A stretch of 64,000 bases of DNA, from NCBI RefSeq assembly GCF_000143415.4, contig NW_003314446.1, positions 1 through 64,000 of the forward strand. Reading direction: 5' to 3'. The DNA is from Selaginella moellendorffii (Eukaryota > Plantae > Lycopodiophyta). The first letter of the stretch is position 1; each line of letters begins with the position of its first letter. A program made the position numbers and the translations under genes. Below, piece by piece: positions 1 through 64,000 of the stretch. The notes under the pieces were generated by a model that worked only from the letters and a program-made list of their open reading frames with translations, searched no databases and was not told where the DNA came from.

Positions 1-412
1 GAGGCAGTTACATGCCATTGGAGTTGCTATTGTAAATGGAGTTTCTTGTAATGAGATTGCATTTTTTCAACTTTTTATTACGTCACTAGCAACAGAAAGA
101 TTTTGGGAGAGTCATTAAGATCATAAGTACTTTTCTCTCTCTCTTTTTCATTTTTATTCTATTTTGTTTTGTTTCTTTGGATTCAAGGCAGAGTTGTTTC
201 AACAATATGGTGGTGTGATGCCTCTAGCAACATGTCTAAACCACAGTCAAGCAATCAACAAAGTAAGCTATTCTCCTTTTAATGGAAGTTTTGAAAGTTA
301 TTTTATGTTCTTTAGGTGGTGGCACAAGCTCTAGAGAATGCAAAAGTGAAAGAGTCAAAACTTGCAAGAGTAGCTATGACAATTGGTCCTGGCTTGAGTT
401 TATACTTGGATA
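1..412 (+). pseudogene. tRNA N6-threonylcarbamoyltransferase (TsaD/Kae1/GCP1-like) N-terminal exons, probably a degraded copy
   Basis: Exon 188-262 reads AELFQQYGGVMPLATCLNHSQAINK; a 53-nt GT-AG intron (263-315) follows; exon 316-412 reads VVAQALENAKVKESKLARVAMTIGPGLSLYLD (YGGV-P and T-GPGL motifs of the family). Upstream pieces (GVAIV; VTSNRKILGESLRS*) have a stop or damaged splice sites, and no downstream exons are recognisable. Confidence 0.75.
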
Positions 413-1573
413 GTAACATTCTTTGTGATCTTCCTAGGCTTATTGTCATGCCCAATGTTGGGAGTTTGCTTGGCATGTAGTTTCTCAGCCACTAGCACCA
501 GAGGAGGGGCATTCACAAGTCACATAATTCTTATTGTGGCAAATTTACATAGTTATTAGGATGGTAAAATTTTTACTTTCTTTACCAGGTGAATTCATAG
601 GTGTAGAGATTGGGACATTAAGTGCTAAGTGCTGGCCAGACTCTAATAATAGGTTCTATCTCTTGCTAATTGTGTTGCCATGGTGATGGAAATGCGGTAT
701 CAAAAGATTTTGGGTTATCTAGATGGCAATACATAATGCTTTTGCTAATCTAGCCAATGACAAGTTGTATTGATAGATTATATGTCTTTGGTTGCATCAC
801 TAGATCAAAATCCAAAATTGGCAGAGATTTGAATTCTGTTTAATGGGTTACCCTAAGAGAGTGAATATTTTTTATGTAAATAACTTTATTATAAATAAAA
901 TAATCAGCTTTACCTAAACTTATTAATTTTTTTAACATATTTTAGATCAAAATTAACTTTTATAATTTAATTTAACAGTATTTACAAATATAATTAAAAA
1001 ATTATATCTTGTACAAATGGCCTATCTAAAATATATAAAACCCAACACTAGGTGATGGTATATCAAATGTCGGTTGACTTAGTTTTATGAATGTGTAGGA
1101 CCATAATCAAAACTTCAAGTGTTAATACAGAAAAATTAAACAACTTTAACAATAATATTACATATTATATTTTATATGCAGCCTTAAAAAATATTACTGT
1201 TTAATTAAATACTGCATACATTATCTTAGTTTTTTTTTTATAATGAGCTAGATTGTAAATATTTTTCCTAACTGCAAATAAAGTTTACAAATAATTATTT
1301 TCTTGACTGGATCTGGGTAGAAATATATTAATGTTCCTAAATACTTATGGTTTTATATTCTAAGTAAAATGTATAATTAAGTAATATTTTGCAGTAATTA
1401 TTATCTTTTTCTTAATAAAATTTTGATATAAGTTTTTTCTAAGAAAAAATATAGTTTACATATAGCATATTGTTAATAATAAAAAAATTCATTTTTAATT
1501 TTTTTAAAAATATTTTTAAAAGAGGTTATTTTTAAAAAATTATCATATTTCCAAATAATAATTTTTATCTAAT

Positions 1574-1735
1574 TGTGAGTGCATGGAATGTGGAAAGGGA
1601 ATACAGAAATATGCATATCAATTAACCCAAAAACCCTAGCTTATATACAGGAGCGAGTGGTCTGGATTGAAACCAATCCAACGGCTACCAAAATCCCATT
1701 ACACTAATATTAGTATACGGCATCGTAGCCGTACA
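1574..1735 (-). repeat. ~162-bp 3' LTR of the short-LTR Gypsy family (TG...CA), preceded by a purine tract
   Basis: Minus strand reads TGTACGG...CTCACA with TATATAAG; purine-rich GAGAGGAGGGG...GAGGGG lies immediately upstream. Homologous LTRs occur at 51228-51377, ~52579-52680 and ~52980-53161. Confidence 0.75.
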
Positions 1736-4641
1736 CTTGACCCTCACATCATCCCCTCCTCTCGGAATAATGGAAGGCCGTCAGGGGTCTCTTGTAGATG
1801 GGCCGGGATCTGGAGGAACGTCAGGAGGAGGCATTGGCGAATCTATAGATGGTATTAATTGCTCCTGATCCCTTTATATGAAGCGTTTCAACCGTTGCAC
1901 ATGCATAATCTCTGGAGGATCGGCCTGCTGGACGTCATGCCGAACCTCATAAACTTGCAGTCCAACTTGCCGCAACACCCGATACGGTCTTTTCCACTAC
2001 GCAAGGAGCCCCTTAGATAAACCACATACCGTAAGATGGGGAAAACAGACTAACACCAAATCATCCATTTTGTACTCTACAGGTGGACGATGATGGGAGT
2101 TGTAGCACCATTGTTGTCCCACTTGTACGCGGCCTAAGTGTTCGGCAGACTCTGGTCGGACAAGTGGAAGAATGCTCGTCAAATATTGATCCCAGGACCT
2201 AGTATCGGGAGCTTGTGGCAATCGCGAAGGTAAACCTAGCTCCATTGATAATATTGGATCATGACTATATAGAAGTTTATATGGTGAAGCATTAACAGAA
2301 CTCTACACCCCTGTGACATAGGCATACCGAAGAGACGGCAAATAACCATCCCAATCCGAATGCTGAAAGTTCACATACTTCGCAATCATCCCCTTGAATG
2401 TCCGAACGAGCCATTCCACCTGACCGTCTGATTGTGGATGATAAGCACTCGTGAAAGTGTGGAGTATCCCCAACCGAGACGTCAAAACATGAAATGCCTC
2501 AGCCATAAATGCGGGACCATTATCCAAAAGAATTCGCTCTAGACAAGAATGCTGGAACACCACTTGATTGAGGAGGAAGTATCCAACAGTAGTTGCAGAG
2601 GTGCTAACAAGAGCACCAACTTCTACCCAACGAGTCAAGTAGTCAGAAGCAATAATAACATATTCATTGCCTGGAAAAGGTCCTATAAGATCAAATGCCA
2701 CCAACTCAAACGGACGGGAAACTACAATTGACTCCAACCGTCCTTCCGCAGCACAAGGGGGAGTATTATGAGCTTGGCACCAAACGCAGCTACGCACATA
2801 CCGGATAACATCACGTCCCATCTCCGGCCAATAGAAAGACCTACGCAGCTTTTAGGTCACACGACGATGTCCCATATGCCCACCTAGAATAGGAGAATCA
2901 TGGTAGGCATAGAGAAACCGCGGAATAAAGACAAAAGGCACCACCAGCCGTAAATGATCATCAGGATCCGTCCCCATAAAATAAAGAAGGCCATCTTCAA
3001 GGCGATATTGAGAATGTAAATGCTGGAAAGGCAAGTCATCAGCAAGTGATGCAAGATTTTCAAACGCATCTCGAAGCCTTCGAATCCACGGCTCAATCTT
3101 TTGAGCCTCGCGAACCTCATCAAGAGAAGGTAGATCTTTCTCTACACCTTGTGGACACTATGTCAAGTACAGCCACTACCGACGGCACAGAATCCTCATC
3201 TAGAAAATCCACAGATGCTGGAACAACAGGCTCAAAAGAAATATGAGAAGAGAGTGGAAAAGGAAGAGGAGCTCAAGAAAGGGCATTAGCATCAGCCATA
3301 GAACTCCCTGGGCAATGAACAACATCAAAATCATATATCTGAAGCTTCAAAGCCCACCGCGCAGTACGACCAACCAAGTTCTTCTGCTTCAATAATGAAG
3401 TAATGGCAGCATGGTTACCTTCAAGTAATGTCCGAGAACCATGTAGATATGCATGAAGTTTCTCGAAACCCCAAATTGCCACTAAACACTCCTTCTTTGT
3501 CGTGGAGTAATTCACCTCTGCTGGTTGTAACGTATGGCTTATATATGCAATGGGATGACGTTAACCAAGCACACTTGGGCTTTCTTGCATTAATACACCT
3601 CCAAGACCAATATTAAAAGCATCTACGCACAAAATAAAAGGTTGAGTGTAGTCAGGATATGCCAAAACCGGAGGAGTCGTCAACATCTCTTTGAGATCCA
3701 CAAATGCCCGCTCACAATCAGAAGACCAGATGAAAGATGACGTTGATGACTTCAGCAACGCTCGCAACGGTGCAGTGTGATCAGAAAGATGATCCACAAA
3801 ACGACCAAGATACTACACTTTACCCAGGAAGCGCTGCACATCATTCACACACTTCGGAGTAGGGAACTTTAAAACGGCTACAAGTTTGTCAAGATCAACT
3901 TGCAAACCCTCACGAGAAATACAGTACCCAAGATAAATTGTGTCCTTGGACCCAAACACGCACTTCGATCGCTTCAGCTTTAAACCAACATCCCGTAGCT
4001 GATCCAACACGAATGTGCTCCTTCCACGTCCCCTCCGAGTGAATCAAGACATCATCAATGAAGTCAGTAGTGACCTCTGGCATATCACAAAGAACCTCAT
4101 CCATCATCTGCTGGAAAGTTGCTGGAGCATTGTTTAAACCAAACCGCATCACCAAGAACTCGTACAAACCAAACAGTGTACGAAAAGCAGTCTTAGGAAT
4201 ATCTTCTTTGGCCATCGGTACTTGCCAGTACCGAGAAGCAAGATTTAGCTTGGTGAACTAACGACTTTGCCCCAGACGATCCAAGAGATCAGCAGTGTGA
4301 GGAAGAAGGTACACATCCGGGATCGTCACGTCATTTAAGGGACGATAGTCAATGCAGAAATGAATACTCCCATCAGACTTTGTCACAAAATGAGGTTCGC
4401 ATGCCCAAGGACTCCATGACTTCCAAATAACACCCTTCTCCAACATCTCTTTGACGTTTGCACGTAAAATCTTGATCTCCTTGGGTGACCGACGACGAAC
4501 AAGTACCTTGATTGGACGAGTATTCCCGGTTGGAATCGGATAACGTGTGGCAATCTTGGCCCCAAATGATAGGTCAAATTCAAAGAGATCAGAATACTCT
4601 TTCATTAGTTTATTGAATAAGATAACACCCCCAACAAACAT
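1574..4641 (-). mobile_element. Degenerate, 5'-truncated Ty3/Gypsy LTR retrotransposon (RT, RNase H, integrase, short 3' LTR)
   Basis: Minus-strand fragments: FCIDYRPLND, KTAFRT..GLYEFLVMRFGLNNAPATFQ..FIDDVLIHS (RT); ILCVDAFNIGLGGVL, NYSTTKKECL, ADANALS (RNase H); YHDSPILGGHMG, CVWCQ, DLIGPFP, DNGPAF, YHPQSDGQVE (IN). Many stops and frameshifts. Confidence 0.92.
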
Positions 4642-4742
4642 ATTCGGTTACGATATTTATTCAAAGATTTAGTAGGACAAAAATAATGATTTTAGAATAT
4701 GAGATAAATAGGGTTTGATGTAGCACAAACAATAGAGAGGCA

Positions 4743-5795
4743 ATGTTTCCAGTGGATCTCGAGGATAGGATTCCAGCGTTATTGCATGTGAAGGCTTTGC
4801 TGCGTGCAAGATCTGTGTGCCACAGGTGGAGAGCAGTGATTGACAGTAAGGAACTTGCCAAAGCCAGTCTAGAGATTTCCAAGCAGCATCCTCTAGTCCT
4901 TGAATACACAAAAGATCGGCTACGGCACCACTGCTTGTCCTTAAGGATCTACAATCCTTTCAGTAACGACGATGCAACTGTTTTGCCACTGCCAGATCCG
5001 GATTTGCTCCTCTACTGGCAGCCCGTTGCCTCTGCCGGTGGCCTGCTTTGTTTCTCCCACCGCTTTCTTGCTGGTGCAAACAGAGGGAAGTTTGCGGTGT
5101 GGAATCCCCTCAAGCGGAGCTCATTTGTGGTGCTGCCAGGTAAATCACTCATTCAGAGATTCAAAGCAAAGATGGAAGTCTCAGCTGACGACCTCTCCTA
5201 CACGATCTACTCGCCAACAGAAAAGGGCATTGACGTGTTTAACTCGTTGTTCTGGTCGTGGCGGCGTCGTCGGGAGTATGTGCCGCCACGCGGGTGGGCC
5301 TTGTGGACAAGGTCATACCCATACACGTGGCTACTGGAGGGCAACACTGCCTACCTGGTCGGTGTGAAGAATGGCGGTCAACAGTTTGGTGTGATAGGCT
5401 ATGACTTGGGATCAAACCGGTGTTGGATCGAGCATGAGTGGAGTGCTGCTCCTGAGGCTGATAGAATGGAGTCACTCCAGGCCATTGTACGGCGTGACAA
5501 TGGTGATATGATTGTCTTTCTTTGGGATACAGGGTTTGTTTCAAGGCCTGGTAGTTTGGAGAGGGTGCACAATTTCAATTATCCTAGAGAATTCTTGTGT
5601 CCAAGGGAACAGATAACAGTTTTTACTGGGATACAACACAAGTCCCTCTACTTGTGTACAGCTTATTACAGCTTTAGGAACGTAATATTTGATTATAGGA
5701 ACAAAGAGTGGATAGAATCGGTCAGGCAAGTCAGAGAATTAGAGTCACGTCCCAAGGAGCGTTTTGTTTTACCTTTTGCTGCCACTTTGCTTTGA
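4743..5795 (+). CDS. F-box protein with C-terminal kelch/FBA-like region (350 aa, intronless)
   Basis: N-terminal F-box FPVDLEDRIPALLHVKALLRARSVCHRWRAVI; later VASAGGLLCF...FAVWNPL, typical of plant F-box/kelch proteins; uninterrupted ORF. Confidence 0.88.
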   Translation: MFPVDLEDRIPALLHVKALLRARSVCHRWRAVIDSKELAKASLEISKQHPLVLEYTKDRLRHHCLSLRIYNPFSNDDATVLPLPDPDLLLYWQPVASAGGLLCFSHRFLAGANRGKFAVWNPLKRSSFVVLPGKSLIQRFKAKMEVSADDLSYTIYSPTEKGIDVFNSLFWSWRRRREYVPPRGWALWTRSYPYTWLLEGNTAYLVGVKNGGQQFGVIGYDLGSNRCWIEHEWSAAPEADRMESLQAIVRRDNGDMIVFLWDTGFVSRPGSLERVHNFNYPREFLCPREQITVFTGIQHKSLYLCTAYYSFRNVIFDYRNKEWIESVRQVRELESRPKERFVLPFAATLL

Positions 5796-5929
5796 TGTTC
5801 TTTTTTATTTTTAAGAAAGTTTGTAGAGACTGCGAGAATTTAATAGCTTTTCAAGTGGTGTTCGTTCGAAAACCTGACGCAAAACTTATTTTTGAGAAAG
5901 CTCTACCTGCTGGGAACTGCAAATTTAGA

Positions 5930-6036
5930 GTTCTTGGAATATGCTGAGAGCATTGTAGAAAAATCAAACAAACGTTTTTGCCTCCTCAAGATGCCCGCAT
6001 TGGGCATGTGCCAAAAGCATCACGCTCCAGGATATC
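5930..6036 (-). pseudogene. PPR (PLS-class) motif fragment
   Basis: ISWSVMLLAHAQCGHLEEAK (frameshift) RLFD, then TMLSAYSKN, i.e. short PPR motifs. Confidence 0.7.
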
Positions 6037-6314
6037 TGGGGCAGCTCTCTTCACAATCACCATCACCACTAGAATGGCTGCTTCCACTCAGAATCGATCT
6101 CTCTCCGCATCGAGCCCTAAGGGGAAAGGGGAGAAAGCGGGAAAGCATGGTTTAAAAAACCGTCCAATGGTACTGCTTCATCACACAAGGATCTCGTCTC
6201 CAGGTGCCGCCAAAGTTCTTAAGAAATGAATCGACTCTTTGGAATTCCAGGACAACTTCCAGGCTTGTGCCCAACGCGCTGGAGCTGGGAGAAGAGGCTG
6301 GGAAGGTGCAGTGA

Positions 6315-6690
6315 GCTCACTGCGAATCTCCTCGATCCTGGGATGCTCGTTATCGCCCGCTATAAACCTGTGCACCCGGTTGTCCACCTCGATCAAACTC
6401 TGCCAACCGGGATTTCTATCTTGAACTTGTCCCTCATCCGCTTCCTCGGCCTCCATGCCCGCAGCAGCATAGGAGCACGAAGAAGTGATGCTATCTGGAT
6501 CGAGCTCCGAGTATCTATCTATCCACAGCTCCCTCGGCTCGAGAGCACAATCCGACCGCTGAGAGTCGACAGCTCCCTCAAGCCCGTCATGTTCGTGAGC
6601 ACGAGAGCGCCTGCCTATGAAAATACCGAAGTTAGCCACCATGTGCGTCAAGGTGTCATAGATGAAGTAGGTTGGCAGCTTGCGGGGAGT
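6315..6690 (-). pseudogene. PPR E/E+ domain fragment (RNA-editing factor type), no DYW seen
   Basis: ELDPD...YAAAG...PGWQSLIEVDNRVHRFIAGDNEHPRIEEIRSEL matches the PG box and E+ consensus. Confidence 0.8.
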
Positions 6691-7197
6691 TTCTTGGTCG
6701 CTATCACACACAGGTAGAATTGTGCTTTGTTGATAATGGCCATAGTCATCACAGCCGACTTATAAAGAAAGAACAGCTTGATTCTCAAAACGAAAAGCTT
6801 GCCAGCTGTAGCACTAAACTAAACATTCAACCTCGGATGACTGCCTGTGGGAAGTAGCGTCCAAAGCGTTTTATCTTGCGCAGCCTGGACAGGCACAGGG
6901 AGATGACGCCCCGGTTGAGGGTCCTGTACTTGTGGCAATGTCCCAGCACTGTCTGGTACTGCAAGAGGTCCACCAGTGCTACAACGAGCTGGTGCTACTC
7001 CAGCTCCACCACCACGAGAGAGTAATCTGTCACCATGCATTTCTGCAAAACCAACGAGGAGCATAACTATAGATGCATAGAACAAGCCTGTAACATCGAT
7101 CACTGACCTTGAGGAACCGGACCTCAGCGCCGAAAAGAACCTCTCGTGGCTGCATGCCAACAGCAGGAAGTTCTTATGCACCTCAGCATCACCATAC

Positions 7198-7469
7198 CCC
7201 TTGATATCATAGCGTGCAAGCTCGTGCAGCCCAGGCATGGCGTTTGCCAACTCCATGGCAATGACGTAGTACATGCCACCTCGAGTCTGATGGATGACAA
7301 AGCCCGCAAGCATCTTCGAGAGCAGTGGCACCTTGGCCTGAGACACGTACTCGAGATACGCTGCTCCCATCTGGCCCAGGCTGCAGATATCGTAGTTGGC
7401 CACCGTCTTGAGAATGATTTTACCATTCGAGCTTTGGCTCCACTCTGCACCGATTTTTCCTGCCAGCAT
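7198..7469 (-). pseudogene. Divergent phosphatidylinositol-phosphate kinase (PIP5K/FAB1-like) domain fragment
   Basis: GKIGAEWSQSSNGKIILKTV...YLEYV...LLSKMLAGF...IAME...RYDIKG resembles the GKSGS-F..S.D..IIKT, LL.K.LG and YDLKG motifs of PIP kinases; truncated after YDIKG. Confidence 0.7.
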
Positions 7470-7475
7470 TTTGCA

Positions 7476-10475
7476 TGTGGTAGATGATAGAGAAACCAAG
7501 ACAGAAAATAATGCTTGAGTATTGATGGTGAACTCCCTCTTGGGATATATACATAAAATTTTCTTTGGTTGCACCTCAATCACATACTATGATCTTTTGT
7601 TATTTGATCCAACACTCCCCCTCAGTCTGACCTTTATTACCAAATTGTTATTCCCCTTGTGAAACCAGTTCAAGTGCTGTCTTAAGTGCTCAAACTGGCG
7701 GACTTCAAAAGTTGTCTTTGTAAGCAGATCTGTGGTCATGGTTGCTGTGGAAATGTACTTCAGCTTCACTTCCTCTCTTTCAAAATAGTGGAACATTTTG
7801 AAGTGTTTGTTCCTCTCATGGCATTGTAGGTGTGCTGTGTTGACGTTATAAACGTTCAACAATGCTTATATTTCGAAGCTAATATCCCGAAACAAATGTT
7901 TGATCCATAAAGTCTCTTTGAATGCTTCTATAACTGTGTTGTACTTGGCTTCATAGGTTGATAATGCAACCATTCTCTTTTTTTTGTCTATGCTAACAAA
8001 AAATTGCGTTAAATTTTTTGAAAACATACCCAAATGTTAATCACCGATCATCAAGATCTCCAGCAAGATTAGCATCCACCATCCCATATGATACTAGTGC
8101 TCTTGAACCAATATCTCCTTTGATCATCCCTTTGAATTTGAGATGTAGGGATGAAGTTTGGCATATGTAGTTGATGATTTGCTCCACTACATACCAATGC
8201 TTTTTGCCAGGATTCTGCATAAACTGACACACTCTAGAAACTACTGCAATGATATTTGGTCTACTCGCCATGGCCAAATACATCAATGCTCTAACCACAT
8301 TTTGATAAGGAACCTTGGCCATTTCCTTGTTCTCCCCCTTGGAAAGTGGTTGATTTGGCTTGGAAATCTTGTGATATTGTAGTGCTGGAGTTGGAACTGA
8401 AATAATGGTTTTAAGTTGGCTGGATAGGTGTTCTTAAGCTGTGGTCAAAATGGTTTCCATTAGATTTGTTCTTGCCATAGCTAATCACTTGGATATTGAG
8501 ATTGAGGAGATGGATGTTGAGAACACATTCCTCAGCCACGAATTGGAGCAGCCAGTGTATATGCAACAGCCTCTTGGTTTAAGGTTCAAGGAAAAGAACA
8601 CTTCTCAAACTTCATCGCCCTATGTATCTTAAACAGTCATGGTACAGTAAATAATTTTTTTCTGATGCTTGGCTTTTTGTGTGCAGAAGCAAATTGGAAC
8701 TTATACTGTTGTGTTAGAGAAGGCATAATCTCATCATGGCTGGAAAGACACTAAATCTTTAAAGGGTGAGAAGATCTCACTATAATTAATCCCGTCCTAT
8801 TGCATGTGTCCTTTCGCTATTAACCTTACCTTGTATCAATTAATCTCACCTGTCTACTTGTACTTCAGTTTATGTACCCACTTATAGTTTATGATGGATG
8901 CCTCATTCAATACCTCCTACAGTGAAAGGAGAGTCTATGAGTTGTTTTCCAGCTGAGCATGATATTCATTTTGCATCTCTGCCTGCCACTGAGAACATTG
9001 TCTCATCTAAGGTTGTTGGTTCATGAATTACTTATGCAATTTGAGCATGGTATCATAGGATGTCCTTGGTTTCCAAGATCTGAGATATCATCTTGGAGCC
9101 GGATTATCAGTTGGATCATCTGCAGGTTCATCATGATGTGGTGATTCAATATCACCCTCTGGATCTATATTCCCAACATCTGATTCATTACAACCTTGAA
9201 TAAAAGTACCATGTTCACCATCGGAGACAGAACAGTCTCCTTGTGATGATGGTAGTGTCCTTTCCTTGGATGGCGAAGGTAATTCCAATGGTAGCAGAGG
9301 AGGTAGATCCAAAGGTAATGATGGTGGCGTCTCTACTGGAAGCAGTGGAAAAGTTTCAGATGATGATTCATGTTCATTGAAAGTTTCATTTCCAAAGGTT
9401 AGATCCAGATGAAGAAAGTACTTGGGATCCTGTTTGTGGCTGATTGAAGAGGTAGAATATCTAGGAATGCTTTCATGAAAGAATAGTTCAAAAAATCCAA
9501 ACACAATAGCCATCTTTCGTGTTTTCACTGTAGCCTAGCATCATACACCTTGTTGAGCAATCCTCCCATTTGCTCCACTGTTCCTTCTGAGACATATGAA
9601 AAACCTACACATCCAAAAACATGTAAATATGAAAGAGAAGTATCCACATCTCATATGGTGTCTTGTTTGTTACTGTCTTTGTAGGAAGAATGTGAACTGC
9701 AATGTTTATGGCTTCAGCCCAAAAGAATGTAAGAACATTTGAGGCTTTTAGCATCGCTCTAGCTGCATTGAGGATTGTCAGCATTCTCTGCTCCACAACC
9801 CCGTTTTGGATGGCATAGAGATTTGAAGGGAAATGCCGCGTGATGAAAGGATCATCTATAATTCTTTAGAAAGATGTTCCCATCCCCCATTAACTCATAA
9901 CATGTGTAACAACACCCCGAGCTTAGTTTCAGATTGACAAATCCACTCAGTTTTAGAAATTAAACATGAGGCTTCTTTTTGATTTTGGCTTGAAGGCACA
10001 CTTTGCATGTGTCAGGGCTTGCCTCCTTCAGATCCAATATTCCAGAAGTCAATGTTAGAGTCTCTTTGATATGTTGAAAACTTGTATGTCCCAGTTGGCT
10101 ATGCCATAGCTATAACAACGAATGATCAGAAACAGAAACAGAATTCACACTTAAACTTTCTAAAGTTAGAAAATAAAGGCCATTCAAGGCCATTGCCTCA
10201 GCGAGGTGCGTATGTTAAAGGATAAAATCTGCTGTAGACTGATGAAAATATGTGTACATTCCTTGCTCTGCTAGTTTGGAGCTAGTTTTAGCACATATAA
10301 ATGTTAGAGACCTCAAGCTGGAACAAGAAAAGTAAACAGTGTTAAATGCAATAATTTGTAGACTCTCACCACTTGTTGTGCTAATAGCCACACCAATTTT
10401 TTTTTAAGTTATCTGTCAGAAGAAAGCTTTCTCCAAATTTATATGATGCGTTGCTCCGCTATCCAACAGCTAGTT
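7476..10475 (-). mobile_element. Degenerate Ty1/Copia retrotransposon (protease, IN, RT, RNase H, PPT, short 3' LTR ~7476-7614), with an internal inversion
   Basis: LLDSGATHHI (~10440-10470); ARAMLKAS...FFWAEAINIAVHI...KTPYEMW (IN); YKVRLIAKG, MDVENTFL, VPYQNVVRALMYL (RT); HERNKHF..DLLTK (RNase H); PPT GAGGGGGAG followed by TG at 7614. Confidence 0.9.
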
Positions 10476-10681
10476 CATGGATGGCCTCGACTTCGTATTC
10501 CTCTTCCCCTTGGATAACCTCAGGTAAATGTCTTACTTGGTCCTTGCGAAGCGGGTCCTCAAAATACGGCTTGAGTAAGTTCACGTGGAACACGGGATGC
10601 ATCTTCCCCATCTCTCGAGGAAGTCGGAGACGGTAAGCCACTTTACCGATTCGAGCCTCAATCTTGTAAGGCCCCGTGAAC

Positions 10682-10733
10682 CTGCTTAAGGAACTCCAGA
10701 TCAATTCATTTACAGGAATACATGCATTTTTAC
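10682..10733 (-). other. Putative 52-nt spliceosomal intron in integrase, before the GPY/F motif
   Basis: CAAAG|GTAAAAATGCATG...CCTTAAGCAG|GTTCACG; removal gives RKLTQRFTGPYKI in frame. Confidence 0.78.
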
Positions 10734-11151
10734 CTTTGGGTCAACTTCCGACTGATCCCACTTGGTAGCCTGATGTTCTTGGTGTTCAGCCACACCTTCT
10801 CCCCAGCTTGGAACTCTACGTCCCGGCGCTTTTGGTTCGCGTACTTGGTTTGCCTTTGTTGCACCCGTTCCAAGGAATCCCTCACTAGATTCCAAATGTT
10901 GAGTCTTTCTGCCGTGAATGCCTCCACTGCGGGTAGCTCTCCATGATACTCGGCCATGCCGAGTTCCATAGGACCTTCAATAGCTCGCCCATTGATGACT
11001 TCCCATGGACTCACCCCGATGCTCGAATGTGGTGAGTTGTTATAACACATTTCCGCAAGTCTCAAATGACTTACCCAATCGGTCTGGTCTCTTGAGACAT
11101 AGCATCGCAAATAATCCTCCAGCTGCCTATTCACCCTTTCTGTTTGTCCGT

Positions 11152-11197
11152 CTGTCAAGAAGTGTTAGTGCCATCAACTTGACTTAATACTCCATAC
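11152..11197 (-). other. Putative 46-nt spliceosomal intron in the integrase catalytic core
   Basis: ACAG|GTATGG...CACTAAC.ACTTCTTGACAG|AC; CTAAC branch-point motif; removal gives YHPQTDGQTERVN. Confidence 0.82.
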
Positions 11198-14100
11198 CTG
11201 TCTGTGGGTGATAGGCTGTGTTGAATTTCAACTTGGTGCGATACTGTTCTAGGAGGGTTCTTCAGAACCTACTGGTGAAGATTTTATCTCGATCTGAGAT
11301 AATCTCTTCTGGCCTTCCCCGCACTCGAACCACTTGTTCGAAGAACAACTTTGCCACACCTTCCGCATCCACTTCCGTTGTGGTGGGTATGAAATGTGCC
11401 ATCTTCAAAAATCGATCCACCACCACGAATATCGCATCAAACCCCTCGCTTGGGGGTAGTCCCGTGATGAAGTCCATCGTAAGACATTTCCACGGACGAT
11501 CTGGAATTGGGATGCTTTGCAACAAGCCCCCACTAGTCTTAGTCACGGCTTTGACCTGCTGACATGTTGGACATGTCTTTACATAGTCTTGGACATCCTT
11601 AGCCATATCTGGCCAATGATACTTCCTCTTGAGTAAGCCCATCGTCTTGGGCACTCCGCCGTGTCCCGCAAAAGGTCCGTCATGACACTCTTCTAAGGCT
11701 ACCTTCCTTAGTTCCCCTTCTGGAACATACACCCTCGTTTGCTTGTAATAGATGAGTCCGTTGCGTTCCGCATAGCCCGTTTTCTCTTCCATTGGCAGCT
11801 CACCTCTCTGGTGAGCTTCCCTTGCCTCTAGATTCCTCAGCAACACTTCTTGTACTAGCACATTGCACATCATCCTAGAAGGTTGCTGTTGCACTGGATA
11901 TCACTAACCTCAAGCTCGCTTTTCGACTTAGCGCATCCGCCACGATATTGCTCTTCCCAGGCTTGTACAGAATCTTGCAATCAAACTCGGCCAAGGCATT
12001 GGCCCACCGACCTTGTTTCCCTCTCAGATCGGGCTGTGACAAGAAGTGTTTCGTTGCCACATTGTCCATGTAAACCTTGAAGTTTCTCCCAAGGTAGTGT
12101 CGCCACTCCTTGAGCGCCTTGACCACCGCAAACAATTCCTTCTCATGGGCAGGCCACTTCCGTTGAGCCTTGTCCAACTTCTTCGAGAAGAACGCTACTG
12201 GATGGTTGTCTTGCTTCAAAACCGCGCCCAATGCAAAGTCTGAAGCATCCGTTTCTACCTCAAAGTCCTTACCAAAGTCCGGTAATGCCAACACAGGAGC
12301 CTTCCTCAACTTCTCTTTGAGGTGGACGAATGCCGCCTCGCATTCCGCTGTCCATACCATCTTCTCTTTTCCTGTTTGGTCCGTTAAGGGTAGGGCTACT
12401 CTCGAATAGTGTCTGATAAACTTTCGATAGTATTTGCATAGCCCCAAGAATGCCCTCAACTCATGTACATTCGATGGTCGCTCCCATTCCTGGATCGCTT
12501 GGACCTTCTCCGGGTCCACCTTGAGCTCGTCTTGGCCCACCACATGCCCGAGAAACTTTACCTCTTGTTGAGCAAAGTCACATTTGCTCTCTTTAGCATA
12601 CAGTTTGTGTTCCCTTAGTTTCTCAAACACCTTCGCCAAGTGTTCGGCATGCTCCTCTAGCGTCTCGCTATAGATCAGGATGTCGTCGATATAGACGACC
12701 ACAAAGTGATCCAGATAGGGTACAAAGATGTGGTTCATCAGCGCCGAAAACGTTGCCGGCGCATTGCATAGCCCGAAGGGCATCACCAGAAACTCAAAGC
12801 TCCCATACCTCGTTTGACAGGTTGTCTTCTCGACATCTTCCTTGGCTACCCTGATCTGGTAGTATCCTGACCTTAGGTCAATCCTCGAGAAGTATTTTTC
12901 CTTTCCCAACCTATCGAACAGGTCCTCAATTCTTGGCAAAGGGTACTTGTTCTTCTTTGTATACTTGTTGAGCAACCGGTAGTCTATGCACATGCGCATA
13001 GAACCATCTTTCTTTTTCACAAATAACACCGGCGCCCCATACGGCGACTTGCTCAACATAACATACCCTTTGTCCACCAACTCCTCTAGTTGGCACTTGA
13101 GCTCCTTGAGTTCTTTTTCCTTCAAACGATAGGGGGGATGAACCACCGCCTTAGCACCCTCAACCAGCTCAATCTTATGTTCTATCGGTCGTGTGGGGGG
13201 CAACCCCGCCGGTAGCTCCTCCGGCATGGTATCCTGGAATTGGTCCAACACCCACTGGATCACTAAAGGTACTTCTTCCATTCCTGTCTTTTTGTCACTT
13301 TTCACCGAGAGTAAGCACAAAAAGGCTGCCTTAGTTCCTTTAGTGAGTTGTCCTCTCGTGGACACCAGGTTTAAGCAGGAATCTTTGGCCTTGCTTTGCC
13401 CTACCTTTAGATCCTGGGCCTCCACCCTAGATCTTCTTCCTTGGGCATTCGCTAGTACCACAAGGTTTCTACCTTGTCCGTGCAGGGCTACCACGAACCG
13501 GTTGAACTAATCCATTCCGAAGATCACGTCAAATCCCGCCATGTCCAACACGGTGAAATCCATGTCTACTTTCCATGTCCCTACTTCGACTCTCGCTTGT
13601 CGAAGTACCTCATCGGTGCTTTGGCTACCTTGAACAAACTCTATAGTCCTTGGTTCGCCTAGCCGCTGCACTGTTAGTCCGGCTTTCTGGACTATGTCTG
13701 CAGCCACAAAATTATCCGAAGCACCCGTGTCAATAAGGATCTTAACAAAGCTACCTCCGAGCTTCCCTCGGAGGGCTAGTAGATGTCGCGAACAACTCTC
13801 TACCAAAGTTGCTTGTGTAATGAGTAACTTTGAGTTAGGGACTGGATCACATACCTCAATTTGGACTTCACCCGACTTGATGGCCATATTGGCTCTGGCC
13901 TTCTTTGGGTAGGGACATTCCCTCGAAAAGTGTCCCGCTTCACCGCAGTTGTAGCATACGTTGTTTCCCACGCTGCTATACAACTTGACCTTCTTATCCG
14001 TGGGTTTGTCTCTTTTCGCTTGACTCCCCCACGTACTCGCTCACTGGCCACTGGATTTGCCTTTCCGAAACCCTGATGACTCATTCTTAGAGAAACTCTT

Positions 14101-16553
14101 CTTGAATTTCCCCCTGCTATACGTTCCCCTTGGTTTGGCCCCTTTGCTAAACGTGGATCCCGAACCCGTCGTGTTCCCCTTTCGCAGGTTATCGTTGAAA
14201 TGCACCTTGATGGCCGCATCCAACGCTTCCTTGTAGTTGGTCGGGTTCCAGCGCATCACCTCACCGCGAGCCCAGGTTTGCAAACCCGATATGAAGGCAT
14301 GGAACGCATCCATATCCCCCATGTCCGTGACAAGTATCCTCTTTGCCATGAACCCATTCACATATTCCTGGATGGTTCCAATCTGCTTTAGCTTACTCAG
14401 CTCATCTCTCAGATACAGAGTGGCATTCGGAGGAACGTATGTTGCGCGGATCCTCGCCTTCATCATGTCCTAAGTGGCCACCGGTCCTTCGTTGGCCTCC
14501 GTTGTTCTCCACCAAGACTTGGCATTATCTGCCAAGTATGGTTTTGCACATGGGACCTTCTCCGAGCTCGGTAACCGCAACGCTCGGAAGTAGTCCTCCA
14601 TATCGTAAAACCAATCCTCCACCACCTTATAGTCGTGCACTCCCTTGAAGACCGGTGGGGGCTTTGGTTTATACTTGGGAACTGCCTGAGGGACTGATTC
14701 CACTTCGGTCTGTTCGACCTTGTCTGGTTTTGCCTCAGTCCCTGTCGAAGGGTCCGCACCTTCTGCGCTGCTAGCATTCGCAGTCTTTCGCTTTTTCTTC
14801 CGCTTCTCATCACACTTTAGCTTGCGTATGAGAGTCTCCAGTAGGGCATTGGTCTGCGCCAATTGTCCTTCTAGAACGTCCAATCGAGCCTTGGACGACC
14901 GAACCTCGCCACCGGACTCCTGTTTGGAAGTTTCCTCACTGGAGTCCTCCTCATGCAAGGATTCTTTGTCCATAGCCTCTTGTTCGACCGGAGGCTCTAG
15001 CTCTGGTGGAGGTTCCGTTTCCACCTAGGTTTGCTTACGCCCTGCCTTTGCCATCTCCCAGCAATCCGCCTCTATCCTTCGCTAGAATTGAGGAAAACGC
15101 TCCGATACCAAATTGTAAGCCACAAATTTTTCTTTTGCAATTTGCCAGCTTACCTCGACTATCCGTCCAACATTGCCTTGGCTTTTGCTAAGTTCCCTTG
15201 CCAAGGTTCTCGCCTATGGTACCAGCTCCTACTTGGTTTCAGCTACTCACTGCACGAGCAACGGAGTGTTAGCTATCCATCCACGGATTTCCAAATCACT
15301 CCCAATCCCCTCCCCGGGTTAGACTGGACTTAAGGTTCGGCTACACTCCCCGCAAGCACAAGCAGCCAAGCACACCAAGCTTCCAGGTTCCTAACATCCC
15401 TTGGTACCACAAGACTTGATCATGGGACCCTCTAAATCCCAAGTCTTGAGTGCAACACTTGCTTCGGGACGCCGAGGCGAAACACCATGGCCTAGCGGCC
15501 CGGTATGGGTACCTCTACCCCCCCACTTCCATCCCGAAGGAAGGCCCAAGCCCCTAGGAAGGGCAAGGACCAATGAGCCACATGGTACTCAAGTGGGGCA
15601 CCACTCCACATGAGCCGGGAGCACCGCAATCGGTTTCCCTTTCGGGAGTGGGAGCTGCTCTTGAGCACTTCCTTGGATGGCCCCTCTGGCACCAGCCAAG
15701 TCTATGCTCACTCCCACCCAAGGCCCCTCGGTCCCAGTCTCAACCTCAAGTCGGTTTGGAAGCCCCACTGGAGAGTCCCTTCAAAACTGGTTCCTGGACC
15801 TCACTATCCCTACTATACTTTTGGAACCCCCTACAGCCCCCCCCCTTGGGAGACGCACGCTTTGGGCTTTCACCCCTTGACCCGTATTAGTATTTGGACT
15901 TAGTCTCTGGCTCGATCTCGGACTCGATTTCGGATCCGACTTCCGATTCGGTCTCGGACTCGATCTCGGACCCGATCTCGAACCTGACCTCGGACTCAAC
16001 CTCGGACTCGGCCTCGGACCCGATTTCGGATCTCGGACTCCATCTCGGACTCGGTCTCGAACTCGGTCTCGAACTCGGTCCCTGAGTCGGCCTCGGACTC
16101 GATTCCAGACTCTATCTTGAACTCGGTCTCAGAGTCGGTCTTGGACTTGATCTTCGACTTGGTCCCATCCGATGAACTCTTTGTCATTTTGGTCATGCTT
16201 TCGGGGTTCCTTTAGCCTACGACACCTCGGCGAGTTGGTTCCTTACACTCAGGTCCATCTCAGACTCCATCTCGAACTCCATCTTGTATCCCATCTCAAG
16301 TCCATCTCAGACTCCATCTCAGGTCCATCTCGAACTCCATCTTGTATCCCATCTCAAGTCCATCTCAGACTCCATCTCAGGTCCATCTCGGGTCCATCCA
16401 CGTGTCATATGTTGGTCCTCTTGAGTCCCTTTTCTAAAGACTCATTTATTTCTCGCTTCGTGCTCCTTCCTTGAGCACTTTGTTAGGAGTTCCATTCCCA
16501 CTTTCAACTTTTCAAGTTGGAGCTTTTAGTCCAAACGTGTTTCACTTGTTTGG

Positions 16554-16747
16554 TGTAAGCTCCTGAATTTGGACTTCCCGGGAGGTCACCTAGCCCAATA
16601 CTATTCAAACCCAAGGACACTCAACCCCAATTATCCCAAGACCCTTAACCGATTGGAAAAAGGGGTGCACTCTTGTTCATGGGCCTTTTCCCTCTATATT
16701 TGAACCCCATGGATCGTCTCTTAAGTCGTTCCCTTTGGTTGCTTACA
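16554..16747 (-). mobile_element. Solo LTR of a Cassandra-like TRIM carrying a 5S rRNA-derived domain
   Basis: TGTAAGC...GCTTACA with 5-bp TSD TTTGG; minus strand GTTGAGTGTCCTTGGG..ATAGTATTGGGCTAGGTGACCTCCCGGGAAGTCC matches the 5S internal control region. Confidence 0.85.
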
Positions 16748-17159
16748 TTTGGCTTCCGCTTTGGCCACTACTACGTGGCACCCTTTTTGCTCCACTTTGA
16801 ATTTCAAGATTTGTGTCTCACAACTCCACCAGCCATAGATAAACTTTAATGTCCTCATTGAATGATAAACCATTTTATAAAGTAACTCTATTATGGATTA
16901 CCATTTTCCTTAGCACCAAGCTAATATTTGTCAATATTTCGACACCGAAGGCTCACTATCCTTTCTCATCCTTTAAGGATCATAGTCTCTCCAACTTAGA
17001 AACTCATCTAAACACCTAAACTTAGAGACACCTTTTTTATACTATTTATTCTCGAATAGTCTCAGCTTTTATCAATCTAACCACCACACTTTGGAACTTT
17101 AATTTTGACTTCTCAAGTCAATGTTTTGGGTGTTTTTAACACCTTACATTGCACATATT

Positions 17160-17585
17160 GTGCAAACTCCACTTCCCCCTTTTAAGAAGTTTTTTTACTT
17201 GAGGGCACCATTATCCCACAAACCATTAGTATCCACCACGTGGGTGTTATTCGTCTAATTTGTCATTTGGATGTGCAAACTCCACTTCCCCCTTTTAAGA
17301 AGTTTTTTTACTTGAGGGCACCATTATCCCACAAACCATTAGTATTCACCATATGGGTGTTATTCGTCTAATTTGTCATTTGGATTTCTTTTAATGTTTT
17401 CCATGGCCCATTTTTGGCTACTAGTCTTTTGCTTTTATATTTTGTTACACTATGCAACATAGAATCACTACCTTCGTCTAATTTGTCATTTGGATTTCTT
17501 TTAATGTTTTCCATGGCCCATTCTTGGCTATTAGTCTTTTGCTTTTATATTTTGTTACACCATGCAACATAAAATCACTACCTGC
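17160..17585. repeat. Local tandem duplications (~110-113-bp units) in the old element
   Basis: 17160-17272 is repeated at 17273-17385; ~17363-17473 is repeated at ~17474-17585. Confidence 0.8.
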
Positions 17586-17668
17586 ATCATAGAATCACTA
17601 CTTTCATTTGTGAGACATCCTTTTGATTCCATAGTAAAGGCTTTGCTTTGCCAAGTTTAGGAAGTGTT

Positions 17669-17990
17669 TGTAAGCTCCTGAATTTGGATTTCCCGAGAGG
17701 TCACCCAACTCAGTACTATTTAAACCCAAGGATGCTTAACCTCAAATATCCCAAAACTTTTAACTAATTGAAAAAGGGGGTGCACTCTTGTTCATGGGCC
17801 CCTTCCCTTTATATTTGAACCCTTATAGATCGTTTCTCAAGTCATTCTCTTTGGTTACTTACAATCCACCATGCTTCCCTACAAGTTCACGCTCTTGTGA
17901 ATGGAAGCTGAGAGCTACAGCTCTCCTCAGAGCCCCACTCTTTTGACACCTTACCCCTCGGGTCAAACCCAACGAGAGCAAATTAGACCT
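17669..17990 (-). mobile_element. Truncated Cassandra-like TRIM: 3' LTR (17669-17863), PPT and part of the internal domain
   Basis: LTR homologous to 16554-16747; adjacent sequence is the reverse complement of the internal domain at ~48110-48217. Confidence 0.8.
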
Positions 17991-18631
17991 GCAACGAGAG
18001 CAATATTTTTTGCTGTGGGCTCAATCTATAGCCCAACCTTGTGACCCACCCATGGGTCCTTCTTTAAAGGCATTTTTCTTGAACTCACAATACCATTGCA
18101 ATGTTGTAGTTCATTTCCCTTAGATGTCCTTTTCACTTAGTCACCTTGACCAAGCCACACCATTACCAATAGTTCAAATCAACACTTTGAATTAGGAACC
18201 TCATTCCTTAATCTCACAAGGACATTGTCCTTATTTAGCTATAAGATCACTTAGTGATATAACTTTGACACCTTAACAAATTTACCAATAGGTACTAGGT
18301 CTTCCAGACCTTTAAGTTGTTGATCATAACCCTAAGGGCATCCCTCACACTTAGCAGTGTGCCCAAACCCCTTTTGGCCAAGGGTCTATAATAACTGAGA
18401 CTAGGTGTTCCATCTCATTCACCACGTCTTTGGTGCCATTTGCACAAAAGTGTTCAAGTTAGATGTGCCGAGTTTTCACACTAAGTAATCTAGCTGTGCA
18501 TTATGACTTTGGGGGATCCCTTGCTTGGCAGTATGCCCAAACTAGTCTCCTTACTAAGAGTCTATGACCACCAAAAAATGAATGTCCTCATATTTCACCC
18601 TAGTGAGTTGGGACTCAAACCCAAGCATTAA

Positions 18632-21600
18632 CTGGCGCTTGATAACAATGCTCACGACAGCATATAAAATCTATGCAAAAGCAATGGCCCTCAAACTCCA
18701 ACTGGTGATGCCGATGGTAATTAGAGAGTAGTAGATAGGTTTTGTCCCAGGAAGACAGATCGCGGAGAACATATGGACATATCTTCTCGCTTAGAGATGG
18801 GCAAATGTCTCGAATCAACATGCAGTGGCATGGCTCTTGGATTTCGAAAAGGCATATGATAGGGTGGATTGGGATTTCCTAGAGCGTTACATGGGAAGGA
18901 TTGGGCTCCCGTCTCAGATGGTGAAGAGGATTTCCCTGCTATACAGAGGAGCGTCAAGCAGGGTTGTAATCAACGGGGAGCTCGGACCGCCCTTCGAGCT
19001 GGGGAGATCTGTCCGGCAGGGATGTCCCTTGGCGCCATACTTATTCCTGATTGTGGCAGAAGCGTTGGGAGCATTCTTGACTAAGCAAGGATCAATCAAG
19101 GGACTAGTCCTCCCACAGTCTCGGGAGCAGCTCCACGGTACAGAGCAGGTGGTGCACTCCTTGTTGGATGGGGCCTTTCCAGACGATACGGCCCTATTCC
19201 TGGAAGCGTCACAGGAAAACTTAGACAAAGCGAAGGAAGGCCTGGAAAAATTCAATGTAGCGGCAGGGGCAGCCATCAACTGGAACAAGTCCGTAGGGGT
19301 TAATTGGGGAGCCTAGGGGATCGAGACATGGGGATAGTCTATAGGGTTCCAATGGTTGGCGCAAGGGGAGTCCACGAGATACCTTGGTATACAGGTAGGA
19401 GTTCATTTCCGCGCAAACACACAAGACGAAATGCTGCTGAGTCGTACCAAAACCACAATCCTCAAATGGTCACCAAGGAAACTGGGGCTACCAGCTCGAG
19501 TAGTAGTGGCAAGAAGCATAATCCTCCCGGGGATCTGGTACCACCTTTCAATATGGCCGGTGCTGGAGGCAACAATAAAGAAGCTACGTGCGATGGTCCG
19601 CACGTACGTATGGAGAGGTGCTTTGGTCTCAGGGAGGACCATGGCAAAAGTGGCGTGGCAATCGACGGCACGGCCCCGGGCACTTGGAGGGTTGGGAATA
19701 ATCGACCCGAGCGATATGGCAAAGGCGCTGAGGTATAAAGTGATTTTGTTGGGACTACAGCCAGGCCACCAACCATGGAAGCTGCTCTTCAGGCAGAGCC
19801 TCCTTTCGATTCGGCCAAAGCAGGGACCCGTAGTGCCATGGGAGGAGGACCCGCGATGGCTTTTCGCAGAGGGACAGACACAGGTTATTGGTGGCGGACC
19901 ACTCATACAAGGGATACACCGGCTCTGGAAGTCCTTCCCTCTGGACCAGGTCACTCCCACAAGGGCAGAGGACTGGCTAAACCAGCCTCTTTTCTTCAAC
20001 GCGCTGTTCAAAGAAGGCCAAACAACGTTAGGACGGGAAAGGAACCATACGATTTGGAGGCGCTTGCACCAGGGAGGTTTCCGGACACTCAAGGACTTGG
20101 TGGGCGTGGTGGATAGGAACAAGGTGGTAGCCGCTCAGAGACTTAATGCTTTCTGCACAGGGACGAGGATGAACCTCCACAGAGATCTCATTCGGCTGAT
20201 CAGGGCTACGTGCGATGCTCGCCCGGGAAAGGCTTGGCCGAGACGTAAACTCGTAAAAGGGGACTTTGTAGCACTGCAGCGCGGAACGCAAGTTGGAGGG
20301 ACTAAGGGAAAGCTGGGGCACTGGTCGCGAGCGTTCACGGCCCCCACTCCGGAGTGAAGCAATGGTGAGACTGAGGTATGGTGGGTTATCTCCCCTGGAG
20401 AGAACACCGGACGACCATTTCGGGCACTTGACAACGGGACGCTGATGGAGAGGGGAGACACACAGCAGATGCTAGACGTCAGTGATGGGGAGGTCATGGG
20501 GAGAATTCGCATCCTCCACCAAACGCCCAAGAAGGTGGAAGTTGCAGAGCTAGGCCGGAGCAGTAGCGAAACAGGGACCTTTGTTTGGTGGAGGAATCAG
20601 CTCATTGAGGAGCTAGAATGGGATCCTGCAGGGTGGAGACGTGGAACACAAGAATTTTTTGCGTATGAGGTGAAGGAAGCTCGTGACAATCTCATGGTCA
20701 ACCGGGAATTCCAACGCGAGGAGATACCAAAGTTGTGGAGGAAATGGGTCGAGCTAGGGGTAGACGCGGGGGAAGTTGTATGATTTCTGGAAGCTCCCGG
20801 TCCACGAGAAGGTAAAGGTGACATTGTGGCTAGTAGCCATAAACGGGCTCCCGGTAGGTCAGAGATTCCAGGAAGATGCAGCACGGAGATGCAGAGAATG
20901 TGGGACACTGGAGACAGTGGCACATGTCTTCTGGGAGTGCGATGTGGCGAAGGAGGTATGGAAGCAGATCTTGTGAGCCACAAAAGAACTAGGAGTCACG
21001 CAGGAGTTTGAGGTCAGGGAGGGTGATACGCTGCAGTGGTTCGAAGGAGCAAGGGGACCCCCCATGGGACCTGCTTGGAGACGGATCAAATGCTAAGGTC
21101 ACAACGGATGGGGGGTACGAGCTAGGTGGGATCCGACAGGAGCAGAGATCGGGACCACAGTATGGCAAGCAGTGGGTCATGATAGATGGGCGGTCTGGAG
21201 AGCCACGACAGTCCAGGCACTTTGGGAAGCGAGGAACCTCCACCACTTTGAAGGCAAACAGGCACGGGTTTCAGCGATCATCGCGACGTGGTGGAGGCTG
21301 TCACTAGCAGCGGTCAAGTTGAGGGATACGCTACTTAGGGAACAGGATAAATACGCGAGGATCCAGGCATGGCACAACCGGTGGTTCCCCTGCCTTGGAC
21401 AAGAGGGACCGGAAGGAGTTAAGTGGAAATGGAGGCTGCCAAATGTGATTTTACAGGCAGCATGAAGGGGGGACATAGAGCTGGACGCGATACGACGGAG
21501 ACGACTGCAGCCACTTTTACTGCAGGCCTAGTCTCACTTTAGATGAGGGAGATCCCACTAGGTAGCATGAGCTTCGGGCAGCATGCCTGGTTTTTGTATT

Positions 21601-21640
21601 AGTCCCTATGGGACATTGGGGAATGTATATATACGTTTCA
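18632..21640 (+). mobile_element. 5'-truncated L1/Tx1-like LINE (ORF2 RT plus C-terminal zinc-binding region), degenerate
   Basis: LLDFEKAYDRVDWDFL, SVRQGCPLAPYLF, F(P)DDT, RYLG, GGLG, CRECGTLETVAHVFWEC; 17-bp TSD TC(A/G)AACCCAAGCATTAA at 18615-18631 and 21641-21657. Confidence 0.92.
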
Positions 21641-22440
21641 TCGAACCCAAGCATTAAAGGGTTGGGACTCAAACCCAACCTTTGTATATGCATCTACAGA
21701 TGGCATCACCTAAGATGCCTAATGTGACTCCCTATACCGGTGCACCAACTTATACCCAAAGTGTGTTACGGATCACAACTTAGGAATTTAGTTCTTTCGA
21801 ACTGTTAAGTCCTCTCACTTGACAAATCTGTGATTATGCATAGACTCTATGTTTGGCCCCATGGGCCACCTTTTTTGAAGTCAACACCTTCAACTAGGGT
21901 CTTTGTTCCCCTGACTTGCCAATCTCGCTTAGCAAGTCACATGACCAACGTAACATAATTTCATGCATAAACATAAAAGTCTTTAACTATTGATTTTTAT
22001 TCAAAGCCATTTCTTTGAACACTCGGGAATTACTTCCCCAACCTTGACAACCTCACCTTATAGTAAGTTTCAAGACCACACTTCTGTTGCACCACTCTGA
22101 TTTTGTGTGTTCTATAAATTATTTACACTTGTCTTTCTAAGTACTAATCTACCTAGAATTGTCCTTGGGAACCTTAAAGAGACTCTATCCTTTAGCTTGC
22201 TAAGGTTTTTTTTTTGCAAGCCTTCTAATTGCTATATGGTCTAATATGGATAATTCCATATTTTAGACTTTCCATAGCATCACGGTTGTTAATTATAACA
22301 CTTTCGAGCATTCACTTGATTCTTCACTCCCAACTTGCATAACCACATTGACTATGTCTTTCAATTCTTATGGTTCAATTCTATCCCTTTACTATTTACT
22401 TTTGGCCTTACGCCTTCCTTTTAATTATTCTCCTCATGAC

Positions 22441-23542
22441 TGTAAGCAACTAAATTTTCCATTCTACTTTAGTCACTTAACCACACCTTTGACCACTTGG
22501 AAGAGTCTCATTCACAACCTCCATAAGTCCAATCCAGGACTTGGGACTTGCTAGCCCCGAGAATGGCATCCATGCCACTCAACATTTGCACTTGGTCCAA
22601 GTGCTCCACGTGTCCGATCCCATGACCGACACTCAAAGGTACCACCGACATAGCAGCCCGTTACGCTAAGGCCATGCCCAATCACCTTTGCCACACTGGT
22701 AGTCCAATACCACTTGCATCACCGTCTTGGCTCTCCAAGACTAGGCAAACCATCCGTGAGTGGTCATCTCAGATCCACTCCTTAGCATCCTTAGGATGCC
22801 CACCGACAAGGGGAATAGCCTTCCCCAATATCCCTCTGTCAGTCCCCACTAAGTCCCTTTCTGCCCCTGGCCGTGTTTGCCAACACTGCCACTGGATCGA
22901 GACCCACAGGCCCGACCACTAAGTCCCACGGTCCTCTGGGACTTCCTCACCACACGACTGTGTCCTTGGTCACTACCCCAGAGGACTGCTCCTCTTCCTT
23001 TCCACAGTCTGGGCCTTTGGGACAACATTTCGGAACACCGTGGCCTTACGCGAGCCACCTAGGTACTCTCCTCGCCTTCTGTCCTTGGGTGCTCTAGCCA
23101 TGGGCTTAGAGCGGGTTCCGTTGAGCCACACCAGGTATCCAAGTAGGTAGTGCCACCCACACTTGGACTGGGAGCATCGGCCAGTCGATCTCCCTGGGGA
23201 ACTAGAGCCGGCTCTTGAACACTTCACCAAGCTACCCCGCTTGTCGGTCTGTGTTCACTCTAGTCTTGGACTTCCCAGTGGGCAGCTCATCACCCAACAC
23301 TGGGTCCGGCCTTCCTGGGCCAAACTGGCCTTTCCTGGCCAAACTGGCTCCACTGCAGTCCTCCCCCTACTATACTTTTGGAGCTCACCAAACCCCCCAG
23401 GGTCTGGGAGACGAACGCTTTGGGCTTTCACCCTCTCAGGCTCCGGACTCGGACTCGGACTCGGACTCGGACTCGGATTCGGACTCGGACTCGGGCTCGG
23501 GCTCGGTCTCGGGCTCGGGCTCGGTCTCGGTCTCGGTCCCGA

Positions 23543-23580
<38 letters not shown>

Positions 23581-26500
23581 CCGGTCTCGGTCCCGGTCTC
23601 GGTCTCGACTTCGGACTCCATCTCGGACTCCATCTCGGACTCCATCTCGGGTCCATCTCGGGTCCATCTCGGACTCCATCTTGGACTCCATCTCGGGTCC
23701 ATCTCGGACTCCATCTCGGACTCCATTTCGGGTCCATCTCGGACTCCATCTCGGACTCCATTTCGGGTCCATCTCGGGTCCACCTCGGACTCCATCTCGG
23801 ACTCCATCTCGGACTCTATCTCGGGTCCATCTCGGACTCCACTTCGGACTCCAACTCGGGTCCATCTCGGGTCCACCTCGGACTCCACTTCGGACTCCAA
23901 CTCGGGTCCATCTCAGACTCCACTTCGGACTCCAACTCGGGTCCATCTCGGACTCCACTTCGGACTCCAACTCGAGTCCATCTCGGACACTCCCACGTGT
24001 CATGTGTTGGTCCTTTTGGGTCCCTTTTGGGAGCCTCGCCTTTTGCTCGCTTCGTGCTCGTTCCTCGAGCACTTCGTTGGGAGTTCCACTCCCGCTCTTG
24101 ACTTTTCAAGTTGGAGCTTTTGGTCCAAATGTGTTACGCTCGTTTGGCTCTCGCTTCGGCCATTACCATGTGGCGCCCTTCTAGCTCCACTTTGGGGCCT
24201 AGGGATTTTGTGTCTCACAACTCCACCACCCATAGACGAAGTTCGATGTCCTCATCGAACGGTAAACCATTTTGTAAAGTAACACTCGCGTGTGTTACCA
24301 TTTCCATCCTTGGCACCTAGCCAATATTTGTCAATGGTTTGACATTGAAGGCTCACCATGCCTTCTCCATATTCGTCAATGGTTTGACATTGAAGGCTCA
24401 CCATGCCTTTTGCATATGCCTCCATGGTTTGACACCAAAGGCTCACCATGCCTTGCCTATCTTCTAAGGAGGGTAGTCTCTCCAACTTAGAGACTGATTG
24501 GACCACATGTAGTGGTTCTCTCCTTTTATTGGTTTAGTCCTCGCTAAACCTCTTAGAGACCCTTCTCTAAGTCAATCCCACTACTCCTTCTCGAGTAGTC
24601 TCAATTTCCATCGATATAACCTTTGCACTTTGGAACTTTGAATTTTGACTTCTTGGAGTCAATTTCCTAGGTGTCTCCGACACCTTGCCTTGCACCTTTT
24701 TGTGCAACTCCACTTCCCATCCTAGGAAGTTCTCTACTCAAGGGCACCATCATCCTCTCTTCTATTTTGTGCCAAAGTTCCAGTTATCATACTTTGTGCT
24801 AGGGCTGTTCATGGCCCTATCATTTGGCTACCTTACCGCTCCCTCCCTTGGAGCTTCCACTTTTGCCAAATCGGAGCATTTCGGAATCCCTCCTTGGAAA
24901 CACACTTCCTTTCCCGCAACTTGTTAGCATCCAACACATTAGTGTTCCTCGCCTAACTTTGTCACTTGGATTCCTTCCAAGGGATTCCACGGCCCTATCT
25001 TGGCCACTCATCTTTTGCTCCTATCCATTGATTGTTGCACCAAGCAACATCGAATCTCTACCTCCCTCCTTGAGGTATTGTTTCGGTTCCATAGCAAAGA
25101 CTCTTCTTTGCCAAGTCCGGAGGATGTTCACCCCTAGTACGTCTCTTTAGCATCTTTTGCTATGGGCTCTATCCACGGCCCAACTTCGTGACCCTCCCAT
25201 GGGTCTTTTATAGAGACTACTTTCCTCGGACTCACTATGCCATCGCACGGACATAGTTTATTTCCCTTAGGTGCTCTTCCCACTTGGTCATCACGACCAA
25301 GCCACACCACCTTAAACAGTTCAATTTCAACATTTTGAACCAGGAACTTCATTCCTTAGCCAACCAAGGACCTTGTCCTTATCTGGCCATAAGATCACCT
25401 AGTGATCTCACCTTGGCACCTTAACAGAGTTGCCAAGAGGTACTTGGTCTTCTAGACCTCCAAGTTGTTGACTATAACCCCGGGGGCATCCCCCACACTT
25501 GGCGGTGCACCCAAGCCAGCCCTTACGGCAAAGGGTTCATAGCAACTGAGATTAGGTGTCCCCATCTCACTCACCACGACCTTGGTGCCACTTGCACCAA
25601 AGCGTTCAAGTTAGATATGCCGAGCTTTCACTCTAAGCAATCTAACCGTGCATCACGACTCCGAGGCATCCCTCGCTTGGCGGTGTGCCCAAACCAGTCT
25701 CCCCACTGAGAGTCCATGACCACCGAAATATGAGTGTCCTCATATTCCAAACCATCACCACGCCCTAGTGATTTGGGACTCGAACCCAAGCACTAGAGGG
25801 TCGGGACTCGAACCCAACCTCCGTATATGCATCTACGGACGGCATCACACAAGATGCCTGGCGTGACTCCCCACGCCGGTGCACCAACTTATTTTTAAAG
25901 CGCGCTACAGATCACAGCTTAGGAACCTAGTTCCTCCACACTGCCAAGTCCTCTCACTTGACATGTCTGTGATCATGCATGGACTCCTCCATGCTCGGCC
26001 CCATGGCCCACCCTTTTTGAAGTTATCACCTTCAACTAGGGTATTTGTTCCCCTGACGTGCCAATCTCGCTTGGCAAGTTCTCCGACCACTGTAACATGG
26101 TTCCTGCATAAGCATGAAAGTCCTTGACCATCGACTTTCGTTCAAAGCCCTCTCTTTGAACACTCGGGAACTACTTCCCTAACCTTGATAGCCTTGCCTC
26201 ATGGCAAGCTTCAAGACCACGCTTCTGCTGCGCCACTCTGATTTCGCGCGTTCCATGAACCATTTACACTTGGCCTTTCTAGGTACTAAGCTACCTAGAA
26301 TCGTCTTTGGGAACCTTGAAGGAACTCTGTCCCTCAGCTTGCTAAGGCCTCCCTTTTGCAAGCCTTCCAAATGCCACATAGTCTAACATGGACAATTCCA
26401 TAACTTAGACTCTCCATGGCATCACGGTTGCTAGCGGCAACACCCTCGAGCCCCCACTTGATTCCCCACTCCCAGCTGGCATAACCAACCTTGGTTATGC

Positions 26501-29469
26501 CCTTCGATTTCTATGGTTCAGTTCCATCCCAATACTACTTGCCTTTGGCTTCACAGCTTTCCTTCGGTCATTCTCCTCCAGATCAGGAGGATAGCTTTGC
26601 ACTTTCTATCATGCCTTAGCAAGTATTCTTAGGGATGAACCTACCCAATAGCCCGGGGAGTGGTTCCTCAATCCGGGTATGCTCACCTTATAATCCCACA
26701 CACTGGGATTACATTGTTGCTTATGGGCCTTTACATGCCCATCACTAGCCTTGCCAAAATTCCATTTTTGGCTTTGTCCAACTCGGGTAGACAGTCCTCT
26801 CCTGTCTCCGCAACCTTGGACATTTGGATAGCACCTTCTATCCATCATTCGCTAGGGACTTAGTCCCTTGGGCTTTATCCATTGCCCTCGCGACATCAAA
26901 CACCACCTTCTGGTGTTCTAGAGTGTTTAGGTGTCCCAATGATGGCTTTCTTGACAATGAGTATTTCCTTTTATGACATTGACTTACTATATCGCAACAT
27001 AAGCAACTTATCCCCCGCAAGGGTATATCCAACCTCCCTATGCTAGAAGTCTTGGGTAGCTACCTTCTACCAGTTTAACCAGTTATTTTGCACCTCTTGC
27101 TTAGTTGCTTCATAGTTGTCAAGTCCTACAACTCATTGCTTGGTGCTTTTACACCTCCATCATTATCTGGGTCACCGCACTCCAACTGCATGCTCTGCAA
27201 CTTAGGCTATGCCATTCCCATTTCCATTGGGATTCTTTTGGCAAGGGGTTCTCATGAACCCACCAACATAGCCTCAAGGTATCACACCTTGGCATATTTG
27301 GTGTCTCCACACCATCGGCTCCACGAGCCTACCTCTATGACACTTCTTCTTTGTGTCTAAGTCTTTGCCAAGACCAATGCCACTCTTTCTCATGCCAACC
27401 ATCCGTTAGCACTACACCATAGAGGTCACACACAACTTTGTGTCAAAGTTGTTTTCTTTTTGGGAACACCTTTCCCACGACTTTAGCATGGCACATTTTG
27501 CCATCGATGAGATACTCTCTGTTCTCATCCTTGGATCCTATGATCCCCCCCCCATCCTTTGTGGGGTACAATGCACCTCAGTCCAAATGCTTCCATCAGT
27601 CCTTTTAGGACCATCCCTTGACTCTACTTGAGTCGTCTAGCAGTTTTGGACTTGGTTAATCCACAGACCCGTAAGGTCCTACTTGTGAGGCACTAGCTCA
27701 CTGGAATACACTTCTTGCATTCCTGTCCTACTCAAAAGGACTATTTTCACAAGTGTTACTCCGACACTTGATTTTGTTCTCTGGGGGCAACCTTTGCCCC
27801 TTAGGACTACTTGTCCATGTGATGAGAATACCAACTCATCCACTTAATACACCCCTAACTCTTTGGGTTGTTCCAGCATTTATTAGAGGTAGCCCCGGCT
27901 ACCATTTCGAGGACTCGTATCCTCATCCATACTTGACCTCTCACGGTCATCCATTCCGGTCTCATCTTCATGAGCACCATCCTCAACCATGTGAGGATAA
28001 ACTTGTGACTCCTTTATTGTTTTTGGAGTCTCTATCTTCCCCGTGATCCCAACTATAGTTGTTTACCCCAACTACATTAGCCCGTTTGCTGAGTCAAACG
28101 CTCATCTGGATCACCTCCTCAACTCAATGAGGAAAACCTTGCACTGTTCCCAAGATCCCAAAGTCGTTCCATTATTGGCCCCTTTTCTATCCACCACCTT
28201 GTCTACAAGTTCACACATGAACTGTAATGGAGAGCTATGTCTTCCCGACCTGCTACTCCTCAAGGATAGGCCCACTTCTCGGACCTTCCGTTGCCAACAC
28301 CAGTGGTGATATACTTGAGCACCAATAAAAGTCGGACTAAGGAACAGCTCCGATACCAAATTGTAAGCAACTAAATTTTCCATTCTACTTTAGTCACTTA
28401 ACCACACCTTTGACCACTTGGAAGAGTCTCATTCACAACCTCCATAAGTCCAATCCAGGACTTGGGACTTGCTAGCCCCGAGAATGGCATCCATGCCACT
28501 CAACATTTGCACTTGGTCCAAGTGCTCCACGTGTCCGATCCCATGACCGACACTCAAAGGTACCACCGACATAGCAGCCCGTTACGCTAAGGCCATGCCC
28601 AATCACCTTTGCCACACTGGTAGTCCAATACCACTTGCATCACCGTCTTGGCTCTCCAAGACTAGGCAAACCATCCGTGAGTGGTCATCTCAGATCCACT
28701 CCTTAGCATCCTTAGGATGCCCACCGACAAGGGGAATAGCCTTCCCCAATATCCCTCTGTCAGTCCCCACTAAGTCCCTTTCTGCCCCTGGCCGTGTTTG
28801 CCAACACTGCCACTGGATCGAGACCCACAGGCCCGACCACTAAGTCCCACGGTCCTCTGGGACTTCCTCACCACACGACTGTGTCCTTGGTCACTACCCC
28901 AGAGGACTGCTCCTCTTCCTTTCCACAGTCTGGGCCTTTGGGACAACATTTCGGAACACCGTGGCCTTACGCGAGCCACCTAGGTACTCTCCTCGCCTTC
29001 TGTCCTTGGGTGCTCTAGCCATGGGCTTAGAGCGGGTTCCGTTGAGCCACACCAGGTATCCAAGTAGGTAGTGCCACCCACACTTGGACTGGGAGCATCG
29101 GCCAGTCGATCTCCCTGGGGAACTAGAGCCGGCTCTTGAACACTTCACCAAGCTACCCCGCTTGTCGGTCTGTGTTCACTCTAGTCTTGGACTTCCCAGT
29201 GGGCAGCTCATCACCCAACACTGGGTCCGGCCTTCCTGGGCCAAACTGGCCTTTCCTGGCCAAACTGGCTCCACTGCAGTCCTCCCCCTACTATACTTTT
29301 GGAGCTCACCAAACCCCCCAGGGTCTGGGAGACGAACGCTTTGGGCTTTCACCCTCTCAGGCTCCGGACTCGGACTCGGACTCGGACTCGGACTCGGACT
29401 CGGATTCGGACTCGGACTCGGGCTCGGGCTCGGTCTCGGGCTCGGCCTCGGTCTCGGTCTCGGTCCCGA

Positions 29470-29519
<50 letters not shown>

Positions 29520-30181
29520 CCGGTCTCGGTCCCGGTCTCGGTCTCGACTTCGGACTCCATCTCGGACTCCATCTCGGACTCCATCTCGGGTCCATCTCGG
29601 GTCCATCTCGGACTCCATCTTGGACTCCATCTCGGGTCCATCTCGGACTCCATCTTGGACTCCATCTCGGGTCCATCTCGGACTCCATTTCGGGTCCATC
29701 TCGGACTCCATCTCGGACTCCATTTCGGGTCCATCTCGGGTCCACCTCGGACTCCATCTCGGACTCCATCTCGGACTCTATCTCGGGTCCATCTCGGACT
29801 CCACTTCGGACTCCAACTCGGGTCCATCTCGGGTCCACCTCGGACTCCACTTCGGACTCCAACTCGGGTCCATCTCAGACTCCACTTCGGACTCCAACTC
29901 GGGTCCATCTCGGACTCCACTTCGGACTCCAACTCGAGTCCATCTCGGACACTCCCACGTGTCATGTGTTGGTCCTTTTGGGTCCCTTTTGGGAGCCTCG
30001 CCTTTTGCTCGCTTCGTGCTCGTTCCTCGAGCACTTCGTTGGGAGTTCCACTCCCGCTCTTGACTTTTCAAGTTGGAGCTTTTGGTCCAAACGTGTTACG
30101 CTCGTTTGGCTCTCGCTTCGGCCATTACCATGTGGCGCCCTTCTAGCTCCACTTTGGGGCCTAGGGATTTTGTGTCTCACA
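22441..30181 (-). mobile_element. Young full-length non-autonomous LTR element (LARD-like Gypsy derivative)
   Basis: LTRs 22441-24219 and 28362-30181 are near-identical apart from repeat-copy number; TSD ATGAC on both sides; PBS TGGTATCGGAGC ending at 28358; PPT GGGTGGTGGAGT next to 24219; the 4.1-kb interior has no long ORF, only eroded gag/pol-like traces. Confidence 0.93.
23443..23990. repeat. GC-rich 6/12-bp tandem array (CTCGGA, CTCGGT, CTCGGACTCCAT, CTCGGGTCCAT) inside the LTR
   Basis: Directly visible; equivalents at ~29363-29950, ~15910-16150, ~16248-16400, ~47130-47300 and ~56850-57165. Confidence 0.95.
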
Positions 30182-32845
30182 ATGACTAAGAGGGTAGTTT
30201 TGCACTTTTTACCATGCTTTAGTAAATATTCTTAGGGATGAACCTACTCAATGACTTAGGGAGTGGTTCTTTAATATAGATATGCTCACCATGTAATCCC
30301 ACACACCGGGATTAATATTGCTATTTTAATACCCATTACTAACCATGTTTTGGCTTTATTCAATTCGGATAGATAAACTTTTCTCATTTTTACAACTTTA
30401 GACATTGAATACCACTTTTTATCCATTATTTGCTAGGGATTTAGTCCCTTGGGCTTTATCTAATGCCCTCATGATACCAAACACCACTTCCTAGTGTTTT
30501 AGAGTGTTTAGATGTCTCAATGATGGCCTTCTTTGATAATGAACATTTCCTTTTAATAAAAAGTTTTGGGAAGTTAACTTCTACCAATCTAATTAATTAT
30601 ATTGCACCTTTTGCTTAGTTTCTTTATAGTTGTCAAGTTCTACAACTCAATACTAGTGTTTCCACACCTCCATCATTATTCAGGTCCACACATTCAAATT
30701 GTATGCCTTCCAACTTAGGCTATGTTAATCTCATTTCTATTAAGATTCCTTTGGTAAAGGGTTCTCATAAACCAACCAACTTAACTTCAAGGCCTCATCC
30801 CTTAAGACATTTGGGATTTCCACTCTATTAACTCTACGAGTCTATTTTCACAACACTTTCCACTTGTGTTTAGGTCTTTGCTAAGACCAAAACAGTCGTT
30901 TCTTATGCCAACTATCAGTTAGTACTACACTATAGTGTTCACATACAACTCTGTGCCAAAGTTGCTTTCTTTTGGGAACACTTTTCCCACGGCTTTAATA
31001 TGGCATATTTTGCCATCAATGAGATACCTACAGTTCTTATACTTGGATCTTATGATTCTCTCCATCCTTTGTAAAGTATAACACATTTCTATCCAAATGT
31101 TTTCACTAATCTTTTAAGACTATTCTTTGACCTTACTTGAGTCATCCAACTTTTTAGACTTCGCTAATCTGATGACCTGTAAGGTCCTAGACTCCTAGCT
31201 ACTTTTGAGGTGCTTGCTCATTGGAATATTACTTCTTGCATTCATGTTTTACTCACAAGGACCATTTTAGCAAGTGTTACTTTGATAATTGATTATTCTT
31301 TGTTCCAAATGAGCTACCTTTGCCCCTTAAGATTATCTGTCTATATAATGAGAATACTGACTCATCCTCTAAGTACACCCCTTGGGTTATTCTAACATTT
31401 ATTAAAGGTAGCCTCAGCTAACATTCCAAGGACTTATGTTCTCATTTGTATTTAACCTCCTACGGTCACTAACTCTAGTCTTAAATTCTTGAGCACTATC
31501 CTCAATTATATGAGGATAATCTTATAACTCCTTTATCGTCTAGAAATTTCCATCATTCTTGTGATCCCAACCGTAGTTGTTTACCACACCACATTATCTA
31601 GTTTGCTAAGTCAAATGCTTTTATAAATCACATCCTCAATTCTATGAGGAAAACTTTATATTGTTCCCAAGATCCCAAAATCGTTCCTTTATTAGCCCCT
31701 TTTTATCCACCACATTAGTAACATGTTCACGTATAAACTAAAGTGGAGAGTCATGCCCTCTCGATATGCTACTTTTTGAGGATAGGCCCACTCTTGGGAC
31801 TTTTTAATAACAATACAAGTGGTGATATACTTGATTACTAATAAATGTCAAACTAAGGAATAACTTTGATACCAAATTGTAAGTGACTAATTTTTCCATT
31901 CTACTTTAGTCACTTAACTACATCTTTGACCACTTTAAGGAGTCTCACTCACAACCTCCATAAGTCATATTTCAGACTTAGGGACATGCTAACCCCGTGA
32001 ATGGCATCTATGCCACCTAGCCTTTGCACTTGATCCAAGTGTTCCACATGTCCAATCTCATTACCAACACTTAAAAGTACCACTAACATATCAGCCCATT
32101 ATAATAAGGCTATGCCCATTCACCTTTGTCACACTAGTGGTTCAACACCACCTACATCACAATCCCATCTCTCAAAGATTGGGCCATTTATCCATGAGTG
32201 ATCATCCCCGATCCACTCTTTAGCATCCTTAGGATACCTACAGTTATGGGGAATAACCTTCCCCAATGTTCCTTTTTCAGTCCCCACCAAATCCCTTTTC
32301 ATCCACTGCCGTGTTCACTAACACTACCATTGAGTTAGGGCTTGAAAGCTCAACCACTACATTTTATTGACCTTTGGGACTTCCTTGCCACATGACTGCA
32401 TCCTTGGTCACTTTGCTCTTCTTCCTTTCCACAATCTAGGACTCTAGGATGACATTTCAAAACATTACGGACCTATGTGAGCCTCATGAGTACTCTCCTC
32501 CCCTTCTGCCTTTGGGTGCCCTAGCTATGTGGCTAAAGTGAGGTTTCGATAGTGTCGCACATGTGACTTCGGGTATCGAAAGTTACCTGTCGACCAGTCC
32601 TTACGGACACTCTTACCTTACTGCCACGATAATATATCGCTAATTATGGAAAGTGTCCAGATTTGCTCATTTGGCATATCTACGGAATGTAGAGATTGTC
32701 CTGAACACAATGGTGTTCGTCCCATGTCCAAATTCGCAATCTAGCACCATTCCATATTTAGTAAGTTTCGAACTTGACCCAGAGACTAACTCCTGATACT
32801 AAGGGAGGCTTGGGGTGAAAGCCCAAAGTGTGTGTTCCTCAAGGG

Positions 32846-33226
32846 CCGTGTTCACCGTGTTTCACGAACACAGCCATGGGTTGTGTTCCCACGGCCGTGT
32901 TCGTGAACAGTGGTCCGTGTTACTAACACGGACCGTGATCCCGGGGACCACGTCCGGGATCACGGTCCGTGTCAGTAACACGGACCACTGTTCAGAATAT
33001 TCTTGCGCGGAATATTCTGGTTTTAGGGCGCACGGGATAATATAATAAAATATAGCATATTCCTATAATAATATAATAAGAAATAGAATATAATTTTTAA
33101 ATAACATATTCTTAGAATATTCAGTAGAATATTCGTGAGCCATCGTGGGCCGTGATCGTGTTCCGTGTTTGGGTTCCTGAAATCTGAGGCTCGTGTTCGT
33201 GTTCCGTGTTCGTGTTCGTAACTATG
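32846..33226. mobile_element. hAT-like MITE (381 bp) with 8-bp TSD
   Basis: CTCAAGGG duplicated at 32838-32845 and 33227-33234; insert absent from sister LTRs at ~38555 and ~46220; many subterminal CCGTGTT/AACACGG motifs; TIRs only loosely matched. Confidence 0.75.
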
Positions 33227-36200
33227 CTCAAGGGGGGGGGGCTATGGGGGGTTCCAAATGTATAGTATGATGATGATAGCGAGGGTGTTTGGCAGACACG
33301 GTAAGCTATTATGTATATATAATATCATGTATATATAAGCGATATTGAGGGACTAATCTCAATACGCGAGGGAACTCAAGTTGCCTAAGCAAGTGTCAGC
33401 AACATCCTACTGATGTCTCAAACCCAAAAGACCAATCCAGAGCAAACCACAAAGAACATGTGGTATTGCTAAAAGCCAAAAGCCATCAAAAATAACAACT
33501 AACCATTATGAAAGAACATCAATCATCCCATCAATAAAGAGATGCTGAATCATCGTTGAAGAAAGAATCTACCATCCTGAAGAATAGCGAATCATTCTAT
33601 ATCAACAATAATCAAGCAACACCTTTGACAAGGATAATCAATATCCTAGATGACAGTCAATCATTACCAATGATTGCCAGATGCAAGAGCCAACTTCAAC
33701 ATCGAAGCTAACGAGCCAAAATACCTTCCCCAACAACTCCTAACAAATGGAACAATGAGCATAAAACTCAAAGAACCAAAAGCTCGAAGAAGCCTATAGC
33801 CAAGTCTTGCCTAACATGATCTCAAGTTTCGCATGAACTAACTTCAATGCTAAAGAAGAAATCATGGTGTAACCCACGATATCCGCTTCAACACATCCAT
33901 AAGTTAAACTTCATAATGCCAAAGCTAATAAAGAGCATGTCTGCATCAATCCAAAAGCTAAGCATAACGAAGCTATGCTCAACAAGTGATTACCAAACGA
34001 TCCTCCATGAATACATCTATAGCAAGACGTAACTCACTTCATAACAAGCACAAGAAGAATCATCAAGGATCAATATATCCCAACTCAAATCCAACAAGGA
34101 TTTGATCACCTCAATATTGATCACTAACTCTTCCACTTGTAGAGTTAGCATAGTTCACGACTGAATCACTTTTCAAGGAAAAGCCAAAGCTCAACCCCTA
34201 CTAAATAATCTCGTCTAGAACACAACTAACTCAAACTTGCCACTCAGTTCATTTGAACGTCAACATAGTTGCTAACTAGTAAATGCGCGAATGCTAATAA
34301 CACAAAGCTATAACCAAATCATCAACACTATCTCTATCAAGACTAATGAAACTCAATATCAATCAAGAGAGAGACATCTCATTTCACTTGAATCTCAACA
34401 TCAATAATATCAATGACAAGGCATCACTTCAATGCCATCAACACCATAACAAAGCTAGAAGAAAGCAAGAGTGAATCACCACTCAAAACTCTTTAGCAAC
34501 TAAGCTAACCAAAGTCAAAGATACTATACTTAGTATCCAAGATCAATCCTTCAACATTACTCAAGTATAGATAACACTTCCTCAAGGAGTGAATCACCAC
34601 ATCCAAGACTCAATGAAATCTAACACCATAGACTAAATGCAACCAAATGATATCAATAGAGGTAGAATCGACATGCCAACATGGAAAACCCATGTAAGTC
34701 GAACGACACGATCCTCCGCAACACCATCCGGTAAAGCAAGCCCATCACTGCTAATTCTTCATCGAGTGAAGCAAGTATCAACAGTCCTTGACAAAGTCTA
34801 CAAGCAATCACTAGTTTCAAAGCAACCAACAATCACTCTTTAACTTGCCTTCACAAGACCTAACACTAAACTCATGTCATCAAGTTATATACTCATCCAA
34901 CATAAACATAATACCTCAAGTATGAGATAAAGGTTTATGGACAAGCATAACAAAATGACCACTCGAATCCAACTCAACTGCGATAAACTCACCAATGCAT
35001 TTAGTCACTAGCTCTGAGCATGCCTTGAAGAGGCTAGCTATGCATGATCAACACTAAGCTGAAACTAAAGTGAAGACCATGAGATGAACTCATATCGGTA
35101 CACAACCTCCTCATAAACAAAGCTATAATATGGGTACCAACATCTCAACTTCAAACAACTAAGTTGGACATCACCATCCTCAGCCAAAGCGCAAGGCTAC
35201 CAAGACCAAGTCAAGATCAGTGAGAGCTCACTACTCTCATAGAGTCTAACAAAATGCAGGGTGCAACCTGCCACCAAGCATAACGCTACAAAAGAAAAGC
35301 ACAAGGGTCACCCTTCTTAGAAAAGTGCAACGGCCACTTTTCTACACCAACTCCAGACTCTATCCAACTCAATTGCTTTAGCTTCAAAAGTCAACATCCC
35401 TTTTAGGCCGCATCATACAAACTACTTACTAAGGTCTAAGCCAACCGAAGTTAACTCCAACCCCTTCATTAATTTGTATTGGCTTACGAAAATGGAATGG
35501 TTTTCGAGCAAAGTGATAACAGATCAACCATTGGAAAAGTCTAAGAAAATTTGTGGAAAATTTTCCATCCCAGAGAAAGAATGACTCTCAGTCTAGGAAT
35601 GCAAACTCTCAAAACTCAACCAACTTCTTCCTACCAACAACTTCACATAGGTTCACCTTGACACCAATTCTCATGACCCATAGTATGCTTAAGCCTCGAA
35701 CATCTTTTTGCCCATTCTTTCAACATCTAACACTGACATCCGTAAAATGCAAATGGAACATCCAAGGTTTGATCACGAAGACCATATCTTCAGATATCTA
35801 TATTGCACTAACACTCTTCTTCAATCATTCTCAAGATCTAATGTGAAGCTAAAACACTAATAAGAAAAATGACATAGAAAATCAAGCTCTAAGGAAAATC
35901 CTCATCACTTGAAATAACAATGCCACTTCCACTAACACAAGTGCTAACAATGTTAATGCCTCAACTACACATTGTCTCCATCCAACAATCTACTCCAAGT
36001 GTTAACGGATTAACTGATGAGTTATAGCAAATGAATGCTACAACCCTTTTCTAACACCTTATGAGCAAACCCTTCAAGAAACAAGGAACAAACTTAAGCT
36101 TAGCATAATGGACCACCATCGAGAATCCAGTCAAAGCTACTTCAATGTTACTACATGTAAGTAGACTAGCATCACCATCAACCACTTTGGGGTTGATCAT

Positions 36201-37576
36201 TGTTTAACCAAGCAACTTCGTAAACACATTGCTTATTATCACATGGATATGATATAAGTATCACAATGACTTGATCATCAATTGAGCAACACCATGAGCA
36301 ACACCCATGTCATTACTTCAAAGGTTTATGTGAGTATCAAGTGTCAACTCAATTCGACAAAATGCAACATAAATGCCACACTCCACCGATAAAGATTTAC
36401 AACACTCAACATCACTAACTCAACATCACTAAAATGGTTTAGCGCTTCACTGCTATCCATCCCACAACTCACTATTTGTAAGACCATCACTTCCAAATGC
36501 ATCAAGGTAGGGATTCTTGATTGCATAATGTGAACATGAGCAATGAGTCACACCTCGTTGCAAATCATCTTTCTGAGAAGAGAAAATGATTTACGTATTT
36601 GATCCTCCGTCCTCGATGACTCTCTTTTCGGTCTCATCTTTGACCAAACCTCAAGCTTGCATTTGCACTACCTTCAGTTCAATCCAAGAAAAGTTTATGA
36701 GAGAGCATGGCAATGATTACTTGAACCAATAGACTTATCCCTACAGTCTTAATTGATCCACTTGTAATCATGCCTAGGAAGGATCCACTAGTGCCGTGCT
36801 AAACAACTACGGACCAGCCTATTTGCCACTCATAGCAAACCCAGGGAAAGTTTACTTTTACCCACGGTACAAGGAACAACTCATGGAACCACCGATAGGC
36901 TAACATTAATCCCGCCAACTCAAAGTGTAACCTCGAGTTGCTAATGTGCCTCACACACGAGCCCAAGCGTAAACTTGTGCTAACGGAGCATCTCAAATCC
37001 ATCCCAAGGAACGATTGCAAAGCCTTTGCACCCAAACGTGTACCCACTCGGATCATCGTTTTCATCTCTGCGTATGCAACAAGACTAGTTGCCCAATCTC
37101 ATTGTATAGTACTCGTTGAGACTCATCCTCTGATACCAAATGTAGCGCACGTGGTTTTTACCCTTTATCCTATGGTGATTTACCATAGGATAACACCAGG
37201 AAGCGGAACCTAAACCCTCTTTGTGCCACGTGACAGATGCCACGTGTCACATGCCACGTGTCCACATGCCATGTGTCCATGCCACGTGTCCATAGGAACC
37301 CGAGGTTCAGGGCCTTGGGCCACTGAACGAAGGAAAGGTGCCAAACTCCCAAGCATAGAGCCAAGGAGTGAACCACGGAGCAACTCCCGAGCATAAAGCC
37401 CAAGGAGCGAAGGGACAGGGGCCCGGAGCGACTTGGAACAGTCCTAGAGTAACCAGCATCCCAATGCTAGGACTAGCACGCAAAACGGAGCCAAACGAAG
37501 TCTGGCGCTATTTCGGCATACCGGTGGCCTAACGCGAGGACGTGGGACTCCACCAGCTAGCATGGTGTGGAGCTGG

Positions 37577-37676
37577 NNNNNNNNNNNNNNNNNNNNNNNN
37601 NNNNNNNNNNNNNNNNNNNNNNNNNNNNNNNNNNNNNNNNNNNNNNNNNNNNNNNNNNNNNNNNNNNNNNNNNNNN
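37577..37676. other. Assembly gap (100 N)
   Basis: Run of N. Confidence 1.
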
Positions 37677-38991
37677 GTCGACGACATGATCCTGAGCATC
37701 CTGATCGTGTCGTTCCTGAGATCCTGAGATCCTGATCGTGTCGTTCGACTTACATGAAGAAAGGCACAAGGGTCACCCGTCTTAGAAAAGTGCAACGGCC
37801 ACTTTTCTACACCAACTCCAGACTCTATCCAACTCAATTGCTTTGGCTTCAAAGGTCAGCATCCCTTTCGGGCCGCATCATACAAACTACTTACTAAGGT
37901 CTAAACCAACCGAAGTTAACTCCAACCCCTTCACTAGTTTGTACTGGCTTACAAAATGGAAAGGTTTTCGGACAAAGTGATAAATAGATCAGCCATTGGA
38001 AAAGCCCAAGAAAATTTGTGGAAAATTTTCCATCCTAGAGAAAGAATGACTCTTAGGTCGCAGGAGGTCAGTATTGCTGGACACTTTATCAGTCCCTCTT
38101 GTGCTAGTAGAGTTAACTAGGCATTTCGAGTGTACTTAGACCAGACGAGCATAAGGACGGAATTCCTAAGTGTTATTAGCTAAGCATACTTAGCCCGGTA
38201 AGGAGTTCCCGTCTCGTTTTGTCTTGCACTTGCTAGTGACAAGAACCCTCACGTATTGAGATTAGTCCCTCAATATCGCTACATGATAGCTTACCGTGTC
38301 TGCCAAACACCCTCGCTATCATGCCCTTTGTGTTAGTCTTATTTCGGTCCCAAATGCTAATTATGGAAAGTGTCCAGATTTGCTCATTTGGCATATCTAC
38401 AGAATGTAGAGATTGTCCTGAACACAATGGTGTTCGTCCCGTGTCCAAATTCGCAATCTAGCGCCATTCCATATTTAGTAAGTTTCGAACTTGACCCAGA
38501 GACTAACTCCTGATACTAAGGGAGGCTTGGGGTGAAAGCCCAAAGCGTGTGTTCCTCAAGGGGGGGGGCTATGGGGGGTTCAAATGTATAGTATGGATAG
38601 TGGGTATGTCAGGCATGGCCGACCAACCTGAGGCATAGTCTAGCTCCCGCTTGCGTGCCTGGCCTTGTTCTACATCCGGCTTGGGTCTAAGCCCAAGCTC
38701 CACACCATGCTAGCTGGTGGAGTACCCATGTCCTCGCATTAGGCCACCGGTATGCCGAAATAGCGCCAGACTTCGTTTGGCTCCGTTTTGCGTGCTGGTC
38801 CTAGCATTGGGATGCTGGTTACGCTAGGATTGTTCCAAGTCGCTCCGGGCCCCTGTCCCTTCGCTCCTTGGGCTTTATGCTCGGGAGTTGCTCCGTGGTT
38901 CAGTTCCATCACTCCTTGGCTCTATGCTTGGGAGTTTGGCACCTTTCCTTCGTTCAGTGGCCCAAGGCCCTGAACCTCGGGTTCCTATGGA

Positions 38992-39055
38992 CACGTGGCA
39001 TGGACACATGGCATGTGGACACGTGGCATGTGACACGTGGCATCTGTCACGTGGC
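38992..39055 (+). promoter_or_regulatory. Cluster of G-box/ABRE motifs (CACGTGGC x4) in the Copia-type LTR
   Basis: Perfect copies at 38992, 39020, 39034 and 39048; also present at ~46667-46731 and inverted at ~37225-37290. Function not shown. Confidence 0.6.
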
Positions 39056-42000
39056 ACAAAGAGGGTTTAGGTTCCGCTTTGTGGTGTTATCCTATGGTAA
39101 ATCACCATAGGATAAAGGGTAAAAACCATGTGCGCTACATTTGGTATCAGAGGATGAGTCTCAGCGAGTACTATACAATGAGATTGGGCAACTAGTCTCG
39201 TTGCATACGCAGAGATGAAAACGATGATCCGAGTGGGTACACGTTTGGGTGCAAAGGCTTTGCAATCGTTCCTTGGGATGGATTTGAGATGCTCCGTTAG
39301 CACAAGTTTACGCTTGGGCTCGTGTGTGAGGCACATTAGCAACTCGAGGTTACACTTTGAGTTGGCGGGATTAATGTTAGCCTATCGGTGGTTCCATGAG
39401 TTGTTCCTTGTACCGTGGGTAAAAGTAAACTTTCCCTGGGTTTGCTATGAGTGGCAAATAGGCTGGTCCGTAGTTGTTTAGCACGGCACTAGTGGATCCT
39501 TCCTAGGCATGATTACAAGTGGATCAATTAAGACTGTAGGGATAAGTCTATTGGTTCAAGTAATCATTGCCATGCTCTCTCATAAACTTTTCTTGGATTG
39601 AACTGAAGGTAGTGCAAATGCAAGCTTGAGGTTTGGTCAAAGATGAGACCGAAAATAGAGTCATCGGGGACGGAGGATCAAATACGTAAATCATTTTCTC
39701 TTCTCAGAAAGATGATTTGCAACGAGGTGTGACTCATTGCTCATGTTCACATTATGCAATCAAGAATCCCTACCTTGATGCATTTGGAAGTGATGGTCTT
39801 ACAAATAGTGAGTTGTGGGATGGATAGCAGTGAAGCGCTAAACCATTTTAGTGATGTTGAGTTAGTGATGTTGAGTGTTGTAAATCTTTATCGGTGGAGT
39901 GTGGCATTTATGTTGCATTTTGTCGAATTGAGTTGACACTTGATACTCACATAAACCTTTGAAGTAATGACATGGGTGTTGCTCATGGTGTTGCTCAATT
40001 GATGATCAAGTCATTGTGATACTTATATCATATCCATGTGATAATAAGCAATGTGTTTACGAAGTTGCTTGGTTAAACAATGATCAACCCCAAAGTGGTT
40101 GATGGTGATGCTAGTCTACTTACATGTAGTAACATTGAAGTAGCTTTGACTGGATTCTCAATGGTGGTCCATTATGCTAAACTTAAGTTGGTTCCTTGTT
40201 CCTTGTTTCCTTGAGGGTTTGCTCATAAGGTGTTAGAAAGGGTTATAGCATTCATTTGCTATAACTTATCGAATGATCCATTGACACTTGGAGTAGATTG
40301 TTGGATGGAGACAATGTGTAGTTGAAGCATTGACATCGTTAGCACTTGTGTTAGTGGAAGTGGCATTGTTATTTCGAGTGATGAGGAATTTTCCTTAAAT
40401 CTTGATTTTCCATGTCATTTTTCTTGTTCATGTATTTAGCTTCACATTGGATCTTGAAGGTGGTTGAAGAAGAGTGTTAGTGCAATGTGGATATCTGGAG
40501 ATGGTCTTCGTGATCAAGCCTTGGATGTTCACTTTGCATTTGCGGATGTCGGTGTTAGATGTCAAAAGTATGGGCAAAAAGAGATGTTCGATGCTTAAGC
40601 ATACTATGGGTCATGAGAATTTGTGTTGAGGTGAACCTATGTGAAGTTGTTAGTAGGAGGAAGTTAGTTGAGTCTTGGAAGTTTGTATTTCTAGACTAAG
40701 AGTCATTCTTTCTCTAGGATGGAAATTTTCCACAAATTTTCTTAGGCTTTTCCAATGGCTAATCTGCTGATCACTTTGCTCGAAAACCATTCCATTTTCG
40801 TAAGCTAGTACAAATTAATGAAGGGGTTAGAGTTAACTTCGGTTAGCTTAAACCTTAGTAAGTAGTTTGTATGATGCGGCCTGAAAGGGATGTTGACTTT
40901 TTAAGCTAAAACAATTGAGTTGGATAGAGTCTGAAGTTGGTGTAGAAAAGTGGCCGTTGCACTTTTCTAAGAAAGGTGACCCTTGTGCCTTTCTTCTGTA
41001 GCGTTGTGCTTGGTGGTAGGTTGCACCTTGCATTTCGTTATACTCTATGAGAGTAATGAGCTTTCACTGATCTTGACTTAGTCTTGGTAGCCCTGTGCCT
41101 TGGCTAAGAATGGTGATGTCCAACTTAGTTGTTTAAGGTTGAGATGTTGGTACCCGTACTATAGCTTTGTCTAAGTGGAGGTTGTGTGCCAACATGAGTC
41201 CATCTCATGGTCTTCACTTTAGTTTTGATTGAGTGTTAATCATGCATAGCTATCCTCTTCAAGACATGCTCAGAGCTAGTGGCTAAATGCATTAGGTGAG
41301 CTTGTCGCGGTTGAGTTGGATTCGAGTGGTCATTTAATTTATGCTTATCCATGAACCTTATCTCATATCTGGGGTATCATGTTCATGTTAGACAAGCATA
41401 TGATTGATGATATAAGTTTGGTGTTTGGGTCTTGTGAAGACAAGTTGAAGAGTGACTGATGGTTGCTTTGCAACTAGTGATTACTTGTAGACTTCGTCAA
41501 GGACTTTTGACACTTGCTTCACTCGATGAACATTTAGCAGTGGTGGGCTTGCTCTACTGGATGATGTTGCGGAGGATCGTGTCGTTAGACTTACATGGGT
41601 TTTCCATGTTGACATATCGACTCTACCTCTATCGATATCATTTGGTTGCGTTTAGTTCGTGGTGTTAGATTTCATTGAGTCTTGGACGTGGTGATTCACT
41701 CCTTGAGGAAGTGTTATCTGTAACTGAGTTTTGCTGAAGGATTAGTCTCGGATATTGACTAAAGTATCTTTGACTTTGGTTAGCTTAGTTGCTAGAGAGT
41801 TTGGGTGGTGATTCACTCTGGCTTTCTTCTAGCTTTTTTTGGTGCTGATGGCATTGAAGTGATGCCTTGTCGTTGATATTGTTGTTGTTGAGATTCAAGT
41901 GAGATGAGATGACTATCTTTAGGATTGACATTGAGTTTCATTAGTCTTGATAAAGATAGTGTTGATGATGTGACTGTAGCTTTATGTTATTAGCATTCGT

Positions 42001-42100
42001 GCATTTGCTAGTTAGCAATTGTATTGACGTTCAAATAAACTAAATTACAAGTTTGAGTTAGTTGTGTTCTAGACAGGATTATTTAGTAGGGGTTAAGCTT

Positions 42101-45100
42101 CGGCTTTTCCTTGAAAAGTGGTTTAGTCATGGACTATGCTAACTCTACAAGTGGAAGAGTTAGTGATTGATATAGGAATATTTGAATCCTTATGGGATTT
42201 TAGTTGAAATATATCGATCATTGATGATTCTTCTTGTGCTTGTTATGAAATGAGTTACGTCTTGCTATAGATGGATTCATGGAGGATCGTTTGGTGATCA
42301 CTTATTGAGCATAGCTTCGTTATGCTTAGCTTTTGGATTGATGCAGATATGCTCTTCATTAGCTTTGGCATTATGAAGTCTAGCTTATGGATGTGTTGAG
42401 GAAGATATTGTGGGTTGCACCATGATTTCTTCTTTGGCATTGAAGTTAGTTTATGCGAAACTCGTGATCATTGCTAGGCAAAAATACTTAGCTATAGGCT
42501 TCTTCGAGCTTTTGGTTCCATGAGTTTTCATGCTTATGGTCCATTTGTTAGGAGTTGTTGGGGAAGGCATTTTGGCTTGTTAGCTTCGATATTAAAGTTA
42601 GTATTTGCATCTAGCAATCATTGGGGAAGATTGACTATTATCTAAAATAGTCGATTATCCTTATCAAAATTTTTGCTCGATTATTGTTGATAGATTGTTT
42701 CTTCGATGATGATTATGCATATCTCTTTTGATGGGATGATCGATGATCTTTCATGGTGGTTAGTTGTTATCTTTGATGGCTTTTGGCTTTTTAGCAATAC
42801 CACATATTCTTTGTGGCTTGCTCTGGATTGGTCTTTTGGGTTTGAGATATCAGTAGGATGTTGCTGACACTTGCTTAGGCAACTTGAGTTCCTTGGTATT
42901 ATTGGCTGGGATCTATTCAAATTGGCTTTTGTGATAGTTAGTAGGAATGAGTGTTTGTTGGTCTTACCGTATTCATTCTCTTCTGTTGATTGTTGCTCGA
43001 GTTAGTTTTGATAAGATTTGGATGTTATTTCCTTTGGGTGATACATTCACGAGCATTTTGCTTGTCAGTCAATCATACTTTGTGTTCTTTGAGTTATCTT
43101 TTGTAAGTTGTTTGGCATTTTGTCTGCAATCTTTAATAGTTAAACTTTATCATTGAGTTTACTTAATGATACACTTGCTATTGAATTTTGTTGGATGGCG
43201 ATTCCTATGTTTACCACTTATAATGATCTTGGTGGTTCCTATACTCTACTACTGGTTTATTGGATGATAACTTAATTGGAATACTTTTGTGTTCTAATAT
43301 AAGCTTTATTCACTGATAATTAAGACTCTAAGTTATCATTGTCTCTGACTTTGATATTGTCCATCTCTTGATCTTTGAGTTTGAGCCAATATAGACAGAC
43401 TGGCTTCGGCACTTCGTGTGCATATTGAAATCTCTAGTCATGGGGTAGCTACTGTCGATTGGTCACATAACCCACCTCTTTGTCGATGTTCCTTATTCCG
43501 TTGAAAAGATTGCATAAAGACCATTCCCTTCGTTCGTATCCGCATCCTTCGTGCCTTCCTGGAAGTGGAGAAATTAATTTGCTCTACTTAGTGCATTGTA
43601 GTTGCTTCTTCTTAGCGAGTGCAAAGCATTTTTTTTTTTCCAGAGACTTGTAGCTTGTGAGANNNNNNNNNNNNNNNNNNNNNNNNNNNNNNNNNNNNNN
43701 NNNNNNNNNNNNNNNNNNNNNNNNNNNNNNNNNNNNNNNNNNNNNNNNNNNNNNNNNNNNNNNNNNNNNNNNNNNNNNNNNNNNNNNNNNNNNNNNNNNN
43801 NNNNNNNNNNNNNNNNNNNNNNNNNNNNNNNNNNNNNNNCGGCTTTTCCTTGAAAAGTGGTTTAGTCATGGACTATGCTAACTCTACAAGTGGAAGAGTT
43901 AGTGATTGATATAGGAATATTTGAATCCTTATGGGATTTTAGTTGAAATATATCGATCATTGATGATTCTTCTTGTGCTTGTTATGAAATGAGTTACGTC
44001 TTGCTATAGATGGATTCATGGAGGATCGTTTGGTGATCACTTATTGAGCATAGCTTCGTTATGCTTAGCTTTTGGATTGATGCAGATATGCTCTTCATTA
44101 GCTTTGGCATTATGAAGTCTAGCTTATGGATGTGTTGAGGAAGATATTGTGGGTTGCACCATGATTTCTTCTTTGGCATTGAAGTTAGTTTATGCGAAAC
44201 TCGTGATCATTGCTAGGCAAAAATACTTAGCTATAGGCTTCTTCGAGCTTTTGGTTCCATGAGTTTTCATGCTTATGGTCCATTTGTTAGGAGTTGTTGG
44301 GGAAGGCATTTTGGCTTGTTAGCTTCGATATTAAAGTTAGTATTTGCATCTAGCAATCATTGGGGAAGATTGACTATTATCTAAAATAGTCGATTATCCT
44401 TATCAAAATTTTTGCTCGATTATTGTTGATAGATTGTTTCTTCGATGATGATTATGCATATCTCTTTTGATGGGATGATCGATGATCTTTCATGGTGGTT
44501 AGTTGTTATCTTTGATGGCTTTTGGCTTTTTAGCAATACCACATATTCTTTGTGGCTTGCTCTGGATTGGTCTTTTGGGTTTGAGATATCAGTAGGATGT
44601 TGCTGACACTTGCTTAGGCAACTTGAGTTCCTTGGTATTATTGGCTGGGATCTATTCAAATTGGCTTTTGTGATAGTTAGTAGGAATGAGTGTTTGTTGG
44701 TCTTACCGTATTCATTCTCTTCTGTTGATTGTTGCTCGAGTTAGTTTTGATAAGATTTGGATGTTATTTCCTTTGGGTGATACATTCACGAGCATTTTGC
44801 TTGTCAGTCAATCATACTTTGTGTTCTTTGAGTTATCTTTTGTAAGTTGTTTGGCATTTTGTCTGCAATCTTTAATAGTTAAACTTTATCATTGAGTTTA
44901 CTTAATGATACACTTGCTATTGAATTTTGTTGGATGGCGATTCCTATGTTTACCACTTATAATGATCTTGGTGGTTCCTATACTCTACTACTGGTTTATT
45001 GGATGATAACTTAATTGGAATACTTTTGTGTTCTAATATAAGCTTTATTCACTGATAATTAAGACTCTAAGTTATCATTGTCTCTGACTTTGATATTGTC

Positions 45101-45245
45101 CATCTCTTGATCTTTGAGTTTGAGCCAATATAGACAGACTGGCTTCGGCACTTCGTGTGCATATTGAAATCTCTAGTCATGGGGTAGCTACTGTCGATTG
45201 GTCACATAACCCACCTCTTTGTCGATGTTCCTTATTCCGTTGAAA
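42101..45245. repeat. 1.4-kb apparently exact direct duplication (42101-43506 and 43840-45245) around a gap
   Basis: Identical ORF translations (42255/43994, 42681/44420, 42947/44686); the second copy starts exactly at the gap edge. Confidence 0.9.
43663..43839. other. Assembly gap (177 N)
   Basis: Run of N. Confidence 1.
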
Positions 45246-47841
45246 GGGCATGACCATGTAAACAACTCTAACTGCCTATTTACAGTAGTCTATCTAAACC
45301 TTACCGACGGGTTTGGTTTCTTTGCTCAGGAGGGTTGGGGCCCTTGGCTCCTCTCTCTATGTCTCTGCGGGCAGGGCATATCACACTTTTGTAAGTTGGA
45401 TGACAACCAGAGCAGCAAGGGTGGTTGACTCCGTTGGTCATTTCCTTGTCGGCGACGGCCGGAAGGTGTCTGAGCTGGTAGCGCATCTGCGTTAGACAAA
45501 GAGGTTGCCCCCTAACTCATTTAAGTTAGTGCATTTCTCACATAGTGTTAGTACCGTGAACTTTTTTTGGAGTTGTTTCCTTGGCGGTATTCTAGACTCG
45601 AGTATGCATCGACGAGGACGTCGATCTTCCCTAGGGGGGGAGAGTGTCGCGCATGTGACTTCGGGTATTGAAAGTTACCTGTCGACCTGTCCTTACGGAC
45701 ACTCTTACCTTACTGCCACGATGGCAGGAGGTCGGTATTGCTGGACCTTTTATCAGTCCCTCTTGTGCTAGTAGAGTTAACTGGGCATTTCGAGTGTATT
45801 TAGACCAGACGAGCATAAGGACGGAATTCCTAAGTGTTATTAGCTAAGCATACTTAGCCCGGTAAGGAGTTCCCGTCTCGTTTTGTCTTGCACTTGCTAG
45901 TGACAAGAACCCTCGCGTATTGAGATTAGTCCCTCAATATCGCTACATGATAGCTTACCGTGTCTGCCAAACACCCTTGCTATCATGCCCTTTGTGTTAG
46001 TCTTATTTTGGTCCCAAATGCTAATTATGGAAAGTGTCCAGATTTGCTCATTTGGCATATCTACGGAATGTAGAGATTGTCCTGAACACAATGGTGTTCG
46101 TCCCGTGTCCAAATTCGCAATCTAGCGCCATTCTATATTTAGTAAGTTTCGAACTTGACCCAGAGACTAACTCCTGATACTAAGGGAGGCTTGGGGTGAA
46201 AGCCCAAAGTGTGTGTTCCTCAAGGGGGGGGGGGGGGGGGGGGCTATGGGGGGTTCCAAATGTATAGTAGGGATAGTGGGTAGGTCGGGCATGGCCGACC
46301 AACCTAAGGCATAGTCTAGCTCCCGCTTGCGTGTCTGTCCTTGTTCTGCGTCCGGCTTGGGTCTAAGCCCAAGTTCCATTCCATGCTAGCTGGTGGAGTA
46401 CCCATGTCCTCACGTTAGGCCACCAGTATACCGAAATAGCGCCAGACTCCGTTTGGCTCCGTTTTGCGTGCTGGTCCTGGCATTGGGATGCTGGTTGCTC
46501 CAGGACTGTTCCAAGTCACTCCGGGCTCCTGTCCCTTCGCTCCTTGGGCTTCATGCTCGGGAGTTGCTCCATGGTTCGGTTCCATCACTCCTTGGCTCCA
46601 TGCTTGGGAGTTTGGCACCTTTCCTTCGTTCAGTGGCCCAAGGCCCTGAACCTCGGGTTCCTATAGACACGTGGCATGGACACATGGCATGTGGACCCGT
46701 GGCATGTGACACGTGGCATCTGTCACGTGGCACAAAAAGGGTTTAGGTTCCGCTTCGTGGTGTTATCCTATGGTAAATCACCATAGGATAAAGGGTAAAA
46801 ACCACGTGCGCTACAGATGAGCCACGCCAAGTATCCAAAAAAGTAGTGCCACCCACACTTGGATTAGGAGTATCAACCATTTGATCTCCCAGAGGAGCTA
46901 GAGCCAGCTCTTGAATATTTCACTAAGCTACCTCATTTGTTTGTTCATATTCACTCTAGTCTTGGACTCCTTAACATGTGGATGTAGCCTTCCTAGGTCA
47001 CACTAGCCTTTCCTGGCCAAACTGGTTCCATTAGAGTCCAACCCCCACACTCCCTACTATACATTTGGAACCCTCTGCAACCCCTGCCTCTCTGAGAAAC
47101 GATCGCTTCACAAAGATTGTATTAGTATTCGAACTCAGACTCAGACTCGGTCTTGGACTCAATCTTGGTCTTGGACTTAGTCTTGATCTCAATCTTGGTC
47201 TCGGCCTCCATCTTAGACTCCATCTTGAGTCCATCTCGAACTCCATCTTAGGTCCCATCTCAAGTCCATCTTGGATTCTATCTCAGGTCTATCTTGGACC
47301 CATCTTGAATTCTTCCATGGGTCATGTGTTGGTCCTCTTGTGTCCCTTTTCTAGAGACTCACTTATTGCTCACTTCGTGCTCCTTTATTGAGCACTTCGT
47401 TAGGAGTTCCACTCTCACTCTCAACTTTTCAAATTGGAGCTTTTAATCCAAACATGTTGTGCTCATTTGGCTTCCACTTCAACCATTACCATATGGCACT
47501 CTTTCTACTCCATTTTGGGGCTTAAGGATTTGTGTCTCACATTCTTCTTGGAAAACTTTACCTTCATGATGTAGAATCATTGAAATGCAAAAGAAGCTTC
47601 CCCTCTTCCTTTCCTTTTTCCATCTCTACCTTAATTCCTATTCTCTTGCCTACTCTTACCTTAGAGAGGAGAATTATTGGTCTTGTGATCCCCTTCATGC
47701 TGCATAAAGTTGTTCACCACCCAAATGTACAATTAGAGAAATAAGTTGCATATAACTTTTCACTACCTAAATGTCTAATCAGAAAAATTAGGGATCCTCT
47801 AATACCATGATGGATGGAAAAATTAAAACAAAAGACAATGT

Positions 47842-48381
47842 TGTAAGCAACTAAAAAAAATGATTTAAAAGACAATTTATATGAGTTCAAATATAAAGAG
47901 AAAGAGCCCATGAAAAATGGTGAACCCCTTTTCAATTGGTTAAATTGTCCTTGAGTTTGAGTAGGTATTGAGATAAGTGACCTCCTGGGAAGTCCAAATT
48001 CAGAAGTTATATTTAGTATCAAAGAAGTCTCAAGTTTGACTCTATTACTTAAATAAAGGAATCATACCACATGTTAAAATTGATATTTGGTAGTCTAGTT
48101 TTTTTCGATTAGGCTCGACCTAAGGGGTAAGATGTCAAGAGAGTAGGGCTCTTAGGAGAGTTACGACTTTTAACTTCTATTCACGAGGGTGTAAATTTGT
48201 AGGGAAGCGTGGTGGATTGTAAACTAATAAAGAAAATAACTCGAGATATGATCTATAAAGTTCAAATATGAAAAAAAAAAGGTCAAAGAATCTTTTTTTC
48301 AATTGATTAAGGGTTTTGGGATATTTAGGGTTAAGTGTCCTTAAGTTTAGTAATACTAGGTTAGATGACCTCCTAGACTAC
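47842..48381 (+). mobile_element. Degenerate two-LTR Cassandra-like TRIM
   Basis: LTR1 47842-~48011 with GTGACCTCCTGGGAAGTCC; degenerate PBS TAGTATCAAAG; ~200-bp interior; PPT-like GTAGGGAAGCGTGGTGGAT; LTR2 from 48218. Confidence 0.75.
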
Positions 48382-50288
48382 ATCTAATTTTACCATTGGG
48401 ATTGGAAGTTTGCATCTATTATGATTAAGAATATTAAAAAATTCTGAATAAAATAAAATAAGATTAAGACTAAATAGTTTGCCCCAGTTTTTAGGTTTGC
48501 CTTAAAAGATTATAGATTAGAATAGAAGCTGAGATCCACCCACTAAGATCCTGACACACGGTAGCGATCGGCATTGCTTGCCCACATAGCCACTATACAA
48601 CTAGAGCTATATAACCAGATCTAGACCATGGCATTTCTCCTCTTCAGTGATGCTGCAATGGTGCATTCCATTAGGTGCTCAAGTATTGTTCCATGCTACA
48701 ATGGCAGCATTGATCTTCTGCTACCGGTAGGCCTCTGATTGAAATGTTGACTGGCTTCCCTTGTTTTCAATTGAAATATCCCCTTTCCTCTTGATCTGTG
48801 GCTCTTGGCTCAAACTATAGAGTGATTTCCTTGTTTGTCCTCCTGATCTTTGCTTCCCGCTCAAAATATCAACTCACCCCTTGTTTCTTGTCCATGGCAA
48901 GCATGCCTCCATCTTTGGCTCCAAGTAAGCAATTTCTTCCTCTCTCAAAACTGAAGTTGCCATCTTTTTAATGGGGTGACACTGTGCTTTGTACTTGGCC
49001 ACTTGGATCTCATGAGGAAAAGAGTATATCACCTCAATACTCCCTCTCACTCAAACATCATGAGAGCCTACACATCTAGAACTACCATAGTTTGTTGCCT
49101 CTTGATCTATCTCATGCCTCTCAAGATCTCCCTCTCAGGCAAACTTTCTAAAGAGTCTTCCATCTATCTTGGATCAAGATTTGATCCAATCTAGAGCCAT
49201 AACAACTCTCTAAACCAGTGAACACACATAGTGCCATCCAATGCCTCTGCTCAAGCACCTCTAGCTAGTGCCTCCAGCCCGCTGTAGCATTTAAGTTGTG
49301 CACAGCCTCTAATCCAAATGTCGGAATCACCTAGATAAGCAAAGCACTAGACACCTCCACCAAACACTCAGCTTAGTGCTGCGCCCTGAGAACCTCGGCT
49401 CACCCTGAGTGCTTTACTAACCAGACGCTAGTAGCATATAGTGCCCAATAGTGCTCCACAGCACCCCTAGCGTCTCTCTGGCCATCTTCTCTATGAGCAG
49501 TGCCCAGCCTCAACACTCCACAAGCCTCACTGCTCTCTGCATTACCTCCAGATAGCACACCCAATGCCCAATACCATGCATGCATTGCCTCAGCCTACCA
49601 ACAGCATCTAGCATTTGCCGGTGTCTGGTGCTCTGCATGCCATTACTACATCATGCTTTATCATTGAAGCCACAACACAGATATTTGGTTTTGCTTCCTG
49701 AGCAATAGATTTCTAAATTTAAAAGAGGCTTTTGCAATGGTCCTAGAGCTAACTGTTCTGAAGGCCACCTTCTTACCCTGGAATCAATCTGTGATGCTCA
49801 AAGATTGGAGCCACTATAACCTGATCTGATTCGTCCATCAGCTTTGGGACAACAACACTAGTCTATTCTCGCTTACTCATCAGTTAGGGCAAGAGTTGAG
49901 ATCACTAAGCCCTATTAGAAGAAGGATTGCCATGTGGTTTACATCCTATCCAGTGTGAGGATCAGAATACAAAGAGAAAAGTTAAACATTAGTACTATTT
50001 TGAATTCAAATTTGAATGATTGGAGAGAAAGAAACTGGATAGGATGAAGAAGTTTTTTCTTGCAGCTCTCATGTTCTATTACTAGGATTATAGTTGATAT
50101 GAAATGATTTTTGAATGCCATGATATTTTTTGTGGATTGTCACTATTGAAATTATTTGTTTACCATGAGAATCAATTTCTTGTACAAGAACCTTATACTT
50201 CTATTGATAATCATCCAGCATGCTGTTTAATAGAAAACAAAACAATTATATTTCTAACAGCTTATTGATTTATAAAACATTTTTCTGA

Positions 50289-50772
50289 CTAAAGATTGCA
50301 TTTATCTCCAATATATGATAAATTATCTTTTTCAATCCAAGTTCCTATGTCAAAATGTGTTGCAAAATCAATTGATGAACTTGATACATCAACCCAATCA
50401 ATATACCATCCAGCATGGGCTCCAGAATTATCATGTGATATAATTATTTTGCAGATTTTATCATATTCTGAAAGACATAGACCTTTTATATGAAATACAT
50501 CTGTATTACAACGTTCAAAGTCATCATGATTTTTATTGTCTAAATTACTATAACGAACAACCACTCCAGACAATGAAAACAATATAATCTCCACATTTGC
50601 ATCAGTACCTGCTAAGTAAACACACCCAGTTTTAATTGTAATGGTATAATCACACTAAGAACAACAAAAAAGTTGATTTTTTTAGTAAAATTTAATATAA
50701 ACTTACCAGCTCTTGATAAGATTTTTCAAAATAAGAAAATAAATATAAAACTAGAAATATTATTATCTTCAT
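50289..50772 (-). CDS. Secreted single PLAT/LH2-domain protein (143 aa; exons 50772-50707 and 50654-50289)
   Basis: Exon 1 MKIIIFLVLYLFSYFEKSYQEL (signal-peptide-like); 52-nt GTAAGT...TTAG intron; exon 2 CDYTITIKTG..AGTDANV..DDFERCNTDVF..SHDNSGAHAGWYIDWVDV..FDIGTWI, the plant PLAT family signature. Confidence 0.9.
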
Positions 50773-51098
50773 TATAAATACTTCTAAATAAAGCACTCTT
50801 AATTAATATTTTTTCTTACTTAGGTTTTATAGCTAACACTTCTAAAAGTTATTACATTGTATTTTTCACTATGACTTTGTTTTATTCATCATAAATATCA
50901 AGTAATACATTTTTTACTATATAAACTTTTAAAAAAAATTAGTAATAAAAAATTAAAAAGTTTAATTTTTAGGAAAGAATTGTCTAGACGACAGTAAGTT
51001 ATATATAAAAATTCTTATAACTTTGAAATACTTTAATTCATATTTATATATTTTAAATTTTATAATACTATTATGAAAACTATATATACATGTACATG

Positions 51099-51104
<6 letters not shown>

Positions 51105-51152
<48 letters not shown>
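51105..51152. repeat. (AT)n microsatellite
   Basis: Visible AT run. Confidence 0.95.
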
Positions 51153-51156
<4 letters not shown>

Positions 51157-51227
51157 TTTTCTTGTGATTTGTGAAAACATTTATTACTCAGAAGATTATA
51201 TTCTACATGAATATAATAAAAATGTGA

Positions 51228-52530
51228 TGTACAACTACAATGTTGTATACTTTTATTAGCATAGTGAGATTTTGGTAGTGATCAGATTAATTTTAATCCA
51301 AACCACTCACTCCTGTATGTAAGCTAAGGTTTTTGGGTTAATTCAAATATGTAAATTTTGTATTCCATGCATTCATATTGGTGGAGATAAGGGGCAACTC
51401 TGATTGTCCTTAAGAAGTGCTTAGATTTGTGCTTTTTGTGTAAATATAACTTTTATACTATCTAAATCTCTCTTATTTTTGTAGTTTTTCCATTTGTTTT
51501 GTTTTGTTTTGTTTTCCTTCTTTTTGTTTATCTTTATGGCATAACAACATACACCTCTTTTGTAGGAGCCTCCTCTTCTTGTAACTCTGGAACAACAATT
51601 GTTGCAATTGCTCATATAATGCTGTAGCTACTTAATTAAAATTAATGGCAGCTTTCATAGCATATAGTGCACTCTTGCTACTAATCCTCATGTTCAGCCA
51701 AAAATCCAATCAACAACTCTATCTTTGTTCCCCTTCCTCCTTATGAGAGATATTCCTATTTTTATGGAGATTGACACTATTACTATATAAATTCCTGAAT
51801 TTAAACTTTTTGAGAGGTTATTCAACCTAATACTATTTAAACCCAAAGACACTTAACCCTAAGTATCCTAAGACTCTTGACCAATTAAAGAATGGGGTGC
51901 ATTTTATCTATGGGCCCTTTCTTTCTATATTTGAACTTTATGAATTATTTTTCAAGTCGTTCTCTTTGGTTGATTACATATTGTTTATGTTCAAAGACAA
52001 GGGCAAGGATGTGGTTGTGATGTTCACTATTAAGTATATGATAAGATTAACCACACATATCAGTATTGTCTATATTTCCCAGATTGGTATTTTCAATTTC
52101 CTAGATGGAGGCTTTGACATCAACAATATCCTGTTGGTGTTGCTATTGTGAAAAGTTTTGACATATAAATTCTTTTGGGAAACAAGGAGGTGCACAAATA
52201 GTAAAGTGTCTTCTCTTCATCTTTCTTTCAGAAATATTATCAAGAGGTTCATTAACATTAGTTCATCTAATGCTCACTTTCCAAAATTATTTTTATAATA
52301 AGAGGTTTTTTATTATCCTCTTTATATTGGTGGATATATAGTCTTCATTCTCTATAGCAACGGCCTTACACACACGTATATGTGAGATGAAGTGGACTTA
52401 GTTGTGAGTGTGAAGGATCTTGAGTTTGAGCTTCAATCATAATAAGTGGTGTCGAGTCAAAAATTTGACTTCATCTTTGGTATAGATTGATTGTAGTGCA
52501 ATTATATTATGTGTGACTTTGAGGCTTCTC
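51228..52530 (+). mobile_element. Highly degenerate 5' part (LTR, tRNA-Ala-type PBS, gag/PR relic) of the short-LTR Gypsy family
   Basis: LTR 51228-51377; PBS TGGTGGAGAT at 51379-51388; interior colinear with parts of 53165-54660. Confidence 0.7.
51786..51978 (-). mobile_element. Degenerate Cassandra-like solo LTR
   Basis: Homologous to 16554-16747 along its length; ends GATTACA. Confidence 0.7.
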
Positions 52531-52699
52531 CCCTTTTTTTACATGAATATAATAAAAATGTATTCTATAAGGTCCAAATGTGTAGCTATAATACTGTATA
52601 CTATTGTTAGCATAGTGAGATTTTGGTAGCTATCAAATTAATTTCAATTTGAATCACTCATTCTTATATATAAGCTCCTGTAAAAATAAAAAAGGTTAT

Positions 52700-52950
52700 T
52701 TTCTAAGTGTACTTTAATATGAATTTAATATTTTTCAAAATAAAAATAAATACAAAACTAGAAATATTATTATCTTCATTATAAATAGTTCTAATCAAAG
52801 CATTATAAATATTTTTTTAATAGATGTTTTAGCTAACACTTCAAAAAGTTATTTCATTGTATTTGTCACTATGAATTTGATTATTCATCAAAAATATCAA
52901 GTGATACTTAAAAAAAAAATTACTATATAAAGTTTAGTAATAAAAAACTT
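52700..52950 (-). pseudogene. Duplicated promoter and exon 1 of the PLAT gene
   Basis: Near copy of ~50720-50960, including ATG AAG ATA ATA ATA TTT CTA GTT; exon 2 is absent. Confidence 0.75.
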
Positions 52951-52979
52951 AAAAACATATACTCTTGTTAAGTCTAAAT

Positions 52980-55900
52980 ATATAACTAAAATGCTATATA
53001 GTAATATTAACAACCGTACACTAAGATTAATGTACTGAGATTTTGATAGCCATTGGATTGGTTTCAATTTAGTCCACTTGCTCTTATATATAAGCTAATG
53101 TTTTTTGGGTTGATTGATATGTATATTTTTGTATTTCCTTTCCATATTCTATGTATTCATATTTGTGGAGATGAGAAGCACCTTTGATTATCCTTGATGA
53201 GTGCTTAGATTTGGAATTTTTGTTTAGATCTAGCTTTTATATTATTTAATCTCACTTTCTTTATAGCTCTTCCAATTTCTTCTCTTTTGTTTTATCTCCT
53301 TTTTATTCATCTTTATGAGAAAGCAACACCCTCCTCCCCCTTTGACTTTGGAGTAACAATTGGTGTAATTCCTCAATGTTATGCAGTTGTAGTTGAACAA
53401 TCACACTCAGTTAATAGTGGCATTCATGGCATGTGATATAACTCTTTCTGCTCTTGCTGCCAATCCTTGTGTTTAGCTAGAGTTTTTTTGTGGAAATCTT
53501 GGGGATGATATGTATCATTGGTTCAATCACTTTATAGTGATTATTACCTATCATTTTTGGGATAATGCTTAGTATTTGCATGAGTTTCCCATATGCCTCA
53601 AAGGGACAATGTTGCAATATACAATGGTTTAAATGCAACCACTCGTGCAGATTAGAGCATTCTCCTAGATGTTTTCAAATATGCATTTAAACATGCTGAC
53701 AATTGTGATGATACCTTCCAATAATTGCATCATCTTCATTAATAGCCAATTGAGTGAGTGATGCAATTTTGCATTCACTTCCAAAGCCTCTTGCTTCATG
53801 TGGAGCCAAATGTGTCAGAGCAGATTAAGCTAGAAATGTTATGACAAGCACTTTGTTAAGATCTTGTAAAACTTGTGCATGCACTTGCTCCAGCCACCCT
53901 TGACGATGCTCTTTAATTGGCACAATATTATAAGATATATCCTTTTCCACTTCTTGTTGCACATCTCTAAGCTCTATTTCCTATGGGAAATGGTCCTATT
54001 TTGATGGAAGTTGATGTTGTTGTTGTTCATATTCAAGGACAAAGGCAAGGACATAGTCGTGGCCATGATATTTGCTACTAAACATATGATGAGGTTAGCC
54101 ACACATATTGACATTGTTAGCATTTTTCGAATTAGCATCCTCCAATTCCTAGGTGGAGGCTTCGGCGCCAACAATGTCCTATTAGTGTTGCTATGGTGGA
54201 AGGTCTAAACACTGAGATTCTTCTAGAAAATGAAGAGTTATGCGAGTAATGAAAGGTCTTTGCATGAATAAATCAGGGACTTCTGCATCCTTCTTTCGAG
54301 AATATCATCAAGGGGTTCACTCACACCAATTCATTTAGCGTTTACTTTCCAAGTTTGTTTTAATAACAAAAGATTTTCTATTATTCTCTTTGTATTGGTT
54401 GATATAGGCTAAAGTTTATCTTTTATTAATCAGCTTATTGCCACATGTTGCCATCTACATAATAGAGCCAATTTTCATTTTTTATGGCAATGGCTATATA
54501 TATGCATATGCACAAGATGAGGTAAACTTTATTGTGCATGTGGGTGATATCAAGCTTGAGCTTTAGTCATTGCAAGTGGTGCCAAGTCAAACTTTCGACC
54601 TCATCCTTAATATAGATTGGTTGGTGCAATTATGTGATGTGTAACTTTGAGGCTTCTCCCTATATTTCTTTCATTCCTCTTATTTTTGTTCCTCTTTGTT
54701 CCTTTATTTCCATCACTTTTGTCTCTTTATTACTTTCTCTTATGTTTCCATCTTGCTATTTTATTCCCTCTTTAGATCTATCTAACAATCTTTTTGTTGC
54801 AACAATTGATCGTCTTATGAAGGAGTATATTAATTTTTTTGAATTTGACCTATTATCTGGGGCCAAGATTGCAATATGACATCCTATTTTAATTGGGGAT
54901 GCCTATCCAATCAAGGTTCTTATTTGTTGTCAGTCATCAAAGGAAATTAAGATTTCATACACAAAAAAAAAAAAAATGTTGGAGAAAAGTGTTATTTGAA
55001 AGTTGCAGAGTCCTTGGGTATATGAATTTCATCTTGTCATAAAGCTTGATAGGAGTATTCACTTCTACATCAACTATCAGTCATTAAACAAAGTTATTAT
55101 CCCAAATGTATATCATCTTCCTCACACTACTGATCTTCTGGATTGTTGGGGGAGAAATTGTTAATTCACCAAGTTAGATTTTACTTCTGGGTATTAAAAA
55201 GTGTTGATGCCTGAGAAAGATATTCCCAAAACTACTTTTTGTATACCATTTTGTTTGTATGAACTCTTGATGATGCCATCTTGTTTAAACAATGCTCTAG
55301 TGATTTTCTAGTAGATGGTGGACAAGGTTCTTTGTAATATATTGGAGATGATTGTTAACTTTATTAATGATGTTTTGATCCACTTGAAGAGGATATAGGA
55401 GGAGCACATTCATGATGTGTAAAAGGTGTTAAATCAATTATGAGAAGTTGGTATAAAGTTGAAGTGGTCGAAGTGCATATTTGGGTCCAAGAACACAACT
55501 TATCTTGGGTACTATATTTCTTGTGAGGGTTTGTAAATTGATTCTGACAAATTTGTAGCCATTCAAAAATTCTGTACTCCAAAGTGTGTAAATGATATGC
55601 AACACTTTTTAGGCAAGGTGTAATATCTCAGTCATTTTGTTGATCATCTTTTTTTATCACACTACACAATTGCAAGCGTTGTTAAAGTTATTAACATCGT
55701 CTTTCATCTTATTTAAGGACTACAAATAGGCATTTATGGATCTCAAAGAGTTGTTGAAGACTCATCAAGTTTTTGTAACACACCCTATCTCTTTCTTCTT
55801 AAGCTAATTAGAAAAGGGACAATTGTTTGATAAAAGAGCCCTTAGTGGCTATTTATCCCCCAAAGTTCCAAGGATCCATAGTGATAGTATATTTAAATCT

Positions 55901-58900
55901 CATTCCATAATCATATATATTATATTCATCCCCCCTTTTAGAGATGTTAATGTCTTCATTGACTATTGACTAATAACCCCTACTTAGCCAAGGGGAACCA
56001 ACACCACATTAAATTTATCAATCCTTCTATTATGTAGATTAGTTATTCCATGTGAGGCAACTAATCATTCATCTATACTGCAATCCCATGGTGGATACCT
56101 TCTTCCATAAATGCCCCATAAAAAGGATATACATATGAATACTCAATATATATGATTTCAAATTTTAGGGTAAAAATATATCTTACGTATATTATATTTT
56201 AAGTAGCCATTAATAAATGGGAATCAAACCCATTCCATTTGCTCTGATACCACATATAGGACCTCCTTTATTTTATTGGGACTAATTTATATAATCATTT
56301 ACAGCTAGTGGTACCTTCGATATTTATTCCACACTTTCTCCATACTTATTATAACTCTCCTGTTTTAAATGAGCATATGGGATATTGGTATGTGACTAAG
56401 AAGCAACACAAGTCTTCCTATTAGCTAAGGATGCAACGTGATATTATCTTATATGTGCATAGTTGTGTTTGATGCTAAGCCCATCATATTTTTCCTTGTG
56501 TTGCGGAAGGATGGTTGCAGTCAATTGCAGTTAAAAGATGGTTGTCCATTTGAGTTAGTGGCATTTGATTTGATAGAGCCTTTTCCACAGTCAATTGTTA
56601 GCAATGAGTATTGTGAGACACAAAATCCCTAGGCCCCAAAGGAGAGCCGAAAGGGTGCCACGTGGTAGTGGCAGAGGCAAAAGCTAAATAAGCGTAACAC
56701 ATTTGGACTAAAAGCTCCAACTTGAAAATTTGAGAGCGGGAGTGAAACTCCCAACGAAGGGCTCGAAGAACGAGCATGAAGCGAGCAAAAAATGAGTCTC
56801 TAAAAAAGGGACACAAGAGGACCAACATATGACATGTGGAAATGTTTGAGATGGAGTCCAAGATGAACCCGAAATGGAGTCCGAGATGGAGTCCAAAATA
56901 GACCCGAGATGGAGTCCAAGATGGAGTCCGAGATGAACCCGAGATGGAACCTGACATGGAGTCCGAGATGGAGTCTGAGATGGACCCGAGATAGACCCGA
57001 GATGGAGTCCGAGATGGACCCGAGATGGAGTCCGAGATGGATCTGAGATGGAGACACGAGATGGAATTGAGACCAAGACCAAAACCGAGTCTGAGTCCGA
57101 AACTGGGACCAAGACTGAGACCGAGTCCGAGTTTAAGTTCAAGTTCAAGTCCGAGTTCGAGTCCAAACACTAATACAGACTGTTGGGTGAAAGCTCAAAG
57201 CAATTGTCCCCCAGGGGGGGCTGCAGAGGGTTCCAAAAGTATAGTAGGGAGAGTGTGCGGGTTAGAGCCCAATGGAGCCAATTTGGCCAGGAAAGGTTAG
57301 TGTGGCTTAGGAAGGCTATACTCAGGTGTTGGGTGATGAACTGACCACTAGGAAGTCCAAGACTAAAGTGAATATGAACCAACAAGCGGAGTAACTTGGT
57401 GAAGTGTTCAAGAGCCGGCTCTAGTTCCCCCGGGAGATCAAATGGTCGATGCTCCCAGTCCAAGCGTGGGTGGCATTACCTACTTGGATACCTGGTGTGG
57501 CTGAACGGAACCTCGCTCTAAGCCTATGTCTAGAGCACCCAAAGGCAGAAGGTGGGGAGAGTACCCATGAGGCTCAGATAGGGCCACGGTGTTCCGAAAT
57601 GTTGTCCCAAAGTCCTAGATTATGAAAAAGAAGAGGAATGGTCCTCTAGTGTAGTGACCAAGGATACAGTCATGTAGTGAGGAAGTCCCAGAGGACCATG
57701 AGACTTGGTGGTCAGGCCTGTGGGCCTTGTCCCAGTGGTAGTGTTGGCGAACACAGCCATGGACAGAAAAGGAACTTGGTAGGCACTGTAAAAGGGATAT
57801 TGGGGAAGGTTGTTCCCCATGTTTGCGGGCATTTTAAGGATGTTAAGGAGTGGATCTAGGATGGTCACTCATGGATGGATGGCTCAGTCTTTAAGAGATG
57901 GGACTGCAATGCAAGTGGTGTTGGACCACCGGTGTGACCAAGGTGAATGGGCATGGCCTTAGTATAATGGGCTAGTATGTTGGTGGTACCTTGGGGTGTC
58001 GGTTATGGGATTGGACACATGGAACACTTGGACCAAGTGCAAAGGTTGAGTGGCATAGATGCCATCCTCGGGGCTAGCAAGCCTCAAATCCTAAATTGGA
58101 CTCATGGAGGTTATGAATGAGACTCCTCCAAGTGGTTGGAGATGTGGTTAAGTGACTAAAGTAGAATGGAAAAATTAGTCGCTTACAAGTATATCATTAT
58201 TGCTTCCAACTACTTAACTTGCTTGGTAGAAATTGATACTCTTACTAGTGTGTCAGCGATTACTGTTAAGTACTTTCTCCTCAATTGAATGGTATTCTAA
58301 CATTCTTGTCCAAAGTGGATTCTCTCGGATAATGGTCTTGCATTTATAGCTGAAGTATTTCACATTTTAACATCTCAATTAAGGATATACCACAGTTTCA
58401 GAAGTGTTTATCATCCACAAATAAATGGTTTAGTGGAATAGCTCATTTGAACTTTCAAAGGGATGATTGTGAAGTATATGAACTTTCAACATTCAAATTA
58501 GAACAGTTATTTACTGTTTTGTTGGTATGCATATGTCACAGAGGTATAAAGTTTTGTTAGTGCTTCACCATATAAACTCTTATATGGTCATGATTTAATA
58601 CTGCCAATAGAGTTGAGTTTACATTTACAACTGTCATGAGCTGCCGATATTAAGTTCTAGGATTAGTATTTCACAAGCATTCTTCCACTTATCTGAGCAA
58701 AGTCTATTGAACACTTGGGCCGTGTACAAGTGGGACAAAAAAGGTGTTATAACTTCTATTATCGTCTATTTGCAAAGCACAAAATAGATGATTTAGTGTT
58801 AGTTAATTTTCCCAATTTTACGATACATGGTTTGTCTAAGGGGCTCCTTAGTGGAAGGGATTGTATCTTGTGGCAAGTTGAAATGAAAATTTATAAGGTT

Positions 58901-58910
58901 TGGCATTTTT
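52980..58910 (+). mobile_element. Degenerate short-LTR Gypsy element (same family as 1574-4641), interrupted by insertions
   Basis: LTR plus PBS TTGTGGAGATG; RLMKEYINFFEFDLLSGAKIA matches 4258-4641; RT relics at 55000-55650; IN relics PFELVAFDLIEPFP and LGRVQVGQK. Confidence 0.85.
56612..58187 (+). mobile_element. Solo LTR of the LARD-like family, inserted in the integrase relic
   Basis: Reverse complement of 22441-24219; TG...CA termini; perfect TSD AGTAT (56607-56611, 58188-58192). Confidence 0.93.
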
Positions 58911-60879
58911 ATTAATTTTCAGATCTTAAATGTTGAATTGTGTGATAAAGAGGTTAAGTGGTGTGAATTTTTTACTTATATTATAGTGGTTAAAGTATTT
59001 TTAGGAAATCTTATGTTTTCCAAACTTTGAGCATATATTCTTTTTATTTCCCTATTTTTGCATTTTTAGCTACTAAAAATTTCTCTTCTAATACTTCCTT
59101 ATCCACTTTTTCTTCTTCCATAATGTTTCTTTATCAATTTTTCTAACTTTATTCTCTTTGCCTTGATACTTCAAACTTTTTTTCTTTGGAGGATATGGAT
59201 GGGAATCCAGCCCCGATGATTGAGTGAGGATGACTAGCTACAATAGTGGAGCAAAGATAAATTATATAAATTGTGAAGTGAGGATAAACATAGTGAGTTC
59301 GAATAAAACATCTAACCCTAATATACTAAGGCCAAACAAATGTGATAGTGGAGTGAGGCTGAATATAAATAGTAGAGAAATGATGAGCATAATAAATATA
59401 AATGGAGTTGATTTTTCAAAACCTTTTTCCCTTGAGAAGGGGATAAAGAAGATTTGAAGGACAAACAAAGTGAGTTTAACTTCCCATATACAATGCTAAA
59501 CAAGGATGAAGGTTATAAATCGAAGTTAATATAGGTCTTAAATATTGACCGAAGGGAAATGCAAAGGCAAATTTTGCTCTTAGTCATAAGTTTGAGTTAA
59601 GGATGGTTTCACAGAATTATCAATAGATAGACTTTCTAGATGGGATGTATCATTTGCTACAATGGCATTTTATGGACTACAGTGGTTCTCAAAGTCTCTT
59701 GTTTTGGTTCAAAATTATGACTTCAGATTGGTTTGAGTATTTGGCAGTTGCATACAGAGTTGTAACTAGCTCATTATGATTCTGTAATCAATTGATATTT
59801 AAACCATGGTTTTGGGTTTTATTTCAGTTATAGTTGTTAACAACTAATTCTATGAGAACTTTAAGTTCTTATAGCAGTTTATAATCAACTAACAAAAGCT
59901 TCAAATATTCTACTTGACTTATCATTGTTATCATTCTTATTTTATCTTCCAGAGGGGAAGATAGTGTAAGGTCTATAAATACATGTATTACCTTATATAG
60001 TTAATATGTTAATTATAGTATTTTAACATATGAACCATCTATTTGGGATTAAATTTGGTCCATTTGTTCTTATATATAAAAAAGGGTTTAAACCCTAATT
60101 AATATACCTATTCCCATGCTCACACCTCTAGTGGATTTCAGCTGATTTAGTTTTAAAAAATTCTTAAATACACATTCTTCTTAATATTTAAAAGAATTTT
60201 TATTTTGTATATTTTACAAGGAATTTACAATTTTATAAAATAATAAAATATATATTCAAAAAAAATTAGTTTGACTTTTTATTATCTTTATGTTGAATAT
60301 AATCTTATGAAGTAATAAATGTATTCACAAATCACAAGAAAATAAAAATATATATATTATGATATACATCATAATTCATACTTTTCATGTCCTAAATATT
60401 TTGAAAACATATGTATTCACACTTATAAATATATATATATAGTTAAAATTCTTACATATTTATCAGTTTTTAAAGAATAATATCAATTTTATAAAATACA
60501 ATATGAGAACCTACAAAAAAATTCAGCTAAAGATTTTTTCTTAAGAAATGTAAATATTTCATTCCAGAGAAATTAATATTTGTTAAGTTTTTTCCAAACC
60601 ATATTATTAATTATGTTGTTATTAAGAAAATTAGTATATTTTTATTGTAAATTGCAAAGATTCCTTAATGGATCTTTAATATCATTCAATATTTATAGAT
60701 CATCTTAATGTATCAATAAAAAATATTTAAAGACAAATAGTAGTTTATATATCAATATTGTGGTGGAAATTAAATCTAAATAAGTTGACAATTTTCCCAT
60801 ACTAATTGATTGAAAAAATTTCCAAACATCGTTCAAAACATTCTGAATAAAAGTTCAAAACATTTTGACCTTCAAGATC

Positions 60880-61580
60880 AATGTAAAATGGCAGCAAAAG
60901 GTAAAACAAAACCCTCCTTTGGACGTGATTCTCCGATTCTATCCACTCTTTGTTTCTATAATCAAATATTAGGTTCCTAAACCTGAGATGAGTAAAAACT
61001 GTTATTGGACACAAGAATTCTTTATTATAATTGAAATTGTGCACCCTCTCCAAGCTACCGGGCCTTGAAACAAACCCCAAAGAAAGACAATCATATCACC
61101 ATTGTCATGCCATACAATAGCTTGGAGTGACTCCATTCTATCAGCCTCAAGAGCAGCACTCCACTCATGCTCGATCCAACACCGGTTTGATCCCAAGTCA
61201 TAGCCTATCTATTGACCACCGCCCTTCACCCCCACCAAGTAGATGTGGTGCTACCAGGTAAATCACTCATTCGATTCAAAGCAAAGATGGATCTCAGCTG
61301 GTGACTCTCCTACACAATCTACTCACCAACAAAGAAGGGCATTGACGTGTTTGACTCGTTGACCTAGGAGTATGTGCCCCTTGTGGAGGTCAAACCCATA
61401 CACATGGCTTCTGGAGGGCACACTAAATGAGCTCCGCTTGAGGGGATTCCACACTGCAAACTTCCCTTTTTTTGCACCAGCAAGAAAGCAGTTGGAGAAA
61501 CAAAGCAGGCCACCCGCAGAGGCAACGGGCTCCTAGCAGAGGAGTAAATCTGGATCTGTTACGTTCACATGCAATAACAC
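60880..61580 (-). pseudogene. F-box pseudogene paralogous to 4743-5795, with deletions and an internal inversion
   Basis: GSNRCWIEHEWSAA.EADRMESLQAIV, GFVSRPGSLERVHNFNY, IFDYRNKEWIES; segment ~61245-61424 lies on the opposite strand. Confidence 0.9.
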
Positions 61581-61617
61581 TAGAGTTAGAGGTAGAGGAC
61601 CATATATATCAAGTGTT

Positions 61618-61900
61618 TCAAATCTCTTGACGTGCTGGCAAACTTGGAAGAGTCCTCTCCTCAAGATCATCATGTCCTTGATCTCTCCACACCTCCTTGG
61701 CACAAAGAGTCACAAACGGGCCATCCCAAAACACAGTCTGTCGGTGTGGTATGCTGTTGTCTTCCATTAAAGAATTGCCAGTGAAAGATTGCCATGACCG
61801 CATTCTCCCTTCCTTGTCGTGGTCCAGGAATAATCCTGCTCTCTTCCCCTGCTTCTGCTTTAGAGCTTCGATCACTACCTCACTGCCATGATGAATATGC
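61618..61900 (-). pseudogene. Possible MULE/FAR1-like transposase relic
   Basis: IEALKQKQGKRAGLFLDHDKEGRMRS loosely resembles the FAR1/MULE segment preceding the DDE domain; weak. Confidence 0.3.
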
Positions 61901-62137
61901 TAGCCCTCATATTGATTGCTTGCTAGTGATCTTGTTGTTGATCATTTGCAATCTGAATAACCCCAAGCTTGGACTTATATAGCTGAACTTTAAGCTTCCT
62001 GCATGCAACTCATGGATGAATACACGATGTGCCTTTGTAGCCACTTCTTTTTAAGTTTAAAGTTTTATGTTATCGCATTAAAGTTTTATGGCTTTCAATT
62101 TGTGTGCCACATTAACATATAGCATACCCTTTGGCAA

Positions 62138-62510
62138 GTTCTTATGGTTGGAAGTTACAACCTTGAAAATTATTAATGCGTACTTGTGGAGCAAAGGTCA
62201 AAGAGTTGTTCTTTAGTGAAAAATAATATTCATTGGCTGGTTCTTATGGTTGGAAGTTACGACCTTGAAAATTATTAAGACGTACTTGTAGAGCAAAGGT
62301 TCTTTAGTGAAAAATAATATTCATTGGCTGGTTCTATGGTTGGAAGTTACAACCTTGAAAATTATTATGGAGCAAAGGTCAAAGAGTTGTTCTTTAGTGA
62401 AAAATAATATTCATTGGCTGGTTCTTATGGTTGGAAGTTACAACCTTGAAAATTCTTATTAAGAAAAGGTAAAAAAGTGTTTTTCTTTAGTGAAAAAGAG
62501 TATTTATTGG
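62138..62510. repeat. Tandem repeat, ~90-100-bp unit, about 4 copies
   Basis: GTTCTTATGGTTGGAAGTTACAACCTTGAAAATT...TTTAGTGAAAAATAATATTCATTGGCTG repeated. Confidence 0.9.
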
Positions 62511-62579
62511 CAAGTATATCCAAGGTGATGCATTGGAGTATTCATAATGGAAAATAGAATTAAATTACCTCAATTTTTG

Positions 62580-62731
62580 TTGAATTCAAACTTCCTGATA
62601 AATCAATCAACTTAATACTGTTCAAACCCAAAGATGCTCAATTGAAAAATGGGTGCATTTTATTTATAAAGTTTTGTCTTTTATATTTGAATTTAATGGA
62701 TTATCTTTTAAATCATTTTTTTGGTGTTTAC
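62580..62731 (-). mobile_element. Very degenerate Cassandra-like LTR
   Basis: AATACTGTTCAAACCCAAAGATGCTCAA..GGGTGCATTTT..TATATTTGAA..TTTACA is homologous to 16554-16747. Confidence 0.55.
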
Positions 62732-64000
62732 ATTTTGCTAATTTTTCCAAAGCAAAGTGAAAACATAAACTATATTTAAATTATCCAAACTTGGTTTTTC
62801 AGTTGACACCATGCCAATCTGAAGTTCAAAAGCCCAACTTAGGAAGAGCTGCTCATGTCATCAATCTATGTGGTGTGCAACGCATAACACTTGCGAGCTT
62901 TTAGAGCAACTATCTCTTTAGTAGTCCTTTCCAAAACATCCTTGCCAGGGAGCGAGTAAAATCAAGCATGCATGTCATTGCCTACCTTGTCTGCTTCGGA
63001 ATGGTCATAGACTCTCTATGAAAGAATCTGTGCATGTTTCTTGTGAATGCTTAAGGTGATCCTACTATTCTCTGCAAGGAACAGATAAGAATTCAGTTTG
63101 CATTTTATAGGAAATGTTCCTTGATACAAGAGGCTGCCGATCGTTAAGCTTGCATTAGAAAATCTATATAAGAATTGGCCTTTCATGAAATAATTCAGCA
63201 TGCTATCCAGATAAGGTGTTTAATCTCTTGCCCTGTCTAACTATGTCATTTAAATTAATTTGCTTCCATGCGTGTGATAAATTGGGCAGAATGGGCAGAA
63301 CCAGACTAAGTTCCATCTCCAATACAGGCCTCTCCATGGTAAGATGCATTGTTATCCTTAAATGTTTTGACTGGTTTTGCAGATAATTAGAAATGTCTTG
63401 CCTATTGCCAGCTAACTTGAAAGTTATCACAGAGAATGCTCTGGCAAAGTTGAAGGGTGGTCTAGCTGCTATGCAAGACTTTATGTACATAACATAAAGT
63501 TCTCAGTTCAAGGAAATTCTAGCATCCGCCTGGGAACTCCAAGTTCCCTGGTTCTTATCAACAGCTCGTGCCTGGGCAAACCCGCTCGGTCACGTGCATG
63601 ACATTTTCATTGCTAAGGAGAAAGCAGCCACATTCCCCCACAAGCTCCAGTGGTTTGGCAGACTAGCTTGAAGTGACGACCAGGATGACATTCTACCTGT
63701 GCATGGGTGGACGTGTTTGTATGGGTTTGCGAGTTCTTGGATAGACAGCCCAAATCTGGCAAGTGGATCAAGCTCTAGGCGAAGTGCTTCCAACTCTAAC
63801 TTCAATAGATGTGGACAAAGCATATCTTTCAGTTTCAAAGGTATATCCTAAGAGGACCAAGTGGTTTATTGCCAGAACCATGAAATACCCATCAAATAGT
63901 GCTATAGATACAAATGTGTGAGCTTTGGGAGAGTGGACAAACTAAACTTAAACCCAACTGAAAGTTTATATAAGCTAAATATGTTTACAATTAATTATAA

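Follow-up and report, generated by a model that had tools for sequence, protein, structure and literature searches.

Two likely introns inside the integrase of a high-copy chromovirus family of Selaginella moellendorffii

Introduction

How could a retrotransposon make its integrase if the coding sequence of the catalytic core were broken by an insert that carries a stop codon? This question is raised by a Ty3/gypsy element in the first 64,000 nucleotides of contig NW_003314446.1 of Selaginella moellendorffii, a stretch that we refer to as the window. A 46-nt insert, bounded by splice-like signals, separates the first two catalytic residues of the element's integrase from the third. Introns are not expected at such a place. 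In the portion of PMC12786077 available to us, the loss of introns through passage via RNA is described as founding evidence for retrotransposition, and Ogre and EVADE are named as the exceptions among plant LTR elements, which otherwise are stated to have no introns. Here we describe the element and its inserts, their distribution among other copies and the RNA reads that cover them, and we discuss what they may mean for the supply of integrase.

Results

Anatomy of the element and state of this copy

The element lies on the minus strand and consists of the following parts, in the order of its transcription.

15114..16247, minus strand: 5' LTR, TG...CA, with a poly-G tract at 15845 and a firm 3' end
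15098..15110, minus strand: primer-binding site of 13 nt, which we take to be of the tRNA-Met type, as published for SM1-Galahad
11198..15054, minus strand: predicted coding part of exon 1, with Gag (zf-CCHC), protease, reverse transcriptase, RNase H, the integrase zinc finger and the first two catalytic Asp residues
11152..11197, minus strand: predicted intron 1, 46 nt, GT..AG, phase 1
10734..11151, minus strand: predicted exon 2, 418 nt, open, with the catalytic Glu at 11138-11140 and the remaining integrase core
10682..10733, minus strand: predicted intron 2, 52 nt, GT..AG, phase 2, 35% GC
10480..10681, minus strand: predicted exon 3, with the SH3/GPY-F region and the start of the chromodomain, cut off in this copy at 10480

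The 5' start of the LTR is uncertain, as position 16247 gives a length of 1134 bp and related LTRs in the window suggest that a start near 16820 is possible. Pfam domains for Gag, the zinc knuckle, protease, reverse transcriptase (RT), RNase H (RH), the integrase (IN) zinc finger, the integrase core and SH3 follow one another in gypsy order. The element thus has the Gag-PR-RT-RH-IN arrangement of Ty3/gypsy chromoviruses (PR, protease), together with a D,D-35-E core related to the integrase of Ty3. Regarding the chromodomain, this copy stops at 10480 after the residues EEEYEVEAI, 45 contigs extend past that point, and the best homologues of exon 2 contain PF00385.

The copy at 10480-16247 is dead. 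Six stops lie in frame within its exon 1, which is also 17 nt short near 11860, and the element is truncated at 10480. At least one of the stops, at 11262, is private to this copy, with 99.5% of the depth differing there. What looked like a third intron, at about 11855-11908, was rejected; because other copies differ at the would-be donor and are longer there, it represents a private lesion. Substitutions tell a similar story of private change: for 29 of the 40 listed sites (those in 10480-11822, excluding 11822 itself), 26 are exonic, 11 being synonymous and 15 not, and since they are mostly private to this copy they have no bearing on selection. Identity to 13 homologues is 37-45% in exon 2, 37-62% in exon 3 and 35-54% in RT and RNase H. 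Conservation downstream of the premature stop is thus on a par with that of RT and RNase H, which fits continued selection.

An insert in the catalytic core

Intron 1 interrupts the integrase in the motif YHPQT-D-GQTE, where it divides the Asp codon between its first and second bases, four residues ahead of the catalytic Glu. Its ends are a GT donor and a CAG acceptor, and a short run of pyrimidines is present. The insert is flanked by a direct repeat of 5 nt, GACAG, and contains two further features.

11164-11168, minus strand: CTAAC, branch-point-like, a putative branch point
11184-11186, minus strand: TAA, in frame, closing the unspliced ORF at 1295 codons

A preliminary description of this DNA, made from the letters alone, had already proposed a spliceosomal intron here, and its coordinates, donor, CTAAC, pyrimidine run, acceptor and G+C count (18/46) are all exact, as is the stop that it placed ahead of the Glu in unspliced RNA. 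Its remark that the insert is AT-richer than its surroundings is right in direction, the difference being only mild (39% G+C in the insert, 44% and 47% in its flanks of 100 nt).

The same description held that splicing restores the YHPQT-D-GQTE motif, and this is borne out by protein comparison. In a protein-anchored scan with 10 homologues, the 46-nt cut is the top joint among 468 open cut pairs, and removal of the intron brings the computed D-35-E spacing back. Owing to the 5-nt repeat the cut can be slid to six equivalent placements, only one of which is bounded by GT..AG, as a U2-type spliceosomal intron would be; the chance background for GT..AG at a random 46-nt span of the element is 33/4529 positions (0.7%). 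When the exons are aligned to the integrase of Ty3 (PDB 7Q5B, the best PDB match), residue 1267 is the last one matched by exon 1 and residue 1269 the first one matched by exon 2, so that exactly one split codon lies between them. Of the homologues in which the motif is present and followed by five or more residues, most are contiguous at this junction (D/N-G-x-x-E), namely 63/70 and 116/121 in two sets.

The length of the insert had been likened to host introns of 52-53 nt in the window. Host-intron candidates in a decayed PIP5K-like gene, of 48 and 65 nt, gave no clean reading, and the 52-nt intron found in the window belongs to the element itself and not to a host gene. The available part of PMC5310277 gives a mean intron length of 285 bp overall and of 106 bp for retained introns.

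A second insert in the SH3 region

Intron 2 splits the Arg codon of KLTQ-R-FTGPYK in the SH3 GPY/F region and has a 4-nt direct repeat on both sides. Its 52-nt length is favored by the homologues in the protein-anchored scan. The chosen placement is the best of six GT..AG options, with a score of 87.9 against 90.8 for the top non-canonical slide, and GT..AG bounds a random 52-nt span of the element at 23/4523 positions (0.5%).

The two introns show no likeness to each other or to any other part of the 64-kb window, and neither has an Rfam match. Both insert regions fold no better than shuffled sequences (z of +0.30 and +1.56 for introns 1 and 2), with no hairpin. The intron pattern had 0 hits in viral contigs, and a search of phages gave no match.

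These data also speak to recoding as an explanation, in which the ribosome would hop between the direct repeats at each insert, as it does in phage T4 gene 60. The repeats do supply a codon for take-off and a matching one for landing (spaced by 46 and 52 nt, the second directly followed by TAA). However, the repeats are largely a product of the splice consensus, the regions lack any excess of folding over shuffles, and one RNA read (see below) is without insert 1, so we regard hopping as very improbable.

Correspondence with SM1-Galahad

Novikov et al. 2012 (PMC3350952) described SM1-Galahad from Selaginella moellendorffii as a family with hundreds of copies that share about 95% identity. Its LTRs exceed 1 kb (1076/1146 bp), are bounded by TG..CA and contain a poly-G tract of 11-25 nt; they are accompanied by a 13-bp primer-binding site (PMC3350952). 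Downstream of the main ORF of 3885 bp (1295 aa), which ends in the core integrase, come two short ORFs, one of 316 bp and then one of 309 bp that holds the chromodomain; no intact copy was found by the original authors (PMC3350952).

The element described here agrees with this account in host, copy number, LTR, primer-binding site, ORF length and downstream ORFs. From the ATG at 15054 to the TAA of intron 1 there are 3871 nt, which become 3888 nt, or 1295 codons plus a stop, when the missing 17 nt are added and no further indel in gag-pol is assumed. The second ORF of this copy runs for 321 nt from the ATG at 11050 to its stop (published 316 bp), and the third begins at 10611 and is truncated here (published 309 bp). 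The LTR of more than 1 kb, the primer-binding site and the high copy number correspond as well, and the poly-G tract of this copy is 9 nt long (published 11-25). We conclude that the element is likely SM1-Galahad, as matched by description, ORF lengths and features and not by consensus sequence, and we take the published ORF, “ORF2” and “ORF3” to be exons 1, 2 and 3. The original paper treated these pieces as separate ORFs, whereas we read them as exons; neither “intron” nor “splic” occurs in its main text, and “intron” does not occur in its supplement (PMC3350952).

The closest published sister is SM2-Galahad, which has the same domain order and a group I chromodomain. In contrast to the split element, it has a single uninterrupted ORF of 4731 bp, and hence it is without the inserts. 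Our protein searches returned neither a family member nor a gene model with spliced exons; the best matches were of 55% and 49%. In a metagenome scan, 11 loci gave distant partial matches (37-61% over short stretches), among which the intact junction-1 motif was absent.

Both inserts are family-wide

If the inserts had arisen in this copy after its insertion, or were an artefact of assembly, other copies should not contain them. Contigs from two DNA sequencing runs were aligned to positions 10400-12100 (18,527 from run X1 and 388 from run X4). Those listed at intron-1 sites number 62-63 in X1 and 3-7 in X4, and those at an intron-2 site 84 and 1, respectively. Both inserts are thus family-wide. 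Among the best 15 of 20 joints, which extend down to single contigs, none skips either insert (46 or 52 nt). Other copies, as seen from loose ends of the alignments, differ near the donor of intron 1 and yet keep its GT. Listed indels over the 1701 nt number three, all within intron 1 (11174-11177) and none in exons 2-3, and may reflect one event.

This copy does have many private lesions, as would suit a private gain. Because contigs of other copies cover both inserts, and because the published consensus ORF ends at the stop of intron 1 and shows the same three-ORF layout, gain in this copy alone, which the preliminary description had left as one of two readings, is refuted, and we give next to no credence to a private insert or an assembly artefact.

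Coverage drops inside intron 1, with a depth of 316-347 thousand at the sites listed there and of 444-806 thousand at exon sites close by; divergence of this copy can explain the difference. There may be a small minority of intron-less copies, given that the joints are the best 15 of 20 and that there are 234 substitution entries beyond those listed.

An RNA read that appears to skip intron 1

About 12% of each of two raw RNA runs, X21 and X22, was searched, amounting to some 2.8 Gb of letters in total. Five reads from X21 and two from X22 aligned, and seven reads from such a volume indicate that the family is barely expressed in these samples. No RNA joint reached the three reads at which splice joints are listed. 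A search of sequencing runs returned no matching run recorded as RNA.

Evidence on intron 1 comes from the depth profile of a single read.

11048..11243, no strand assigned: footprint of one 150-nt X21 read, resolved by depth bins into 11048-11151 and about 11198-11243

Over the four 57-nt bins of this block the depth is 0.63, 1, 0.19 and 0.81, or 36 + 57 + 11 + 46 = 150 nt, which is the read length; the remaining X21 blocks account for the other four reads. An unspliced read would be expected to give 0.63, 1, 1 and 0. X21 covers positions 11062, 11092, 11141 and 11221 but not 11191 or 11193. The skips that fit the bins are of 46 to 57 nt and end at the acceptor, and the sole GT in the corresponding range is that at 11197. 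One of the five X21 reads is therefore likely without intron 1, as deduced from rounded depth bins and below the three-read threshold.

Because the RNA and DNA samples differ, this read could also come from an intron-less genomic copy. A rare intron-less subfamily might then be the source of both the integrase and the “spliced” read, the intron-bearing majority being passengers. The lower depth in intron 1 and the restriction of the joint data to the best 15 of 20 agree with such a subfamily. Against it, those joints include single contigs and still contain no 46- or 52-nt skip, the published consensus has both breaks, and the splice signals of the inserts would be left unaccounted for. We find this subfamily distinctly improbable, and prefer to read the X21 footprint as a product of splicing.

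None of the seven RNA reads is spliced at intron 2. Three of them, one from X21 and two from X22, extend 25 nt into intron 2 and then leave the reference. Judging from the depth bins, these partial reads seem to end alike at 10709 and to continue into unlike sequence, and a loose end in the DNA data lies at 10728. The ending at 10709 possibly marks a rearranged expressed copy or a divergent type of intron 2.

Discussion

A proposed splicing-gated integrase

We propose that this chromovirus family has two likely host-spliced introns, that its integrase comes only from spliced RNA, and that its new copies likely derive from RNA that retains the introns, a reading that we hold to be reasonably probable. 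Three things shown by the data underlie it: the anatomy of the element, the family-wide occurrence of the two inserts and a single RNA read without intron 1. Hypothetically, unspliced RNA would direct the synthesis of Gag, PR, RT, RH and an integrase devoid of the catalytic Glu, SH3 and chromodomain, and would also serve as the genome. A minor, doubly spliced fraction would encode the whole polyprotein, with an integrase dose far below that of Gag and RT. Spliced RNA would mostly go to translation and be under-packaged, which is how PMC12786077 describes the spliced gag RNA of EVADE, or would be too rare to found copies. The introns themselves would have arisen in the DNA of an ancestral master copy, through gain at AG|G-type sites accompanied by a short duplication. 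The direct repeats at both introns fit a gain of this kind, and much of each repeat is the splice consensus itself. A family-level, splicing-gated integrase was also one of the two readings in the preliminary description, which had not noticed the second intron, the published family or its single-ORF sister as a possible source of integrase in trans; the family-wide insert and the read that skips intron 1 uphold part of it, and the supply of integrase through splicing is something that we still infer.

Both introns persist in the genomic copies, and reverse transcription must therefore draw mostly on unspliced RNA. Spliced RNA keeps the LTRs and the primer-binding site and should therefore found intron-less copies, even a lineage that takes over, which counts against the proposal unless such RNA is excluded by a mechanism that the proposal does not itself supply. 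For an autonomous element that obtains integrase only after removal of two introns of about 50 nt, and that actively sorts its RNA so that only the intron-retaining form is copied, we would put the chances at even. If this is true, splicing would be a checkpoint on integration itself, uncoupled from reverse transcription.

The main rival holds that SM1-Galahad is non-autonomous for integrase. According to this explanation the inserts disabled the gene, integrase is borrowed from SM2-Galahad, and splicing is incidental. SM2-Galahad would be a suitable lender, having hundreds of copies, an intact ORF and near-identical LTRs, whereas no intact SM1 copy was found (PMC3350952). The very low expression of SM1 agrees with borrowing, and mobilization in trans within the Selaginella genome is shown by the pol-less element at 22431-30179, which has the same LTR end and primer-binding site. 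It is difficult to reconcile with borrowing, however, that there are two separate inserts, both with GT..AG exactly at the codon-restoring position (against the backgrounds of 0.7% and 0.5%), that exons 2 and 3 are still open and conserved, and that one RNA read is without intron 1. Borrowing is unlikely in our estimation, and a splicing-gated integrase remains the reading that we favor.

Comparison with known systems

The closest working model is Ogre, whose genomic copies retain an intron that is removed from part of the transcripts for the production of downstream enzymes. Ogre is a non-chromovirus, and its one intron of about 274 bp is a spacer between domains (PR-RT) that gates RT, RH and IN together, whereas the present element has two likely introns, each about 50 nt long and within a codon of the integrase, and its RT would need no splicing. 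PR and RT are collinear here, unlike in Ogre, and the element thus works like Ogre but is not Ogre. Foamy viruses obtain their pol enzymes from a spliced RNA and use the unspliced RNA as genome; theirs is a subgenomic RNA that loses gag, and not one freed of small introns within a catalytic domain.

Among the Ty1/copia elements EVADE and BARE1, splicing to a short gag RNA sets the protein ratio, and the spliced RNA is found preferentially on polysomes, according to the part of PMC12786077 at hand. Splicing there removes coding sequence and truncates the product, and the unspliced RNA encodes all enzymes, whereas here splicing would restore an enzyme. Penelope-like elements keep introns through retrotransposition but are not LTR elements and have no integrase, and the intron of the characterized ones is in the 5' UTR (PMC8557442, available portion). 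A survey of introners, elements that turn into introns, makes no mention of Selaginella in the portion available (PMC12130899). Of the features of introners, neither sequence likeness, between the two introns or with the rest of the 64 kb, nor a hairpin was found.

The two-intron architecture is real, family-wide and in a known family, and has apparently escaped recognition in the literature. A search that did not extend to Repbase, the Selaginella genome paper or most subscription papers turned up no account of an intron within the integrase of a gypsy element or within SM1-Galahad. PMC2864245, PMC9289625 and PMC13469084 contain nothing on gypsy integrase introns in the portions available, and “Selaginella” is absent from the text of the REXdb supplement, from which the large tables are probably separate.

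The messenger and the genomic RNA of such a family would differ by 98 nt and share LTRs and primer-binding site, so that the family would need a way to tell them apart. This makes the sorting of RNA in retroelement particles testable with a natural tag that can be read by sequencing. If our reading is true, an LTR element would also be seen to have gained introns, with a sister of one ORF to compare it with, and a major repeat of Selaginella would have its annotation corrected. Families of this kind would be missed by pipelines that demand one open integrase frame, and more may consequently be hidden.

Other features of the window

A full-length element occupies 22431-30179 on the minus strand, with LTRs of about 1.8 kb that are 97.6% identical, including 41 gap positions, and a 5-bp target duplication, GTCAT. 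It shares the LTR 3' end and the primer-binding-site type of the intron-bearing element and has no pol match. We take it for a young non-autonomous partner in need of a Galahad-type integrase. The LTRs of these related elements contain tandem arrays of 12-bp and 23-bp units, at 15880-16400, 23370-24010, 29290-29970 and 56850-57250, which give long low-complexity ORFs in several frames; these are probably not genes.

A second, degraded gypsy family is present at 1900-4650 (minus strand) and 54800-58850 (plus strand), and its YHPQSDGQVE motif at 2443 is uninterrupted and serves as an internal control. Decayed relics resembling Ty1/copia and LINE elements, as judged from translations, flank the intron-bearing element at 7600-10000 (minus strand) and 18800-21500 (plus strand). 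Host genes and relics at 4734-5795 (plus), 6181-7586 (minus) and 50289-50654 (minus) include an F-box gene, a PPR E+ fragment, the decayed PIP5K-like gene and a PLAT/ATS3 exon. A plasmid search with the host PLAT protein gave no match. The F-box gene is 95% identical to SELMODRAFT_426888 of Selaginella moellendorffii. Finally, the region 33800-42500 contains large nested inverted repeats, with one pair of arms 1297 nt long at 99% identity and further arms at 87-92%; these arms are copies of another repeat in opposed orientation.
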